Positions 1-64,000 are shown, numbered from the stretch's first letter. The stretch is 64,000 bases of DNA from Lachnospiraceae bacterium (GCA_020860645.1 JAJBTX010000068.1:2577-66576); one strand, 5' to 3'. Translations and numbers: made by a program. Notes: a model not told the origin generated them from the sequence alone.

Positions 1-459
1 ATTGTTCTGTGCGGGACTCCTCTGCTTGCTTCGGAGGAATTTCTGGATTCCGCGAATGAATATAAGATCCCGCAGTATGTGATCGACGTCTGCGAGCTGC
101 TGCCGGAAAACATTCACGCGATGGTCTCGAACCGGCTCATGCCCTATATCCGGCAGTACGACACCAGCATCACCCTGGAGTTCGCCCGCAATGATTACCG
201 CTATCTGAATCCGGGCGAGGCGGATGACGAGGTTGGCCAGATGTACCTGGAAGCGCAGAAATCAGAAATCGATCTGTCGGTGCTCGCGCCGACGGCGAAG
301 GCTGAGGGCTGTACCTTCCTGGTCTTTTCCAGTACGCGCACCTATATCGGCGAATGGGAAGACTACGGTTATGAGAAATATGCCTCGACGGAAGATTTCG
401 ATATCTTTGTGGACATGGATTATGAGGAAGGACAGGATACGAGAAAGTGGGAGGACTGA
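1..459 (+). CDS. hypothetical protein, 5' end outside window
   Basis: Frame 1 is open from nt 1 with no stop and runs into the listed 79..459 ORF. Acidic C-terminus, no family recognised. A 13-nt overlap with the next gene suggests the same operon. Confidence 0.5.
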   Translation: MVLCGTPLLASEEFLDSANEYKIPQYVIDVCELLPENIHAMVSNRLMPYIRQYDTSITLEFARNDYRYLNPGEADDEVGQMYLEAQKSEIDLSVLAPTAKAEGCTFLVFSSTRTYIGEWEDYGYEKYASTEDFDIFVDMDYEEGQDTRKWED

Positions 460-2729
460 GAAAGGCGGCGCTGCTTCTCGGCATCGCGGTCTTAAGTCTG
501 CTCGCCGGGGAAGCTCTGAGGTATTTTACGGAGCCGGGACAGACTGTCTGTATCAATGAAATCTGCAGCAGCAACAAACGCGTGGCGGCAGATTCCTATG
601 GCGAGTGCAGTGATTATATCGAGCTTTACAATGCCTCGGACAGCCCGGTATCGCTGTCCGGCTGGTATCTGACGGATGATACGGAGGACCGGAAGAAAGC
701 CGCGCTCCCGGATGTCACGATTGAGCCGGGAGCTTATCTCGTCCTTTTCGCGAACGGACGGGACGACAGCGAGGACTCGCTGCCTTTTAAAATCAGCGCC
801 GCCGGGGGAGAGACCATTCTGCTGACAGATTCCGAGGGCAATACGGTGGATTCTGTGGCGGTGCCGGAGCTGAGAGCGGACACGGTCTATGCGAGACGCC
901 CTGACGGTTCCGATACGTGGGCGGTTCTGGAAGCATCCCCGGGCGTGTCAAATGACGGGAGTGCTGCGGCGCGGGAGGCGACGCTCGAGGAGCCGGTCTT
1001 CTCTGTGGAGGGCGGCTTCTATGACGAGGCCTTCTATCTGGAGATTCAGGCGGGGGAGGGCGAGACCGTCTATTATACGCTGGACGGCAGTGAGCCGACG
1101 GCGCAGTCGGAGGTCTACACAGAAAGTATTCTGATCGAGGACGCCAGTGCGAATCCCAACGTATACAACGCCATCCAGAACGTGACAACGGACTGGCTCG
1201 ATTACACGCCGACGGAGGAGAATGTGGATAAGGGCACGGTGATCCGCGCGATCGCTGTGGACGAGGAGGGAAATTTCAGCGAGATTACCACGGCCACCTA
1301 CTTTGTCGGGCTGGACGCTTACGAGGACGCGGATGTACTGTCCCTGGTGGCGGACCCGGAGGAGCTGTTCGGCGAGGACGGCATCTATGTCACGGGAAAG
1401 GAATACGACGAGTGGTACCTGTCCGGCTCTGATGAGGAGGAGCCGACGCCGAACTATGAGCAGAAAGGCGCCCTGTGGGAGATCGACTGCAATCTGGAAA
1501 TGTTTGAGTCCGGCGGGAGCGTGCTGAACCAGGCGGCCGGTCTGCGGATACAGGGCGGTTCTTCCAGGGCGTCCGCAAAGAAGCGCTTCAGCGTTTACGC
1601 GCGGGAAGAGTACAGCGGCAGCGATTATTTCGACTATGAAATCCTGGAAGGGAAGCAGCTGCACTCCTTCGCGCTGCGGTCCGGCTTCGCGAATGTGGCA
1701 ATGCAGGAGCTGGTGGAGGAGCGGAGCGTCGGCACGCAGTCTGCGCGGGAAGTGGTCGTGTTCCTGAACGGAGAATACTGGTACACGACCTATATCCAGG
1801 AGAAATACAGCAAATATTACCTCAGCGAAGAGTACGGCGTCGATATGGAAGATGTGGCAATCCTCCGGAACTATTCGGTGACCGGGAGTTCGGACAGCTC
1901 CATGGAGGCCGAATTCGCCGAAATGATGGAGTTTTTCCAGAACGGAGACTTTTCTACGGAGGAGGCCTTCGAGGAGGCCTGTGAAAAGATCGATATGCAG
2001 AGCTATATCGATTTCATGGTCACCAACATTTATCTGTGCAATATGGACATGTCCGACCGCTACAACCAGCTGACCTGGAGGACCTGTGAGGACGATGGGA
2101 CGGAGTACGGGGACGGGAAATTCCGCTGGCTCCTCTATGATCTGGACTATGTGGAGACGAATCATCTGGATTTCTATGAGGTCGGCAATATGGCGGAGCT
2201 GAACTCCTTCACCGCGCCAATCCGCTTTGACGTGAACGGTTCGTCGATGGACGAGATGATTCTCTTCAGCGCATTGCGCGACAATGAGAGCTTCCGGGAG
2301 CAGTTTGTCACCTCCTTCCTGGATATGGCGAATACCTGCTTTTCGCTGGAGCATGCGACGGAAGTGCTGGAAAAGTGGGGCGAGGACATCCACTGGCACA
2401 ATGATTTCTTCCTGCTCCGCTTTGACTACGCGGCGGAGTATCTGGCGGAGGAATTCTCGCTGACAGGGACGCTGGAGGAACTGACGCTTTCAATCAATGA
2501 TACTGAGGGAGGAAGCGTGCAGCTGAACACCTGCACACCGGATCTTTCGGATGGCTCCTGGAGTGGGAAATATTATACAGATTATCCGGTCACTCTGACG
2601 GCGGTGGCGGCGAGCGGCTATCGCTTTGTCGGCTGGACCGGCAGCGTCACGGGCAGCGAAGAGACGATCACGGTAGATCTTGCCGGAGGCGGCGCACAGA
2701 TCGAGGCCGTGTTTGAAAAAATCGAGTAA
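447..2729 (+). CDS. secreted CotH kinase-family protein with N-terminal lamin-tail domain
   Basis: 760-aa ORF with an N-terminal hydrophobic anchor (LLLGIAVLSLLAG). Lamin-tail-type motif INEICSSN..DYIELYN..LSGWYLTDD, CotH-type core (LRIQGGSSRASAKKRFSVY) and C-terminal GYRFVGWTG repeat. Confidence 0.85.
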   Translation: MGGLRKAALLLGIAVLSLLAGEALRYFTEPGQTVCINEICSSNKRVAADSYGECSDYIELYNASDSPVSLSGWYLTDDTEDRKKAALPDVTIEPGAYLVLFANGRDDSEDSLPFKISAAGGETILLTDSEGNTVDSVAVPELRADTVYARRPDGSDTWAVLEASPGVSNDGSAAAREATLEEPVFSVEGGFYDEAFYLEIQAGEGETVYYTLDGSEPTAQSEVYTESILIEDASANPNVYNAIQNVTTDWLDYTPTEENVDKGTVIRAIAVDEEGNFSEITTATYFVGLDAYEDADVLSLVADPEELFGEDGIYVTGKEYDEWYLSGSDEEEPTPNYEQKGALWEIDCNLEMFESGGSVLNQAAGLRIQGGSSRASAKKRFSVYAREEYSGSDYFDYEILEGKQLHSFALRSGFANVAMQELVEERSVGTQSAREVVVFLNGEYWYTTYIQEKYSKYYLSEEYGVDMEDVAILRNYSVTGSSDSSMEAEFAEMMEFFQNGDFSTEEAFEEACEKIDMQSYIDFMVTNIYLCNMDMSDRYNQLTWRTCEDDGTEYGDGKFRWLLYDLDYVETNHLDFYEVGNMAELNSFTAPIRFDVNGSSMDEMILFSALRDNESFREQFVTSFLDMANTCFSLEHATEVLEKWGEDIHWHNDFFLLRFDYAAEYLAEEFSLTGTLEELTLSINDTEGGSVQLNTCTPDLSDGSWSGKYYTDYPVTLTAVAASGYRFVGWTGSVTGSEETITVDLAGGGAQIEAVFEKIE

Positions 2730-2753
2730 ACACGGCGAGGAGGGAAAGAGAGT

Positions 2754-4382
2754 ATGAGCAGAATGTGGAAAAAAATACAGGGTGTCAACGGATTGATTCT
2801 GGGCGTTTATCTGCTGATCGTGGCTGCCGTCAGCCTTTACTACGCGCTCGCGGGAGTCTCCGGATTATCCGGCAAAATCAAGCTGGCGCTGATGGCGCTC
2901 GGCTGTCTGATTGCGATTCTTGCCGCGCCTTTTATTATTCGCGGAATTCAGAAAATCCCGCCTCGCGTTCTCGAACCGACGGCAATGAGCCGGAAGAAAC
3001 GAATCGGTTTCCTGTGCGGAGTCTGGATCGTATCCTTCCTGGTGCTGCTGCTGTGGTATGTCGGCTTTTATCCGGGCGCCATTATTTTTGACACGGTGGA
3101 GCAGCTGCAGCAGGCGCTCAGCGGGAGCTATAACGACTGGCATCCCGCCCTGCACACGCTTCTGACCTTTACGCTGCCGCTTACGCTGACGAACGGCTGG
3201 ACCGGCTCCATCGTCTTCTTCCAGATTCTTTTCTTTGCGACGGTGCTGAGCTATCTGTATGCCGTGCTTTCAAAGCTGGTCAATCATAAAATTGTGCTCG
3301 GAATCATCCTGTTTATCCTGATCAATCCGATTACCGGAAAGATGAGCGTGCACCCTCTGAAGGATACCTCGATGGCGCGGGGGGGCCCGCTGCTCCTTCT
3401 GTCTGCGCTGCAGGCCTGTTCCTCTCATGGGGAGTGGATGAAGAGCGTGTGGCATAAGCTTCTGTTCGCGGGCGTCTTTGTGATTACGACACTGGTGCGG
3501 CACAACGCGATCCTGCTGACGCTGCCGATCCTGGTCAGCGTACTTTTGTCCGTCAGAAATCTGAAGGGAAATCTGAAGGTGCTTGTCCTGGTCCTTCTTC
3601 TGACTCTGGGTGTCAGGGGACCGCTGTACAGCGCGTTTGAGGTAGGCTCGCCGGGCGCGAGGCATATGGAGACGCTGGGCTGTCCGATGACCATTATCGG
3701 GAATGTGGTGATCGAGCATCCGGAGGTGCTGGATGAGGAGACGCAGGAGTTTGTCTATGCGATCGCCGATCAGGAGACCTGGGAGACTTACTATACCTGT
3801 GGAAGCTTTAACAATCTGAAAAGAAGCGGAGAGGCGGATCTCACGGTGATCGAGGAGACCGATGTGCTCTCGATTCTGAGGATGACGGCGAAGTGCGCGA
3901 TCAAGGCGCCGTCGTCCGCGGCGCAGTCCTTTCTCACGCTGACCCGGATGGTCTACTCGCTGGACGGAAACAGCTATTTTTATGAAATTCTGGAGGGACC
4001 GGATGAGTTCGGGGTTGAGTATGCGGGAAATCAGACGCTGCTGAACGCGCTGGAGGCTTACTGCAAGGCATTTTATAACAGCCCGCTGAAGTATCTCTTC
4101 TGCTATATCGGAGTTCTGGATCTGCTTGTACTGGTCTGCGTGTGCGGGAGGGTGAAGTTTGGCAGCCTTGACGACTGGAAGAGAATTCTGCTGTGCGTTT
4201 CCATTTTTACTTATAACTTTGGAACCATGCTGTTTCTCACGGGAAGGGACGACCGCTTCTTTTACGTGACGTTTCTGATTACGCCGGTACTGGCGGTGGC
4301 TGCCCTCGTAAAGGAAGCGCCGCTCAGTGAAGCCGCCGCTTCCGCACCCGGTCGATCAGCCGCTGACCAAAGATCTGTTTGA
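2754..4382 (+). CDS. polytopic membrane protein, function unknown (possible glycan polymerase/GT-C-like)
   Basis: 542-aa ORF preceded by GGAGGGAAAGAG. About 10 hydrophobic segments surround a soluble insert. Sits inside a glycan locus; no family recognised by eye. Confidence 0.6.
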   Translation: MSRMWKKIQGVNGLILGVYLLIVAAVSLYYALAGVSGLSGKIKLALMALGCLIAILAAPFIIRGIQKIPPRVLEPTAMSRKKRIGFLCGVWIVSFLVLLLWYVGFYPGAIIFDTVEQLQQALSGSYNDWHPALHTLLTFTLPLTLTNGWTGSIVFFQILFFATVLSYLYAVLSKLVNHKIVLGIILFILINPITGKMSVHPLKDTSMARGGPLLLLSALQACSSHGEWMKSVWHKLLFAGVFVITTLVRHNAILLTLPILVSVLLSVRNLKGNLKVLVLVLLLTLGVRGPLYSAFEVGSPGARHMETLGCPMTIIGNVVIEHPEVLDEETQEFVYAIADQETWETYYTCGSFNNLKRSGEADLTVIEETDVLSILRMTAKCAIKAPSSAAQSFLTLTRMVYSLDGNSYFYEILEGPDEFGVEYAGNQTLLNALEAYCKAFYNSPLKYLFCYIGVLDLLVLVCVCGRVKFGSLDDWKRILLCVSIFTYNFGTMLFLTGRDDRFFYVTFLITPVLAVAALVKEAPLSEAAASAPGRSAADQRSV

Positions 4383-5046
4383 TACCAAGTTTCAGGTAAA
4401 ATGAACATTCGCGCAGGACGCGGGAGGGAGTGAGCCGGAATACACCGAGCTCCTTCTGCATCCTACGCTGTTCCCGGTGCGCGCGCAGTTTATTTTTGTC
4501 TGAGAACCCCGCAATCTCGTAGACCGCGACCGGCGTCCGGCGATACGTAAAGACCCTTCCGTCCAGATACAGGCGCAGAAAGAAATGGTGGTCGGCGCAG
4601 ATCTGATAGGAGAGGTCGAAGGGCTTTTCCAGCAGCAGCGCCCGTTTCACAAAGGCGGACTGGTGACAGAAGGGCATCTCCTGTGTCAGTCTCTCCAGGG
4701 AAAGCGCGGGATAAAGCTTTTGTCTGCCCTGGTAGACGCAGATGGTGTCGCCATAGAGGATCTGCGCATCCTCCCCGACCGGGAAAAGCTCCGAGAGAAT
4801 ATGGGGGGAGACGAGCAGATCACCCGCGTTCAGAAACAGGATCCACTCGCCGGCCGCCAGCCGCGCTCCCTTGTTCATCGCGTCGTAAATCCCCTGATCG
4901 GGTTCGGAGACAAAGCGCAGCGAAATGCCTTTTCCGGCGAATTCTGTCTCCGCTTTCGCCAGAAGCGCCACTGTCCCGTCGTCGGAGGCGCCGTCTATAA
5001 TCAGATATTCAAAATCTGTAAAATCCTGTGACAGTACATTTTCCAT
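4324..5046 (-). CDS. glycosyltransferase family 2 (coordinates from first ATG; the true start is probably upstream, near 5112)
   Basis: DFEYLIIDGASDDGT and LFLNAGD motifs are typical of the GT-A/GT2 fold. The conserved first strand PTLSVVTVCRN is encoded in-frame upstream of the ATG (see finding). Confidence 0.85.
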   Translation of the reverse strand: MENVLSQDFTDFEYLIIDGASDDGTVALLAKAETEFAGKGISLRFVSEPDQGIYDAMNKGARLAAGEWILFLNAGDLLVSPHILSELFPVGEDAQILYGDTICVYQGRQKLYPALSLERLTQEMPFCHQSAFVKRALLLEKPFDLSYQICADHHFFLRLYLDGRVFTYRRTPVAVYEIAGFSDKNKLRAHREQRRMQKELGVFRLTPSRVLRECSFYLKLGIKQIFGQRLIDRVRKRRLH

Positions 5047-5166
5047 AGTAGCCTGCAGCGCCGCCGTCGCGTTTCTGCAGACGGTGACGACAGACAGTGT
5101 CGGAGCAGCCAGAACGATCGCCTCCTCTTCCTTTCGTTACGGATTATTATAAGGGAAGGGGGAGGG

Positions 5167-5209
5167 TTTTACAAGCCGTCTTGTAAAAACATGTTGAAAG
5201 TGGTAAAAT
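5167..5209 (+). promoter_or_regulatory. sigma-A-like promoter (TTGTAA-17-TAAAAT) overlapped by perfect palindrome TTTTACAAG-ccgt-CTTGTAAAA
   Basis: -35 at 5181-5186, -10 at 5204-5209, and 9-bp inverted repeat arms at 5167-5175 and 5180-5188. Lies in the divergent region between the GT2 gene and the priming transferase. Confidence 0.4.
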
Positions 5210-5242
5210 ACAATAGACTATGTTTATGAGGTAGTGTTTTCC

Positions 5243-6595
5243 ATGGATAAATACGACCAGTTCAAACGCCTGCTCCGGCTTGGAATCGCGGGGCTGGAGA
5301 TATTGATAGAGACCGTCTTTTTTGCGGGCGTCTGGTATGCCATTTACAATGAACGACGCTGGGCAGCCTTTGAAAACAAAGGAAATCTGATGATGATTGG
5401 ATTTTATGTGTTTTATCTGATCGTCTTTATTTATCTGTACGGCGGTACAAAATACGCATATTACACAAAGGGGCAGCTGATCCTGTCGCAGACGTTGGGC
5501 TCGGTGTTCGCGAATGCGGTGATGTATGTCCAGATTATCATGGTGTTCGGCCGCTTCCCACTGCCAACGGCCTGGCCGATGGTCGCGCTCTGCGCTGTCG
5601 ATCTTGTGGTCAGCATTGCTGTGAACCAGCTCTCAGACGGGATGCTGCGGCGCCTGTTTCCGCCGAAAAGGCTGCTGCTGGTCTGTGATCCGCAGTACCG
5701 GCAGGATCTTATAAAGAAGCTCTCTGTGCGGAAGGATCTTTATGAAATCACCCGCTGCGTTCCAACCTCGGAGCCGCTGGTCAGTCTCCAGCGTGAGATT
5801 CAGAGCTGCGACGCGATGATGCTCTATGGGCTGGACGAGCAGAAGCGCAATATTCTGATCAAATTCTGCTATGAGCAGTCAATCCGCGTTTATATTGCAC
5901 CGGAGATTTCGGATATTCTGCTGCGCGGCGCGGACCGCGTGCACTCCTTTGACACACCCTTTCTGCTGCTGCGCAACGCGGGTCTTTCCTTTGAACAGCG
6001 CATTGTGAAGCGCGCGATGGACATCGTGATTTCCGCGATTCTCCTTGTGATCGCGTCGCCGTTCATGCTGCTGACTGCGATCGCGATCAAGGCGGAGGAC
6101 CGGGGACCGGCGCTCTATAAGCAGGAGCGCGTGACGATCGACGGAAAGAAGTTCTATATCTATAAATTTCGCAGCATGGTCGTGGACGCGGAGAAATACG
6201 GCGCGCAGTTTTCCACGAAGAACGACAGCCGTATCACGAAGGTCGGGCACTTTATCCGCGCGACCAGGCTGGACGAGCTGCCGCAGCTTTTTAATATTCT
6301 GAAGGGCGATATGAGCATCGTCGGACCGCGCCCGGAGCGCCAGCAGTATATCGAGGAGTTCTGCCGCGAGACGCCGGAGTTTATCTACCGGCTGAAGGTG
6401 AAGGCGGGACTGACCGGCTACGCCCAGATTTACGGGAAATACAACACAACTCCGCTGGACAAGCTGAAGCTCGATCTGATGTACATCGAGAGCTATTCGA
6501 TTCTGCTGGATATCCGGCTGATTTTCCTGACCCTGAAGATCATGTTCACGAAGGAGAGTACGGAGGGAGTGGAGGACGGACAGAACCATGCGTAG
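5243..6595 (+). CDS. polyprenyl-phosphate glycosyl-1-phosphate transferase (exopolysaccharide priming sugar transferase, WbaP/EpsL type)
   Basis: N-terminal TM block followed by a C-terminal bacterial sugar-transferase domain ([30 protein letters not shown]). ATG at 5243 preferred over GTG at 5234 on RBS spacing. Confidence 0.9.
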
Positions 6596-7844
6596 ATTCT
6601 GGATTTTCAATCATTATGCTACGACTCCGAAGACCGGACCGCTGCTCCGTCACTTTTATTTTGCGGAATATCTGAAGGAAAAAGAGATCGAGACGACGGT
6701 TTTCGCGGCGAACGAGCTGCACCAGACCGGCGGCACGGTCGATACGCCGGGCGCGCCGTATCTCCGGACGACAGAAGAGGGCGTTCCTTTCGTCTTTGTA
6801 CGCACCAGCAAGTACCAGGGCAACGGCCTCTCCCGCGTGAAAAATATGATTTCTTTCTTCTTTGGTCTGCTGCGCATCAGCGGGAAATATGCGAAGCAGT
6901 ACGGAAAGCCGGATGTGATCATGGGTTCGAGCGCCCATCCGCTGACGAGTATCGCGGGGATTCTGATCGCGAGACGCTTTCACGTTCCGGCGATCGTCGA
7001 GGTGCGCGATCTCTGGCCGGAGGCGATCTTCTCGGTCGGCAAGCTGAAGATGAACAGCCTGCCGGGACGGATCTTAAGCGCCGGGGAGAAGTGGATGTAC
7101 GTCCATGCGGACGCGATCGTCTTCACGAAGGAGGGCGATGTCGATCACATCAAGGAGATGGGCTGGGATAAGGAGCACGGCGGAAAGATCGATCTCGGGA
7201 AGTGCCATTATGTCAATAACGGCGTGAATCTTTCCGATTTTTACGCAAGTACCTCGCGCGACATTCTGCCGGACGCGGATCTTACGGATGAGAGCTTCCG
7301 GGTGACCTATACCGGCACGGTGCGGCCGGTCAACAATGTTGGCAATCTGCTCGACACGGCGAAGCTTCTGAAGGAGTATAAGGATATCCGCTTCCTGATT
7401 TTCGGCGGAGGCAGCGAGCTTGAGACACTGAAAAAGCGCGCGGCGGATGAGAAAATCAACAACGTGGTTTTTAAGGGCTTTGTCGAGAAAAAGTATATAC
7501 CCTATATCTTAAGCCGTTCTTCGGTCAATATACTGAACTACTCGCAGTCCAACTACAACTGGTCGCGCGGAAACAGCTCCAATAAGCTGTTTGAGTATAT
7601 GGCGAGCGGGAAGCCGCTGATCTCCACCGTGCGGATGGGCTACAGCATTCTGGACCGCTACGAGTGCGGCCTCTCGCTCGACGAGTGCACGCCGCAGGCG
7701 CTGGCGCGGGAGATCCTGCGGATCCACGACATGCCGGAGGAGAACTATGCGCAGATGGCGAGGAACGCGCGGGAGGGCGCGAAGGATTTTGACTTCCCTG
7801 TCCTGACGGAGAGGCTGTACCGGGTGATTGAGAGTGTCCTGTAA
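6588..7844 (+). CDS. glycosyltransferase family 4 (WbuB-like)
   Basis: N-terminus [13 protein letters not shown]...RH is typical of WbuB-type GT4 enzymes. C-terminal motif NKLFEYMASGKP. 8-nt overlap with the upstream gene. Confidence 0.85.
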   Translation: MRRFWIFNHYATTPKTGPLLRHFYFAEYLKEKEIETTVFAANELHQTGGTVDTPGAPYLRTTEEGVPFVFVRTSKYQGNGLSRVKNMISFFFGLLRISGKYAKQYGKPDVIMGSSAHPLTSIAGILIARRFHVPAIVEVRDLWPEAIFSVGKLKMNSLPGRILSAGEKWMYVHADAIVFTKEGDVDHIKEMGWDKEHGGKIDLGKCHYVNNGVNLSDFYASTSRDILPDADLTDESFRVTYTGTVRPVNNVGNLLDTAKLLKEYKDIRFLIFGGGSELETLKKRAADEKINNVVFKGFVEKKYIPYILSRSSVNILNYSQSNYNWSRGNSSNKLFEYMASGKPLISTVRMGYSILDRYECGLSLDECTPQALAREILRIHDMPEENYAQMARNAREGAKDFDFPVLTERLYRVIESVL

Positions 7845-9489
7845 AATCAGAAGATATTACGATACATTAAAATACCTGAAGGCGGGTCAGATCGCGTATC
7901 TGGTAAAAAACCGGCTGACGCGCGGGAAGGCCACTGTAACGACGATGTCTGCGCCGGACTGCCTGCCGCTGTCTCTGTGGTGGGAGGAGCTGGACGCGGA
8001 TCCGCTTTACCTGCAGCGTTTCGATGTGGAGGCGATCCTGCAGGGAGATCTGACCCTGCTGCATGAGTCAAAGGACGCGGCGGGGGAGCGTTCTCATCTC
8101 TGGAATTTCAATCTGCATTATCTGGAATATCTGATCCCGCTCGCGGCGGCATACCGGAGAACCGGTGAGGAGCGCTGGTACACCGGTTTTAAGAATGCCT
8201 GTCTTCGCTGGATGCGGGAAAACAAGGAGGGCCGGGGGGACGGCTGGCATCCCTACACCATTTCACTCCGGCTGACGAATCTTCTGATCTGCATGGACGG
8301 CTTCGGGGAAATCCTGCGGCGGGACGGGGAGTTTGCGCGGGAACTTGAGGACAGCATGTACGCACAGTATCTACATTTACAGCACAATCTGGAGCGCCAT
8401 CTCCTTGCCAATCACTATTTTGAAAATCTGAAGGCGGTGCTGCTGGGGAGCCTTTACTTTCAGGAGGAAAGCACCTATAATAAGTACCGGAATCTTCTGA
8501 GACGGGAGATAAAAGAGCAGATCCTGCCGGACGGCGTGCATTATGAGAGAAGCCTTATGTATCACAAGATTATTCTGGAGGATCTGGTGCGCGTGGCGGG
8601 GGTCCTGTCCGGAACGGATGCGGAATTTTCCGGGGAGCTTAAGCGGACGATGCAGCGCATGGCAGACGCCATGTATGCGCTGGAACAGGGGTTCGGGCGC
8701 ACGCCGCTTTTCAACGACGCGGGCGACAATGTGGCACGGCCGATGGAGTGCCTGCTGAGAGGCCTTCAGGAGCACTTCGGCATTGTGCCGACGCAGCCTG
8801 CGAGGCAGGACTTTCCGGATGCCGGATATTACTGTCTCGCGGGCGGTGACATCCGGATTCTGCTGGATGCGGGGCAGATTGGCCCCGACTTTGCGGTGGG
8901 GCACGGGCACTGCGATGCGCTGAGCTTTGAGTTTTCCCTGCGGGGGGAGCCGCTGTTTGTGAATGCCGGAACCGGTCTTTACCAGGGAGTGCAGCGCTCT
9001 TATTTCCGGAGCACCGCGGCTCATAATACCGTCGTGATCGATGGGCAGGAGCAGTCTGAGTGCTGGGGTGAGCACCGGGTGGCGCGGCGGATTTCGGACG
9101 TTTCAGGGAGCTGCGGGGACGGCTGGACGGAAGGAAGCCTGACGACCGCCGCGGGGAAGCGGCAGAAAAGGCGCATCGAGCTGGATGAAAGCAGCGGTGT
9201 AAGGATTCTTGACACGGTGTGCGGCCATGCGCAGGCCTACCTGCATCTGGCGCCGGGCTGGGAATACGATTTGCAGGGAAGCAGGATTCTGCTGAGAAAG
9301 CGTCCGGGAGCACCACAGGGCATCATCACAGTGAGCGAAAACGACGTTCTGCGGGTTCACCGCGACGGAAACCTCTCGCTCTACGCGCCGGAGTTCGGGC
9401 AGATCGTAGAAATACAGACGCTGGAAATCTCCTGGGAGGGAGACGGAACGGCGCATGAGATCAGGATAGAATTTCCGGAGCAGGAGTAA
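7828..9489 (+). CDS. heparinase II/III family protein
   Basis: RYYDTLKYLKAGQI N-terminus, DGVHYERSLMYH, FNDAGDN and HGHCDALSFE motifs are characteristic of the family found in capsule/O-antigen loci. TTG start overlaps the upstream stop. Confidence 0.8.
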   Translation: MRVSCKIRRYYDTLKYLKAGQIAYLVKNRLTRGKATVTTMSAPDCLPLSLWWEELDADPLYLQRFDVEAILQGDLTLLHESKDAAGERSHLWNFNLHYLEYLIPLAAAYRRTGEERWYTGFKNACLRWMRENKEGRGDGWHPYTISLRLTNLLICMDGFGEILRRDGEFARELEDSMYAQYLHLQHNLERHLLANHYFENLKAVLLGSLYFQEESTYNKYRNLLRREIKEQILPDGVHYERSLMYHKIILEDLVRVAGVLSGTDAEFSGELKRTMQRMADAMYALEQGFGRTPLFNDAGDNVARPMECLLRGLQEHFGIVPTQPARQDFPDAGYYCLAGGDIRILLDAGQIGPDFAVGHGHCDALSFEFSLRGEPLFVNAGTGLYQGVQRSYFRSTAAHNTVVIDGQEQSECWGEHRVARRISDVSGSCGDGWTEGSLTTAAGKRQKRRIELDESSGVRILDTVCGHAQAYLHLAPGWEYDLQGSRILLRKRPGAPQGIITVSENDVLRVHRDGNLSLYAPEFGQIVEIQTLEISWEGDGTAHEIRIEFPEQE

Positions 9490-9559
9490 AGTGGAGGCTT
9501 CAGCCTGCCGCGGGTTTTGCCTGTGATCGGACAGGAAATACAACAAGGAGAGAATGACG

Positions 9560-10783
9560 ATGATCAACGTAGTTGGACTCGGCTATATTGGCCTGCCGAC
9601 GGCTCTGATGTTTGCCGCGCACGGCGTCGAGGTTGTTGGCACAGACTACAACCGGGAGCTGGTGGAGACGCTTAAGGCGGGCAGGACGACCTTTGAGGAG
9701 GACGGCCTTGATGAACTCTTTGCGGAGGCTGTGAAAAAGGGCATCCGCTTTTCCCACGAATATCAGAGCACGGACATGTATATCGTGTCGGTGCCGACTC
9801 CCTACGACAAGGCGAGCAAAAAGGTGGACGCGAGTTTTGTGGTCGGGGCGGTGAAGAATGTGATGGAGGTCTGCCCGAAGGGCGCGGTCATCGTGATTGA
9901 GTCGACGATTTCCCCGGGGACGATCGACCGCCATGTGCGGTCTGTTGTGGAGGCGCAGGGCTTCACGATCGGCGAGGACGTTCATCTCGTCCATGCGCCG
10001 GAGCGCATCATCCCGGGAAATATGGTTTATGAGCTAAAACACAACTCGCGGACGATCGGCGCGGACAGCCGCGAGGTCGGCGAGCGGGTGAAGGCACTGT
10101 ACGCCTCCTTCTGCGAGGGAGAGATCGTCGTGACGGATATCCGTACCGCGGAGATGACGAAAGTCGTAGAGAACACCTTCCGCGATATCAATATCGCTTT
10201 CGCGAACGAGCTGGCCAAAATCTGCCGCTCCGACAATATGGATGTCTACGAGATCATCCGCATCGCGAATAAGCATCCGCGTGTGAATATTCTCTCGCCG
10301 GGACCGGGCGTGGGAGGACACTGTATTTCCGTCGATCCCTGGTTTCTGGTCGGCGACTACCCGGGACTCTCGAATATCATTCTGGCGGCCCGGAAGATCA
10401 ACGATTCCATGCCGGACTTCGTGCTGGAGCGGATTCACGATATCATGAAGGAAAACGGCATCGACGATGTAGGGCGCGTGGGTCTCTACGGGCTGACCTA
10501 CAAGGAGAATGTCGACGACACGCGGGAAAGCCCGACGCTGCAGATGCTGGACAGTATGGAACGCCATCTCACGGGTGGAAAGATCAAGGTCTATGATCCT
10601 TATGTGACGAGAGATATCGTTCCCAATCAGTATCATGATCTGGATTCCTTCCTGGAAGCCGTGGATATGGTGGTATTGCTGGTCGGGCATGATGAGATTA
10701 AGGAACAGATAGAAAAGCTGCAGGGCAAGGTGATTCTGGATACCAGGCATATCTGCTTCCTGGAAGGGGTTTACCGTCTGTAG
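9560..10783 (+). CDS. wecC: UDP-N-acetyl-D-mannosamine dehydrogenase (nucleotide-sugar dehydrogenase)
   Basis: MINVVGLGYIGLPTALMFAAHG Rossmann N-terminus, GPGVGGHCI catalytic Cys motif, about 407 aa. ATG at 9560 sits 9 nt after AAGGAG (the track start at 9554 is too close to the RBS). Confidence 0.8.
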   Translation: MINVVGLGYIGLPTALMFAAHGVEVVGTDYNRELVETLKAGRTTFEEDGLDELFAEAVKKGIRFSHEYQSTDMYIVSVPTPYDKASKKVDASFVVGAVKNVMEVCPKGAVIVIESTISPGTIDRHVRSVVEAQGFTIGEDVHLVHAPERIIPGNMVYELKHNSRTIGADSREVGERVKALYASFCEGEIVVTDIRTAEMTKVVENTFRDINIAFANELAKICRSDNMDVYEIIRIANKHPRVNILSPGPGVGGHCISVDPWFLVGDYPGLSNIILAARKINDSMPDFVLERIHDIMKENGIDDVGRVGLYGLTYKENVDDTRESPTLQMLDSMERHLTGGKIKVYDPYVTRDIVPNQYHDLDSFLEAVDMVVLLVGHDEIKEQIEKLQGKVILDTRHICFLEGVYRL

Positions 10784-10798
10784 GAAAAGGGACATAGA

Positions 10799-12475
10799 AT
10801 GGAAAGAAAGATTGGAAAGTACGATCTGGGCTTTTTGACTCTGCTTGTCGCCGTGCTGTTGATTCATCTGTCCAGAGTCAGGCTTGGATATGCAGATATG
10901 GACGAAAGCTTTTATCTGACAGTGCCATACCGCATTCTGCAGGGAGATTCTTTCCTGGTAGATGAATGGCATCTGTCCCAGCTGGTCGCTTTCCTCACAT
11001 TGCCACTGCTGAAGATCTATCTGTTGATTTTCAGAAGTACAGAGGGAATCTACCTGGCGTTTCGTTATATCTATCTGGCGGTGCTGACACTCTCCGCGGC
11101 GCTGTCTTACGTGCTGCTGCGGGGCCGGGATAAGCTTCTGGCTGCCGCATCGAGTCTTCTGCTTGCGCTTTTTGTCCCCTTTGGTCTCAGGACGATGGAT
11201 TACAATCAGCTGGGGCTTCTCGATGTCTGGATGTTTGCGGCGGTTATGCTTACCAGTACGCGCCACTTTCGGATAAGGTATATCGCGGCAGGTTTTCTGC
11301 TGGCGGCTGCTGTGCTCTGCAATCCCTATATGGTAATTTTATATCTGCTCTATGCGCTTGCCTGTCTGTGGAGACGGAGCAGGGAAGACGCTTTTGGGCC
11401 AAGGGCGCTCGGATGGCTGACAGTGGGCTGCGCCATTCCCTGTGTACTGTTTTTCACATTTCTGCTTTACAGAACTTCTCCGGGAAAGGTTCTGGAGAAT
11501 TTGCCGTATATTTTTAAGGATCCGGCTCACGTTGCCAAGTCTTTCGGGAGTTTCTTCAGCCCGATCGTGGAGTTTGTCATCTGGTTCTGGCCGTATTTCG
11601 TCCTGTGCATGCTGGGATTTCTGGTTGCGTTCGCGCTCCGGAGATTCCGGAGGGTGATATTTCAGCTCATGGCCCTGCTGCAGTTTGTGCTGTGGGTGCT
11701 CCTGTGCGTATTCAAGTCGAATGGAGTGGGAAAACATGCGATTATGCTGCCGCTCACGCTGCTCGGACTTATGGCCTTTCTGCTGACGGAGAAAAAAAAC
11801 TGGGACCTGTTCTTAAAGGGCTGGATGGTGGGAATTATCTATGCGGTATGTATGAATCTGAGCAGCAACCAGGGAATTTATGTAATCTGCAATGCCTGCA
11901 CGGTTTCCACCGGCTTTTCCCTGTTCCTGATCAAGGACTATCTGGACGAGGATCCGGAGTGGAATCACAGAATGTGGTGGCTGGCATCGCTGATTGTATT
12001 GCAGCTGCTGGCAGAGGTATGGATCAATATGGCAACGGTTTTCTGGGAGGACGATACATCTTCTCTGACGGCATTGATTGATCAGGGTCCGCAGAAGGGA
12101 ATCTACACGACAGAGAGAAAAAAGGAAATCTACGACATCAACTACGAGAATCTGCAATCGCTGGGGGATCTGTCCGGGAAAAATTTTGTGTGTTTCAATT
12201 ATTTCCCCTGTGCCTATCTGATTGTGGGAAGCGCGCGGAACGGCGGCTTCTCCGCCTGGCTGGCGGAGGCGGAAAATCTGACTGGCGAGCGTGCAGAACG
12301 TTTTCAGTGGTATTACGAGCTGCATCCGGAGAAGGAGCCGGATGTAATCTATATCGATGTGGAGTCTTCCTGCACCTGGTCGGATGAAGAGTGGGAAGCA
12401 TGGTGTGAGGAATATCATTATATCAGAGAAGTGTTCGAACGGGGCGGCAGCGTGCTGTACCGGCAGGGTTCATAG
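10799..12475 (+). CDS. polytopic membrane protein with C-terminal soluble domain, function unknown (possible polymerase/GT-C-like)
   Basis: 558-aa ORF with about 12 hydrophobic segments followed by a roughly 150-aa soluble tail. Architecture resembles the 2754..4382 protein. Confidence 0.6.
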   Translation: MERKIGKYDLGFLTLLVAVLLIHLSRVRLGYADMDESFYLTVPYRILQGDSFLVDEWHLSQLVAFLTLPLLKIYLLIFRSTEGIYLAFRYIYLAVLTLSAALSYVLLRGRDKLLAAASSLLLALFVPFGLRTMDYNQLGLLDVWMFAAVMLTSTRHFRIRYIAAGFLLAAAVLCNPYMVILYLLYALACLWRRSREDAFGPRALGWLTVGCAIPCVLFFTFLLYRTSPGKVLENLPYIFKDPAHVAKSFGSFFSPIVEFVIWFWPYFVLCMLGFLVAFALRRFRRVIFQLMALLQFVLWVLLCVFKSNGVGKHAIMLPLTLLGLMAFLLTEKKNWDLFLKGWMVGIIYAVCMNLSSNQGIYVICNACTVSTGFSLFLIKDYLDEDPEWNHRMWWLASLIVLQLLAEVWINMATVFWEDDTSSLTALIDQGPQKGIYTTERKKEIYDINYENLQSLGDLSGKNFVCFNYFPCAYLIVGSARNGGFSAWLAEAENLTGERAERFQWYYELHPEKEPDVIYIDVESSCTWSDEEWEAWCEEYHYIREVFERGGSVLYRQGS

Positions 12476-12493
12476 AACAGAGAGGAAAGTCGG

Positions 12494-13582
12494 ATGAAAC
12501 AATTATTCTTGAATGTTAATGATGGGAGCGTGCGGCTGCTCGATCAGCCGGCGCCTACGGTGAAGGAAAACATGGCGCTGGTCGAGAGCCTCTATACGGT
12601 CGTCAGTGCGGGCACGGAGCGCGGCCTGACCTCCTTCGGAGGAAAGAATCTGGTACAGAAGGCGCTGGAACGTCCCGACCAGGTGAAGAAGGTGCTCGAC
12701 AAGGTCGTCTCGGACGGACCGCTGACTGCGCTTGAGAGTACGTTTAACAAGCTGGCGGAGCCGATGCCGATGGGATATTCGGGCGTTGGCCGCGTCATCG
12801 CCTGCGGGCGCGGCGTGACGGAAGTACAGGCCGGGGATCTGGTAGCGATGGTCGGGACGGCCTACCACTGCGAGATTAACCGGGTCAGCCGGACAATGCT
12901 GACGAAGCTGCCGGAAGAGCTTACGGATTACCGGCAGGCGGCTTTCTGCGCACTCGGTGGTATCGCGCTCGAAGGGATCCATCAGGCGGAGGTCGTGCCG
13001 GGAGAGACGGTGGCGGTCATCGGACTGGGTCTCGTCGGCCAGATCGTCTGCCGCATTCTGAACGCTTACGGCTGTGATGTGATCGGCTACGACGTTGTGG
13101 ACAAGAGCATGGACGGCACGCGCCTGCTGGCCTTTATCGATTCGAACGATGACAGCGCGGCGGATATGACGAAATCGCTGACGCGCGGGCGCGGCGCAGA
13201 CAAGGTGATCATCACGGCGGCGGCGGATTCCAACGCGCCGATGGATCTCGCGGCGGCGATCGCGCGTGACCGCGGCATCATCTGCATGATCGGGGTGACG
13301 CAGATGAACATCGACCGCAGACCCTATTATGAGAGAGAACTGACATTCAAGATCGCGCGCTCCTACGGCGCGGGACGGTATGACTCCATCTACGAGGAGC
13401 AGGGCATCGACTATCCGATCGGCTATGTGCGCTTCACGGAGGGCCGCAATATTGAGGAGTTTGTGCGTCTGCTCGCGCAGAAGCGTGTCGACGTGTCTGA
13501 CCTCATCACGCATGAGATTCCCTTCGAGGACGCAGCGAAGGCCTACGAGATGATCACGATGAACCCGGATCATGAGCGCTAA
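12494..13582 (+). CDS. N-terminal (MDR/Zn-alcohol-dehydrogenase-like) half of a bi-domain oxidoreductase
   Basis: GxGxxG-type VAVIGLGLVGQ motif and alcohol-dehydrogenase-like layout. Ends at TAA 13580-13582, in the same frame as the next ORF. Confidence 0.8.
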   Translation: MKQLFLNVNDGSVRLLDQPAPTVKENMALVESLYTVVSAGTERGLTSFGGKNLVQKALERPDQVKKVLDKVVSDGPLTALESTFNKLAEPMPMGYSGVGRVIACGRGVTEVQAGDLVAMVGTAYHCEINRVSRTMLTKLPEELTDYRQAAFCALGGIALEGIHQAEVVPGETVAVIGLGLVGQIVCRILNAYGCDVIGYDVVDKSMDGTRLLAFIDSNDDSAADMTKSLTRGRGADKVIITAAADSNAPMDLAAAIARDRGIICMIGVTQMNIDRRPYYERELTFKIARSYGAGRYDSIYEEQGIDYPIGYVRFTEGRNIEEFVRLLAQKRVDVSDLITHEIPFEDAAKAYEMITMNPDHER

Positions 13583-13717
13583 ATCGGCGTTATCCGGAAA
13601 TATGAGGAGAACCAGGAAAAATGGAAGGACACCGGTGGAAGCGCGGCGAAGGAAGCCGTATCCGGCGACGAGATCCGACTCGGACTCATCGGCGCGGGTA
13701 ATTTCGCGCGCAGTACG

Positions 13718-14614
13718 ATGCTGCCGATCATGAAGGAGAGCGGAAAATTTGCGTTCCATGGCCTGGCTACGACCGGCGGGGTCGGCGCGGCCCAGGCGAA
13801 CGCGGAGACGCCCTTTACCTATACAACGAACAATTATAAAAAGCTTCTGGAGGATCCGGATATCGATCTGATCGCAGTCTCCACGCAGCACGGCAGCCAC
13901 GCAAAATTTGTCGTCGAGGCGCTGGAGGCGGGAAAAAATGTATACTGCGAGAAGCCGCTCTGCCTTACGCTGGAGGAGCTGGAGAGAATCAAGGCGGCTT
14001 ACGGTCAGTCGAAGGGCGAACTCTTCGTCGGCCTTAACCGTCGCTATGCGCCGCTTGCCCGGCAGTTGAAAAAGGAGATGAAGACCGACCAGATTCCGGC
14101 GGTCTATGATTTCATCGCGAACGCGGGGTTCATCCCCCAGAAGCACTGGGTTCACGATGAGGCCGCGGGCGGCGGACGGATACTCGGCGAAGCCTGCCAT
14201 TTTGTCGACCTGATTCAGTATCTCGACGGGAGTGAGCTGCTCGACCTCACTGTGACGGCGGCGAAGAACGACGCCTACCCGATGAACGACAACGTGCTGA
14301 TTACGCTGCGCTTCGCGTCGGGCGCGGTCGGCAATATCGTCTACTCCTCGATGGGTTCGAAGCGCTATCCGAAGGAACAGCTCAGAGTCCTCTCGAACGG
14401 CATGGTCTGTGAGCTGGACAACTTCATCCGCCTGCGGAAATTCGGCTCCTCGAAGACTGCGTCGCACCAGCTGAAACAGGACAAGGGGATCAAAGCGGAG
14501 TATGAATATATTTACAGAGTCCTGAAAGGAAAGAAAAAGAACGCGGCGCTCGCGGACGCCTTCCGCGCCCAGGAGCTGCTGATCCGCGCGATGCAGAAAG
14601 TGAAGGAAGCATGA
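13718..14614 (+). CDS. C-terminal (Gfo/Idh/MocA) half of a bi-domain oxidoreductase; listed from first ATG
   Basis: EKPL motif (YCEKPLCLT) and Gfo/Idh/MocA C-terminal region. Its Rossmann strand-loop LGLIGAGNFA is encoded upstream of this ATG, at 13679-13708, in the same frame. Confidence 0.75.
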   Translation: MLPIMKESGKFAFHGLATTGGVGAAQANAETPFTYTTNNYKKLLEDPDIDLIAVSTQHGSHAKFVVEALEAGKNVYCEKPLCLTLEELERIKAAYGQSKGELFVGLNRRYAPLARQLKKEMKTDQIPAVYDFIANAGFIPQKHWVHDEAAGGGRILGEACHFVDLIQYLDGSELLDLTVTAAKNDAYPMNDNVLITLRFASGAVGNIVYSSMGSKRYPKEQLRVLSNGMVCELDNFIRLRKFGSSKTASHQLKQDKGIKAEYEYIYRVLKGKKKNAALADAFRAQELLIRAMQKVKEA

Positions 14615-15600
14615 GAATCCTGGTATACGACACGGCGGCGGACAGCGGCGGCGCGGTGACGGTGCTGGAAAGCTTTTATGAAGAGTTTTCAAAGGATACG
14701 AAGAATCGTTATGTCTTTGTGCTGGGACGCTATGAGCTGCAGCGGACGGAGAATATCCGGGTGCTGCGCTACCCGTGGGTGAAGAAGAGCCCGCTGCACC
14801 GCCTGTATTTTGAGTGGGTCAAAGCGCCGCGTATTATAAAAAAATACCGAATTGACCGGGTGCTCTCGCTTCAGAATATCACGCTGCCCCGGGCTGGCGT
14901 GCCGCAGGATGTGTACGAGCACAACGCGCTGCCGTTTTCGGAGTATCGCTTTCGCCTGCGGGGCGGCTACCGGCCGTGGCTGACACAGCAGCTGCTTGGC
15001 AGGATGATGAAGCATTCGATTCGCCGTGCCCGGAAGGTCATGGTGCAGACCCGCTGGATGAAGGAGGCGATCGTCCGGCAGTGCGGGATTCCCGGGGAGA
15101 AGGTGGAGGTGAAGTTCCCTGCGGTGGAGATGCTGCAGACCGAAGCCTGGCAGTTGGACGATGCGCGTCCGGCCTTTCTTTATCCGGCGAACGCATCCGC
15201 CTACAAGAATCACCGCACGCTGCTCGCGGCCTGTAAGCTTCTGAAGGAGCGGGGTTTTAGCGATTATCGCATGATCTGGACGGTGACCGGGGAGGAGAAC
15301 GACGGAATTCGTGAGATGAAAAAAGCGGCGGAGCGTGAACGGCTGCCGATCGAGTTTCGCGGCCCGGTGCCGCGCCGCGAGCTCTTTGACCTCTATGCCT
15401 CGTCCGTCCTGGTATTTCCGTCTTATGTGGAGACGGTGGGAATGCCGCTTCTGGAAGCGCAGTCCGTGAGGGCGCCGCTTCTTGCTGCGGACTGTCTCTA
15501 TGCGCGGGATATCGCGGGCGATTATGAGCGGGCGGAATTTCTGCCGGTATTTGAAGCGGAGGCCTGGTGCGCCGCGATGCAGAAATGGCTTGAAAAATAG
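14611..15600 (+). CDS. glycosyltransferase family 1/4
   Basis: MRILVYDTAADSGGA N-terminus and C-terminal E..G.P.LEA motif (VETVGMPLLEAQ). ATGA overlap with the upstream gene. Confidence 0.8.
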   Translation: MRILVYDTAADSGGAVTVLESFYEEFSKDTKNRYVFVLGRYELQRTENIRVLRYPWVKKSPLHRLYFEWVKAPRIIKKYRIDRVLSLQNITLPRAGVPQDVYEHNALPFSEYRFRLRGGYRPWLTQQLLGRMMKHSIRRARKVMVQTRWMKEAIVRQCGIPGEKVEVKFPAVEMLQTEAWQLDDARPAFLYPANASAYKNHRTLLAACKLLKERGFSDYRMIWTVTGEENDGIREMKKAAERERLPIEFRGPVPRRELFDLYASSVLVFPSYVETVGMPLLEAQSVRAPLLAADCLYARDIAGDYERAEFLPVFEAEAWCAAMQKWLEK

Positions 15601-15654
15601 ACCAAACTGGTATATATTAGGGTCAGTTTATACGATCGAAAGGATGGTTAAAAT

Positions 15655-16164
15655 ATGGCATTACTGAAGGAATGGCAGAAGATTGCCTACGATGAGAAGA
15701 AGGACAAGGGTCTGCTCCGGAAATTCTGGGACGATTATTTCCTGCTCGAGAAGGGCGTCTATGAGCAGCTGCTCGCGGAGCCGGACGTCGAGGTGAAGGG
15801 CACGGTGAAGGAGCTCGCGGAAAAATATAAGCTGAGCGTTCTGGAGATGGCCGGTTTTCTCGACGGCATCAACGACAGTCTGGTGGAGCCGAATCCGATC
15901 GAGGAGATGGAGGAGGACACGGTCGTCAGCCTGAAGTTTGACAAAGAAAAGCTCTATAAGAACATGGTTGAGGCGAAGGCGGACTGGCTCTATGAGCTGC
16001 CGCAGTGGGAGAGCATCTTCGACGAGGAGACGAGGCACAGGCTCTACATAGAGCAGAAGAAGTCCGGGACGATCGTAAAAGGAAAGAAGATTGGCCGTAA
16101 CGATCCCTGTCCCTGCGGGAGCGGAAAGAAGTACAAGCAGTGCTGCGGGAGGAAAAAGGCATGA
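15655..16164 (+). CDS. SEC-C metal-binding domain protein
   Basis: C-terminal [19 protein letters not shown] motif. Its stop overlaps the thrS start (ATGA at 16161-16164). Confidence 0.8.
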
Positions 16165-18089
16165 AAATCACTTTGAAGGATGGTTCGGTTAAGGAATACG
16201 CACAGCCGATGTCTGTGATCGACATTGCGCGGGATTTAAGTGATGGTCTGGCGCGCATGGCCTGCGTCGGCGAGGTGAACGGCGAGATCGTCGATCTGCG
16301 CACGGTCGTGGAGGATGACGCGCAGGTAAATATCCTCACCGCGCGGGACGAGGCGGGTCTGGCGGCGCTGCGTCACACGGCAAGCCATGTGATGGCGCAG
16401 GCGGTGCTGCGTCTCTACCCGGGTACCAAGCTGGCGATCGGCCCTTCGATCGCAAACGGTTTTTACTATGATTTTGAGTTTGAAGAGCCGCTGACGAGCG
16501 ACGATTTCGAGAAGATTGAGGCGGAGATGAAGAAGATCATCAAGGAGGATCTGCCGCTTGAGCGCTTCACGAAGCCGCGCGAGGAAGCGATCGCCTATAT
16601 GCAGGAAAAGGGTGAGCCCTACAAGGTTGAGCTGATTCAGGACTTACCGGAGGACGCGGTGATCGGCTTCTACAGCCAGGGCGAGTTCACCGATCTCTGC
16701 GCGGGACCGCATCTGATGAGCACAAAAGGCGTTGGCAAGGCCTTCAGGATCATGAGCCTTGCGGGCGCGTACTGGCGCGGCGACGAGCACCGTCAGATGC
16801 TGACCAGACTTTATGCGACCGCTTTTGCGAAGAAGGACGAGCTGGAGGCCTATATCACGATGATGGAGGAGGCCAAAAAGCGCGATCACCGGAAGATCGG
16901 CAAGGAGCTTGGGCTCTTTATGATGAATGAGGCGGGCCCCGGCTTTCCATTTTTCCTGCCGAAGGGCATGGTGCTGAAGAATACGCTGCTCGATTACTGG
17001 AGACAAATTCATAAGAGAGCGGGTTATGTGGAGATCTCCACGCCGATTATCCTGAACCGGAGCCTCTGGGAGACCTCCGGCCACTGGGATCACTATAAAA
17101 ATAACATGTACACGACGGTCATCGACGAGGAGGACTACGCGATCAAGCCGATGAACTGCCCGGGCGGCGTGCTGGTCTACGCGTCTGAGCCGCGGTCCTA
17201 CCGCGACCTGCCGCTGCGCATGGGAGAGCTGGGTATTGTGCATCGCCATGAGAAGTCCGGTCAGCTCCACGGCCTGATGCGTGTGCGCTGCTTCACGCAG
17301 GACGACGCACACATCTTCATGACGTCGGAGCAGATCAAGGATGAGATCAAGGGCGTCGTGGCGCTGATCGACGAGGTCTACTCACTGTTCGGCTTTGAGT
17401 ATCATGTGGAGCTCTCGACGAGACCTGAAGACTCGATGGGCAGCGACGAGGACTGGGAGATGGCGACGGAGGGCCTGCGGAGCGCGCTTGATGAGCTGCA
17501 GCTTCCCTATGTAGTTAATGAGGGAGACGGCGCCTTCTATGGACCGAAGATCGATTTCCATCTGGTGGACTGCATCGGCAGAACCTGGCAGTGCGGCACG
17601 ATTCAGCTCGATTTCCAGCTGCCGCAGCGTTTTGAGCTGGAGTACACGGGCGCGGACGGCGAGAAGCACCGCCCGATCATGATTCACCGCGTGGTATTTG
17701 GCTCGATTGAGCGCTTTATCGGCATTCTGACCGAGCATTTCGCGGGCGCCTTCCCGACCTGGCTCGCGCCGGTGCAGGTGCGTGTGCTGCCGATTTCCGA
17801 CAAATACATGGATTATGCGAAGAGCGTGCGGGATAAGCTGGACGTCGCAGGCATCCGTGTGGAGCTCGACACCCGCTCTGAGAAGATCGGCTACAAGATT
17901 CGCGATGCGCGGAATCAGAGGATTCCTTACATGCTGGTCGTCGGCCAGAAGGAGGAAGAGGATGGGTCCGTGTCCGTCCTCAGCAGATCCGGGGACGAGG
18001 GCTCGAAGGCGCTGGACGCATTTATCGGAGATATTTTGAGAGAGATTGAGACAAAGGACAACGGCCTGACAAGAGGAAACGAGGAATGA
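16161..18089 (+). CDS. thrS: threonine--tRNA ligase
   Basis: [12 protein letters not shown]-domain start and class II synthetase core ([26 protein letters not shown]). ATG at 16161 preferred over the track start at 16140. Confidence 0.95.
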
Positions 18090-19129
18090 AGGAGAGAAGA
18101 GCGGAGCTGGATATGATTCGGATCATCGCCTGTTTTCTGGTGGTGCTTCTCCATGTGGCGAGCTATGGGATGGAGGCGAAGGACCCGACGACAGTCGACT
18201 GGCTGATTCGCGATGCGGTGGTGTCGCTGGCCCGCTGTGCGGCGCCGCTCTTTTTCATGCTGAGCGGAGTGCTTTTCATGGAGAAAGAGCTGTCGATCGG
18301 GCAGCTCTTCCGGAAATACATCGCGCGGATTGCGCTTGCCTGGCTGCTCTGGTCGGCCTTTTACGCCGCGATCGATGTGGCCGCGTATCTGGGGAGCGGA
18401 GATGACCCGGCGGGTTATTTCCTGACAAAGCTGCTGAGCGGTCATTATCACCTCTGGTTTTTGCCGTCGCTGCTGGTCGCCTATCTGTTCCTGCCGCTTT
18501 TGCAGAAGCTGGTGAGCTCCTGCACGGTGCAGGAGCTGAAATATCTGGCGCTCGTGATCCTGGTGGGGGTGATCGGAAAGAGTACGCTCGATCCCTTCCT
18601 CGGCGGGAATGCGGCGTGGGATGGGTTCTGGGACAATTTCACGATTCCCTTTGCCTGTATCGGCCTGCTGTACTTTGTGCTGGGATATTTTCTGTACCGG
18701 TACAGGGAGTGCATTTCAGCGGGGAAAGCGTTTCTGCTCTATTTCCTTTTTGCGCTCGTGATGATCGCGATCAACACGGTCTGCGCGTTCCGGAGCGGCG
18801 CGCATTCCACCGCAGGCAACGGATATCTGACCCTGTGGGTTGTACTCTCGAGCGCGGGAATGTTTATGTTCCTGCTGCAAATCCTTTCCGAATGGAGCCC
18901 GGGAGAAAAGACGGCGGCGCGGCTTCAGAGCCTTTCCTCCCATACATTCGGGATTTACCTTGTACACATGCTGTTCATCGAGCAGGTTTTCCGCAGATTC
19001 GGCCTGACACAGGATCGGTTCCCGGCGCTCGTGTCCATCGTACTGTTCTCGGTGCTGACCTTCGTGCTGAGCTATGTCGTGGTGTGGGTGATAAAGAAAA
19101 TCCCTGTACTGGGCCGCTGGGTGGTGTAA
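18086..19129 (+). CDS. acyltransferase family 3 membrane protein
   Basis: N-terminus ELDMIRIIACFLVVLLH and a roughly 10-TM layout are typical of acyltransferase_3 O-acyltransferases. Confidence 0.8.
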   Translation: MKERRAELDMIRIIACFLVVLLHVASYGMEAKDPTTVDWLIRDAVVSLARCAAPLFFMLSGVLFMEKELSIGQLFRKYIARIALAWLLWSAFYAAIDVAAYLGSGDDPAGYFLTKLLSGHYHLWFLPSLLVAYLFLPLLQKLVSSCTVQELKYLALVILVGVIGKSTLDPFLGGNAAWDGFWDNFTIPFACIGLLYFVLGYFLYRYRECISAGKAFLLYFLFALVMIAINTVCAFRSGAHSTAGNGYLTLWVVLSSAGMFMFLLQILSEWSPGEKTAARLQSLSSHTFGIYLVHMLFIEQVFRRFGLTQDRFPALVSIVLFSVLTFVLSYVVVWVIKKIPVLGRWVV

Positions 19130-19158
19130 AAGCCGGGGATTTTTATCGTAAAAAAATG

Positions 19159-19187
19159 TTGACAAGCGATTATGCTTTTGGTATGAT
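19159..19187 (+). promoter_or_regulatory. sigma-A promoter TTGACA-17-TATGAT for the tRNA
   Basis: Consensus -35 at 19159-19164, 17-nt spacer, -10 at 19182-19187, about 30 nt upstream of the tRNA 5' end. Confidence 0.6.
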
Positions 19188-19217
19188 ATCCTAGTCGGTT
19201 GAGAGACCGGCGGATAT

Positions 19218-19291
19218 GGCGAGATAGCTCAGCTGGCTAGAGCACGCGGTTCATACCCGCGGTGTCGAGGGTTCGAGTCCCCCTCTCGCTA
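19218..19291 (+). tRNA. tRNA-Met (anticodon CAT), elongator type; no encoded CCA
   Basis: Hand-folded cloverleaf. Acceptor GGCGAGA/TCTCGCT, D arm GCTC-AGCTGGCTA-GAGC, anticodon arm CGCGG-TTCATAC-CCGCG, 5-nt variable loop, T arm GAGGG-TTCGAGT-CCCCC. A lysidine-modified tRNA-Ile2 cannot be excluded. Confidence 0.85.
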
Positions 19292-19295
19292 CTTG

Positions 19296-19328
19296 AGGCT
19301 TCCTAAGAGATTAGGGAGCCTTTTCTTT
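19296..19328 (+). terminator. intrinsic terminator after the tRNA
   Basis: AGGCTTCCTAA-gaga-TTAGGGAGCCT stem (one mismatch) followed by TTTTCTTTC. Confidence 0.6.
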
Positions 19329-19353
19329 CAAAATAAAACTGGAGGGCTTTGCG

Positions 19354-19893
19354 ATGCGGGTTGGCATGGGTTACGATGTGCACCGCCTGGCCGAGGGCAG
19401 GGAACTGATCCTTGGCGGGGTGAAGATACCATATGAAAAAGGACTGTTGGGTCATTCGGACGCGGATGTGCTGCTGCACGCGATCATGGACGCGCTGCTC
19501 GGCGCGGCGGCGCTAGGCGACATTGGAAGGCATTTCCCGGACACGGATCCGGCCTACGAAGGGATCTCCAGCCTGAAGCTGCTCGCGCATGTGGGGGCGC
19601 TTCTGGAGGAAAAGGACTATCAGATCATCAATATCGACGCGACGATCATCGCCCAGCGACCGAAGATGGCGCCCCATATTCCGCAGATGGTGAAAAATGT
19701 GGCGGAGACGCTGAAGATCGAGGAAGATCAGGTGAACATCAAGGCGACGACCGAGGAAGGACTCGGGTTTACAGGAAGCGGCGAGGGCATCGCTTCCCAA
19801 GCGATCTGCTCCCTGATGCCGATCACGGCCTACATTGATGAGGAGCGGGGCCTGCAGGGCGGCTGCGCGGGGTGCCAGGGATGCCCGAGATAG
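19354..19893 (+). CDS. ispF: 2-C-methyl-D-erythritol 2,4-cyclodiphosphate synthase
   Basis: [34 protein letters not shown] motifs. Carries a roughly 20-aa Cys-rich C-terminal tail. Confidence 0.93.
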
Positions 19894-20717
19894 ACTGGAA
19901 GAAAGCGGTGCTTCGCTATCTTTCTGCGGAGGAAAAGGACTCCACTCGCTCTCTTTATGAAGCGGCCTTCCCGGAGGATACGAAGCGTTTTGTGGATTAT
20001 TATTATCAGTACAGGACGCGGGACAACGAGATCCTGGTGCTGGAGCAGGACGGGACGGCGGTATCCATGCTCCACCGCAATCCCTACACGCTGATTGTGA
20101 ATGGTTATGAGCTGCGCAGCGATTATATTGTGGCGGTGGCGACGCAGAAAGAATTCCGCCATCAGGGCTGCATGCGTGCGCTGCTTGAAAGGGCGCTCCG
20201 CGACATGGCGGAGCAGGATATGCCCTTCACCTTTCTGATGCCGGCGAGTGAGAGCATCTACGCGCCCTTTGATTTCGTGTGGATCTGCCCGTATACAGCG
20301 CTGCCGGCGCATGTCCTTCGCATGGACGCGGACGCGCAGAACCGCTATCTGGCGACCCGCTACCAGATGTTCTGCAGGCGGGACGCACGCTATCTGGAGA
20401 ATCTCAGGGAGGAGCAGAAGGCGGAGGCCGGTGAGGCGTCCTCCGGGAAAGTGCCTCCTTTTATGGCACGGATCACGGATGTGCGGGGCATGCTCTCCCT
20501 CGCGGGCAGCCGCGAGGAGCGGGAACTGTTTCTGCACGTAAAAGACGCAATTATCGAAAAGAATGACGGATATTTTCGCTGGATTACAGAGCCGGATAAA
20601 AGCAGGGCCGAGAAGCTCGGCGGCGCGCCGGAGCGCGTCGATCTCGAGCTGAGCGTCGGCGAGCTGGCCTCACTGCTCTTCGGCAGCTTCCGGATCTGCC
20701 TGAGCGAATATGTGTAG
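19872..20717 (+). CDS. GNAT family N-acetyltransferase (Eis-like)
   Basis: [22 protein letters not shown] acetyl-CoA-binding motif region. 22-nt overlap with ispF. Confidence 0.7.
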
Positions 20718-20903
20718 TGTCTGTTGGAAGCGCGCGTCGTTCTGCTGTGCGGCCTCTTTCAGGACAGCATCGTAGCCGGTGAGCGCCGCGAAGGGGGAAA
20801 ACTGCGTCGCCCGGTCGTGCATGGACATGTGCGGTCGTGTTCTGGACACGTGGTGGGGCAGATCGAGAATATCCTGATAATCCTGTATACTTCTTCTGAC
20901 CAT
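20670..20903 (-). CDS. YolD-like protein (short form)
   Basis: DILDLPHHVS..HP.MSMHDRATQFSPFAALTGYD matches the YolD-like N-terminal pattern. Lies directly downstream of a Y-family polymerase, as in B. subtilis uvrX-yolD and yqjW-yqjX. Only 77 aa, and its 3' end overlaps the convergent GNAT gene. Confidence 0.7.
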   Translation of the reverse strand: MVRRSIQDYQDILDLPHHVSRTRPHMSMHDRATQFSPFAALTGYDAVLKEAAQQNDARFQQTLHIFAQADPEAAEEQ

Positions 20904-20914
20904 TTTTCTCTCCT

Positions 20915-22423
20915 CTATTTTCTGTGGCCGCCGACCTGCGCGTTGCGCTCCCGGCCGGTCGCGCCCTCCTCCAGGTTCATCCCCTTGAGCAGGGCGTTCT
21001 TCCCGAATTTCTTCTGAATTTCCAGGACCGCTTTCTGTCCGCGCTTTTCGCGCTCAAGTTCCGCCTGTTCCCGTGCACGTTTCTGTTCCAGCGCCGCGTA
21101 ATCCGTGAACAGGTCGAGCTGTTCCGGCTCCGGGGGTTTCACTCGGTCTTCTCTGACGACGTGGTTGGCGACAACGTACATGCGGCGCACCAGCAGCCCG
21201 GGGTCCACGATGCGGTCGAAGAGCTCCATCGCCGCCGCTGTGATCAGCCTCGTGGAGGCGGTCTGTCTGCCGAGATTGATGGAGCCGTGGGCGGGTTTCG
21301 GAACACGGCGGCCATAGTGGTCGCTGACAATTTCGCCTTTATAGGACTCCCGCCGTCCCGGATCACTTAAATTTTCGATATCATAGCCGATGGTCAGCAC
21401 GATCTGGTCCGCGACCAGCTCCTTGTCCACCAGGTCAAGGGAGAGGGCATCGGCCATCTCCCTGACCACGAGTCTGGCCTTCTCAAATTCGTAGGGCTGC
21501 TGCAGTACCTGTCCGGAGCTGATGCTGTTGTTCTCCGGCGTGTATTCCTGGATGTCGCGGATGCGGCAGGGCTCCCAACCCCAGGCATGGTCGATCAGCA
21601 GCTCCGCGTTCACGCCGAACTCCTTATACAGCCGGTTTTCCCCGTGCGTGTCCAGACTGTAGCGCGCGATATCGCCCATGGTGAAGAGTCCGAGCTTCTC
21701 CAGCCTCTTCGCATAGCCGCGGCCGACGCGCCAGAAGTCGGTGATGGGCTGATGCGCCCAGAGCTTTTCCCGGTAGCTCTGTTCATTCAGAGAGGCGATG
21801 CGCACGCCGTCCTGGTCCGCCGGCATATGCTTTGCCACGATATCCATGGCGATCTTGCACAGGTAAAGATTGCTGCCGATGCCGGCGGTGGCGGTGATGC
21901 CGGTTTCCCGCAGCACCTCCCGGATGATCTTCATCGCCAGCTCATGGGCCGTGAGTCCGCAGGTGTGCAGATAGTCGGTCACATCCATGAAAACCTCGTC
22001 GATGCTGTAGACATGGATGTCTTCCTGAGCGACATGGCGCAGGTAGATCTGATAGATTTCACTGCTGCGCTGCATATAATGCGCCATCTGCGGCGTGGCT
22101 ACGAGATAGTCCAGCGCCAGCGAGGGGTTCGCGTTCAGTTCATCGAGGTCGCAGGAGCTTCCCGTAAGGCGATGTCCGGGGGCTCTTCGCAGGCGCTCGG
22201 CGTTCACCTCCTTTACCCGGCTCACGACCTCAAAGAGCCGGGCCCGTCCGGAAATGCCGAAGGATTTCAGAGACGGGGATACGGCGAGACAGATCGTCTT
22301 CTCCGTGCGGCTTAAGTCCGCGACTACCAGATTGGTGCGCAGGGGATCAAGCCCCCGTTCCACGCATTCCACGGAGGCGTAGAAGGATTTCAGGTCAATG
22401 GCGATATAAGAACGTTCCGGCAA
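20915..22423 (-). CDS. Y-family DNA polymerase (UmuC/DinB/UvrX-like translesion polymerase)
   Basis: YIAIDLKSFYASVECV N-terminus, SIDEVFMDVT catalytic motif, and C-terminal KKFGKNALLKG..GGH tail typical of Firmicute enzymes. TTG start 8 nt after AGGAGG. Confidence 0.9.
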   Translation of the reverse strand: MPERSYIAIDLKSFYASVECVERGLDPLRTNLVVADLSRTEKTICLAVSPSLKSFGISGRARLFEVVSRVKEVNAERLRRAPGHRLTGSSCDLDELNANPSLALDYLVATPQMAHYMQRSSEIYQIYLRHVAQEDIHVYSIDEVFMDVTDYLHTCGLTAHELAMKIIREVLRETGITATAGIGSNLYLCKIAMDIVAKHMPADQDGVRIASLNEQSYREKLWAHQPITDFWRVGRGYAKRLEKLGLFTMGDIARYSLDTHGENRLYKEFGVNAELLIDHAWGWEPCRIRDIQEYTPENNSISSGQVLQQPYEFEKARLVVREMADALSLDLVDKELVADQIVLTIGYDIENLSDPGRRESYKGEIVSDHYGRRVPKPAHGSINLGRQTASTRLITAAAMELFDRIVDPGLLVRRMYVVANHVVREDRVKPPEPEQLDLFTDYAALEQKRAREQAELEREKRGQKAVLEIQKKFGKNALLKGMNLEEGATGRERNAQVGGHRK

Positions 22424-22464
22424 AAAACACGCCTCCTTTCAGCAAAAAGCAGCGCTGACTTTTA

Positions 22465-22493
22465 TTGACATTCGCCTGAAATAATGCTATAGT
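22465..22493 (+). promoter_or_regulatory. sigma-A promoter TTGACA-17-TATAGT upstream of rubredoxin
   Basis: -35 at 22465-22470, 17-nt spacer, -10 at 22488-22493. Confidence 0.55.
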
Positions 22494-22527
22494 GCACATC
22501 GAAATCAGGCGGAAGCCGCGTCACCCT

Positions 22528-22550
22528 GTTCTGTGATCTTATCACAGAAC
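22528..22550 (+). promoter_or_regulatory. perfect 10+10 palindrome GTTCTGTGAT-ctt-ATCACAGAAC in the rubredoxin leader (operator or RNA hairpin)
   Basis: Read directly from the sequence. Lies about 35 nt downstream of the -10 and about 55 nt upstream of the rubredoxin start. Confidence 0.45.
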
Positions 22551-22603
22551 GGCGCGCAAAAAAAGTGTAATTTTATAACAATATGGAAAGGATGGTGAGC
22601 AGG

Positions 22604-22759
22604 ATGAAATATGTCTGTGATGTCTGCGGCTATGAGTACGATGAGGCGCTCGGCGATCCCGACAATGGGATCGAGCCCGGCACGAAATGGGAGGACCTGC
22701 CGGAGGACTGGGTCTGTCCGCTCTGCCAGGTTGGCAAGGATCAGTTCAGCGAGGCTTAA
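22604..22759 (+). CDS. rubredoxin
   Basis: 51-aa ORF below the track threshold: [51 protein letters not shown]. It has both CxxCG/CPxC iron-binding knuckles. An alternative in-frame ATG is at 22592. Confidence 0.92.
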
Positions 22760-22778
22760 GAAGCGTGAGAGCATGAGA

Positions 22779-22821
22779 AGCCCGGGAATGGTTATGCAGT
22801 ATTACCGTTCCGGGGCTTTTT
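22779..22821 (+). terminator. intrinsic terminator after rubredoxin
   Basis: About 13-bp GC-rich stem (AGCCCGGGAATGGT / ACCGTTCCGGGGCT, one G-G mismatch), 11-nt loop, then TTTTT. Confidence 0.7.
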
Positions 22822-22846
22822 CATGCGCCGGAATGCGTGAAAGGAA

Positions 22847-22875
22847 TTGCAATTACCGGGAGCTTGTGCTATAGT
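22847..22875 (+). promoter_or_regulatory. sigma-A promoter TTGCAA-17-TATAGT for the B12 operon
   Basis: -35 at 22847-22852, 17-nt spacer, -10 at 22870-22875, immediately upstream of the riboswitch. Confidence 0.55.
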
Positions 22876-22885
22876 ATTTTCTAAT

Positions 22886-23045
22886 CGCAGGTGTCGGCGG
22901 GGAGATCCGCCGGTGAAAAGGGAAACGGGTGAGAATCCCGTGCGAACTCGTCACTGTATGCCGGGAGCGCAGGGCCAGAATGCCACTGAGAGATTGGGAA
23001 GGCGGCCTTAGGCGCGATGATTGGCGAGCCAGGAGACCTGCCTGT
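22886..23045 (+). promoter_or_regulatory. cobalamin riboswitch aptamer
   Basis: Conserved core GGTGAAAAGGGAAACGGGTGAGAATCCCGTGC, then GCCACTG, then B12 box GCCAGGAGACCTGCC. P1 pairing is GCAGGT...ACCTGC. Confidence 0.9.
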
Positions 23046-23121
23046 GAGGATGGGAGCGATGAGCTCCCCAGGCCACGAGTAACTGGTCGCAAATGAAAAA
23101 TTTCATTGCGTCCTCTTACGT

Positions 23122-23152
23122 CGTGCCCCCGATAAGCAGGAGGGCACGTTTT
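23122..23152 (+). terminator. riboswitch expression-platform terminator
   Basis: CGTGCCC...GGGCACG stem followed by TTTT, about 40 nt before the first gene's RBS (AAGAGGAGGAAAAGG). Confidence 0.6.
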
Positions 23153-23190
23153 AGTCTACGCCGAAAAGGCGAAAAGAGGAGGAAAAGGAA

Positions 23191-24426
23191 ATGAAAAGGA
23201 AACTGGCAATGTTACTGGCGGGCGCCATGGTCTTCGGACTGCTGACGGGCTGCGGAAGCAGCACGACGACGGAGACGACGGAAGAGACGGTCGAAGAGGA
23301 GACAGAGGAAGCCGAAGAGGAAGTCGAAGAAGAGGCTGAGGAGGAAGTCGACGCGGATCAGGCGGCGGCTGACGAGGTGGCGGCTCTGATCGACGCGATC
23401 TATGTCCAGGAGTGGACCGAGGATACCGCGGATCAGTGCGCGGCGGCGAAGGCAGCCTGGGACGCCCTGACCGACGAGCAGAAGGAGCTGGTCGAGGGTG
23501 AGAATGCGGATCCGGATTACTTCGGAAGAGACACCGGCGACGCTTCGCTGGATGACGCGAGGAATCAGGACGATATCGGGGAGAACGAGATTCTGGTCGT
23601 GAGCTTCGGTACTTCCTTTAACGACAGCCGTGTGACGGACATCAAGGGGATTGAGGACGCGCTGCAGGAGGCTTATCCGGACTGGTCCGTGCGCAGAGCC
23701 TTTACGGCGCAGATCATCATCAATCACATCCTGGCGCGCGAGGGATATCAGATTGACAATATCGATCAGGCACTGCAGCGCGCGGTGGACAACGGCGTGA
23801 AGAATCTTGTCGTACAGCCGACGCATCTGATGCACGGCGCGGAGTATGATGAGATGATGGAGGCGGTTGAGTCCTACGCGGATCAGTTTGAGACGGTGTC
23901 CGTGGCGGAGCCGCTGCTCGGCGAGGTTGGTTCCGACGCGAGCGTGATCAATGAGGACAAGGCCGCGGTCGCGGAGGCGGTTGTCGCCGCGGCGGTCGAG
24001 GATTCCGATTATGACAGCCTGGACGCGATGGCGGAGGACGGCACGGCGATCGTGCTGATGGGACATGGAACTTCTCATACCGCAAACGTGACCTATGACC
24101 AGATGCAGACGCAGATGGAGGAGCTCGGCTATGAGAATGTCTTCATCGGAACGGTAGAGGGCGAGCCGGAAGATACGGAATGCTCTGTTGTGATTGAGAA
24201 GCTCGCAGAGGCAGGCTATACGAAGGTCATCCTTCGCCCGCTGATGGTGGTTGCGGGCGACCACGCGAACAACGATATGGCGGGAGACGACGAGGATTCC
24301 TGGAAGAGCATGTTCGAAGCGTCCGGCAGCTTTGAGAGCATCGAGACGCAGATTGCGGGTCTTGGCCGCATCGAAGCGGTAGAGGCGCTCTACGTCGAGC
24401 ACACGGCAGCAGCGATGGCGGAGTAA
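23191..24426 (+). CDS. lipoprotein with CbiK-type (class II) sirohydrochlorin cobaltochelatase domain
   Basis: Lipoprotein signal MKRKLAMLLAGAMVFGLLTGC, a Thr/Glu-rich acidic linker and a helical module ending DALTDEQKELV. The CbiK core follows (ILVVSFGTSFNDSR, QPTHLMHGAEY, VLMGHGTSH). Confidence 0.8.
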   Translation: MKRKLAMLLAGAMVFGLLTGCGSSTTTETTEETVEEETEEAEEEVEEEAEEEVDADQAAADEVAALIDAIYVQEWTEDTADQCAAAKAAWDALTDEQKELVEGENADPDYFGRDTGDASLDDARNQDDIGENEILVVSFGTSFNDSRVTDIKGIEDALQEAYPDWSVRRAFTAQIIINHILAREGYQIDNIDQALQRAVDNGVKNLVVQPTHLMHGAEYDEMMEAVESYADQFETVSVAEPLLGEVGSDASVINEDKAAVAEAVVAAAVEDSDYDSLDAMAEDGTAIVLMGHGTSHTANVTYDQMQTQMEELGYENVFIGTVEGEPEDTECSVVIEKLAEAGYTKVILRPLMVVAGDHANNDMAGDDEDSWKSMFEASGSFESIETQIAGLGRIEAVEALYVEHTAAAMAE

Positions 24427-24454
24427 ACCTGATACAAAATGCTGCGGGGTCTGT

Positions 24455-24488
24455 CACAGACAGGCTCTGCAGCGTGGGCTTGTCTGTG
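24455..24488 (+). other. intercistronic RNA stem-loop
   Basis: CACAGACAGGC / GCTTGTCTGTG 11-bp stem (one G-U pair) with a 12-nt loop and no U-tract. Confidence 0.35.
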
Positions 24489-24531
24489 AAAGCGGGTAGA
24501 AAACGGATCCTGCAGACGGAGATGAGAATTT

Positions 24532-25119
24532 ATGAAAAAAGTGATTACTTTACTGGCTGTGCTTTCCCTCACAGCCGCGCTCTGCGTCGGATGCGGCGGC
24601 AGTGCGCAGGAGGAGAGCACCGCGGACACAGCCTCCGGGGAGGAAGCCGTGTCTGAAGGAGAATCCGGCGCAGAGGAGGAAAACGGCTCGAACGAAGAAT
24701 CCACTGCGGAGGAAGAGGCGGCGGAGACGGTCACCGTGGAAGCTGAGCTTGAGGATGGCGTCTACCTGGCCGACTTTGACACGGATAGCTCGATGTTCCA
24801 CGTCAATGAATCCTGCGATGGCAAGGGTACCCTGACCGTGGAGAACGGTGTGATGACGATCCACGTCTCTCTGGTGTCAAAAAATATTGTCAATCTCTAC
24901 TATGGCCTTGCGGAGGACGCGCAGCAGGACGGCGCGGAGCTGATCGAGCCGACGCTGGACAGCGTCACCTACAGTGACGGCTACACGGAGGAGGTCTACG
25001 GCTTCGACATTCCGGTACCGGCACTGGATACGGAGTACAATGTCGCGATTATCGGCACAAAGGACAACTGGTACGACCATATGGTCAGCGTGTCAAACCC
25101 TGAGTTGCTGACGGAGTAA
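24532..25119 (+). CDS. small lipoprotein, acidic linker plus beta-rich domain (NEAT-like by eye), function unknown
   Basis: Signal peptide with lipobox-like LCVGC, an E/S-rich linker, then EDGVYLADFDTDSSMFHVN..GTLTVENGVMTIHVSL..YGFDIPVP. Paralogous in pattern to the next ORF. Confidence 0.65.
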   Translation: MKKVITLLAVLSLTAALCVGCGGSAQEESTADTASGEEAVSEGESGAEEENGSNEESTAEEEAAETVTVEAELEDGVYLADFDTDSSMFHVNESCDGKGTLTVENGVMTIHVSLVSKNIVNLYYGLAEDAQQDGAELIEPTLDSVTYSDGYTEEVYGFDIPVPALDTEYNVAIIGTKDNWYDHMVSVSNPELLTE

Positions 25120-25130
25120 TGCGATCACGC

Positions 25131-25162
25131 GCCCCCGCTTTCGCGAAAAACGAAGCGGGGGC
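25131..25162 (+). terminator. strong GC hairpin between the two small surface-protein genes (weak U-tract; attenuator or stabiliser)
   Basis: GCCCCCGCTT / AAGCGGGGGC 10-bp stem, 12-nt loop, followed by ACTTTCC. Confidence 0.4.
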
Positions 25163-25194
25163 ACTTTCCATACTCTGGAGAGGAGTTTTCGGAT

Positions 25195-25737
25195 ATGAAA
25201 AAACGGAATTTTGCATGGATTTGTACGGCGGTTCTGACCATTCTCTGCGCATGGGCGCCGCTTACCGCCCACGCGGAAGCGCTGGAGGCGGCCTGGATCG
25301 AGATGGAGGACGGCGAGTACGCGATCGACGTGGCGATGGAGGGCGGCAGCGGAAAGGTGACGATCAGCTCCCCGGCGATTCTGATCGTCGAAGATGGGCG
25401 TGCCTACGCGCGCATTGAGTGGAGCAGCACGCATTACGATTATATGAAGGTGGGCGATGAGACCTACTATCCGGTTAACGAGGACGGGGGCTACTCTACC
25501 TTTGAAATTCCGATCACGGTGTTCAATGAGGCGATGACTGTGATCGGCGATACGACGGCGATGAGTACGCCGCATGAGGTTGAGTATACGCTCATTTTCG
25601 ACTCTGACTCGATCACTTCAAAGAGCCAGACGCCGCAGGCGGCGGCGCAGAGAGTTGTCTATATGGCGCTCGCGATCATCGCGGTCTGCGCGGTGGTTTC
25701 CATCATCAAGAAGAGAAGAAGGTATTCCGCGAAATGA
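25195..25737 (+). CDS. secreted beta-rich protein with C-terminal membrane anchor (NEAT-like by eye), function unknown
   Basis: Signal peptide ending LTAHA, then EDGEYAIDVAMEGGSGKVTISSPAILIVEDGRAYARIEWSSTHYDYM..FEIPI..HEVEYTLIFD. C-terminal TM segment VVYMALAIIAVCAVVSII followed by KKRRR. Confidence 0.65.
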   Translation: MKKRNFAWICTAVLTILCAWAPLTAHAEALEAAWIEMEDGEYAIDVAMEGGSGKVTISSPAILIVEDGRAYARIEWSSTHYDYMKVGDETYYPVNEDGGYSTFEIPITVFNEAMTVIGDTTAMSTPHEVEYTLIFDSDSITSKSQTPQAAAQRVVYMALAIIAVCAVVSIIKKRRRYSAK

Positions 25738-26879
25738 GAAAAAGATGGATGGCAGCGGTTCTTCTGCCGGCAACGGCATTCACGCTTATGGGCTGTGGCT
25801 CGTCCGCGGGGGCAGATGCGGCGGCTCGGGATACCAACATCAGCGAAGAGCTGAGCTTTACGGAGAGCATGGAACTCTCCTATGCGGAAGAATTTTCCGT
25901 GGATTACTATGAAAATGATTTTGCGCTGATCACGATCGCGGACAGTGCCCGCTACCTGCTCGTCCCGGAGGGGGAGAGCGCTCCGGAGGATCTGGATGAG
26001 GAGATCGTGATTTTACAGCAGCCGATTGAAAATATATATCTTGTGGCTTCAGCCGTGATGGACATGTTCGTTTCCATGGATGCGCTGGACGCGATTCGCT
26101 TCAGCGGTACGCAGGCGGACGGCTGGTACATCGAGGAGGCGAAGACCGCGATGGAAAATGGGGATATTCTCTATGCGGGCAAATATTCCGCACCGGATTA
26201 CGAGCAGATCCTTGCGGAGAACTGCGGCCTGGCGATCGAGAATACGATGATCTACCACACGCCGGAGGTGGAGGAGCAGCTGGAGAAATTCGGTATTCCG
26301 GTGCTCGTCGACTATTCGAGCTATGAGGCGGAGCCGCTCGGACGGACCGAGTGGATAAAGCTCTACGGTCTGCTGGTTGGCGAGGAGGAGGCCGCGGAGG
26401 ATGCTTTCGCGGCGGAGATTGAAGAGTTTGCGACAGTGGCGGACGCGGAACAGACGGGATTGACGGTCGCCTTCTTCTACATCACGACGAATGGCGAGGC
26501 GAATGTCCGGCAGTCATCCGACTATCTGCCGAAGATGATCGAGCTCGCGGGCGGAACCTATATTTTTGCGGTTCTCGGCGACGAGGACACGGCTTCCTCG
26601 ACCGTGACGATGACGATGGAGGAGTTCTACGCGGGGGCGAAGGACGCCGACTATATTATCTATAACAGTACGATCGACGGGGAACTCACATCGGTCGACG
26701 AACTGTTGGGGAAAAGCTCGCTTCTCGGCAACTTCAGCGCCGTGCAGAGTGGAAATGTCTACTGTACGTCGAAGAACCTCTACCAGTCCTCGATGGAGCT
26801 CGGCACGATCACGGCGGATATTCACCGCATGCTGACCGGGGAGGATGAGGAGCTCACTTATCTGTATAAACTGGAGTGA
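25734..26879 (+). CDS. ABC transporter substrate-binding lipoprotein, BtuF/FepB (cluster A/type 8) family
   Basis: Lipobox TLMGC and a periplasmic-binding-protein layout. Followed by a FecCD permease and an ATPase, under a cobalamin riboswitch. Confidence 0.8.
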   Translation: MRKRWMAAVLLPATAFTLMGCGSSAGADAAARDTNISEELSFTESMELSYAEEFSVDYYENDFALITIADSARYLLVPEGESAPEDLDEEIVILQQPIENIYLVASAVMDMFVSMDALDAIRFSGTQADGWYIEEAKTAMENGDILYAGKYSAPDYEQILAENCGLAIENTMIYHTPEVEEQLEKFGIPVLVDYSSYEAEPLGRTEWIKLYGLLVGEEEAAEDAFAAEIEEFATVADAEQTGLTVAFFYITTNGEANVRQSSDYLPKMIELAGGTYIFAVLGDEDTASSTVTMTMEEFYAGAKDADYIIYNSTIDGELTSVDELLGKSSLLGNFSAVQSGNVYCTSKNLYQSSMELGTITADIHRMLTGEDEELTYLYKLE

Positions 26880-26883
26880 AGGA

Positions 26884-27894
26884 ATGAAGAACAGAAGATA
26901 TTGCCTTGCATTTCTCATACTGGCCGCACTGTTGCTCGTGCTTCTGGCGGTGAACGTCTGCATTGGCAGCGTCGGCATTCCCTTCGCGGAGGTGTTGCAC
27001 ATCCTAACCGGGCATGGTTCCGATGCAACCTATACTGACATTGTCATGCAGATCCGCCTGCCGCGCGCGCTGGCCGCGGCGATCCTCGGCGGAGCGCTGG
27101 CGCTGTCCGGCTATCTTCTGCAGACTTTCTTTCACAATCCGATCGCGGGTCCCTATATTCTCGGCATTTCGTCGGGCGCGAAGCTGGTCGTCGCGCTTGT
27201 GATGGTCTTTGCTCTGGGACAGGCGGCTGTTGTAAGCTCAGGAATGATGATTATCGCGGCATTCATCGGCTCCATGATCTCAATGGGTTTTGTGATTCTG
27301 ATGTCGCGCTATATGGAGCAGATGTCGATGCTGATCGTGTGCGGCGTTATGATCGGTTATATCTGCTCGGCGATCACGGAATTTGTCGTGACCTTTGCAG
27401 AAGATGCGGATATCGTGAATCTGCACAGCTGGTCGCAGGGAAGCTTCTCCGGTATCTCCTGGAATAATGTAATTGTGATGTCGGTCGTTGTTTTTCTCGC
27501 CTTCGCCGCGGTGTTTCTGATGTCGAAGCCGATCATGGCCTATCAGATGGGCGAGTCCTACGCGAGAAATATGGGGCTTAACATCCCCGTGTTCCGCGTG
27601 CTGCTGGTGCTGCTCTCCAGTATTCTGTCGGCCTGCGTGACCGCCTTTGCAGGGCCGGTTTCCTTTGTTGGTATCGCGGTGCCGCATCTGGTGAAGAGCC
27701 TTTTTAAGAGTTCCAGGCCGCTGCTTCTGATTCCCGGATGTTTTCTTGGCGGCGCTTCCTTCTGTCTGTTCTGCGACCTGCTCGCGCGGACACTGTTCGC
27801 GCCGACGGAGCTCTCGATCAGCACAGTGACCGCAGTCTTCGGCGCGCCGGTTGTCATTTACATTATGATACGGCGCAGAAAGGAGCGGGCGTAA
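26884..27894 (+). CDS. FecCD/BtuC-family ABC permease
   Basis: LPRALAAAILGGALALSGYLLQTFFHNPIAGPYILGISSGA is the FecCD signature region. ATG at 26884 preferred over the track start at 26845. Confidence 0.9.
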   Translation: MKNRRYCLAFLILAALLLVLLAVNVCIGSVGIPFAEVLHILTGHGSDATYTDIVMQIRLPRALAAAILGGALALSGYLLQTFFHNPIAGPYILGISSGAKLVVALVMVFALGQAAVVSSGMMIIAAFIGSMISMGFVILMSRYMEQMSMLIVCGVMIGYICSAITEFVVTFAEDADIVNLHSWSQGSFSGISWNNVIVMSVVVFLAFAAVFLMSKPIMAYQMGESYARNMGLNIPVFRVLLVLLSSILSACVTAFAGPVSFVGIAVPHLVKSLFKSSRPLLLIPGCFLGGASFCLFCDLLARTLFAPTELSISTVTAVFGAPVVIYIMIRRRKERA

Positions 27895-27898
27895 GCGG

Positions 27899-29002
27899 AT
27901 GAAGGGTGATATGATCTATTTCCGGACAGAGGGTCTGACGGTTGGCTACAACGGCGTTCCGCTGATCCGGGACATTGAATTGTCCATGAAGCGTGGGGAG
28001 ATCCTGACGCTGATCGGACCGAACGGAGCCGGGAAGACTACGATTCTGAAAAACATCATACGGCAGCTCGAACCGCTCGGCGGGACGGTGTTTCTCGACG
28101 GGCGGAAACTTCCGGAGCTTTCCGGACACGAGCTCTCGACGCAGATGTCGGTTGTACTGACCGAGCGGGTGAAGACGGAGCTTATGAGCTGCGAGGACGT
28201 CGTAGCCACCGGACGTTATCCCTATACCGGAAGGTTTGGCGTGCTTTCGGAGGAGGATCACCGCATCGTGCGGGAGTCGATGGAACTTGTTCATATCTCA
28301 GAGCTTAAGGAGCGCGATTTCTCCGAGACCAGTGATGGACAGAAGCAGCGTGTCATGCTGGCGCGGGCACTCTGTCAGCAGCCGGATATCCTTGTGCTCG
28401 ATGAGCCGACTTCTTTCCTCGACATACGCTACAAGCTGGAGTTCCTCTCGATCATTCAGGAAATGTCGCGACAGCATGGCCTCTCGGTTATCATGTCGCT
28501 GCATGAGCTCGATCTGGCGGGACGGATCTCGGACAAGCTTGCCTGCATCCGTGGAGACAAGGTGGACCGTTTCGGCACGCCGGAGGAGATCTTTACAGAG
28601 GGTTACATTCAGGAACTTTACCAGATGACGGTCGGTTCCTATGACGAGCGAACCGGCAATCTGGAACTGACGCCCGTCAAGGGCGAACCGGAGGTCTTCG
28701 TGATCGCCGGGAACGGCCGTGGCACGGATGTTTATCGAAGTCTGCAGCGGCGCGGCATTCCCTTCGCGACGGGTATCCTCTGGGAGAATGATCTCGACTT
28801 TCCGACGGCGCACGCGCTGGCGGCGGAGCTGGTCAGCGTACCGGCGTTTCACGAAATTTCTGCGGAGGAATTGGTGCGCGCGAAGAAGATCATGGATCGC
28901 TGCGGGCATGTGATCTGCACCTTTGAAAAAGGGGCATATTTGCCGGAAGGCCTGCAGGAGCTGGTCTCTTATGCACGGCATAAAGGTTACGAAAACATAT
29001 AA
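27899..29002 (+). CDS. ABC transporter ATP-binding protein (BtuD/FecE-like) with extra C-terminal domain
   Basis: Walker A GPNGAGKTT, signature SDGQKQRV, Walker B ILVLDEPTS. About 110 extra residues follow the canonical cassette. Confidence 0.9.
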   Translation: MKGDMIYFRTEGLTVGYNGVPLIRDIELSMKRGEILTLIGPNGAGKTTILKNIIRQLEPLGGTVFLDGRKLPELSGHELSTQMSVVLTERVKTELMSCEDVVATGRYPYTGRFGVLSEEDHRIVRESMELVHISELKERDFSETSDGQKQRVMLARALCQQPDILVLDEPTSFLDIRYKLEFLSIIQEMSRQHGLSVIMSLHELDLAGRISDKLACIRGDKVDRFGTPEEIFTEGYIQELYQMTVGSYDERTGNLELTPVKGEPEVFVIAGNGRGTDVYRSLQRRGIPFATGILWENDLDFPTAHALAAELVSVPAFHEISAEELVRAKKIMDRCGHVICTFEKGAYLPEGLQELVSYARHKGYENI

Positions 29003-29017
29003 AGGAGAATACAGAAT

Positions 29018-29716
29018 ATGGCTGGAAAAATTTACGGTATCGGGGTGGGACCGGGCGATCCGGAGCTGCTGACCCTGAAGGCAAAGAAAATACTGGACGC
29101 GGCGGATGTGATCGCCGTTCCGGTCAAGGAGGCGGGCGAGTACAGCACGGCGCTGGAGATCATCCGTCCGGTTGTCGATCTTAGTGGAAAGGAGATCGTC
29201 GAAGTCGTCTTCCGCATGCTGCGAGACGAGGAGGAGCGGAAGAAATGTCGCGCCGCGGCCTGTGAGCAGCTGGCGGATCTGCTGCGCGGCGGCAAGGATA
29301 TCGCGATGATTACGCTTGGCGATGTATCGGTCTACAGCACCTACATGTATGTGAATAATTATCTGGCGGAGGCTGGATTTGAGACGGAAATCATCCCGGG
29401 CATCCCGTCCTTCTGCAGTGGGGCGGCGAAGGCGCAGCTTGCGCTCATGGAGGGCAACGAGGGTCTGGCGATCGTGCCATCAGCGAAGGAGAATCTGCTC
29501 GTGGACGCCGTGCTCGATCATTTTGAAAATATTGTCGTCATGAAGGCGGGCGGCAGCATTGAGAAGCTGATCGAAAAGCTGAAAGCACGCGGTATTCTGC
29601 TCACTGCGGCGACCGTCTTAAGCTGTGTCGGCATGGAAAATGAGTATATCGGGCCGCTCGACCCGGAGCGCGAGTACAGCTATTTCACCACGGTCATCAT
29701 CAAGAAGGGGGAGTAA
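29018..29716 (+). CDS. cbiL: cobalt-precorrin-2 (cobalt-factor II) C20-methyltransferase
   Basis: [32 protein letters not shown] start, about 230 aa, with the [12 protein letters not shown] motif. Confidence 0.85.
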
Positions 29717-29722
29717 GAAATC

Positions 29723-30478
29723 ATGGTATCATTTATCGGAGCGGGACCCGGCGATCCGGAGCTCCTGACGATCAAGGGAAAGAAGATTATTGACAGCGCC
29801 GATGTAATCATCTACGCGGGTTCACTTGTCAACCCGCAGGTGCTTGCGGATGCGAAGGAGGGCGCGGTCATCTATAACAGCGCCACGATGAATCTCGACG
29901 AGGTGATCGCCGTCATGAAGGACGCGGAGGAGAAAGGTCTCAAGGTGGCGCGCGTGCACACCGGCGACCCGGCGATCTACGGCGCGCACCGGGAGCAGAT
30001 GGACCGTCTCGACGAGCTGGGCATCGACTATGAGGTGATTCCGGGTGTGAGCTCCTTCCTCGCGACCGCGGCGGTGCTGAAGAAGGAGTATACGCTGCCG
30101 GGCGTCAGCCAGACGGTGATCCTAACCCGGATGGAGGGCAGGACGCCGATGCCGCCGAAGGAGAAGCTGCTCGATCTCGCGCAGCACAACGCGACGATGA
30201 TCATCTTCCTGAGCGTCGGCATGCTGGACGAGATGTCCGAGATTCTGCGTCAGGCTTACCGCGATACCACGCCGGTGGCGGTCGTCTACAAGGCGACCTG
30301 GGAAGATCAGAAGATCGTGTACGGCGATCTCACCAATATCGCGGAGCGCGTGCGGGAGGCCGGTATTCGCAAGACAGCCCTCACGGTCGTCGGCGATTTT
30401 CTGGGGGATGAATATGAGCTGTCAAAGCTCTACGATAAGACCTTTACCACAGAATTCCGAAAAGGAGTGACAGACTGA
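29723..30478 (+). CDS. cbiF: cobalt-precorrin-4 C11-methyltransferase
   Basis: [31 protein letters not shown] and ARVHTGDPAIYGA motifs. Confidence 0.88.
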   Translation: MVSFIGAGPGDPELLTIKGKKIIDSADVIIYAGSLVNPQVLADAKEGAVIYNSATMNLDEVIAVMKDAEEKGLKVARVHTGDPAIYGAHREQMDRLDELGIDYEVIPGVSSFLATAAVLKKEYTLPGVSQTVILTRMEGRTPMPPKEKLLDLAQHNATMIIFLSVGMLDEMSEILRQAYRDTTPVAVVYKATWEDQKIVYGDLTNIAERVREAGIRKTALTVVGDFLGDEYELSKLYDKTFTTEFRKGVTD

Positions 30479-31659
30479 TGGGTATCACACTGATCAGCAT
30501 CAGCCATCAGGCGGCGCCGCTTCACATCCGGGAGATGTTCGCATTTCCGGAGGAGGTACAGGCTGAGCTGATGAAGCAGATGATCGGGAAGGGCATTGCG
30601 GATGAGTGCGTGATCATCAGCACCTGCAACCGGACCGAGGTTTACACGTATTCGGAATGTCCGGACAGCAATTTTGCTGCCATGCAGGAGCTGCTGCTCG
30701 AATTTGCGAACGCGCAGGATGTAGAGCACATGGGCGATTATATCCGGCTTTACAGTGGATCAAAGGCGATCCGCCATCTGTTCCGCGTGACCGCGGGGCT
30801 GGACTCGATGGTGATGGGCGAGGATCAGATTCTCGGCCAGGTAAAGCGCGCGCATGAGTTCGCGCACGAGACGGGGAGCTGCGGCGTGTACCTGAATACG
30901 CTGTTCCGCTACGCGGTGACCGCGGCGAAGAAGGTGAAGACCGAGACGGATCTTTCCCGTACGACGGTGTCGACGGCGACGATGGCGATCAAGGCGGCCG
31001 AACAGACCTTCGGCTCGCTGCATGGGAAGAAAGTCATGCTGATCGGCGCCTCCGGCAAGATCGGCAGCACGGTGCTCAAGAATCTGCAGTGTATCGAGGG
31101 GGCGGAAGTCTACATCACGGCCCGGAATATGGGACAAGCAAGCGCGGACCCGCACCACAAGATCAGCTACCAGGTCATGGACTATGAGAAACGCTATGAG
31201 CTTGTCAATGAGATGGACGTGATCGTCAGCGCGACGTCGAGTCCTCACTATACGCTCACTTATGATAACCTCGCGAAATGTCTTGTGACGGAGAAGCCCC
31301 GTGTGCTGGTCGATCTGGCGGTGCCGATCGATATCGATGCGCGCGCGGAGAAGCTGCCCGGCGTGAAGCGCTACGATATCGACGACTTCCGCGAGCTGGC
31401 GGCCGCAAACAATGAGAAGAAGCAGCACGAGGCGCTCGAGGCGGAGCAGATGCTCGAGGAGTCCCGCAAGGATTTTGAGCGCTGGATGATCTTCCAACAA
31501 GGGCTGCCAATGATCGCGAAGACGAAGGAGTGGATGCTGCGTGAGGCGGAAAAGAAGGGTTTTGAGAGGGCGATTGACAAGATGTTTTACCGGCTGCGGG
31601 ATAATTCTGAGCCGGAGGAACTGCGGGCTTTCCTTGAGCATCTTGGAAACGCAGAGTAA
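30478..31659 (+). CDS. hemA: glutamyl-tRNA reductase
   Basis: ISHQAAPLHIRE, STCNRTEVY catalytic Cys motif and GASGKIG NADPH site. The start overlaps the cbiF stop (TGATG). Confidence 0.88.
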   Translation: MGITLISISHQAAPLHIREMFAFPEEVQAELMKQMIGKGIADECVIISTCNRTEVYTYSECPDSNFAAMQELLLEFANAQDVEHMGDYIRLYSGSKAIRHLFRVTAGLDSMVMGEDQILGQVKRAHEFAHETGSCGVYLNTLFRYAVTAAKKVKTETDLSRTTVSTATMAIKAAEQTFGSLHGKKVMLIGASGKIGSTVLKNLQCIEGAEVYITARNMGQASADPHHKISYQVMDYEKRYELVNEMDVIVSATSSPHYTLTYDNLAKCLVTEKPRVLVDLAVPIDIDARAEKLPGVKRYDIDDFRELAAANNEKKQHEALEAEQMLEESRKDFERWMIFQQGLPMIAKTKEWMLREAEKKGFERAIDKMFYRLRDNSEPEELRAFLEHLGNAE

Positions 31660-31673
31660 GGGAGGATTTTTTC

Positions 31674-32411
31674 ATGGGCAAATTATATGTGGTTGGCTTC
31701 GGCCCTGGCGGGAAGGAGCACATGACGCAGAAGGCGATCGACGTGATCACGCAGGCGGACGTCGTGACCGGTTACACCACTTACGTCAATATTCTGAAGG
31801 AATATTTTCCGGATAAGAAATACATCGCGACGCCGATGATGCAGGAGGTAAAGCGCTGTGAGATGGCGGTCGAGGAGGCGATGAAGGACCAGACGGTCGT
31901 GATGGTCTCCAGCGGTGACAGCGGTATCTACGGCATGGCCGGTATCATCTATCAGGTGGCGGATGAGAAGCAGGCGGATATCGAGATCGAGACCGTGCCG
32001 GGCGTGACCGCGGCCAGTGCGGCGGCCTCCGTCCTGGGCGCGCCGCTGATGCACGACTTCGCGGTGATTTCCTTAAGCGATCTGATGACGCCGCTTGAGC
32101 TCATCATGAAGCGCGTGGACTGCGCGGGAGCCGGCGACCTGATCGTCTGCCTCTACAATCCGAAGAGCAAAAAGCGCACCGGCTATGTGGAGCAGGCGGC
32201 GGACATTCTGATGAAGTACCGCTCCGATAAGACGCCGGTCGGCATTGTGCGGAACGCGGGCAGGAGCGATGAATCCTCCTGCATCACGACGCTCGGAGAA
32301 CTGAAAAACGCGGAGATCGACATGTTCAGCGTCGTCATCATCGGAAATTCCCAGACCTACACAAAGAATGGGAGAATGATTACACCGAGGGGCTACGCGG
32401 TGAATCGGTGA
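31674..32411 (+). CDS. cbiH: cobalt-precorrin-3 (cobalt-factor III) C17-methyltransferase
   Basis: KLYVVGFGPGGKEHMTQKA..ADVVTGYTTYV and SSGDSGIYGMAG motifs. Confidence 0.88.
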   Translation: MGKLYVVGFGPGGKEHMTQKAIDVITQADVVTGYTTYVNILKEYFPDKKYIATPMMQEVKRCEMAVEEAMKDQTVVMVSSGDSGIYGMAGIIYQVADEKQADIEIETVPGVTAASAAASVLGAPLMHDFAVISLSDLMTPLELIMKRVDCAGAGDLIVCLYNPKSKKRTGYVEQAADILMKYRSDKTPVGIVRNAGRSDESSCITTLGELKNAEIDMFSVVIIGNSQTYTKNGRMITPRGYAVNR

Positions 32412-32434
32412 GCCGTGCGACGCAGGGAGGAATT

Positions 32435-34816
32435 ATGCAGAGTATCATACGTATCGGGACCAGAAAGAGTAAGCTCGCTCTGGTTCAGACGGAGACCGTA
32501 AAACAGAAGATCGAGGAGCTTTTCCCGGAAATCCAGGTGGAGCTGGTGACCTTTTCGACAAAGGGCGACGAGCTGCTCGACCGCTCACTCACTTCCTTTG
32601 GCGGGAAGGGCGTGTTCACGAAGGAGCTCGAGGAGGCGCTGCTGAGCGGAGAGATTGATCTTGCCGTGCACAGCGCGAAGGACATGCCGATGGAGTTCCC
32701 GGAGGGACTGCAGATCGGCGCGGTTCTGCCGCGCGCGGCGGTGGAGGATGTGATTGTCACGCGTGATGGAACGCCGCTTGCGGAGCTCGTTCCGGGCAGC
32801 GTCGTCGGTACGAGCAGCCTCCGCAGGGAGCTGCAGATCCGCAGAATCCATCCCCTTGTGAAGATTCAAATGCTGCGCGGCAACGTGCAGACGCGGCTCC
32901 GTAAGCTGTCCGAGGGGCAGTACGACGCGATCGTCCTCGCGGCGGCGGGTCTTAAACGCCTGGGCCTCGATCAGGATTCTTCTTTCCATTATGAATATCT
33001 TACGCCGGAGCAGTGCCTCCCGGCAGCAGGACAGGCGATCCTCGCGGTGGAGAGCCGGGAGGGGCGTCTCACGGAGTTGCTTGAGAAGCTGAACGACCCG
33101 CGTTCGGCAGTGATGCTGAGTGCGGAGCGCGCGTTTCTGACAGAGATCGGCGGCAGCTGCAACGCGCCAGCGGCGGCGCTCAGCCGCCTGGACGGGGATA
33201 CCCTTCGCATGGACGCGATGTTCGCTTCCGACGGCATTCACATGAAAAAAGTTTCCGGGGAAAGCGTGACCGGACTGGATACCGGGAAAGCGGCGGAGCT
33301 CGGCACAGCGCTCGCGAAAAAGATACGGACGGGCAAGGTCTGGCTTGTCGGCGCCGGTCCCGGGAATAAGGACCTGATCACGCAGAAGTGCCTTTCCTGC
33401 GTGCGCGCGGCGGATGTGATTGTCTATGACAGTCTCGCGACGGATTCGCTTTTAAATGAGGCGAGACCCGACGCGGAGCTTATCTATGCGGGGAAGCGTT
33501 CGTCCCATCATCATCTGAAGCAGGAGGAGACGAATGCGCTGCTGATCCGTCTGGCGAAGGAGGGAAAGAATGTCGTGCGCCTCAAAGGCGGCGATCCCTT
33601 CATCTTCGGGCGAGGCGGCGAGGAAGCCGAGGAACTGCTGGCGGCGGAGGTTCCCTTTGAGATCGTCTGCGGCGTGTCGTCCTGCTACAGCGCTCCGGCC
33701 TATGCGGGGATCCCGGTGACGCATCGCGATCACGCCTCTTCCTTCCATGTGATCACGGGTCACGAAGGCAGCCACAAGACGGCGAATGTGCTCGACTACG
33801 CGACGCTCGCGCGGGAGGAGGGGACGCTCATCTTTTTGATGGGATTGAAGAATCTCCCGAATATTGTGAAAAATCTGATCGAAAATGGTAAAGATAAGAA
33901 TACGCCCGCCGCGGTGATTCAGGAGGGCACGACCGCGCGGCAGAAGGTGGCGGTGGGAACGCTTGCCACGATCGTGGAGGATGCGGCGAAGGCAGGGATT
34001 CAGACCCCGGCGATCACCGTCGTCGGTGATGTGGCAACGCTTCGCGAAAGGATTGACTGGTTCGGGAAAGAGCCACTCTCCGGGAAACGGGTGCTTCTGA
34101 CCGCGACGCCGAAGATGGCGCAGGAGCAGGCGGAGGTCCTTGAGGCGGAGGGGGCGGAGACGATTCGTTTCAGCCTGATCTATACGCAGCCGCTTCTCTC
34201 GGAGGAAATCGCCCGGGCGGTGGTGCAGCTCTCGGATTACAGCTGGCTTGTCTTCACGAGCAGCAACGGCGTGGATATTTTCTTTGATTACCTGCTGGAG
34301 TGCGGGAAGGACCTGCGCAGTCTTGCCGGGATCAGGCTTGCGGTGATCGGCGAGGGGACGCGGCGCGCACTTGCCGCGCGCGGCCTGCAGGCCGATTTCG
34401 TGCCGGCTTCCTTCAGCAGCAAAGCGCTTGCGAAGGAGTGGATCCCGACGCTCACAAAGAATGACCGCGTGCTGCTTCTGCGCGCGGAAGAGGCGTCGCA
34501 GGAACTGAACCGCGCGCTTGACGCGGCGGGCATTTCCTATACGGCGGACGCGCTCTACCGCACGGCGGTCGATACGCGCAAAGAGGAGGAGCTGCGCCGC
34601 CTTCTGCAGGATGTGGACTATGTGACTCTGTGCAGCGCCTCCGCGGCGCGGGCCTTTGCTTCGATGACGCAGGGACTGGAATACAGTGCGCAGGTCGTCT
34701 GCATTGGCCCGGTGACCGAGAAGGCTGCGCGTGCGGAAGGAATCCCGGTGGGACAGTCCGCGGTGGTCTATGACGCGGAGGGAATCCGGAATGTGCTGCT
34801 CTATGAGGTGAGGTAA
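32435..34816 (+). CDS. trifunctional fusion: hydroxymethylbilane synthase / uroporphyrinogen-III C-methyltransferase / uroporphyrinogen-III synthase
   Basis: HemC part (IRIGTRKSKLALVQTE, GGSCNAPAAA) runs to about 33330. CobA part (VWLVGAGPGNKDLIT, RLKGGDPFIFGRGGEE) runs to about 34060. HemD part runs from about 34080. ATG at 32435 follows AGGGAGGA. Confidence 0.88.
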   Translation: MQSIIRIGTRKSKLALVQTETVKQKIEELFPEIQVELVTFSTKGDELLDRSLTSFGGKGVFTKELEEALLSGEIDLAVHSAKDMPMEFPEGLQIGAVLPRAAVEDVIVTRDGTPLAELVPGSVVGTSSLRRELQIRRIHPLVKIQMLRGNVQTRLRKLSEGQYDAIVLAAAGLKRLGLDQDSSFHYEYLTPEQCLPAAGQAILAVESREGRLTELLEKLNDPRSAVMLSAERAFLTEIGGSCNAPAAALSRLDGDTLRMDAMFASDGIHMKKVSGESVTGLDTGKAAELGTALAKKIRTGKVWLVGAGPGNKDLITQKCLSCVRAADVIVYDSLATDSLLNEARPDAELIYAGKRSSHHHLKQEETNALLIRLAKEGKNVVRLKGGDPFIFGRGGEEAEELLAAEVPFEIVCGVSSCYSAPAYAGIPVTHRDHASSFHVITGHEGSHKTANVLDYATLAREEGTLIFLMGLKNLPNIVKNLIENGKDKNTPAAVIQEGTTARQKVAVGTLATIVEDAAKAGIQTPAITVVGDVATLRERIDWFGKEPLSGKRVLLTATPKMAQEQAEVLEAEGAETIRFSLIYTQPLLSEEIARAVVQLSDYSWLVFTSSNGVDIFFDYLLECGKDLRSLAGIRLAVIGEGTRRALAARGLQADFVPASFSSKALAKEWIPTLTKNDRVLLLRAEEASQELNRALDAAGISYTADALYRTAVDTRKEEELRRLLQDVDYVTLCSASAARAFASMTQGLEYSAQVVCIGPVTEKAARAEGIPVGQSAVVYDAEGIRNVLLYEVR

Positions 34817-34818
34817 AG

Positions 34819-35877
34819 ATGGAACTTCTGCACGGCGGGAATATTTATGATGAAAATCTGAACAGGGAAGAGGCTGCCCCGCTTCTCGACTTCTCCGCGA
34901 ACATTAATCCGCTGGGGATGCCGGACAGCGTGCGGTGCGCCGTATGTGCTTCCCTCGATCTGGCGCACAATTATCCGGATCCGCTTTGCCGGAAGCTGCG
35001 TACGGCGCTGTCGGAGGAATATGCTCTTCCGGCAGAGTTTTTTCTGTGCGGCAACGGCGGCGCGGATCTGATTTACCGCCTGGCCTATGCCCTGCGCCCG
35101 GAAAAGGCTCTGCTGACGGCACCGACTTTCGCGGAGTATGAAGAGGCCCTGAAGCAGACAGACACGGAGCTCTGCTTCTATGAGATGCAGAAGGATTTCG
35201 TCGTGCGGGAGGATATCCTTGCGCGGATGGACGAGTCCGTCGATGTGATGTTTCTGTGCAATCCGAACAATCCGACCGGACTGCTCGTGGATCAGGAGCT
35301 GCTGCCCCGCATTCTGGAAAAGGCGCGGCAGTGCGGGATTCTGCTCGCGCTGGACGAGTGTTTTCTTGATTTCACCGGGCAGCCGGAGCGCTCTCTTGTC
35401 CCATACGTGGTGCAGTCGCCCGGTCTTTTGATCCTGAAATCCTTCACCAAGATGTATGCGATGCCGGGTCTGCGGCTCGGCTACTGTATCTGTTCGGATC
35501 AGGCGCTTCTTTCCCGTATGGCCGTGGCGGGGCAGTGCTGGGGCGTCAGCATTCCCGCCTCCGAGGCCGGGATTGCCGCGCTGAAGGAAAAAGAATACAC
35601 GCAGCGTGTGATCGGCCTCGTGCGGGAGGAGCGCGCATTTCTGAAAACGGAGCTGGAGAAGCTGGGCTTCGAGGTCTGGGACGGGCAGGCGGATTATCTT
35701 TTCTTCCGCGCGCCGGGCGTGTACGATCTTTACGAACGGCTTCTGCCGCAGCGCATTCTGATCCGCCGCTGCGCGAATTACCGTGGCCTGGACGGGACAT
35801 ATTACCGTGTCGCCGTGAAGAGTCATGAGGAAAATATGCGGCTGCTGGGGGCGCTTGCAGGCTGTTCCGAAAAATAA
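34819..35877 (+). CDS. cobD: threonine-phosphate decarboxylase (class I/II aminotransferase fold)
   Basis: HGGNIY..DFSANINPLG start, NPNNPTG and SFTKMYAMPGLRLGY PLP-lysine motif. Sits in a cobalamin operon. Confidence 0.82.
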   Translation: MELLHGGNIYDENLNREEAAPLLDFSANINPLGMPDSVRCAVCASLDLAHNYPDPLCRKLRTALSEEYALPAEFFLCGNGGADLIYRLAYALRPEKALLTAPTFAEYEEALKQTDTELCFYEMQKDFVVREDILARMDESVDVMFLCNPNNPTGLLVDQELLPRILEKARQCGILLALDECFLDFTGQPERSLVPYVVQSPGLLILKSFTKMYAMPGLRLGYCICSDQALLSRMAVAGQCWGVSIPASEAGIAALKEKEYTQRVIGLVREERAFLKTELEKLGFEVWDGQADYLFFRAPGVYDLYERLLPQRILIRRCANYRGLDGTYYRVAVKSHEENMRLLGALAGCSEK

Positions 35878-35889
35878 GAAAGCCTTTTG

Positions 35890-35918
35890 TTGTAAAACAG
35901 GGCTGAATCATGTATAAT
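35890..35918 (+). promoter_or_regulatory. sigma-A promoter TTGTAA-17-TATAAT upstream of nfeD
   Basis: -35 at 35890-35895, 17-nt spacer, consensus -10 at 35913-35918. Confidence 0.5.
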
Positions 35919-35949
35919 AAACATAGCTCTGGCAAAGGAGGTAGAGACT

Positions 35950-36402
35950 ATGCTGCTAACAACCCCGCCGATTATGTGGCTTGTGCTGCTGATCGCGCTT
36001 CTGGCTGTCGAGGCTGTGACGCTCGGCCTCACGACGATCTGGTTTGCGGGCGGCGCTGCCGCAGCATTCGTAGCTGCCCTTGCCGGTGCGAATCTCACGG
36101 TTCAGATTACGATTTTCGTTGTGCTTTCCCTTGTGCTTCTGATTGTCACACGCCCTCTGGCGGTGCGCTATATGCAGAAGGACCATGTGAAGACGAACGC
36201 GGACAGCCTGATCGGACAGCACGCGCTCGTGACGGAGGAGATCAGCAATCTTGACCAGACCGGCGAGGTGGTGATCGCCGGCGTAGGCTGGATGACCCGC
36301 AGCCGCAGGGAAGAGGATATCATACCTGTGGGCAGCAGGGTCAGAATCTGTGCGATAGAGGGAGTCAAGCTTATCGTGGAAGAAATCAAGGAGGAAAACT
36401 GA
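35950..36402 (+). CDS. NfeD family membrane protein
   Basis: Two or three N-terminal TM segments plus a C-terminal OB-like domain. Directly precedes an SPFH gene, the classic NfeD-SPFH pair. Confidence 0.8.
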   Translation: MLLTTPPIMWLVLLIALLAVEAVTLGLTTIWFAGGAAAAFVAALAGANLTVQITIFVVLSLVLLIVTRPLAVRYMQKDHVKTNADSLIGQHALVTEEISNLDQTGEVVIAGVGWMTRSRREEDIIPVGSRVRICAIEGVKLIVEEIKEEN

Positions 36403-36403
36403 T

Positions 36404-37321
36404 ATGCTCATTTTACTTGTCGTTCTTTTGTTAATCATTGTGATTGTACTGGCGTCCTGCATCCGGATCGTGCCGCAGGCGACCGCGATGGTCGTGGAGC
36501 GCCTGGGCGCTTACAACGGCACCTGGGGCGTGGGTATCCATATCAAGACCCCGATCATCGACCGCGTGGCACGGAAGGTGACGCTGAAGGAGCAGGTCGT
36601 GGACTTTGCGCCGCAGCCTGTGATTACCAAGGATAACGTTACGATGCGGATCGACACGGTCGTGTTCTTCCAGATCACGGACCCGAAGCTCTTCGCCTAC
36701 GGCGTGGAGAATCCGATCATGGCGATCGAGAATCTGACCGCGACGACGCTGCGTAATATCATCGGCGACCTGGAGCTTGACCAGACGCTGACGTCCCGCG
36801 AGACGATCAATACCAAGATGCGCGCGTCCCTCGATGTGGCGACCGATCCCTGGGGCATCAAAGTGAACCGTGTCGAGCTGAAGAACATCATTCCGCCGGC
36901 AGCGATTCAGGACGCGATGGAGAAGCAGATGAAGGCGGAGCGCGAGCGCCGTGAGGCGATCCTGCGGGCCGAGGGTGAGAAGAAGTCGACGATTCTCGTG
37001 GCCGAGGGTCACAAGGAGTCCGCGATTCTGGATGCGGAGGCCGAGAAGCAGGCCGCGATCCTGAAGGCCGAGGCGCAGAAGGAGAAGATGATCAAGGAGG
37101 CCGAGGGCCAGGCGGAAGCGATCATCAAGGTGCAGCAGGCGAACGCAGACGGCCTTCGTTTCCTGAAGGAGGTCGGCGTCGACGAGTCGGTCATTCAGCT
37201 CAAGAGCCTGGAGGCCTTTGCGAAGGCTGCGGACGGACAGGCGACGAAGATCATCATCCCTTCGGAGATTCAGAAGCTGGCAGGGCTGGCCACCTCCGTC
37301 GTCGAGGTGGCAAAGGAGTAA
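36404..37321 (+). CDS. SPFH/band-7 (stomatin/slipin-like) protein
   Basis: N-terminal TM, SPFH core (IVPQATAMVVERLG, TKDNVTMRIDTVVFFQI) and a C-terminal Ala/Glu coiled coil. Confidence 0.9.
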   Translation: MLILLVVLLLIIVIVLASCIRIVPQATAMVVERLGAYNGTWGVGIHIKTPIIDRVARKVTLKEQVVDFAPQPVITKDNVTMRIDTVVFFQITDPKLFAYGVENPIMAIENLTATTLRNIIGDLELDQTLTSRETINTKMRASLDVATDPWGIKVNRVELKNIIPPAAIQDAMEKQMKAERERREAILRAEGEKKSTILVAEGHKESAILDAEAEKQAAILKAEAQKEKMIKEAEGQAEAIIKVQQANADGLRFLKEVGVDESVIQLKSLEAFAKAADGQATKIIIPSEIQKLAGLATSVVEVAKE

Positions 37322-37398
37322 GCTGCAGATAAGGAATATCCGGGCTGGCGCTCTCTATCTGGCGCCGGCCCGTCTACTGTGAGGAGGAAGAATAAAAG

Positions 37399-38385
37399 AT
37401 GGATTTAAAAGGAAGGAATTTTCTGAAGCTTCTGGACTATACACCGGAGGAGATCACATATCTCCTCGATCTGGCGGCGGAGCTGAAGGAGAAGAAGAAA
37501 AAGGGCGTTCCGGTGGACACGCTGCACGGGAAGAATGTGGCGCTGATCTTTGAGAAGACGAGCACGCGGACCCGCTGCTCCTTTGAGGTGGCGGCGCATG
37601 ATCTCGGGATGGGGACGACCTATCTTGACCCGTCAGGTTCCCAGATCGGAAAGAAGGAGAGTATCGCGGACACCGCGCGCGTGCTCGGCAGAATGTACGA
37701 GGGTATCGAGTACCGCGGCTTCGGGCAGGAGATTGTGGAGGAGCTGGCAAAGTATGCGGGCGTGCCGGTCTGGAACGGTCTGACGAATGAGTTTCACCCG
37801 ACGCAGATCCTCGCGGATATGCTGACGATCCGCGAGCATTTCGGTTCGCTGGACGTCAAGGTCGTCTATATGGGCGATGCCCGCTACAACATGGGCAATT
37901 CCTGGATGGTCGGCTGCGCGAAGATGGGCATGGACTTCACAGCCTGCGCGCCGAAGAAATACTGGCCGGCGCCGGAGCTGATCGCACAGTGCCAGGAGAT
38001 TGCGAAGGAGACAGGCGCAAAGCTTTCCCTTGAGGAGGACGTTGAGAAGGCGACGAAGGGCGCGGATGTGATTTACACCGACGTCTGGGTGTCGATGGGC
38101 GAGCCGGACGAGGTCTGGGAGGAGCGCATCCGGGAGCTCTTCCCCTATCAGGTGAACGCCGCGGTCATGAAGAACGCAGGGGAGAAGGCGATTTTCCTGC
38201 ACTGTCTTCCGTCCTTCCATGATCTGGGCACGGGAATCGGACGACAGATCAATGAGAAGTTCCACATCGACGCGATGGAAGTGACGGACGAGGTCTTTGA
38301 GTCAGCGCAGTCGCTGGTCTTTGAGGAGGCCGAGAACCGCATGCACACAATCAAGGCGGTCATGGCAGCTACATTGGGCGCGTAA
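37399..38385 (+). CDS. argF: ornithine carbamoyltransferase
   Basis: [13 protein letters not shown] carbamoyl-phosphate motif, HPTQ, and FLHCLP near the C-terminus. Confidence 0.92.
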
Positions 38386-38406
38386 TAAGTTCTGCGGGGC
38401 GCGGAT

Positions 38407-38676
38407 ATGAGATGGATTCTGGAAAAATATGAGAGTATCTCCGTCTGGCTGAGCCTGTTCATCCTGGCGATGGCGGCGGTGGCGCTGACGGACGAAGCCT
38501 GGAGAGCCCGGAGTACGGCGCTGGCGTTCCTCGCGGGGACGCTGCTGTTCGGGTTGGGCGCGGCGAAGGGCTGGCAGCTCGATCACCGCCCCCAGGCTTT
38601 CGTGGAGATAGGACTTACAGTCTGCACGGGGGCAGCGTTTGTGCTGGCCCTTCTGCATATGGGAGGATTCCTGTGA
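38407..38676 (+). CDS. small membrane protein, unknown
   Basis: 89-aa ORF with three hydrophobic segments. Overlaps the birA start by 4 nt. Confidence 0.5.
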   Translation: MRWILEKYESISVWLSLFILAMAAVALTDEAWRARSTALAFLAGTLLFGLGAAKGWQLDHRPQAFVEIGLTVCTGAAFVLALLHMGGFL

Positions 38677-39653
38677 AATCAGAACTGCTGAAAGTGCTGC
38701 GCCAGGCGGACGATTATGTCTCCGGACAGCAGCTGTGCAGCCGCTTCGGCGTGTCCCGGACGGCTGTGTGGAAGGCGATCCGTCAGCTGCAGGAGGCGGG
38801 CTATGAGATCGATGCTGTGAACAATCGCGGTTACCGCCTTCTGTCTGCGCCGGATCTCATCACGGCGGAGGAGATGGAAAGCCGCCTTCATACCGCTTTC
38901 ATAGGGCAGAACTGCATCTGCCTTGACAGCGTGGATTCTACCAATAATTATGTCAGAAAGCTCGCGGAGGACGGCGCAGCGGAGGGCACGCTCGTGTTTG
39001 CCGAGGAGCAGACCGGCGGCAAGGGACGCCGCGGCCGCGCTTGGGCGACGCCGAAGGGCAAAAATATCGCGATGTCACTGCTGCTGCGCCCGCAGATCCA
39101 TCCGGCGCACGCCCCGCAGCTCACGCTGCTGATGGCGATGGCAGTCACGGAAGCGATCCGCAGCTGTACCGGGCTCGAGGCCGGGATCAAGTGGCCGAAT
39201 GACGTTGTTGTGAACGGGAGAAAGCTCTGCGGTATTCTGACCGAGATGAATACTGAGGTGGACTATATCAATTATGTGGTCATCGGAACCGGCATCAATG
39301 TAAACCAGCGGGACTTTCCCGAAGAGCTCCGTGAAATCGCGGGTTCGCTTTACCAGAATCTGGGACGGGAGACGAGCCGGGCGGCGATCGCGGCGGCGAG
39401 TATGGACGAGCTGGAACGCCTGTATGGTATTTTTCTGCAGACCGAGGATCTGTCCGCGCTGAAGGATGATTACAATCGCCGCTGCGTGAACCGCGGGCAT
39501 GGGATTCGCGTCATGGAACGAGGAGAGGCCTATACCGGGACGACGGAGGGCATCAACGACCACGGGGAACTCGTCGTCCGCAGGGACAGCGGCGAGGAAG
39601 TACTCGTCTACGCGGGAGAGGTATCGGTGCGCGGGCTTTATGGTTATACCTAG
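38673..39653 (+). CDS. birA: bifunctional biotin--[acetyl-CoA-carboxylase] ligase / biotin operon repressor
   Basis: N-terminal wHTH (SGQQLCSRFGVSRTAVWKAIRQLQEAGYEI), GGKGRRGRAW biotin-binding loop and KWPNDV motif. Confidence 0.92.
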   Translation: MKSELLKVLRQADDYVSGQQLCSRFGVSRTAVWKAIRQLQEAGYEIDAVNNRGYRLLSAPDLITAEEMESRLHTAFIGQNCICLDSVDSTNNYVRKLAEDGAAEGTLVFAEEQTGGKGRRGRAWATPKGKNIAMSLLLRPQIHPAHAPQLTLLMAMAVTEAIRSCTGLEAGIKWPNDVVVNGRKLCGILTEMNTEVDYINYVVIGTGINVNQRDFPEELREIAGSLYQNLGRETSRAAIAAASMDELERLYGIFLQTEDLSALKDDYNRRCVNRGHGIRVMERGEAYTGTTEGINDHGELVVRRDSGEEVLVYAGEVSVRGLYGYT

Positions 39654-39747
39654 GACGATAATTTTGAAATAGTGTAGTTATCTGGAACATGATGGACGGA
39701 ATGATGAACCTGAGGATTGAAGAGCCTGGTGAAGGGAAGGAAAGCAA

Positions 39748-40080
39748 ATGTATCAGGAGCGCGTGACGCTCTGCGCGGCCAGCGCATATGAAAAAAAATA
39801 TTATCTGAATGAAAATTTCAAGGGGCTTCCACAGCAGATCCGCGATGAGCTGCAGATTATGTGCGTGCTCTTCACAGAGGATGTGGGCGGCATCTTAAGG
39901 CTCGTTTTCGACGAGGACGGTACGCTGCTGCTGGAGGTAGAGGCGGACGAGGGCGACCTTCTTTACGACGATATCGGCAGTGAGCTGAAGATCCGGCAGA
40001 TCAAGAAGGAAAAGAGCGAGCTCCTCCGGGATCTCGAGCTCTATTACAAAGTTTTTTTCCTCGGAGAAAATCTGGAATGA
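39748..40080 (+). CDS. conserved hypothetical protein
   Basis: 110-aa acidic ORF overlapping the dusB start by 4 nt. No family recognised with certainty. Confidence 0.55.
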   Translation: MYQERVTLCAASAYEKKYYLNENFKGLPQQIRDELQIMCVLFTEDVGGILRLVFDEDGTLLLEVEADEGDLLYDDIGSELKIRQIKKEKSELLRDLELYYKVFFLGENLE

Positions 40081-41039
40081 AAAGAGAGCTTACGATTGGC
40101 GGCGTGCGGCTGCCGAACAATCTGATCCTTGCACCGATGGCAGGCGTCACGGACCTGCCATTTCGACTGCTCTGCCGGGAGCAGGGCGCGGGTCTTCTCT
40201 GCATGGAGATGGTCAGCGCGAAGGCAATCTATTACCGGAACAAAAATACGGAAGCACTGCTGACGATCGACGAGAAGGAACCGCCGGTCTCGCTGCAGCT
40301 CTTCGGCTCCGATCCCCATATCATGGGCGAAATGGCGAAGCGCATTGAGGAGCGGCCGTTTTCCATCCTGGATATCAATATGGGCTGCCCGGTGCCGAAG
40401 GTGGTGAATAACGGAGAGGGCTCAGCTCTCATGAAAAATCCAAAGCTTGCCGGGGAGATTATTTCCGCGGTTGTGCGCGCGATCGACAAGCCTGTCACGG
40501 TGAAAATCCGCAAGGGCTTCGATGCGGCGCATGAGAACGCGGTCGAGATCGCGCGGATCGCGGAGGATGCCGGGGCGGCGGCGGTGGCCGTGCACGGCAG
40601 GACACGCGAACAGTATTACAGCGGCAGAGCCGACTGGGAGATGATCCGCCGCGTGAAGGAGGCTGTGCATATTCCGGTCATCGGGAACGGAGATGTGGAT
40701 TCGCCGGACGCTGCCCTGAAAATGCTGGATTCAACCGGCTGCGACGGACTGATGATCGGCCGCGGCGCGCGGGGAAATCCGTGGATTTTCCGTCAGATCC
40801 TGCACCGGATGGAGACCGGGGAGGAGGAAGCCCCGCCGTCGATCGAAGAGGTGAAGGAGATGATGCTGCGCCATGCGCGGATGCTTGTGGATTATAAGGG
40901 CGAGTACACCGCCGTCCGGGAGATGCGCAAGCATGCCGCCTGGTATACGGCCGGTTATCCGAATTCCGCGAAGCTGCGCGCGCGCGTCAATGAGGCGCAG
41001 AGCCTGGGAGAGCTGGAGGATTTAATCCGCGGACTTTGA
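40077..41039 (+). CDS. dusB: tRNA-dihydrouridine synthase
   Basis: LAPMAGVTDLPFR, NMGCPVPKV catalytic Cys motif and AVHGRTREQ motifs. Confidence 0.92.
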   Translation: MKRELTIGGVRLPNNLILAPMAGVTDLPFRLLCREQGAGLLCMEMVSAKAIYYRNKNTEALLTIDEKEPPVSLQLFGSDPHIMGEMAKRIEERPFSILDINMGCPVPKVVNNGEGSALMKNPKLAGEIISAVVRAIDKPVTVKIRKGFDAAHENAVEIARIAEDAGAAAVAVHGRTREQYYSGRADWEMIRRVKEAVHIPVIGNGDVDSPDAALKMLDSTGCDGLMIGRGARGNPWIFRQILHRMETGEEEAPPSIEEVKEMMLRHARMLVDYKGEYTAVREMRKHAAWYTAGYPNSAKLRARVNEAQSLGELEDLIRGL

Positions 41040-41107
41040 GCAGCGCATCACGGCATATGCGGTGCGCAGGATCATATATATAGAAGGAAAAAATAAGGCG
41101 GGCGTCT

Positions 41108-41545
41108 ATGAACCTTTTCCAAAGATTATTCTTCCTGTGGAGAAAGCGGACGTCGGAGAGCGAAATCCCGTGTGCTCCGCTCCGAAGTTTTTTCGAATAC
41201 CGTGAGAGGGCGCCGGAGGTGCTGCGATATCTGCGCCGCGCGCGTGGAATCGCGCGGCGGGATCTGGAGCTGATCGTGATCGATAACGAGGAGGAGCCGG
41301 CCTGGCAGGTTAGCCATGTGATCGAGCGGCTGCTCCCGGAGGTGAAGCTTCTGACGATCGTCAGCGAGCGGCAGGAGTATTTTTCGGAGCTGGCGCAGGA
41401 CGCTTTCGAGGAGTATGGGCTTCTCGTCGCTCAGACTGATACACGCGGTGGAAAGCCGGTCGGAAACCTTGTCCTGAACCTTGGAGAATGGGAAAAGCAG
41501 CTTGACATACTGTCAGGCGAAGGGTACAATAATATTTCAAATTAA
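41108..41545 (+). CDS. hypothetical protein
   Basis: 145-aa ORF in housekeeping context; no motif recognised. Confidence 0.45.
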   Translation: MNLFQRLFFLWRKRTSESEIPCAPLRSFFEYRERAPEVLRYLRRARGIARRDLELIVIDNEEEPAWQVSHVIERLLPEVKLLTIVSERQEYFSELAQDAFEEYGLLVAQTDTRGGKPVGNLVLNLGEWEKQLDILSGEGYNNISN

Positions 41546-41569
41546 GAACCAGATGGGAAGGTGCTGCAA

Positions 41570-42052
41570 ATGGCGGAAAAAAAGAACATATTGACATATG
41601 AAGGCCTGAAGAAGCTGGAGGATGAGCTGCAGGATCTGAAGGTTGTACAGCGTAGGGAAATCGCACAGAAGATCAAGGAAGCGAGAGAGCAGGGCGACCT
41701 GTCCGAGAATGCGGAGTACGATGCGGCGAAGGATGAGCAGAGAGACATCGAGGCCCGTATCGAGGAGATTGAGCAGATCCTGAAGAACGCGGAGGTCGTG
41801 CTGGACGAGGAGATCGACTTTGACAAGATCAGCATCGGCTGCGTTGTCCGCGTGCTCGACCTGGAGTACGGCGAGGAGAAGGAGTTCAAGCTTGTCGGCT
41901 CTTCGGAGGCCAGCAGCCTGCAGAAAAAGATTTCCAATGAATCTCCGATCGGGAGAGCGCTGATCGGCGCGGAGGTCGGAGAGGTTGTAGATGTGGAGGC
42001 TCCGATGGGAGTGGTGCAGTACAAGGTGCTCAGTATCCACAGGGCAGGCTAA
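41570..42052 (+). CDS. greA: transcription elongation factor GreA
   Basis: [43 protein letters not shown] at 41570 sits 8 nt after GGGAAGG. Confidence 0.93.
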
Positions 42053-42063
42053 AGGAGCGGAAG

Positions 42064-43548
42064 ATGGCAGAGAAGAATGAACAGCAGCAGGACCTGGGGC
42101 AGTTACTGAAGATACGCCGTGAGAAGCTCGCGGCGCTGCAGGAAGCGGGAAAAGATCCGTTTCAGATCACGAAGTACGACGTGACCGCGCACAGTGCGGA
42201 TATCAAGGATCATTTTGAGGAGATGGAGGGACAGACGGTCCGCGTGGCCGGACGTCTCATGCAGAAGCGCGTCATGGGAAAGGCCTCCTTCTGCAATGTC
42301 CAGGATTTAAAGGGAAATATTCAGTGCTATGTGGCGCGCGACTGTGTCGGAGAGGCTCCCTATAAGGATTTCAAGAAATACGACATCGGCGATATCGTCG
42401 GCGTCGAGGGCGAGGTGTTCCGCACGCAGAAGGGCGAGATTTCCGTTCACGCCTCCGCGGTGACGCTGCTTTCCAAGAGCCTGCAGATCCTTCCTGAGAA
42501 ATACCACGGCCTCACCAATACCGACGTGAGATACCGTCAGCGGTACACCGACCTCATCATGAATGAGGAGGTGAAGGACACCTTCATCAAGCGCTCGAAG
42601 ATCATCAGCGCGATCCGCCGCTACCTGGACAGCCAGGGCTTCATGGAGGTGGAGACGCCGATGCTCGTCGCAAACGCGGGCGGCGCTGCGGCCAGGCCCT
42701 TTGAGACGCATTTCAATGCGCTGGACGAGGACTTCAAGCTGCGTATCTCGCTGGAGCTCTATCTGAAGCGCCTGATCGTGGGAGGTCTGGAGCGCGTCTA
42801 CGAGATCGGCCGCGTGTTCCGCAACGAGGGTCTCGATACAAGGCATAATCCGGAGTTCACACTGATGGAGCTCTATCAGGCCTACACCGATTATCACGGC
42901 ATGATGGACCTGACTGAAAATCTCTACCGCACGGTGGCGCAGGAGGTGCTCGGCACGACGAAGATTGTCTATAATGGCACGGAGATCGACCTGGGTCAGC
43001 CCTTCGTGCGCATCACGATGGTCGACGCCGTAAAGCAGTATGCCGGTGTGGACTGGGATGAGGTGGAGACGCTTGAGCAGGCGCGCGCACTCGCGAAGGA
43101 GCACCACGTCGAGTATGAGGAGCGCCATAAAAAGGGCGATATCCTGAATCTCTTCTTTGAGGAGTTCGTCGAGGAGCACCTGATCCAGCCGACCTTCGTG
43201 ATGGATCACCCGATCGAGATCTCGCCGCTGACCAAGAAGAAGCCGGACAAGCCCGATTATGTGGAGCGCTTTGAGTTCTATCTGAACGGCTGGGAGATGG
43301 CGAACGCCTATTCGGAGCTGAACGATCCGATCGACCAGCGCGCCCGCTTCAAGGATCAGGAGGCACAGCTCGCGCAGGGCAACGAGGAGGCCAATACGAC
43401 CGACGAGGACTTCCTGAATGCCCTCGAGATCGGCATGCCGCCGACCGGCGGGATCGGCTTCGGCATCGACCGGATGTGCATGCTGCTCACGGATTCGGCT
43501 GCCATTCGCGATGTTTTATTGTTCCCGACAATGCGAACGGTAGACTGA
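42064..43548 (+). CDS. lysS: lysine--tRNA ligase (class II)
   Basis: OB anticodon-binding N-terminal domain, RVFRNEG motif 2 region, [14 protein letters not shown] motif 3. Confidence 0.95.
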
Positions 43549-43689
43549 AAAAGCTTGTAAAATCAACGTTTTTTGCGATCAGGAGTGGTAATCTACTACA
43601 AATTTACTACAAATTTGTGGCGTATAATACATGATAATACTTGATAACATGTTTTATACGAAGTCCGTTTTTCATATTTTGCACTTCAA

Positions 43690-43728
43690 GGACACTTTCC
43701 AGATAAGTAATTTGGATAGTGTCCTTTT
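43690..43728 (+). terminator. hairpin GGACACTTTCCA-11nt-TGGATAGTGTCC followed by TTTTGTT (terminator or parA operator)
   Basis: 12-bp arms with one mismatch, in an AT-rich gap 40 nt upstream of the parA start. Confidence 0.45.
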
Positions 43729-43767
43729 GTTATGGTCAATAAATTATTTGAAGAGGAAGGTGGGATT

Positions 43768-44553
43768 ATGTGTAGAGTAATTTCCGTCGCAAATCAGAAA
43801 GGCGGAGTCGGCAAGACAACATCCTGTGTCAATCTGGGCATCGGTCTGGCGGGTGCCGGGAAACGGGTGCTGCTGATCGAAGCGGATGCGCAGGGGAGTA
43901 TGGCGGCAAGTCTGGGTATCCCGGAGCCGGACGAACTCAATGTGACGCTTGTAAATATCATGGATAAAATAATCAACGATGAGGATATCGGGCCGCGGGA
44001 AGGAATCCTTCATCATGAGGAGGGCGTGGATTTCATCCCGGCTAATATTGAGCTGGCGGGCCTGGAGACGTCCCTTGTGAATGTAATGAGCCGGGAGACC
44101 ATATTAAGGCAGTATATCCAAACTGTCCGCGACCAGTATGATTACATCCTGATCGACTGCATGCCGTCCCTTGGGATGATTACGATCAACGCGCTCGTGG
44201 CGGCGGACTGCGTGCTGATTCCGGTGGAAGCGGCGTATTTGCCGGTCAAGGGACTGCAGCAGCTGATTAAAACGATCGGGAAGGTACACCGGAAACTGAA
44301 TCCGGAGCTTTCCATTATGGGAATCCTGCTTACGAAAGTGGACAGGAGGACCAATTTCGCCAGGGATATTTCGGAACAATTAAGGGAGGTCTACGGAGAC
44401 CACATACATATTTTTAAGAACTGTATTCCTCTGTCGGTGCGTGCAGCAGAAACGACGGCAGAGGGGAAAAGTATTTACCTGCATGATCCGAATGGAATCG
44501 TGGCGGAAGGATACCGCTACCTGACAAGGGAGGTGCTGGGTTATGAGGAGTAA
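43768..44553 (+). CDS. parA: ParA/Soj-family partition ATPase
   Basis: Deviant Walker A NQKGGVGKTT. ATG at 43768 follows GAAGAGGAAGGTGGG (the track start at 43732 lies in an AT-rich leader). Confidence 0.9.
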   Translation: MCRVISVANQKGGVGKTTSCVNLGIGLAGAGKRVLLIEADAQGSMAASLGIPEPDELNVTLVNIMDKIINDEDIGPREGILHHEEGVDFIPANIELAGLETSLVNVMSRETILRQYIQTVRDQYDYILIDCMPSLGMITINALVAADCVLIPVEAAYLPVKGLQQLIKTIGKVHRKLNPELSIMGILLTKVDRRTNFARDISEQLREVYGDHIHIFKNCIPLSVRAAETTAEGKSIYLHDPNGIVAEGYRYLTREVLGYEE

Positions 44554-45421
44554 CAGCGCCCAGAAAGTAAAACTGACTTCTTATGATGACCTGTTTGGGA
44601 AACCGGAAATACCGACCGGAGAAACACTGCTATCCATTCCGCTTTGCGAGCTGCATCCATTTAAAAACCATCCGTTCCGTGTGCTCGATGATGAGAAGAT
44701 GCTGGAGACGGTCGAGAGCGTAAAGGAATACGGGATACTGGTTCCGGGGATCGTGCGGAACCGTCCGGAGGGCGGATATGAAGTAATCTCCGGACACCGG
44801 AGATGGAGGGCGTGTGAACTGGCTGGCTTAGAAGAAATGCCGGCCATTGTCCGTGATCTGGATGATGACGCTGCCACGGTGGTCATGGTAGATGCGAACA
44901 TTCAGAGGGAGGACATCCTTCCGAGTGAAAAAGCCAGGGCATACCGGATGAAATATGAGGCGCTGAAGCATCAGGGCAGCCGGGGTGAAAAGAATACGGC
45001 GGATATGGTTGGGGAGGCTGCGGGAGACAGCGGAAGAACCGTTCACCGGTATATTCGGCTTGCGGAACTGGTGCCGGAGCTTCTGGACTATGTAGATCAG
45101 GGGAGAGTCACGATGCTTGCCGGCGAACGACTGTCTTATCTTGGATGGGAAGAACAGCGGACGGTTGTGGAAGCAATCCAGTGTGGAAGCGCCCTTCCCT
45201 CAAAAGATCAGGCAGAGGAGTTAAAGAATCTCAGCCAGGCAGAGGCGCTGTCAGCGGAACAGATCGCGGGGATTCTTGAGAAAAAGAAGGGCGCGTCCGG
45301 CAGTGTGACGCTTACAGCAAAAAAAATTTCGCAATTCTTTCCGCCGGCCTATACGAAGGAACAAATAGAAAACATAATCTATGGCTTGCTGGAGCAATGG
45401 AAAAAGGAACAGAGGTGGTGA
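44543..45421 (+). CDS. parB: ParB/Spo0J-family partition protein (ParB N-terminal nuclease-like domain)
   Basis: HPFKNHPFRV..LVESVKEYGILVPGIVR..EVISGHRRWRA motifs. Overlaps parA by 11 nt. Confidence 0.88.
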   Translation: MRSNSAQKVKLTSYDDLFGKPEIPTGETLLSIPLCELHPFKNHPFRVLDDEKMLETVESVKEYGILVPGIVRNRPEGGYEVISGHRRWRACELAGLEEMPAIVRDLDDDAATVVMVDANIQREDILPSEKARAYRMKYEALKHQGSRGEKNTADMVGEAAGDSGRTVHRYIRLAELVPELLDYVDQGRVTMLAGERLSYLGWEEQRTVVEAIQCGSALPSKDQAEELKNLSQAEALSAEQIAGILEKKKGASGSVTLTAKKISQFFPPAYTKEQIENIIYGLLEQWKKEQRW

Positions 45422-45427
45422 CAAAAG

Positions 45428-46675
45428 ATGCAGGAGATTCAATTTGACTATTTCCGGGGAATGGAGGCGGAGCAGTACAGCTTTTACCGGATTCCGAAGC
45501 TATTGTTTACTTCAGACTATTTTAAGGGGATCTCCTGCGAAGCGAAGGTCTTATATGGTCTGATGCTGGATCGTATGAGCCTGAGCGTGAAGAACCGCTG
45601 GTTTGACGAGGAGGATCGGGTTTATATTATTTTCACGGTAGAGGACGTGATGGAGCTTCTGAACTACGGGAGGCAGAAAGCGGTTCGGACTCTTGCGGAG
45701 CTGGACGTACAAAAGGGGATCGGCCTCATCGAAAAACGCAGGGTGGGACTGGGACACCCCAACGTGATCTATGTCAAAAATTTCATGGTAAAGCAGACCC
45801 GGGAGGAGGAGAAGGCACCGGAAAATGCCGAAAATCCAAAGAAGTATGAAAATCACACTTCAGGAAGTATGAAATGTGAATCCCCTGAAGTCCGAAAATC
45901 ATACTTCAGGAAGTGTGAAAAACAAAATTCAGGAAGTATGAATTTCGCACCTCCGGAAGTTCCAATATCAAACTGTAATAAGACTGATATAAATAAGACT
46001 GAATTAAACGAGACGGATTCCCTTATCCTATCCAATCTGTCGGATACCTGCAGCAGCCTGGCGGGCGAGGTGCAGGATATGATGGAGAGGATGGATCAGT
46101 ATCGGGCATTAGTGCGGAAGAATATAGACTACGAGTGCCTTCTGGGAGATCCAGGCTGTGAAAAGGAGGCGGTGGATGAGCTGGTGGAACTGATCGTGGA
46201 CGTACTGATGATGCCGGATGATGTCCCTGTGCGGATTGCGCAGACGGAAAAACCGGCAGCGGTCGTAAAGAGCCATTTCCTGAAGCTTACCTGTGAACAC
46301 ATCCGCTATGTGCTCACCTGTCTTGAGGAGAACACGGGAAGGGTGGGCAATATCAAGGCGTATCTCCTGACGGTGCTTTACAATGCGGTGCTGACGATTG
46401 GCAACTATTATCAGGCACGGGTCAATTATGACATGTACGGAGCGATGAAAGAATCGGATGCACCAGGGCAAACTTTGCGATATCGTGACGTAAAGTTGGA
46501 AAATGAGTCGGATTCCACAGAAGCGGAGCCAGGAAACTTTGTGACACCGTGTCATAAAGTTGAAGGGGCCGGGGAGCAGCGTGCTGCGGTGGGAAGGGGC
46601 GAACTTTGTGACATCGTGACACAAAGTTGGGAAGAAAATCGTGTGTTTCAGAAGTGGAGGAAGGAAACTTTGTGA
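45428..46675 (+). CDS. replication initiator protein A (RepA_N family)
   Basis: N-terminal FYRIPKLLFTSDYFKGISCEAKVLYGLMLDRMSLS..EDRVYIIFT pattern of RepA_N. The central low-complexity part and the last ~70 aa are encoded by DNA repeat arrays. Confidence 0.8.
   Translation: MQEIQFDYFRGMEAEQYSFYRIPKLLFTSDYFKGISCEAKVLYGLMLDRMSLSVKNRWFDEEDRVYIIFTVEDVMELLNYGRQKAVRTLAELDVQKGIGLIEKRRVGLGHPNVIYVKNFMVKQTREEEKAPENAENPKKYENHTSGSMKCESPEVRKSYFRKCEKQNSGSMNFAPPEVPISNCNKTDINKTELNETDSLILSNLSDTCSSLAGEVQDMMERMDQYRALVRKNIDYECLLGDPGCEKEAVDELVELIVDVLMMPDDVPVRIAQTEKPAAVVKSHFLKLTCEHIRYVLTCLEENTGRVGNIKAYLLTVLYNAVLTIGNYYQARVNYDMYGAMKESDAPGQTLRYRDVKLENESDSTEAEPGNFVTPCHKVEGAGEQRAAVGRGELCDIVTQSWEENRVFQKWRKETL
45841..46003 (+). 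repeat. cluster of short direct repeats inside rep (candidate internal origin/iterons)
   Basis: TTCAGGAAGTRTGAA at 45859, 45905 and 45928. GAAGTNNNAANATCA-like motif at 45841, 45887 and 45956. ATAAGACTGA at 45979 and 45994. Region is visibly AT-rich. Confidence 0.6.
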
Positions 46676-46759
46676 CATCGTGTCATAAAGTTGAAGAAAA
46701 CTGCGAGTAGTATGTCCCCAGCGGACAGGATGAACTTTGTGACACCGTGACACAAAGTT
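46471..46759 (+). repeat. five 27-bp imperfect palindromes AACTTTGTGACAYCGTGWCAYAAAGTT (candidate parS/iteron array)
   Basis: Copies start at 46471, 46535, 46602, 46666 and 46733. Spacing alternates 64/67 bp, giving a 131-bp higher-order unit. The array spans the rep stop codon. Confidence 0.8.
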
Positions 46760-46846
46760 ACAGAACTGAATAGGGTAATAAGTGGACGCAGGCAGAGAAA
46801 ATTATCTTTGGCTGCTTTTTTGCGTAAAAAGAGAGGATTGAGAGAA

Positions 46847-47101
46847 ATGTTGATAAAAGTGATGATCCTGCTGTTTCTTATGGTTGGCCTGTATAGCCTT
46901 CTGGTCACCGGAAAGCATGCGGATGCCCGCATGGAGCAGCTGCGGCGGGATGGGAAGCTGAATATGAAGCACGGGAAAGATGATGAAAACGCGGAAGGAG
47001 AAGGCGATCCGGATACATCCGAAGGGGATGAGCAGGATGCTGATGACGAAAAACCAGACAGAGAAACTGCTGCACATTTATGGGAGGATGACGGACGATG
47101 A
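46847..47101 (+). CDS. small membrane-anchored acidic protein, unknown
   Basis: ATG at 46847 follows AGAGAGGA. One TM (VMILLFLMVGLYSLLV) then an Asp/Glu-rich tail. Confidence 0.5.
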   Translation: MLIKVMILLFLMVGLYSLLVTGKHADARMEQLRRDGKLNMKHGKDDENAEGEGDPDTSEGDEQDADDEKPDRETAAHLWEDDGR

Positions 47102-47313
47102 AAAACAGGGACCAGATCGGTTACGCGGAGCGGCAGATGATTGAAGTGATGATGAAACTGCAGATGCCGGTTCCTTACATAGCCAGAATCCTGTATATTG
47201 ACGAGACACAGCTTTGCACAGAGTTGAGGCGGATGCCGGAAGGCAGGAAATACACCGCTGACGCCGCGCAGGAGCGGCAGAGAGATCACGCCGCGGGCAG
47301 TGACTCCAACTGA
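47098..47313 (+). CDS. small putative helix-turn-helix protein
   Basis: 71-aa ORF with an ATGA overlap to the upstream gene. The segment MPVPYIARILYIDETQL resembles an HTH. Weak call. Confidence 0.45.
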   Translation: MKNRDQIGYAERQMIEVMMKLQMPVPYIARILYIDETQLCTELRRMPEGRKYTADAAQERQRDHAAGSDSN

Positions 47314-47465
47314 AGATATCGGATGAACCTTGCGTGACAGAACTGATACTTTCTGGAAACCTGATGAAGCTGTATTCTTTTGTAAATCCCATGGGTATTC
47401 CGCCCTTCATTTCCGTTGCTTGAAAAGCCGCCTGCCTGTGCAATAATGCGTTCAGGAGGTGGGCG

Positions 47466-48119
47466 ATGAAAAATTTCATAAGAGTTTCCTGTAAAAATGG
47501 GGAAACCAGGTGCTTAAGCTTCACCTGTGAGAGCACGAGTTTTGCCTATTTACAGGGGAAGGAGCTGAACTACGGGAACGCCATGTTTGCAGCCCTGACG
47601 GTATCTGCGAGTGTCCCGTTAAAGGAGTTCCGCGATATGGGCTTTACCAAATCTGACATCGAGGACTGGAACCAGTATATGCTTCTTGCCAGGGAGCATG
47701 AGGATCTGCAGGCAGGCATCAATCCGGGCGGGGATTACGCGGTCTTTCCGCTGCTTCGTCTTTTCTGCCACAGCTACATGCTGAGCGCGTTGGATGAGGA
47801 AGCCTTTGAGGGGCTGGAAGACGAGGAGGTGAAAGCGTTTGTGCTGGCGGTCTACGGACAGAAGAGAACGCCTGGCTGTGCGGTCCTGGTAAAAAATATT
47901 ACCTATTCCCCGTTTGTCGCGAAAAATGAGGCGGAGGAGCTGGTCGCGGAGAATTTAGCGGATTTTCTGATGTTCGCCCTGCAGCATCTCGGCTCGGTTG
48001 TCGGTGTCGTTACGCCGAAACAGGACGTTCTTTTAAAAGCGAGGCTGAAGGAAAATCAGTACCTTCCGCTGAAAGCTGCGGAATGGATCTACGCGAAGGA
48101 ACTGTTTGTGGATGCGTAG
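47466..48119 (+). CDS. hypothetical protein
   Basis: 217-aa ORF after a GGAGGTGGG RBS; no family recognised. Confidence 0.55.
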   Translation: MKNFIRVSCKNGETRCLSFTCESTSFAYLQGKELNYGNAMFAALTVSASVPLKEFRDMGFTKSDIEDWNQYMLLAREHEDLQAGINPGGDYAVFPLLRLFCHSYMLSALDEEAFEGLEDEEVKAFVLAVYGQKRTPGCAVLVKNITYSPFVAKNEAEELVAENLADFLMFALQHLGSVVGVVTPKQDVLLKARLKENQYLPLKAAEWIYAKELFVDA

Positions 48120-48603
48120 TCGTGTCACATGGCTTTGCATTGCGGAGCTGGCGCTCGTATTTTTGCTCACCAGATTCTGCGTGCTTCCCGGCGTCTATAT
48201 TCCGACGGCATCCATGGAACCGACCATCGCGGCGGGAAGTATGGTGATGGTATCCAGGGGGATTTTTATGGAGCCTCTGGAGCGTGGCAGTATTGTGGTA
48301 TTCCGAAGGGATGGAACACGGTACTGTAAGCGGATTATAGGTCTGCCGGGAGAGACGGTTGAGGTCCGCGGAGGCGTCACGTTCATAGACGGGGAGGTGC
48401 TTGCCGAGCCTTACGCCGAGCCGGATCTCTCGGATTATGGACCCTATAAGGTTCCGGATGGGAATTACTTTCTGATGGGTGATAATCGGGATGAGTCCTG
48501 GGATTCGCGGGAATGGGAGGCGCCGACGGCGAGCAGGGAGGAACTGACAGGGAAGGTATTTGTTGTGTGGTATCAGGATGGTTTCTGTTGGAAATGGATT
48601 TAA
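48112..48603 (+). CDS. signal peptidase I (S26 family)
   Basis: TM anchor, catalytic Ser box TASMEPT, Lys box KRIIGLPGE, and GDNRDESWDSR box. Confidence 0.88.
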   Translation: MRSRVTWLCIAELALVFLLTRFCVLPGVYIPTASMEPTIAAGSMVMVSRGIFMEPLERGSIVVFRRDGTRYCKRIIGLPGETVEVRGGVTFIDGEVLAEPYAEPDLSDYGPYKVPDGNYFLMGDNRDESWDSREWEAPTASREELTGKVFVVWYQDGFCWKWI

Positions 48604-48617
48604 GGAGGATTTTTAAG

Positions 48618-49010
48618 ATGGAAGCAGTAAAAACCGGAAACTTGAGGGAAAAGACAGGAATGGCATGGAAGATCATGCTTACCCAGGTGCAGGCGTTGCT
48701 TTTGAGTATCAGCACTGCCTATGCGCTGACATCGGGAACTTCGACGACAACGACGACCTCTTCGTCGGCGACGGATATTTTTGACAAAATGAACACGATG
48801 CTCACGTCCGTGATCAGCAAGATCCAGACGTTGGGGGTCACGGTGTCAATCGTGGTGGGCGTGATCTCCGCAATCCTTTATATCTGTTCGTCGAACGAGC
48901 GAACCTGCCAAAGCGCGAAGAGCTGGTTTATCCGCGCGGTGGTTGGGCTGTTCATGATTTACATTGTGACGAACAATTATGTGGTGAACACCATCGCCGG
49001 TTTCTTTTAA
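48618..49010 (+). CDS. VirB2/TrbC-like pilin candidate
   Basis: ATG at 48618 follows AAGGAGGA. Long leader with a hydrophobic segment ending AYALTSG, a Thr/Ser-rich stretch and two C-terminal TM helices. Lies immediately before the VirB6-like gene. Confidence 0.5.
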   Translation: MEAVKTGNLREKTGMAWKIMLTQVQALLLSISTAYALTSGTSTTTTTSSSATDIFDKMNTMLTSVISKIQTLGVTVSIVVGVISAILYICSSNERTCQSAKSWFIRAVVGLFMIYIVTNNYVVNTIAGFF

Positions 49011-49031
49011 AGTCAGGCTGGAAGGAGCTCT

Positions 49032-51254
49032 ATGAAAGAATTACTCATCGGTATCGTAAATATTCTTTCGGAAGGGATTGTGGCGATTATCCGAAGCTTT
49101 ATCTCGGCAGTCCTCACAGTTATCACCACCGCAATCCTCTCACCCTTTACCTTTGCGACGACCGCCCAGGTGGAGTCTCATTTCGGAGGAATCTACATGT
49201 TTCATGAGGCGTTGATCTCCATTGGCTTCGGGATCGCGATCCTGCTTGTGCTCTGGAATATCCTGCGTTACATGTGGATGCCGGACAGCCAGACCGAGTC
49301 GGCGGGGATGATACTGGTGCGGTTCTTCATGGCGCTGTTCCTGACCTATTATAGCTCCAGCGTGATCGACTATGTTCTCCTGTATGGCAATAAATTTTAT
49401 CAGGTGATCCTGGGAGCTGAGATCGATCAGAACTCTTTTTCGGAACAGATTGAAAACCTGTTTTCGCTGGATGTATCGCGTGTCCTCAATATTGCGGAAA
49501 ATACCTGGATTTCCGTGAGCGTCGTCGGCCTTGTGATCCTGATTGTGCTGGCGCTGATTCTGGTCTGGAATTTTATCAAGCTCTGGTTTCAGCTGTTTGA
49601 GCGTTTCGCTAATTTTGTTGTGGAGCTGTACCTTTGTCCGCTGGCCTTCTGTGCACTGGCGTCCAACACGGCCTGCCCGGTGTTCTTCTGCTGGTTAAGG
49701 TGCATCATTTCTCAGTTTGCGCTGCTGATCATGAACGTATGGTTCGTAAAGGTGTTCCTGTACAGTTTCACGATCGGCACGGGGATGTCCCTGGTGGGAA
49801 CCACGGATAATCTGCTGATCTACTGTATGTTCCAGATCGCTTTCCTGAAGGTGGCGCAGAACGCGGAGCAGATTCTCAATAACTGGGGGCTGATGGCGCT
49901 GTCATCCGGCAGGATTACGGGCGATCTAGGCGAGATGATGAGCGCCTACCGCTCGGCGACGCAGCTGATCACAGGCAGGATTGCAGGTTTTGGAGGTTCC
50001 GGCGGCGCGGCAGCGGGCGGTTTTTCCGGCGTTGGAGGGCTTAAAGGTTTTATGTCTTCCCATGGGCTTCCGAAGGGCTTTACCGGAAAAGGCGTTCCAG
50101 GAAGAGCCGTGCGCGCCGCGGGAGGAATCATCGGAGGCATAAAGGGGGTAGTAACACGGAACGGCTTTGCCAATGGCTGGAGAAGCGGCAGTGAGAAGGT
50201 GAACAGCGGGATTCAGAAGGCAAACCAGAAAATTGCGGATATCGCAAGAGAGAATCCCAGGGCGGCGCGGGCAGCAGCGGGAGCCGGGATTGGCGGCGCG
50301 GCTGCCGGTCCGGTGGGAGCCGGAATCGGGGCCGTGGCAGGTGGCATAACGGGGAGAAGAAAGGTAGCGGCCAGTGTTGCGACCGCGTCAGACATCCGGA
50401 ATGCGGAGCAGCGGATGGAGGTCGCCTCCTCCCACTCGGCGCAGGATCAGGCAAAGAGGTATCTGTCCGGTATTGATACGACAGGGAAAATGATCAACCG
50501 GAAAGAGAAGGTGCCGCAGTTTAATAATCTAAGCGAGCCAAAAGCGACGTCCTACGGAGACGATCCGGAGAAGTCTGCGAGGAGCCTGTTTGGAGATAAT
50601 CTGCTTCGGAATGCCCAGATACAGGGACTGGGAAGCTGTGTGGGCGTTTCCTATAACGCAGCGACCGGGCATGGGACCGCTAGCTTTGAAAAGACCGGTT
50701 TCGACGGAAAAGTGCAGCGCACCAACGTGGACGCCTATGCCCTGACGGGGAAACCAAATTATCAGAAAGCGCACAGTATAGCGGAGAGTTCCCACGGCTC
50801 GGAGACCTTTGTGCAGTCCCAAGGGGCAGAAGGAACGGAGTATGTCTGCTATATCGGAAAAACGCCGCAGGCGATCCGGGAACAGGAGGAGGTTTACAAG
50901 AGGGAAAACTCCATCTACGTGCCGGATGAAGAAGTCCGCGATGAGGTATGCGCCGAGATTGCGAAGGGGAACGCCGCCTATGTGGATGATCCGGTGAATG
51001 AAAGGCAGTTCCTCGCGTTTGACGAGGAAGGGGAGTATATCGGGCCAAGCAGGGAACTTCAGAAGTATGGCAGCGCGGCTTACGAGGCGATGGAAGACTG
51101 GATCAGGGAGAAAGGGATTCATACCGCGGACGACAGCCCCCATAATTATGCGGATGCCTACTGGTGGAATAAGACCGGCGGCGATCCGGAGGATTTCCCA
51201 TTTGGTGATAAGCAGGAGCCGGAAGCGCCGGATGGCGGAGAGGAGGATTTGTGA
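49032..51254 (+). CDS. VirB6/TrbL-like polytopic T4SS channel protein with Gly/Ala-rich linker and C-terminal soluble domain
   Basis: About 7 TM segments in the first ~300 aa, then a GGSGGAAAGG..AGIGGAAAGPVGAGIGAVAGG linker and a roughly 290-aa hydrophilic tail. Confidence 0.6.
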   Translation: MKELLIGIVNILSEGIVAIIRSFISAVLTVITTAILSPFTFATTAQVESHFGGIYMFHEALISIGFGIAILLVLWNILRYMWMPDSQTESAGMILVRFFMALFLTYYSSSVIDYVLLYGNKFYQVILGAEIDQNSFSEQIENLFSLDVSRVLNIAENTWISVSVVGLVILIVLALILVWNFIKLWFQLFERFANFVVELYLCPLAFCALASNTACPVFFCWLRCIISQFALLIMNVWFVKVFLYSFTIGTGMSLVGTTDNLLIYCMFQIAFLKVAQNAEQILNNWGLMALSSGRITGDLGEMMSAYRSATQLITGRIAGFGGSGGAAAGGFSGVGGLKGFMSSHGLPKGFTGKGVPGRAVRAAGGIIGGIKGVVTRNGFANGWRSGSEKVNSGIQKANQKIADIARENPRAARAAAGAGIGGAAAGPVGAGIGAVAGGITGRRKVAASVATASDIRNAEQRMEVASSHSAQDQAKRYLSGIDTTGKMINRKEKVPQFNNLSEPKATSYGDDPEKSARSLFGDNLLRNAQIQGLGSCVGVSYNAATGHGTASFEKTGFDGKVQRTNVDAYALTGKPNYQKAHSIAESSHGSETFVQSQGAEGTEYVCYIGKTPQAIREQEEVYKRENSIYVPDEEVRDEVCAEIAKGNAAYVDDPVNERQFLAFDEEGEYIGPSRELQKYGSAAYEAMEDWIREKGIHTADDSPHNYADAYWWNKTGGDPEDFPFGDKQEPEAPDGGEEDL

Positions 51255-51697
51255 TGCCGAAAATTATCAGAAGCCGGATTATACGATCCTCCCTGGCGGG
51301 AGCAGCGCTGTTGCTCGTCTGTCTGCAGCAGCTTCTTCGCAGCGCGTATGATAATGCTGCTTTCTGCGCGGCGCTGCTTCTGGCAGTCCTTTTCAATGCC
51401 GGAACTTATTATATCAGCTGGAAGAAAGGCGGTCTGTGTGTTGTCAGCGGGGCCTGCATTGGGGCGGAGGAGCGAAAGGGAAGGCTTCTGGGCAGGGCAG
51501 AGCCGGTGGAATATAAAATTCTCCTGAAGTTTCCGGAAGAGGAAGAACAGCTTATCTTTCTGAAGGAATCGAAAAGGCTCCGACTTCGGACAGGGGAGGT
51601 ATATGAGTTCGTGTTCCGGAAGAAGGAGGAGCTGACAGAGCAGACTCTGCTCACGTTTGAGCGTCTCCCGGTAAAGATACCGGAACAGTCGGAGTAA
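51251..51697 (+). CDS. small membrane protein, unknown
   Basis: 148-aa ORF with two TM segments, overlapped by 4 nt with the upstream gene. Confidence 0.5.
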   Translation: MMPKIIRSRIIRSSLAGAALLLVCLQQLLRSAYDNAAFCAALLLAVLFNAGTYYISWKKGGLCVVSGACIGAEERKGRLLGRAEPVEYKILLKFPEEEEQLIFLKESKRLRLRTGEVYEFVFRKKEELTEQTLLTFERLPVKIPEQSE

Positions 51698-51701
51698 TCG
51701 G

Positions 51702-53249
51702 ATGGACAGGGACGAGAGACAGGAGAACCGGGCAAAGAAGAAGGGCAAATCGGCGGCCTCCGACGCCGCGGCGCTCGCAAAGGCCGGGGTCAAAGCCGCT
51801 GCCGGGGACGAAGTCGGCGCGGTGATCGAGATTGTAAAAAATCCCGGGATTTTACTGCGTATCCTGAAAATTATCGCTTTTCTCCTTCTGATGGTATTTC
51901 TCTCCATCAGTCTCCTTATCTGTGGGATTGTCGGGACATTCGCCTCGATTGGTTCAGCCTTTACCAGTCTTATCGAGGCAGATGAATGGACTCTTGACGC
52001 GGAGTACGAAGAATACAGTACGAAGATCGAGAAGATGCTCAAGAAAGCTTATCGGAGGTGCAGGACATCCGCTGCGCTTACTTACGCGTTTGAACTGGGG
52101 GCTGTGAAAAGCGCGTGGGAAGAAATAGATTCCGACGCGGATGAGGTAGAGATTTCCATTTCTTTTTCTTATGAGGGTCTTTTTGGGGATGATGTGGCGG
52201 ATGACGCCGACGACGATACCGCAGCGATTGATGGGAGTATTATCCGTCTTATGTGCATTTATAACCTGTATAATGCAGCTATTTCCGAGGAGGAGAGTAC
52301 TGCGCATGAATTTGATTACTACGTGAATATCACGGAGGATGACAACTGGGACGAGTATCTGGGAGATGTCTCTTCAGACTATGAAGAGGAGAAATTCATG
52401 CCAACCCTGAAAGGGCTTCAGAGCCAGATCCGGAAGAACAGCAGTAATATGTTCACGGCTGTACCGGCGGGAGTCACAGAGCTTTCTCCGGAATCCTTTT
52501 CCTTTGACGGGGATACGGCGGTGAACGCGACGGCATATTATGCAGTTACGGTTGAAGACCTGGGGATTTCTTATGAGGGCGAAGGGGAGGACGAAAAGAG
52601 CATTCAGAAATACTCGATGTCCGTGCTGACCTATATTGAATACACGGCGGAGGAGTATCTGAAAGACAATGTGTTCTGTCTCTCGGACGATGATTACAGC
52701 TATGCGTTAGGACAGGCTGAATGCTATGCGCTCATACTTGGCAAGGCTGTCGGCAGTTCCGTGGAGACCGTGGAAATTCGGGAGATTTTGAATGAGCTTC
52801 GTGCGCAGGGGATCAGTGAAGATCGGATTGCGCTTGTAGAGTCCGCACTGGAGGGCGTCGGGCGCTTCCAGTACAGCCAGGCGAGGCGCTCGCTTACAGG
52901 GAGCGATCCTTCGGATTTTCAGGTAGGACTCTATCTGGACTGCAGCAGCTTTGTACAGTGGGCATACTGGAACGCGGGTCTGGAAAACGACTGCTATACG
53001 ACAGCGTACTATGCCGGCTCCTCCATGTTTTATGCGATTGACCCGTCAGAAAAGTTGCCGGGCGACGTGTTCTGGCACCAGAACAGCCAGGGAACCAGGC
53101 ATGTAGTGATTTACGCGGGGAATATCGGAGGGCAGGATCTCTATATCGAGTGTACCTCGCCGGGTTCCGTGATGACCTACGGCGACTGCTATTACGGCAA
53201 TATCAGCAGCTATCAATATTGCTACCGCTATACAGGTTTTTCACAGTGA
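51702..53249 (+). CDS. T4SS-associated NlpC/P60 (C40) peptidoglycan hydrolase
   Basis: N-terminal TM and C-terminal papain-like motif YLDCSSFVQWAYWNAG ... RHVVIYAG. Confidence 0.8.
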   Translation: MDRDERQENRAKKKGKSAASDAAALAKAGVKAAAGDEVGAVIEIVKNPGILLRILKIIAFLLLMVFLSISLLICGIVGTFASIGSAFTSLIEADEWTLDAEYEEYSTKIEKMLKKAYRRCRTSAALTYAFELGAVKSAWEEIDSDADEVEISISFSYEGLFGDDVADDADDDTAAIDGSIIRLMCIYNLYNAAISEEESTAHEFDYYVNITEDDNWDEYLGDVSSDYEEEKFMPTLKGLQSQIRKNSSNMFTAVPAGVTELSPESFSFDGDTAVNATAYYAVTVEDLGISYEGEGEDEKSIQKYSMSVLTYIEYTAEEYLKDNVFCLSDDDYSYALGQAECYALILGKAVGSSVETVEIREILNELRAQGISEDRIALVESALEGVGRFQYSQARRSLTGSDPSDFQVGLYLDCSSFVQWAYWNAGLENDCYTTAYYAGSSMFYAIDPSEKLPGDVFWHQNSQGTRHVVIYAGNIGGQDLYIECTSPGSVMTYGDCYYGNISSYQYCYRYTGFSQ

Positions 53250-53253
53250 GGAG

Positions 53254-55785
53254 ATGCGGATGCTCTTAAAAGTGTGGGAGTACATCAAAAAGGAAAAGGA
53301 ATCCGGACGGGCAGGGAGGCTCCTGTGGATGCTGGGAGGGGCAGTTCTTGCCCTGTTCTACCTGATCGGGCTGATCCTTCAGCTGATGGATCGGATGTTT
53401 CTCTTCGACCAGAAGCTCAGTTATTCACCCTTCGTCTGCCTGCGCTATGGGCTATTCAGTGCGGCGGGCTGGAAGCTGTTTGGCCTGTGCGTGGCGGGCA
53501 TAGCACTTGTTCTGATTTTCACCATGCCGAAGGATTCACTCCGAAACCAGATTGCAGAGACGGATGAGCGGGGCGTGATCCGGAAGGAGCGCGCGACCTA
53601 TGGTTCTGCCCGAAGGGTTCAGAAGCGCGAAGCGGGACAGTATTTTGAAATCGGCCCTGTAGAGAAGGTGAAGGGTATGATTCTTGGCCAGTTTGACACG
53701 GCGGGGCGGGAGGTGTGTGCGATGAGGGCGGGCGAGACAGATAACCGGAACGTGCTGGTGCTCGGCTGCCCGGGTACGGGAAAATCCTATGCAATCATAC
53801 GAAGCGCGGTATTGCAGTGCATGGAGCGCGGAGAATCCATCGTAGTTGTCGATCCAAAAGGGGAGCTGTTCCGGGATATGTATCTTACCGTGAAAAGCGG
53901 CGGCTATACTGCGCAGCTCTACAATCTGGTTGAGACGGATTACAGCGACGCCTGGGACTGCCTGGGGGAATGCTTTGACGAGTATGGGGATCTCGACTCC
54001 ACCCGCGCGGAGGAATTTGTGGATATCATGATGCGGAATACGCGGAGCAGTGAGAAGCTGGATTCCTTCTGGGAGGATGGAGAGCGCAACCTGTTTTCGA
54101 TGCACGTCAATTATGTGGTGCAGACTTACATGGCCTATGTGAATGGGGAGTATCGGGATACGATCAGCCAGCTCATTGAAGCACAGAAGGAGATCTGTGC
54201 GGAAGCATTGCCATGCACCAGGAGTATTTATGATAACTGGGTGTATGTAAGGCTCCTGAACTGTGCAATGGCCGGGATGTGGAAGAAACGGATTCCGGTT
54301 GCCGCGATCAGCCGGACGATGGAGCGGATACAGGCATGTATCGGGAAGGAAGACATTATCGTTCCGGAAAGGAGGAGAAAGAGCAGGGAGCGGCTGGAGG
54401 AGTTCCTGCGCCGCGGGGAGCCTGGAAGCTATGATGCGGACGCGGCGGCCATTTTCATGGAGTATATGTGTGATTCCCCGGAGGAGGTCTGGGTATTCGA
54501 CCGCGATCATCTTCTTGGCTGGTGCAGGAGCGGCCTTAAGGGGATGCACCGGACAGAGAAAAGGAGCGTTCTGTCTGAACTTCTCTGTCTGGCAGGGGCA
54601 GGGAAACAGGAAATACTGGATGTGATCGAGACCATCGAGAACGGGGAGGCCACGCCAAAGTGCAACATGTCGGAGGTCTATTACCGGATTGTCGAATCGA
54701 CGCCGACATCTCTGAAAACGGATTTCCGCATGATTGAACCTAGCTCACTTGCGGGGATTGCCTACCGGAATTACTGTGATTCGGCGGAACAGGCACAGAT
54801 CGGCTATAAACAGGGGCTTACGACCAGGCTTTCCATGTTTAAGGACACGAAGATCCGCCGGATCACAAGCAACCGGGATATTGATTTTGCAGGGATGGGT
54901 GAGAAAAAGACGGCGATCTTCGTGAAAATCTCGGATAAGAGCGCGGCCTACAGCGCACTGACCTCGCTGTTCTTTTCCTTCCTGATCAAAGACCTGTCCG
55001 ATGCCTATGACCATTCGGAGCATCCGGAAAAGAGGCTGCCGGTCACGCTGCTCATGGACGAGCTGGCAAACTGTGGGGTGATCGAGAGCCTGCCCGTCGC
55101 GATTTCTTCCGTGCGCGGACGGAAAATCGCGATGGTGCTGATTCTGCAGAACATCACACAGCTTAACAAGAATTATGGCGACGCGGCCAGTACGATCATT
55201 TCCTGCTGTGACTATACCGTATTCCTCGGCTGCAATGACCTGGAGACGGCGCAGTTTTTCGAGAGCCGTGCGGGCGTCGCCACGGTCCAGGTTTCAACAG
55301 AGCGGGAGCGGATGAAAAAGATCGGTCTTGATGCGGCCTTTAAAGACTATGACGCTTCAGCGGGGGAAGGGCAGCGGAATGTCTATAATCGGGACGAGAT
55401 CCTCACCCTGCCGCCGCGCAGGCTTCTGCTTACCAGGCGCGGCATGTATGTGATGGAGCTCAACACCTTCGGTTACGACCTGCACCCAAAGGTGAACGGA
55501 GGAAAGCTGCCGCAGATGATGACGACAGAATATATGAGGAGTAAGGACAAATATCCGCTCTATGACTTCTGCGTGGACAGCTTCTTCTGTAATGACAGCA
55601 GGGTAGCTGTAGCAAGGACGCAGGACGGCCGACAGATGGGGCTTGCCAATGTGAATATCAGCCGCCTGATTGAGCGGCTTTGCGGCGCGCCGGAGCAAAA
55701 GGCGGAAACGCTTAAGACAGAACAGGATCATAAGGCAGCGGTTCCCGCACCGGGGCGGCGCGCACGGGGCGGGAGGCTGCCATAA
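53254..55785 (+). CDS. type IV coupling protein (VirD4/TraG family)
   Basis: Two N-terminal TM segments, Walker A LGCPGTGKS, Walker B-like TLLMDELANCG. 843 aa. Confidence 0.88.
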   Translation: MRMLLKVWEYIKKEKESGRAGRLLWMLGGAVLALFYLIGLILQLMDRMFLFDQKLSYSPFVCLRYGLFSAAGWKLFGLCVAGIALVLIFTMPKDSLRNQIAETDERGVIRKERATYGSARRVQKREAGQYFEIGPVEKVKGMILGQFDTAGREVCAMRAGETDNRNVLVLGCPGTGKSYAIIRSAVLQCMERGESIVVVDPKGELFRDMYLTVKSGGYTAQLYNLVETDYSDAWDCLGECFDEYGDLDSTRAEEFVDIMMRNTRSSEKLDSFWEDGERNLFSMHVNYVVQTYMAYVNGEYRDTISQLIEAQKEICAEALPCTRSIYDNWVYVRLLNCAMAGMWKKRIPVAAISRTMERIQACIGKEDIIVPERRRKSRERLEEFLRRGEPGSYDADAAAIFMEYMCDSPEEVWVFDRDHLLGWCRSGLKGMHRTEKRSVLSELLCLAGAGKQEILDVIETIENGEATPKCNMSEVYYRIVESTPTSLKTDFRMIEPSSLAGIAYRNYCDSAEQAQIGYKQGLTTRLSMFKDTKIRRITSNRDIDFAGMGEKKTAIFVKISDKSAAYSALTSLFFSFLIKDLSDAYDHSEHPEKRLPVTLLMDELANCGVIESLPVAISSVRGRKIAMVLILQNITQLNKNYGDAASTIISCCDYTVFLGCNDLETAQFFESRAGVATVQVSTERERMKKIGLDAAFKDYDASAGEGQRNVYNRDEILTLPPRRLLLTRRGMYVMELNTFGYDLHPKVNGGKLPQMMTTEYMRSKDKYPLYDFCVDSFFCNDSRVAVARTQDGRQMGLANVNISRLIERLCGAPEQKAETLKTEQDHKAAVPAPGRRARGGRLP

Positions 55786-55799
55786 GAAAGGAGAACAGA

Positions 55800-56852
55800 A
55801 TGGAAACAGCAAAACAGGTCAGGGAAGCAGAGACAGACATGTATGTGGCGACGGAGGAGGCGAAGATTCCGGATGCGGTCATCGAGGAGAGCGCTGAGCT
55901 GGAAAAACCCGAGGAGAGTCGGATGATCGCGGACGACTTCGGGGACGTGATGGACAGCATCCATCCGAAGGATGAGATCCGGCTGAAATGGGCGGAGCTG
56001 GTATCGGACGCAAGGAGGCACCGGATCAGGGACTGCGTTGTCCTGGGCGGAGCGGTTGCGCCGAACCGGGCAGGGGTCTATGCGATCACGAAGCTGAATG
56101 ATTTCCGGACCTTTATCAAAGCAGATGAGTTTTTCCTTCCGGGAACCTTTTCAGCGAACATCGAGACGGTCAGCGAGGAGGTGCGGCAGGAGAGGCAGCT
56201 GCAGATGATCCAGAAGATGCTGGGCGCACATATGCGCGTGATCATCACGAACGCGGCGTCGGTCTATGCGGACGGGGAGAAGACCTATTCTGTGGCGGCG
56301 AGCAGGGTGATGGCGGCGGATGTGATGAAGAATTACTATTTTTTCGGCCGCCGCTCGCAGAGGCATATGCCAAAGGTTGGGGATACCGTGAAAGCGCGTA
56401 TCCTGTTGGTATCGGAGAGTTCGGTGCGCGTCGAGGCCTGCGGGATCGAGAGCCGCGTCCCTTACGCGCTGCTCACTGGGCGGCGGCATTTAAGCAGCAG
56501 GAATGTCCTGGAGTATTTCAGTAAGGATCAGGCGGTCTGGATGTCCGTCGTCAATATGGAAGTGAACAAAGAAAACCGGACGGTGGACTGGCGGCTTTCC
56601 CACCGCGCGGTGGAGGACGAAATCTATAAGCCGGAGCTTTCTGAAAGCATGATCGGACGCCGTTTCTTAGGTGAAATTGTGGGGATCAATGATGAGTATT
56701 ATACGGCGTACTGTCTGGCGGAGAACCTGCCCTGTTCGATCCCGATCCGGCGTTGCATGAATGAGAGCCGGCTGAACTACGGGGATCAGGTGGCGCTGGA
56801 GGTATACGGCCTGGGAGATCGGTTCCTCAAATGCAACTGCCGCAAGATTTAG
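55800..56852 (+). CDS. hypothetical protein with S1/OB-like repeats
   Basis: Segments VGDTVKARILLVSESSVRVEACGIESRVPYALL and GRRFLGEIVGINDEYYTAYCL follow the S1-domain pattern by eye. Confidence 0.5.
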   Translation: METAKQVREAETDMYVATEEAKIPDAVIEESAELEKPEESRMIADDFGDVMDSIHPKDEIRLKWAELVSDARRHRIRDCVVLGGAVAPNRAGVYAITKLNDFRTFIKADEFFLPGTFSANIETVSEEVRQERQLQMIQKMLGAHMRVIITNAASVYADGEKTYSVAASRVMAADVMKNYYFFGRRSQRHMPKVGDTVKARILLVSESSVRVEACGIESRVPYALLTGRRHLSSRNVLEYFSKDQAVWMSVVNMEVNKENRTVDWRLSHRAVEDEIYKPELSESMIGRRFLGEIVGINDEYYTAYCLAENLPCSIPIRRCMNESRLNYGDQVALEVYGLGDRFLKCNCRKI

Positions 56853-56867
56853 GCTGGGGATGCTGGA

Positions 56868-57572
56868 ATGGCGGATAAAAGAGCGGAGTACCATATCCCG
56901 CAGAATTATAATACCAGCCGGAAGCTGGCGGACCTGGCGGATGCGCGGGGGCTGGCAGAAGGGGTCATTCTGGCCTTGCCGATTCTGAAGGGCATCACGC
57001 TGCTTCATATCGACGGCACATGGAAGCTTACGGCCTGCGTGACGGCTGCAATTCTGTGCATCCTTGCGGGCAGCTTTGGGTTCAACGGAGAATACCTAAG
57101 CGAGTTCCTGCTCACGCTGTTTCGCTATGCGCAGGGGAGAAGAATTGTCTATTACAACCCCCGCGTCAAGCTGGAGGCGAAGCCGGAGTACCTTGAGGAA
57201 AAGGAAAAGACGCTGCTTCCGCGGGAACGCATCCAGCGTTTCCTTGGACGCATGGAGGAGACAGAGACGGAAGAACAGTATTTATGGGAAGCCAATGAAA
57301 TCTACTTTGAGGATGATATTGGCGTCGTAGAAAAACCGGAGGCCTTAAAGACCGGCGTAGAGAAACGGAAGGATCGCAGGAAGCGGAAACAGAGCATGGA
57401 AAAACATGAAAAACCGGAAACGGGCAGGCGTTTCTTTTCCTGTAAGAAATCAACGCCGGAGAACGAAATGGTCATGGAGGCGGAGCTTCCGCAGGCAGAG
57501 GATGCAGAGCCTTTGGAAGCGTGGGAGATCCCTGAAATCATGGAGGTGGAAGAATATGAGATTCTGGAATAA
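56868..57572 (+). CDS. PrgI/VirB3-like membrane protein with charged C-terminal extension
   Basis: YHIPQNYNTSRKL start, two TM helices, position directly upstream of VirB4. Lys/Glu-rich tail. Confidence 0.55.
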   Translation: MADKRAEYHIPQNYNTSRKLADLADARGLAEGVILALPILKGITLLHIDGTWKLTACVTAAILCILAGSFGFNGEYLSEFLLTLFRYAQGRRIVYYNPRVKLEAKPEYLEEKEKTLLPRERIQRFLGRMEETETEEQYLWEANEIYFEDDIGVVEKPEALKTGVEKRKDRRKRKQSMEKHEKPETGRRFFSCKKSTPENEMVMEAELPQAEDAEPLEAWEIPEIMEVEEYEILE

Positions 57573-57578
57573 AAGGCG

Positions 57579-60140
57579 GTGGATTACATGGGAATAAAGG
57601 AATATGTAAGCCACAGGCAGGCGGTTCTGCGGGAAGAGAACGCGGAGGAAATACGGGAAAAGGAGTACCGCTCCTCGGTGAAATTCCGCAAAAGCACACA
57701 GATGACGCTTCCTGTTGAGGACATTTTCAACGGCTGCATCATCCTGAAGGACGGCAGCTATACAAAAATACTGGAGCTGTATCCCACCAACTTTGTCTTA
57801 AAGCCGCCGGACAAGCAGACAGAGATCATCCATAAGTTCGCAAAGCTGATGCGGGTTGCACCGGACCGGATCCGGATGAAGTCGGTCGCAAGGAAGGCCA
57901 GCATTGACCGCTACATTGAGACGCTGAAAAAAGAGCAGGCACAGGAACAGGTGTTAAAGTGCAGGCAGCGCCACGCGGATCAGATGCAGTTGATCAAAAG
58001 TATCTCCCAGACAGACAGCGTCTCCCGGCGTTTTTTTTGTATCCTGACGCTTAGCGCAAAGGAGGCGCCTGGAAGCGTAGGGGAGGCTGTATCTTTATTG
58101 AACCAGCAGGCGGCGGAACTTACCGAGATGTTCCGGTGGGTCGGCAATCCTGCCGTCGAGGTGGAGCCCGATCAGGAGGACTACGCCCTGGCTGAAATCC
58201 TCTATGACCTTCTGAACCGCAGGAAAAGCGAGGAAATCCCTTATCGCAAGAGGGCTGCGGGAATCCTGAAAAAGTATTGCGGCAGCGCGCAAGCGCCGCT
58301 TACGATGCCGCCCTATATTCCGGCGGCGGAACTGGTTGCGCCGGAGTATATGGACTTTACGCACCCAGGCTACTATGTGATTGACGGCAAGTACTATATC
58401 ACCGGTTATATTCCGTCCAATGGGTATCCGACCGTTGGCCTTCCGGGCGGCTGGACTTCCGATCTGGTGAACGCAGGAGAGGGCATTGATGTGGATATTT
58501 ATTTTGAGCGGAAGCCGAAGGAAGAGGTCATTGCGGGGATCAAGCGGACGATCACGCACAGCCGGATCGCGATGAACAGCACGCAGGATACCTCCGACAG
58601 TTATGAGACGGCGAGCGACGCAGTGAGCAGCGGCTTCTATTTCAAAAACGGTTTTCGCGTTGGCGAGGATTTTTATTATATGTGCATTCTGGTGACGGTG
58701 TGCGCGGATTCCCTTGAGGAGGCGCGGAATATTTACCAGAGCATGGAAAAGCAGATGTATCAGGTGGATTTCCGGCTCAAGGCGGCGAACTATCATCAGG
58801 AGGAGGCTTTTTTCAGCACGATGCCTTTCGGATGGCTGAGCCGCTTTTTCTTTGAGAAGGGAAAGCAGAATATGCTGACGACGGACGCGGCCAGTTCCTA
58901 TCTTTTTACGAGTTATTCCATGTGTGACAGCAATGGCATTTTCCTCGGCGTCAACGAGATCAACCAGAGCTGCACAATCGTCGATAACTTTAACAGCGAG
59001 CTTTATCGAAACGGCAATATCGCGATCCTTGGTTCCTCCGGCGCGGGGAAAACCTTCACTATGCAGTGTATGTCGCTGCGCTTCCGCCTGAAACAGTATC
59101 AGGTCTTTGCCATCATCCCGAAAAAGGGTGTGGAGTTTAAACCGGCCTGCGACGCGGTGGGCGGGCAGTATGTGATTGTCAGCGGGGCGTCGCCGCACTG
59201 TATTAATATCCTCGAAATCCGAAAGCCACAGGATGAAAATATGCGGCTCCTGTATGGAGACGATATCGAGCAGTCGCTTTTATCCCAGAAGATCCAGTCG
59301 GTGAAAACCTTCTTTTCCCTGCTGATACAGGACATTACGCTGGAGGAGCGGCAGAGGCTGGATTCCGCGCTGGTGAAAACCTATGAGAAGAAGGGGATCA
59401 CAAGGAAGAACCGTTCCCTGCTTGCGGAAAACCAGAAAGACTTTAAGGAAATGCCCGTTCTGGGCGATCTCTATGACATGATCTTGGAAGACGCGGCGCT
59501 GGAGCGTGTGGCAGGCATCTTAAAGCCGCTGGTCTGTGGCTCCGCATCCTCATTCAATGGGCAGACCAATGTGGATGTGGACAGCCTTTACATGGTTTTC
59601 GACCTTGATTATCTATCTGCCGATCTTTTGCCGGCAGGCATGTTCCTGGTGCTCGACCTGGTGTGGGATAAGGTAAAGGAAGACAAGACAAAGCGCAAGG
59701 TTATCATTCTTGACGAGCTGTGGGCGCTTATCGGGGCGAGTGCAAACCGGGTCGCGGCGGACTTTGTCCTGAATATTTTCAAGCTGATCCGCGGGTATGG
59801 CGGCGCGGCGGTCTGCAGCACCCAGGATCTTAACGATTTTTTTGCCTACGAGGGCGGAGCCTATGGGAAGGGCATCATCAATGCCTGCAAGTTCAAGTTT
59901 GTGATGGGGCTGGAAGAGGAGGAGGCGAAGCGGGTGCAGCAGGTATTGGAGCTGGACGACTCGGAGATTGAGCTGGTGAAATCCTTTCAGAGAGGGAAGG
60001 GGCTGATCTGCGTCAACCACAGCAACATCGCCGTCAATTTCCGCTCTTCAGATTCGGAATACGAACTCTATTCCACCGATCCGAAGGTGCTTGCCCAGCT
60101 GGCTGCGAGGCGGAAACGGCAGAAAGCCATGATCGTATGA
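57579..60140 (+). CDS. VirB4-family T4SS ATPase
   Basis: Walker A GSSGAGKTF and Walker B VIILDELWAL. 853 aa. Confidence 0.9.
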   Translation: MDYMGIKEYVSHRQAVLREENAEEIREKEYRSSVKFRKSTQMTLPVEDIFNGCIILKDGSYTKILELYPTNFVLKPPDKQTEIIHKFAKLMRVAPDRIRMKSVARKASIDRYIETLKKEQAQEQVLKCRQRHADQMQLIKSISQTDSVSRRFFCILTLSAKEAPGSVGEAVSLLNQQAAELTEMFRWVGNPAVEVEPDQEDYALAEILYDLLNRRKSEEIPYRKRAAGILKKYCGSAQAPLTMPPYIPAAELVAPEYMDFTHPGYYVIDGKYYITGYIPSNGYPTVGLPGGWTSDLVNAGEGIDVDIYFERKPKEEVIAGIKRTITHSRIAMNSTQDTSDSYETASDAVSSGFYFKNGFRVGEDFYYMCILVTVCADSLEEARNIYQSMEKQMYQVDFRLKAANYHQEEAFFSTMPFGWLSRFFFEKGKQNMLTTDAASSYLFTSYSMCDSNGIFLGVNEINQSCTIVDNFNSELYRNGNIAILGSSGAGKTFTMQCMSLRFRLKQYQVFAIIPKKGVEFKPACDAVGGQYVIVSGASPHCINILEIRKPQDENMRLLYGDDIEQSLLSQKIQSVKTFFSLLIQDITLEERQRLDSALVKTYEKKGITRKNRSLLAENQKDFKEMPVLGDLYDMILEDAALERVAGILKPLVCGSASSFNGQTNVDVDSLYMVFDLDYLSADLLPAGMFLVLDLVWDKVKEDKTKRKVIILDELWALIGASANRVAADFVLNIFKLIRGYGGAAVCSTQDLNDFFAYEGGAYGKGIINACKFKFVMGLEEEEAKRVQQVLELDDSEIELVKSFQRGKGLICVNHSNIAVNFRSSDSEYELYSTDPKVLAQLAARRKRQKAMIV

Positions 60141-60742
60141 AAGGAGGGAAAGGGAGTATGCAGTATTCCGGCGTAATTTTGGACTTGCTGTCGCAGGTGG
60201 AGGTACTGGAAACCGGGCAGGTGCTGTGGTATGCGGGAGCGCTCGATGAATATGGAAATGGGGAAAAGACGATCGAGAAGGCTTTCCACGCGCTGCTGCG
60301 ATCGAGGCAGATTTATCTGGATGAGACGGAAGTCTACGTCTCGGCTTCTCCGGTCAGGGAGATAACGCGCGAGCAGCGGATGGCGATGGAGCTGTTCTGG
60401 GTGCTGCTCGACGCGATGCCCTACAGCAGGAATTTTATCCTGAACTTTCAGAAGACGTTCCAGCTGTCCTATATCAACAAGCACCAGCAGCTTGTTCAGG
60501 TGGCCTATGTGCCGCGGCATATGGAAACGGCGGTATGCCGCTTTGTACGGGAAATACCGAAGAACGAGTACGAGCAGGAAAGCGACTGCAGGATCGCGCT
60601 TCTGGAGGACCCGCAGGGGGTAGGGCGGATGAAAAAGGTGGGCTTTTACTACCTCGTCACCATCAGGCAGGATGCGCCGCCAGAGAACCGGCTTAAGATT
60701 CTCGATGTGATTGACGCAGCGCATGCATGGGAGGACTTATAG
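60137..60742 (+). CDS. conserved hypothetical protein
   Basis: 201-aa ORF overlapping the VirB4 stop by 4 nt; no motif recognised. Confidence 0.55.
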   Translation: MKGGKGSMQYSGVILDLLSQVEVLETGQVLWYAGALDEYGNGEKTIEKAFHALLRSRQIYLDETEVYVSASPVREITREQRMAMELFWVLLDAMPYSRNFILNFQKTFQLSYINKHQQLVQVAYVPRHMETAVCRFVREIPKNEYEQESDCRIALLEDPQGVGRMKKVGFYYLVTIRQDAPPENRLKILDVIDAAHAWEDL

Positions 60743-61393
60743 ATGGCTTATGAAACTTCAGTAGAATTTATCGCGGACTGTGCCGCCAGGATAGAGAGGA
60801 CTGCGCGGCTGGCTGCTCTGGGAGGCAGCGGACGTCTGACAGAGAAAGAAACGGAAAGGATGCTGCATCAGGCGGAGCTCATCGTTATAGCGCTTCGGGA
60901 GAGATGGAAGGATGGACGAGGGAAAAGGAGCTGCGGCGCCGCGCAGCCAGCGGGTAGTGAACTGGTGAAGGTAGACATGGAAGACGGCTGTCTTGTGATC
61001 CGTACACCGGAGCTTTACAACCGCCGGGCAGAGGATGGCTGGTTCCTGAAAGCCCTTGTACGGGACGCGGTAGCGGCTTACTGCGAACTGTATGGAGTTC
61101 CATCCGGGCTGGAAGGGCGCTTTTATCTGGCATATGTGCGGTTTGTAAAAGGAGAGACAAAACGGATTTTCGACAATGATAATACGGAGGCGCATCAGGT
61201 AGGGGACGCCGTAGTCGAGGCGCTCGGCATGGACGACAATCCTTACCGTGTGCAGTACCTCTTTACCACCAGGAAGAGCAGGGACTACGAGGGCTGCTGT
61301 ATCTGTCTGGTAGGGGAGGAGAGACTGCCGGATTTCCTTGTGAATACGGTACACTTTTTGCAAAACGGGAAAAGTACAGAAATTCCACCGTGA
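60743..61393 (+). CDS. hypothetical protein with possible RusA-like motif
   Basis: Starts 1 nt after the upstream stop. KRIFDNDN..(8)..D..(8)..DD spacing resembles the RusA DxDN...D...DD catalytic pattern (by eye only). Confidence 0.5.
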   Translation: MAYETSVEFIADCAARIERTARLAALGGSGRLTEKETERMLHQAELIVIALRERWKDGRGKRSCGAAQPAGSELVKVDMEDGCLVIRTPELYNRRAEDGWFLKALVRDAVAAYCELYGVPSGLEGRFYLAYVRFVKGETKRIFDNDNTEAHQVGDAVVEALGMDDNPYRVQYLFTTRKSRDYEGCCICLVGEERLPDFLVNTVHFLQNGKSTEIPP

Positions 61394-61519
61394 GAAAAGC
61401 AGGAAAGTGTCGGAAATACAGGTCTTCTTTGAAACCGATTATCCGGACTATTCTTTTCCTGGGATAACGGAAATCTTTGCGGAGGGGCTTTAGGGAGCCT
61501 TAAGAGAGGGTGACAGGAT

Positions 61520-62662
61520 ATGGCGGAAAAGCTGCGGGACGGCTCCTTTAAGCTGATGGTTTTGCGGGAACTTTATTTTGCGAAGATCCTTCCGCGGAAG
61601 CTTCTGACGGACAGGAGTATGCTGGACTGGAACTATCGGTATGTGTGCCGGGCGATGCAGGAGCTGGAGAGGGATGGCTATCTTGCATATCACAGTTTCC
61701 TGCGGCGCAGGTACTGTTATCTGACGGAGCGGGGCTTTTCCCTCCTGAAGGAGACGGATGGGCGTTATCTGGTCAACGCAGAGAACTACCGACGTCACCG
61801 GTTTTATCAAAAACAGATCCGGGAACAGGTACGGGATGCGGAAGTTCTGCAGAAGCTGGCCAGATACGGCTTCCGCGCATGGCCGGACGAGCGGCCATCG
61901 TTTGCTGATCTTCTGCGGCTGCGGGGTGTCGGCATGGCGGAGGAGAAAAGGGAGGCGTGGAGCTATGACAGGGAGGGAAACCTGAAAGAGTATGATGTGG
62001 AATCCCTGTTTTCAGAAGGCGTCTATTTTGAATCTGCCGAGGTGCGCAGGGCGGCGGCCATGCTGGGATACCTTGACCTTCTGCGGATGGGCAGATTTTG
62101 TGGGCTTCTGATCCTGCGCGATAGGGTATATCTCTGCTATAACGTCATGGAACGGATGATGCGCTGGAGCGAAAGCTGCGAGAGGAACTGCGTGATCGGC
62201 ATCCGTCAGTTGCTATTAAAATACTCCGCCGAGCTGAAGATCCGCGATGTGGAGATCGAGGCGATTGTGTTTGGCAGGGATATGAACGGCATCCTGCCGC
62301 TTTTGTGGGGCAATACAAAGGAAGTGCCCACAGAGGAGACGAGGAAAAGGGTGGCTTACCGCAGCGCTCGCCTGTTCTGCTGCGAGAACGCGGAGTTCTT
62401 CTGGAAAATCCATTACATCCCGCTGGATGCGGCAGCACGGGAGATAAGCCGGATGCAGCACGCGGAATTTGGCGGGGAAACCGCCGGAGGTGAAGAAACA
62501 GGCCTCTATCTGATTGACCAGCTGGAGCTTCAGAAACTCCGCCTTCTGATGGAACAGAAGAAAGCGTTCCGTCTGCGTGGCTTTGCAGAGTACAGGGAAA
62601 TACTGGAGCGAATATTTGGTGAGAAACTGTCGGCTTTCGACATTCTTCCGGTGAAAGACTGA
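61520..62662 (+). CDS. hypothetical protein with N-terminal winged-helix-like region
   Basis: 380-aa ORF. N-terminal LRELYFAKILPRKLL...RAMQELERDGYLAY resembles wHTH or replication-relaxation-type proteins (low certainty). Confidence 0.5.
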   Translation: MAEKLRDGSFKLMVLRELYFAKILPRKLLTDRSMLDWNYRYVCRAMQELERDGYLAYHSFLRRRYCYLTERGFSLLKETDGRYLVNAENYRRHRFYQKQIREQVRDAEVLQKLARYGFRAWPDERPSFADLLRLRGVGMAEEKREAWSYDREGNLKEYDVESLFSEGVYFESAEVRRAAAMLGYLDLLRMGRFCGLLILRDRVYLCYNVMERMMRWSESCERNCVIGIRQLLLKYSAELKIRDVEIEAIVFGRDMNGILPLLWGNTKEVPTEETRKRVAYRSARLFCCENAEFFWKIHYIPLDAAAREISRMQHAEFGGETAGGEETGLYLIDQLELQKLRLLMEQKKAFRLRGFAEYREILERIFGEKLSAFDILPVKD

Positions 62663-62722
62663 AAGGAAATTTTCTCGAAACTGAGGAACGCCCGAAAAGT
62701 GATTAAATTTCTATAAAATCCA

Positions 62723-62752
62723 TTGACTTTCGGCGTGCGCGGCATTTACAAT
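62723..62752 (+). promoter_or_regulatory. sigma-A promoter TTGACT-18-TACAAT
   Basis: -35 at 62723-62728, -10 at 62747-62752, in the 182-nt gap before the 62845 gene. Confidence 0.5.
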
Positions 62753-62844
62753 GCTGATACAAAATCGAACAGAAGTTCGCATCTTGGGAGAAGACAGTTT
62801 CCTTTCAGCCATAGTAATCATTTTGAGGAAAGGAATTTGCAGGA

Positions 62845-63600
62845 ATGACAGAACAGGAAATGCACAGGACGTATATTCGTGAGGTTGTGCAGGAAATGTA
62901 TCCGAGGGCGGATCTTGGCAGGGACGTCTTCCTCATCATCCAGTCGATCATCGCGCTCGACCAGGTGGTGCGGGATGAGAAGGAGGCGGAGGTGGCCTGC
63001 ATGGTCGATCTCTACGAAAGGAACCAGGAGGAGCGGACAGCGCTTTATACGGTTCCGGTCCATCCGTTCCAGCACAGGGGGACAGCGATTGCCGGAAGCC
63101 GGTATGGGGCAAAGCGTATCCCGCCTGGTATGACGCCGCTTAATTTTGCACAGCAGCTGCTGCGGATTGAAGCGGGCAAGAAAGTGACGGATATCGGCCT
63201 GGTCATCCACATGGAGTCTTATGAGGAACTGAAGGAGATTGAAACCGTCCGGGTGATCTGGGATTATGATGTGGCGGCGACAAGCATGCTGTACGCCATG
63301 GAGTTTGAAAAGCCGGAAGGTGCCGGGAACTGCTACCTTCTGAAGTCCGATGTACCGCATGACTGGGATCGGGTGATTCCCGGAAAGCCGCGGGTCTATC
63401 TGGAGGAACAGGATTGGGAAGACCCAGAGCCGGACGAGATGCACCTGTTCTGCTATGATTTCCAGAAGACCGGCCTGCCGCATTATGTACACTACTATCG
63501 AAAGAAACTGAAGGCACTGCCGCTGGGGGCGGACATGGAGATCGCGGGGAACAGCGTCAAATACCGAAAATGGGCGAGAAAGCGAGGAGGAGAGATATGA
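62845..63600 (+). CDS. hypothetical protein
   Basis: 251-aa ORF after GAGGAAAGGAA; no motif recognised. Confidence 0.55.
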   Translation: MTEQEMHRTYIREVVQEMYPRADLGRDVFLIIQSIIALDQVVRDEKEAEVACMVDLYERNQEERTALYTVPVHPFQHRGTAIAGSRYGAKRIPPGMTPLNFAQQLLRIEAGKKVTDIGLVIHMESYEELKEIETVRVIWDYDVAATSMLYAMEFEKPEGAGNCYLLKSDVPHDWDRVIPGKPRVYLEEQDWEDPEPDEMHLFCYDFQKTGLPHYVHYYRKKLKALPLGADMEIAGNSVKYRKWARKRGGEI

Positions 63601-63953
63601 AGCTGAGAGACGTAAAAGATTGGAAAGTTGGAGACAGCGTATGGGTAATTGATACAGGGATGGATGGAAAGCAGGTATTCCGGCAGACGTGGATTGAAAG
63701 GCTGATCCAGTCCCGAAACGGGGGCGATATGCACAGTAACCCTACATTTCTGATGGCAGTCATCCGTTATGGGGATGGAAGCCTCGGCTATCAGAATGCG
63801 AAATTCCTGTTCCGGGAGAAGGAGGAGCTTCTTCAATGCAGGGGGATGTACCTGGTAAAAGAGAACCGGCCGGGTGCTCCCTATGAGTGGAGTAAGACCC
63901 TGCCAGATGGTTACACCTCGTATCACTGGGGCGGCGTCAGGAGGTGTGGATGA
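63597..63953 (+). CDS. hypothetical protein
   Basis: ATG at 63597 follows GAGGAGGAG and overlaps the upstream stop (ATGA). 118 aa. Confidence 0.55.
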   Translation: MKLRDVKDWKVGDSVWVIDTGMDGKQVFRQTWIERLIQSRNGGDMHSNPTFLMAVIRYGDGSLGYQNAKFLFREKEELLQCRGMYLVKENRPGAPYEWSKTLPDGYTSYHWGGVRRCG

Positions 63954-64000
63954 GTGCAGAAGGACAGGATGCAGGACACGATCCGGCAGGTGAGCAGGCA
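63950..64000 (+). CDS. hypothetical protein, 3' end outside window
   Basis: ATGA overlap with the upstream stop. Open to the window edge (MSAEGQDAGHDPAGEQA...). Confidence 0.4.
   Translation, partial: MSAEGQDAGHDPAGEQA

Follow-up and report, generated by a model that had tools for sequence, protein, structure and literature searches.

Surface and periplasmic systems related to the locus

Several described systems share components with the locus reported here. The Isd/NEAT relay of Firmicutes (IsdB/H, IsdA and IsdC to IsdE-IsdF; IsdX1/X2 in B. anthracis; Hbp2 with Lmo2184 in Listeria) consists of surface-anchored beta-sandwich domains, encoded beside a Peripla_BP_2 lipoprotein and a FecCD-type importer, and the NEAT fold is known, to our knowledge, as a haem binder only. 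CbiK(P) of D. vulgaris (2xvx) and IhtB/FetB of P. gingivalis (9b86), class II chelatases that are exported and whose metal site is intact, are also encoded beside a FecCD-type ABC importer, and FetB has been described as a surface lipoprotein chelatase active with Co and Mn (PMC13065792). A set comprising periplasmic cbiK, cbiL and btuCDF under a B12 element has already been noted in Desulfovibrio (PMC545781). In Bacteroides, BtuG/BtuH (DUF4465) are surface lipoproteins of riboswitch-controlled B12 transport loci that capture corrinoids before these pass to the transporter (PMC6143338, PMC8941943).

The locus studied here lies in a 64-kb window (the whole stretch of 64,000 nucleotides that was analysed) from a Lachnospiraceae bacterium, and the features given below up to position 35877 are on its plus strand. 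As in the Isd/NEAT relay, it encodes surface-anchored proteins with a predicted beta-sandwich fold (Foldseek) beside a Peripla_BP_2 lipoprotein and a FecCD-type importer, some relatives form multi-domain arrays like those of IsdX2, and the binding protein has Lmo2184 as its nearest solved relative. In contrast to that relay, all members score below the Pfam NEAT threshold, the anchor is a lipid or a membrane helix and not a sortase linkage, control is by a cobalamin riboswitch instead of Fur, the first Tyr of the YxxxY motif would be mostly His, preceded by an invariant Met, and the NEAT-like domains form a fixed pair, a g2 type followed by a g3 type, with a CbiK chelatase as partner. Export, an intact metal site and the neighbouring importer are shared with CbiK(P) and IhtB/FetB, but the host is here Gram-positive and lacks a TonB receptor, in 45/80 loci, about half of the members, an acidic linker and a helical module are added, the haem ligand His96 of CbiK(P) is absent, and CbiK always occurs with NEAT-like domains, sometimes fused to them, tandem double-CbiK forms also being found. 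BtuG/BtuH fulfil the capture role that is proposed here for the module, but their folds are unrelated (a beta-propeller in BtuG, a DUF4465 domain in BtuH), neither appeared in the Foldseek lists for genes 2 and 3, and these lipoproteins feed outer-membrane BtuB, whereas here a binding protein at a single membrane would be served. Finally, the importer has in common with BtuFCD its three families (Peripla_BP_2, FecCD and ABC ATPase), riboswitch control and best NCBIfam models for BtuC and a corrinoid ATPase, but its scores fall below the equivalog cut-offs, its binding protein has no sequence match to solved BtuF and its ATPase is extended at the C-terminus.

A cobalamin riboswitch heads the operon

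The aptamer at 22872..23059 spans the full RF00174 model (1-189; Rfam, 114.8 bits, E 5e-28, gathering score 31.5 bits), and gene 1 starts 131 nt downstream on the same strand. Abutting the riboswitch, a promoter-like site at 22847..22875 (TTGCAA, 17 nt, TGcTATAGT) has, as a consensus match only, 9 of 12 matching positions plus an extended TG. Between the aptamer and the strong ribosome-binding site AGGAGGAAAAGGAAATG of gene 1, the expression platform (23122..23152) contains a terminator-like hairpin, CGUGCCCCC...GGAGGGCACG at 23122..23148, with UUUU next, and the fold of 23030..23200 has a z-score of -4.0. This hairpin is likely the transcription terminator of the OFF state: at low cellular corrinoid the riboswitch would let transcription of the operon through, and at high corrinoid the hairpin would terminate it.

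The operon comprises the lipoprotein CbiK (gene 1), two small exported proteins (genes 2 and 3), BtuF-, BtuC- and BtuD-like proteins (genes 4 to 6), cbiL, cbiF, hemA, cbiH, hemC-cobA-hemD and cobD. The first-pass annotation had placed three genes with export signals between a cobalamin riboswitch and a BtuFCD-type importer, and the analysis bears out this arrangement, as well as the coordinates and features it gave for the three genes. Gene 4 (25734..26879), whose start overlaps the stop of gene 3, encodes a BtuF-like substrate-binding lipoprotein (Peripla_BP_2, Pfam E 9e-27), gene 5 (26845..27894) a BtuC-like FecCD permease (Pfam E 6e-80) and gene 6 (27899..29002) a BtuD-like ABC ATPase with a C-terminal extension (Pfam E 2.5e-29), families that together make up the set of a BtuFCD importer. 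The best NCBIfam models are BtuC PRK03784 for the permease (215 bits, below the cut-off of 334) and the corrinoid ABC transporter ATPase PRK09536 for the ATPase (212 bits, below the cut-off of 537), and B12 models outscore haem models for both proteins. For gene 4 no sequence match to solved BtuF structures was detectable, and its closest solved relative is Lmo2184 (5joq, E 9e-8), which we take to be part of the Listeria NEAT/haem locus and not of a B12 system.

Directly downstream of btuD lies cbiL (29018..29716), encoding the cobalt-factor II / precorrin-2 C20-methyltransferase (TIGR01467, 211.5 bits, cut-off 163 bits). The remainder of the operon (29723..35877; Pfam, NCBIfam) contains cbiF, hemA, cbiH, a hemC-cobA-hemD fusion and a cobD-like aminotransferase gene.

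Gene 1 encodes an exported CbiK with a complete metal site

Gene 1 (23191..24426, 411 aa) encodes a lipoprotein with a CbiK-type class II chelatase fold. Its layout corresponds to that proposed from the first reading of the sequence: a signal peptide and lipobox (residues 1-21; N-terminus MKRKLAMLLAGAMVFGLLTGC, with Cys21), an acidic Thr/Glu linker (about 22-55), a helical module without a Pfam match (about 56-125) and a CbiK core (133-411), residues 134-409 of which match positions 3-261 of the 262 in Pfam CbiK (PF06180; 241.7 bits, E 1.1e-71). The closest solved relatives are FetB/IhtB (9b86), which is the nearest, S. enterica CbiK (1qgo) and D. vulgaris CbiK(P) (2xvx). The core keeps both histidine motifs recognized earlier; H292, E323 and H358 align with the metal-site residues H145, E175 and H207 of S. 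enterica CbiK and, together with H212 and E218, are invariant in 73/73 homologous domains. The inter-subunit haem ligand His96 of CbiK(P) aligns with Asp220, a position that is Asp in 47/73 domains and whose four commonest residues do not include His. Public records name the protein 'sirohydrochlorin cobaltochelatase', and it scores 188.8 bits, below the cut-off of 400, with the equivalog model of that biosynthetic enzyme (NCBIfam NF047852).

Several observations support export of the protein, as had been claimed. A lipoprotein signal is found in every readable full-length homologue, and CbiK is joined to an exported NEAT-like domain of the g2 type in 11 loci. No ATG occurs in frame between codons 14 and 133, in agreement with the first-pass annotation. 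That annotation had seen a single in-frame GTG, at codon 63, which has no Shine-Dalgarno sequence; a second one exists at codon 137, within the first strand of the core, and is an implausible start.

Genes 2 and 3 encode a pair of NEAT-like proteins

Gene 2 (24532..25119, 195 aa) encodes a lipoprotein, with Gly20-Cys21 invariant across 31 aligned homologues, in which an acidic linker is followed by a predicted NEAT-like beta-sandwich (residues about 70-192, nt 24739..25107). Gene 3 (25195..25737, 180 aa) encodes a signal peptide of the AHA|E type, a NEAT-like domain (residues 31-145, nt 25285..25629), a conserved juxtamembrane motif (TPQAAAQ) and a C-terminal transmembrane helix (147-179) whose KKRRR end is a stop-transfer signal; the anchors of both proteins are as first described. 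The AF2 models have pLDDT values above 85 over residues 70-195 of gene 2 and of 88.6 for gene 3. Foldseek put NEAT domains first for both: the top PDB matches of gene 2 were Hbp2-N2, Shp and IsdX1, and the top 50 of gene 3 were all NEAT domains, the best being IsdX1 (E 2.2e-5, TM 0.69), with IsdC also among the matches of the two models. Both small proteins are thus predicted eight-stranded, immunoglobulin-like beta sandwiches of the NEAT type, their models superposing on solved NEAT domains, which agrees with the resemblance noted by eye.

The similarity lies at the edge of what sequence profiles detect. Pfam NEAT (PF05031, gathering score 32.8 bits) gave no match to gene 2, 15.8 bits (E 0.019) under that threshold for gene 3 and at best 30.9-31.7 bits, 1-2 bits under it, for fused homologues, and a diverse family profile found no NEAT chain in the PDB by sequence. 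The ordered pattern that the two genes had been seen to share is real, since profile-profile comparison relates their families with 92.7% probability (E 4.4e-7; the aligned span partly covers the signal peptides), and the two proteins are paralogues. Both are called hypothetical in public records, including every one of the at least 8000 clusters at 90% identity related to gene 2; the gene 3 family has 1546 representatives at 50% identity. They represent previously unannotated relatives of the haem-capturing NEAT domains.

Candidate pocket residues differ between the two types. In g2 domains the conserved M88-F89 lies in the lip ahead of a short helix, and the conserved W180-Y181 starts the last strand. 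In g3 domains a Gly-rich loop stands where the NEAT lip helix, which follows strand 1, would be, and the most conserved motif, TTAMSxPHExxY, spans the hairpin that leads into the last strand together with the beginning of this strand. The YxxxY motif of NEAT domains sits at the hairpin and start of the last strand, and the equivalence of H127-x3-Y131, which starts the last strand in g3, is drawn from secondary-structure position. Y42, M123 and Y131 are 95-98% conserved in a broad set of 183 domains (Y131, 98%) and invariant in a diverse subset of 26 sequences (A7), and H127 is 83% conserved, being replaced by Tyr in some members (e.g., P0282, P0239). Conservation in the NEAT-like domains falls on Tyr, Met, His, Ser, Thr and Asp/Glu residues, and the survey of homologous domains found no conserved Arg or Lys in the g3 type.

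The module is conserved across species

Relatives are encoded in at least 582 species genomes, and the module is conserved in hundreds of gut species; the following counts rest on 80 loci from different species. CbiK, g3, BtuF and BtuC occur in this order within 6.5 kb in 68/80 loci, a recurrence that is more than chance. BtuF was found in 78 loci, BtuC in 77 and BtuD in 75, and the cobalamin riboswitch lies just upstream in 69 (own covariance model), as it does in 7/7 orthologous operons searched with Rfam; the linkage expected by the first-pass annotation thus holds across genomes. Among the 11 loci without a riboswitch call, six are interrupted by contig ends and five (L048, L060, L062, L065 and L076) lack the element.

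Gene fusions connect the components further. The g2 and g3 types are fused in 22 loci, and arrays of four to six NEAT-like domains occur. Fusions of NEAT-like domains with BtuF were found in P0282, P0293, P0332, P0364 and L066, forming a single g2-g3-BtuF lipoprotein in P0282 and P0293 and a g3-TM-TM-BtuF protein of consistent topology in P0364.

A putative surface relay for corrinoids

These data suggest an Isd-like surface relay repurposed for corrinoids, a reading to which we give about an even chance as a whole. The riboswitch, the export signals, the NEAT fold of the models, the recurring gene order and the fusions are shown by the analysis, whereas we infer what ligand is bound, which way it is passed on and what CbiK does. 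The relay is favoured because of the riboswitch, the gene order, the predicted NEAT fold, the fusions, the BtuC and corrinoid-ATPase models that score best, and the conservation of candidate pocket residues in g3 (TTAMSxPHExxY) and g2 (M88-F89, W180-Y181); a g3 homologue adjoining CobS in L060 provides further context. In this relay, the first four products would be located at the outer side of the cytoplasmic membrane, with CbiK, gene 2 and the BtuF-like protein held by lipid and gene 3 by its C-terminal helix. The g2/g3 pair, like Isd NEAT domains, would pick up a cobalt tetrapyrrole at the surface and pass it on to the BtuF-like protein, which would dock on the BtuCD importer. The exported CbiK, with its complete chelatase site, would be part of the same machine, either binding incomplete corrinoids through its metal-site histidines or inserting metal. 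As cargo, a corrinoid whose axial position can be exchanged is the likeliest candidate (for example cobinamide or another incomplete corrinoid, or an aquo-cobamide), and the lack of conserved Arg or Lys in g3 suits amidated corrinoids better than polycarboxylate intermediates.

Some observations weigh against the relay, namely the record of the NEAT fold as a haem binder only, the BtuC/BtuD scores below equivalog cut-offs, the five loci without a riboswitch and the Lmo2184 relative. Corrinoid salvage also does not explain why the His/Glu/His site is kept in 73/73 exported CbiK domains, nor why, in about 30 loci, CbiL alone among biosynthetic genes goes with the module, nor the DrrAB-like exporter that is found in 28 loci, in nearly all of them beside CbiL. 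Nevertheless, the idea of a surface corrinoid relay put forward in the first-pass annotation is supported in its computable parts. Its claim of novelty stands in part: no literature linking NEAT domains to B12 was found, but the Desulfovibrio cbiK-cbiL-btuCDF set under a B12 element is a precedent (PMC545781). Taken together, CbiK and the two NEAT relatives seem to form the first surface system of a Gram-positive organism for the capture of what would be B12-type molecules.

Alternative cargoes and functions

The recurrent link with CbiL and an ABC-2 exporter raises the possibility that the cargo is another one, namely a cobalt tetrapyrrole produced on the cell surface. Sirohydrochlorin or a related early tetrapyrrole would reach the surface, exported by a DrrAB-like ABC-2 pump where present or taken from the environment; the lipoprotein CbiK would load it with Co2+, the NEAT-like pair would bind the cobalt complex through an axial Tyr, His or Met, and the BtuFCD-like importer would return it for methylation by CbiL and continuation of the pathway. 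The module would then be a cobalt-acquisition branch of B12 synthesis and not a salvage system, which we regard as unlikely, though a serious competitor. Cobalt uptake is commonly under B12 riboswitch control, and the gene order of the window (cbiK, transport genes, cbiL, cbiF and so on) follows the pathway, with no second chelatase within the 64 kb. A genuine CbiL, scoring above the cut-off of TIGR01467, lies beside the module in 35/80 loci, being the sole nearby cbi gene in about 30, and a DrrA/DrrB-like exporter accompanies the module in 28 loci, adjoining cbiL in nearly all; in L034 and L035 the ten genes are all joined in a single operon led by the riboswitch. However, in about half of the 80 loci both cbiL and the exporter are missing within 10 kb, DrrAB-like genes are absent from the window, g3 lacks the conserved basic residues expected for an octacarboxylate ligand, and exporting a costly intermediate would be wasteful. 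D. vulgaris, moreover, reportedly also has a cytoplasmic CbiK, which is said to be regarded as the biosynthetic enzyme. Surface insertion would account for the invariant chelatase site and is in line with the in vitro insertion of Co(II)/Mn(II) into porphyrin by FetB, the closest solved homologue of gene 1 (PMC13065792), with the Desulfovibrio cbiK-cbiL-btuCDF arrangement under a B12 element, in a host for which no cobalt transporter is known (PMC545781), and with the ability of NEAT domains to bind Co-protoporphyrin (3qzp, among the Foldseek matches).

Uptake of haem or porphyrin of the Isd type, with the B12 riboswitch merely coordinating the tetrapyrrole economy, is improbable. Every one of the best structural matches is a NEAT domain that binds haem, Lmo2184 is the closest solved relative of the binding protein, and the conserved Tyr, His and Met are candidate axial ligands, but we know of no pathway from haem to B12, a cobalamin riboswitch precedes the module in 69/80 loci, the permease and ATPase score higher on B12 than on haem models, and the module's neighbours are B12 genes (cbiL, cobS, cob operons), no haem-degradation function or haem/iron regulator being found among those profiled. 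Although the exported homologues CbiK(P) and IhtB have been described as haem-binding (PMC12094164), the haem ligand of CbiK(P) is replaced by Asp220 in gene 1, and FetB showed neither insertion of Fe nor dechelation of haem (PMC13065792). Lastly, an annotation artefact, in which gene 1 would be a cytoplasmic CbiK made from an internal start and genes 2 and 3 unrelated surface proteins, is hardly credible despite the public name of gene 1 and its place at the head of an operon of early B12-pathway genes, given its start codons, the ribosome-binding site upstream of codon 1, the lipobox of its homologues, the 11 CbiK-g2 fusions and the fusion of both g2 and g3 types to BtuF.

Intergenic and terminal elements of the operon

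A stable 17-bp hairpin without a U tract (24439..24475; fold z-score -5.3), which may serve in mRNA processing or stability, separates genes 1 and 2, and a GC-rich hairpin with a weak U tail (25131..25162; z-score -4.9), which may act as a partial terminator, lies between genes 2 and 3. At the distal end, a terminator-like site (35008..35035) falls within the last gene of the operon, and a promoter-like site is found at 35890.

Riboswitch and operon organization

A cobalamin riboswitch (RF00174) was detected with Rfam on the + strand at 22872..23059 (114.8 bits, E 5e-28), and the only other Rfam match in the 64 kb was a tRNA. The riboswitch is abutted by a promoter-like site (22847..22875). 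Its aptamer is separated from a strong ribosome-binding site by a hairpin (23122..23148) followed by UUUU. Downstream, twelve tightly packed genes were found on the + strand, the last one ending at 35877. They encode a CbiK protein (gene 1, 23191..24426), two small exported proteins (gene 2, 24532..25119; gene 3, 25195..25737), a Peripla_BP_2 lipoprotein (BtuF-like, 25734..26879), a FecCD permease (BtuC-like, 26845..27894) and an ABC ATPase (BtuD-like, 27899..29002), followed by cbiL, cbiF, hemA, cbiH, a hemC-cobA-hemD fusion and a cobD-like aminotransferase gene. The fusion is a single 802-aa ORF (32408..34816) that joins HemC (porphobilinogen deaminase), CobA (uroporphyrinogen-III methyltransferase) and HemD. 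No second chelatase was found among the profiled ORFs of at least 150 aa across the 64 kb. Very stable hairpins occupy the gaps after gene 1 (24439..24475, z-score -5.3) and gene 2 (25131..25162, z-score -4.9), and could serve as partial terminators or mRNA stabilisers tuning the levels of the surface proteins versus those of the transporter.

An exported CbiK with a conserved metal site

The first-pass annotation had described gene 1 as a lipoprotein carrying a complete chelatase core, and this was borne out: the lipoprotein signal (LLTGC) is followed by an acidic linker, then by a helical module and finally by a full CbiK core (Pfam E 1.1e-71), in which H292, E323 and H358 correspond in the alignment to H145, E175 and H207, the metal-site residues of Salmonella enterica CbiK. 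An internal cytoplasmic start, which had been judged unlikely because no in-frame ATG and just one alternative GTG had been seen, was rejected on the in-frame start codons, although that GTG turned out not to be the only one: between codon 14 and the core, the only canonical starts in frame are a GTG at codon 63, lacking a Shine-Dalgarno sequence, and a second GTG at codon 137, inside the first strand of the core. Across 80 homologous loci fetched for comparison, a lipobox is present in every readable full-length CbiK homologue, and H212, E218, H292, E323 and H358 are kept in 73/73 CbiK domains. Asp220 of gene 1 occupies the position of His96, the haem ligand of Desulfovibrio vulgaris CbiK(P).

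The helical module (23356..23565, residues ~56-125; AALIDAIYVQ...AAWDALTDEQKELV...DPDYFGRDTG) has no match in Pfam or NCBIfam; it is kept in the CbiK lipoproteins of 45 of the 80 loci and is absent from the shorter forms. Three loci encode two tandem CbiK domains in single lipoprotein ORFs (L011:7495-9261, L021:7396-9201 and L024:7386-9203).

Known exported CbiK homologues include CbiK(P) of D. vulgaris and IhtB/FetB of Porphyromonas gingivalis, with FetB being the best solved match to gene 1. In vitro, FetB inserts Co(II) and Mn(II) into a porphyrin, with neither Fe(II) insertion nor haemin dechelation (PMC13065792), and the Iht operon has been reported to be unresponsive to iron or haem starvation (PMC12094164).

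Divergent NEAT-like domains in genes 2 and 3

Gene 2 encodes a lipoprotein. The gene 3 product carries a cleavable signal and, at its C-terminus, a membrane helix that closes with KKRRR. Both are recorded as 'hypothetical protein' in public records. The two had been proposed to be paralogues resembling NEAT domains, and profile comparison and structure prediction agree with both proposals. The families are related (hhalign probability 92.7%, E 4.4e-7), and AlphaFold2 models searched with Foldseek place the two proteins in the NEAT fold. The gene 3 model (mean pLDDT 88.6) comprises a beta sandwich (residues 40-142) and the membrane helix (residues 147-179), and its best 50 PDB matches are all NEAT domains, including IsdX1 (E 2.2e-5, TM 0.69), IsdX2-N5, Hbp2-N2, IsdC, IsdH-N3 and IsdA. 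For the folded part of gene 2 (pLDDT >85), the best matches are Hbp2-N2, Shp and IsdX1. At the sequence level, the Pfam NEAT family matches gene 3 at E 0.019 and reaches 30.9-31.7 bits on fused homologues, where both domain types are matched, below its cut-off of 32.8. When PDB chains were searched by sequence, using the isolated gene-3 domain and the family profiles A1, A2 and A7 as queries, one marginal NEAT match came up (3sik, E 0.7), and A7, built from a diverse subset, returned none. As modelled, genes 2 and 3 are therefore divergent NEAT-fold domains that do not pass the sequence test of the family: the models match NEAT domains, Pfam scores stay below threshold, and solved NEAT chains are out of reach of the profiles.

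In 183 diverse domains of the gene-3 type (g3 type), Y42, G50-G51-x-G53, S78, Y81, P106, T120, M123 and Y131 are 95-99% conserved, and H127 is 83% conserved, being otherwise Tyr, Lys, Arg or Val; no Arg or Lys is conserved in this set. In the model, the motif TTAMSxPHExxY of the g3 type runs from the hairpin that precedes the last strand into the beginning of that strand, which, judged by position in the secondary structure, would correspond to the site of YxxxY in canonical NEAT domains. In domains of the gene-2 type (g2 type), two residue pairs are retained: M88-F89, in the lip that follows strand 1, and W180-Y181, where the last strand begins. At the C-terminus of gene 3 (25618..25737, residues ~142-180), the conservation of a juxtamembrane motif, TPQAAAQRVVY, and of the membrane helix comes close to that of the domain itself, a hint that this part may make a specific contact within the membrane, for example with BtuC.

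For the BtuF-like protein, a single-sequence search of the PDB gave no match. Its profile matched only Lmo2184 (5joq, E 9e-8) and a siderophore binder, with neither BtuF nor a well-characterised haem binder such as IsdE among the matches. Lmo2184 serves as binding protein in the srtB/Hbp2 NEAT locus of Listeria; this sequence relationship would point to a common origin of the binding protein and the NEAT-like domains in an Isd-type system.

Conservation of the module and domain fusions

The gene-3 family comprises 1546 representatives at 50% identity (E up to 0.001), and the searches with gene 2 and gene 1 each gave at least 8000 clusters at 90% identity. Relatives of gene 3 are encoded in at least 582 species genomes, mostly of Lachnospiraceae, with further carriers in Ruminococcaceae, Eggerthellaceae, Coriobacteriaceae and Anaerotignum. 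Culturable carriers of the module would include Coprococcus catus, Hominiventricola filiformis and Laedolimicola. The first-pass annotation had linked these families to a cobalamin riboswitch and a BtuFCD-type importer in a single genome, and the association holds across genomes. BtuF was found in 78 of the 80 loci, BtuC in 77, BtuD in 75, CbiK in 71 and a g2-type domain in 66, and the order CbiK, g3 type, BtuF, BtuC is kept inside 6.5 kb in 68 loci. Rfam placed a cobalamin riboswitch directly upstream in 7/7 diverse loci, and a covariance model built from these seven found it in 69/80. Among the other 11 loci, six are truncated by the end of a contig, and the remaining five (L048, L060, L062, L065 and L076) are genuinely without a riboswitch by Rfam.

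Riboswitch-less L060 adjoins CobS. The variant loci L062, L065 and L076, which have neither CbiK nor riboswitch, differ further in that btuF and btuC are separated by an additional ORF of ~208 aa, for which Pfam gives no match (L062:11748-12371, L065:11751-12374, L076:11783-12433). L073 has three cobalamin riboswitches inside 8 kb (463-654, 6086-6278 and 8022-8213), the second 5' of a Cys-rich small-domain protein and a LysO-like exporter, and the third 5' of a xylose-isomerase-like TIM-barrel protein. Cobalt transporters and a second chelatase were looked for in the flanks of L073 and L079, and neither was found.

Several of the components also occur as single polypeptides. The signal, helical module, CbiK core and g2 domain are fused in 11 loci, and g2-g3 fusions were found in 22 loci and in 62 of 147 representatives; the g2-g3 pair behaves as a unit. 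Among the gene-3 family representatives, P0282 and P0293 join g2, g3 and BtuF in one lipoprotein, and P0364 consists of g3, two membrane helices and BtuF, in a topology that puts both domains outside. In P0243, P0244, P0248 and P0351 (883-1605 aa), g3 and g2 domains alternate in arrays of 4-6, which resemble the multi-NEAT protein IsdX2, and some of these giants end in a Peripla_BP_2 fragment at the contig edge. The lipoboxes and fusions are sequence-level evidence that the parts would work together outside the cell.

Linkage to cbiL and an ABC-2 exporter

CbiL adjoins the module in 35/80 loci, and in ~30 of these it is the only B12-biosynthesis gene inside 10 kb; both in the window and in L010 it scores above the TIGR01467 equivalog cut-off. 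A DrrA/DrrB-like ABC-2 exporter accompanies the module in 28 loci, beside cbiL in nearly all of them. The resulting unit of CbiL, DrrA-like ATPase and DrrB-like ABC-2 permease (L010:5437-7719, - strand; also, for example, L009-L023, L026-L031, L033-L035, L037 and L044) is either divergent from the riboswitch promoter or downstream within the same operon. A single riboswitch stands ahead of CbiK, g2-g3, BtuFCD, CbiL, DrrA, DrrB and a second g3-type gene in L034 and L035; these two loci and L044 have this further g3-type gene 3' of the unit. In the window, cbiL directly follows btuD, and no DrrAB-like exporter was found.

Possible cargo and function

The module is real, widespread and not described in the searchable literature, and it combines two known kinds of system, NEAT relays and an exported CbiK beside BtuFCD. 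A literature search on NEAT together with cobalamin, corrinoid, B12, riboswitch or BtuF found no relevant paper, and surface B12 binders (BtuG and BtuH) are known from Bacteroidetes only. There is good support for regarding the module as extracytoplasmic and B12-regulated, with a role in tetrapyrrole handling and a coupling to a type II ABC importer.

The cargo would most plausibly be a corrinoid, captured and relayed to the importer, a reading that we favour at about even chances on the basis of regulon logic, the BtuC/BtuD-like scores, the non-basic pocket chemistry and the BtuG/BtuH precedent. It leaves unexplained the invariant chelatase site and the linkage to CbiL and the exporter. Both are accounted for if cobalt is inserted at the cell surface and the product re-imported, an alternative that we consider unlikely but deserving of serious attention. 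In its boldest form, which we hold to be about equally unlikely, cobalt would enter B12 synthesis from outside, with a sirohydrochlorin-type intermediate acting as an exported, reloaded and re-imported 'cobaltophore'. The DrrAB-like pump would export this tetrapyrrole intermediate, the lipoprotein CbiK would load it with Co2+ at the surface, the NEAT-like pair would capture the Co complex, and the BtuFCD-like transporter would re-import it for cytoplasmic processing by CbiL. If so, the exported CbiK would be a true pathway enzyme, the module would constitute a new cobalt-acquisition route, and the same logic would extend to Desulfovibrio CbiK(P). In Desulfovibrio, cbiK-cbiL and btuCDF lie under one B12 element in species without known cobalt transporters (Rodionov et al., 2004, PMC545781).

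Haem uptake is very improbable, as regulation and gene context conflict with it, and an annotation artefact, with gene 1 being an ordinary cytoplasmic CbiK, is ruled out by lipobox conservation as well as by the fusions and is given practically no weight. The remaining probability falls to other cargoes or roles not thought of.

Corrinoid competition shapes gut communities, and the module provides concrete candidates for B12-type scavenging at the surface of Gram-positive Clostridia. The unannotated NEAT-like family is large, and its domains show genetic linkage, and in some cases physical fusion, to a B12-type importer. To our knowledge, the NEAT fold has hitherto been known as a haem binder only; with this family it may gain a second ligand class, another kind of tetrapyrrole. 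The exported chelatases CbiK(P) and IhtB/FetB, long unclear in function, find here a B12-regulated, testable setting. Since gene 1 is annotated in public records as a biosynthetic 'sirohydrochlorin cobaltochelatase', gene-content pipelines that predict B12 producers may count this surface protein as a pathway step.

Other features of the window

A surface/exopolysaccharide cluster at 447..15600 encodes a CotH-kinase/lamin-tail-domain protein, a sugar transferase, glycosyltransferases, a heparinase II/III-like protein and UDP-glucose dehydrogenase. The region 43732..60140 looks like an integrated conjugative or plasmid-like element, with genes for ParA, ParB, RepA_N plus DUF6017, an NlpC/P60 protein, a VirD4/TraG-type coupling protein and a TraG P-loop ATPase.
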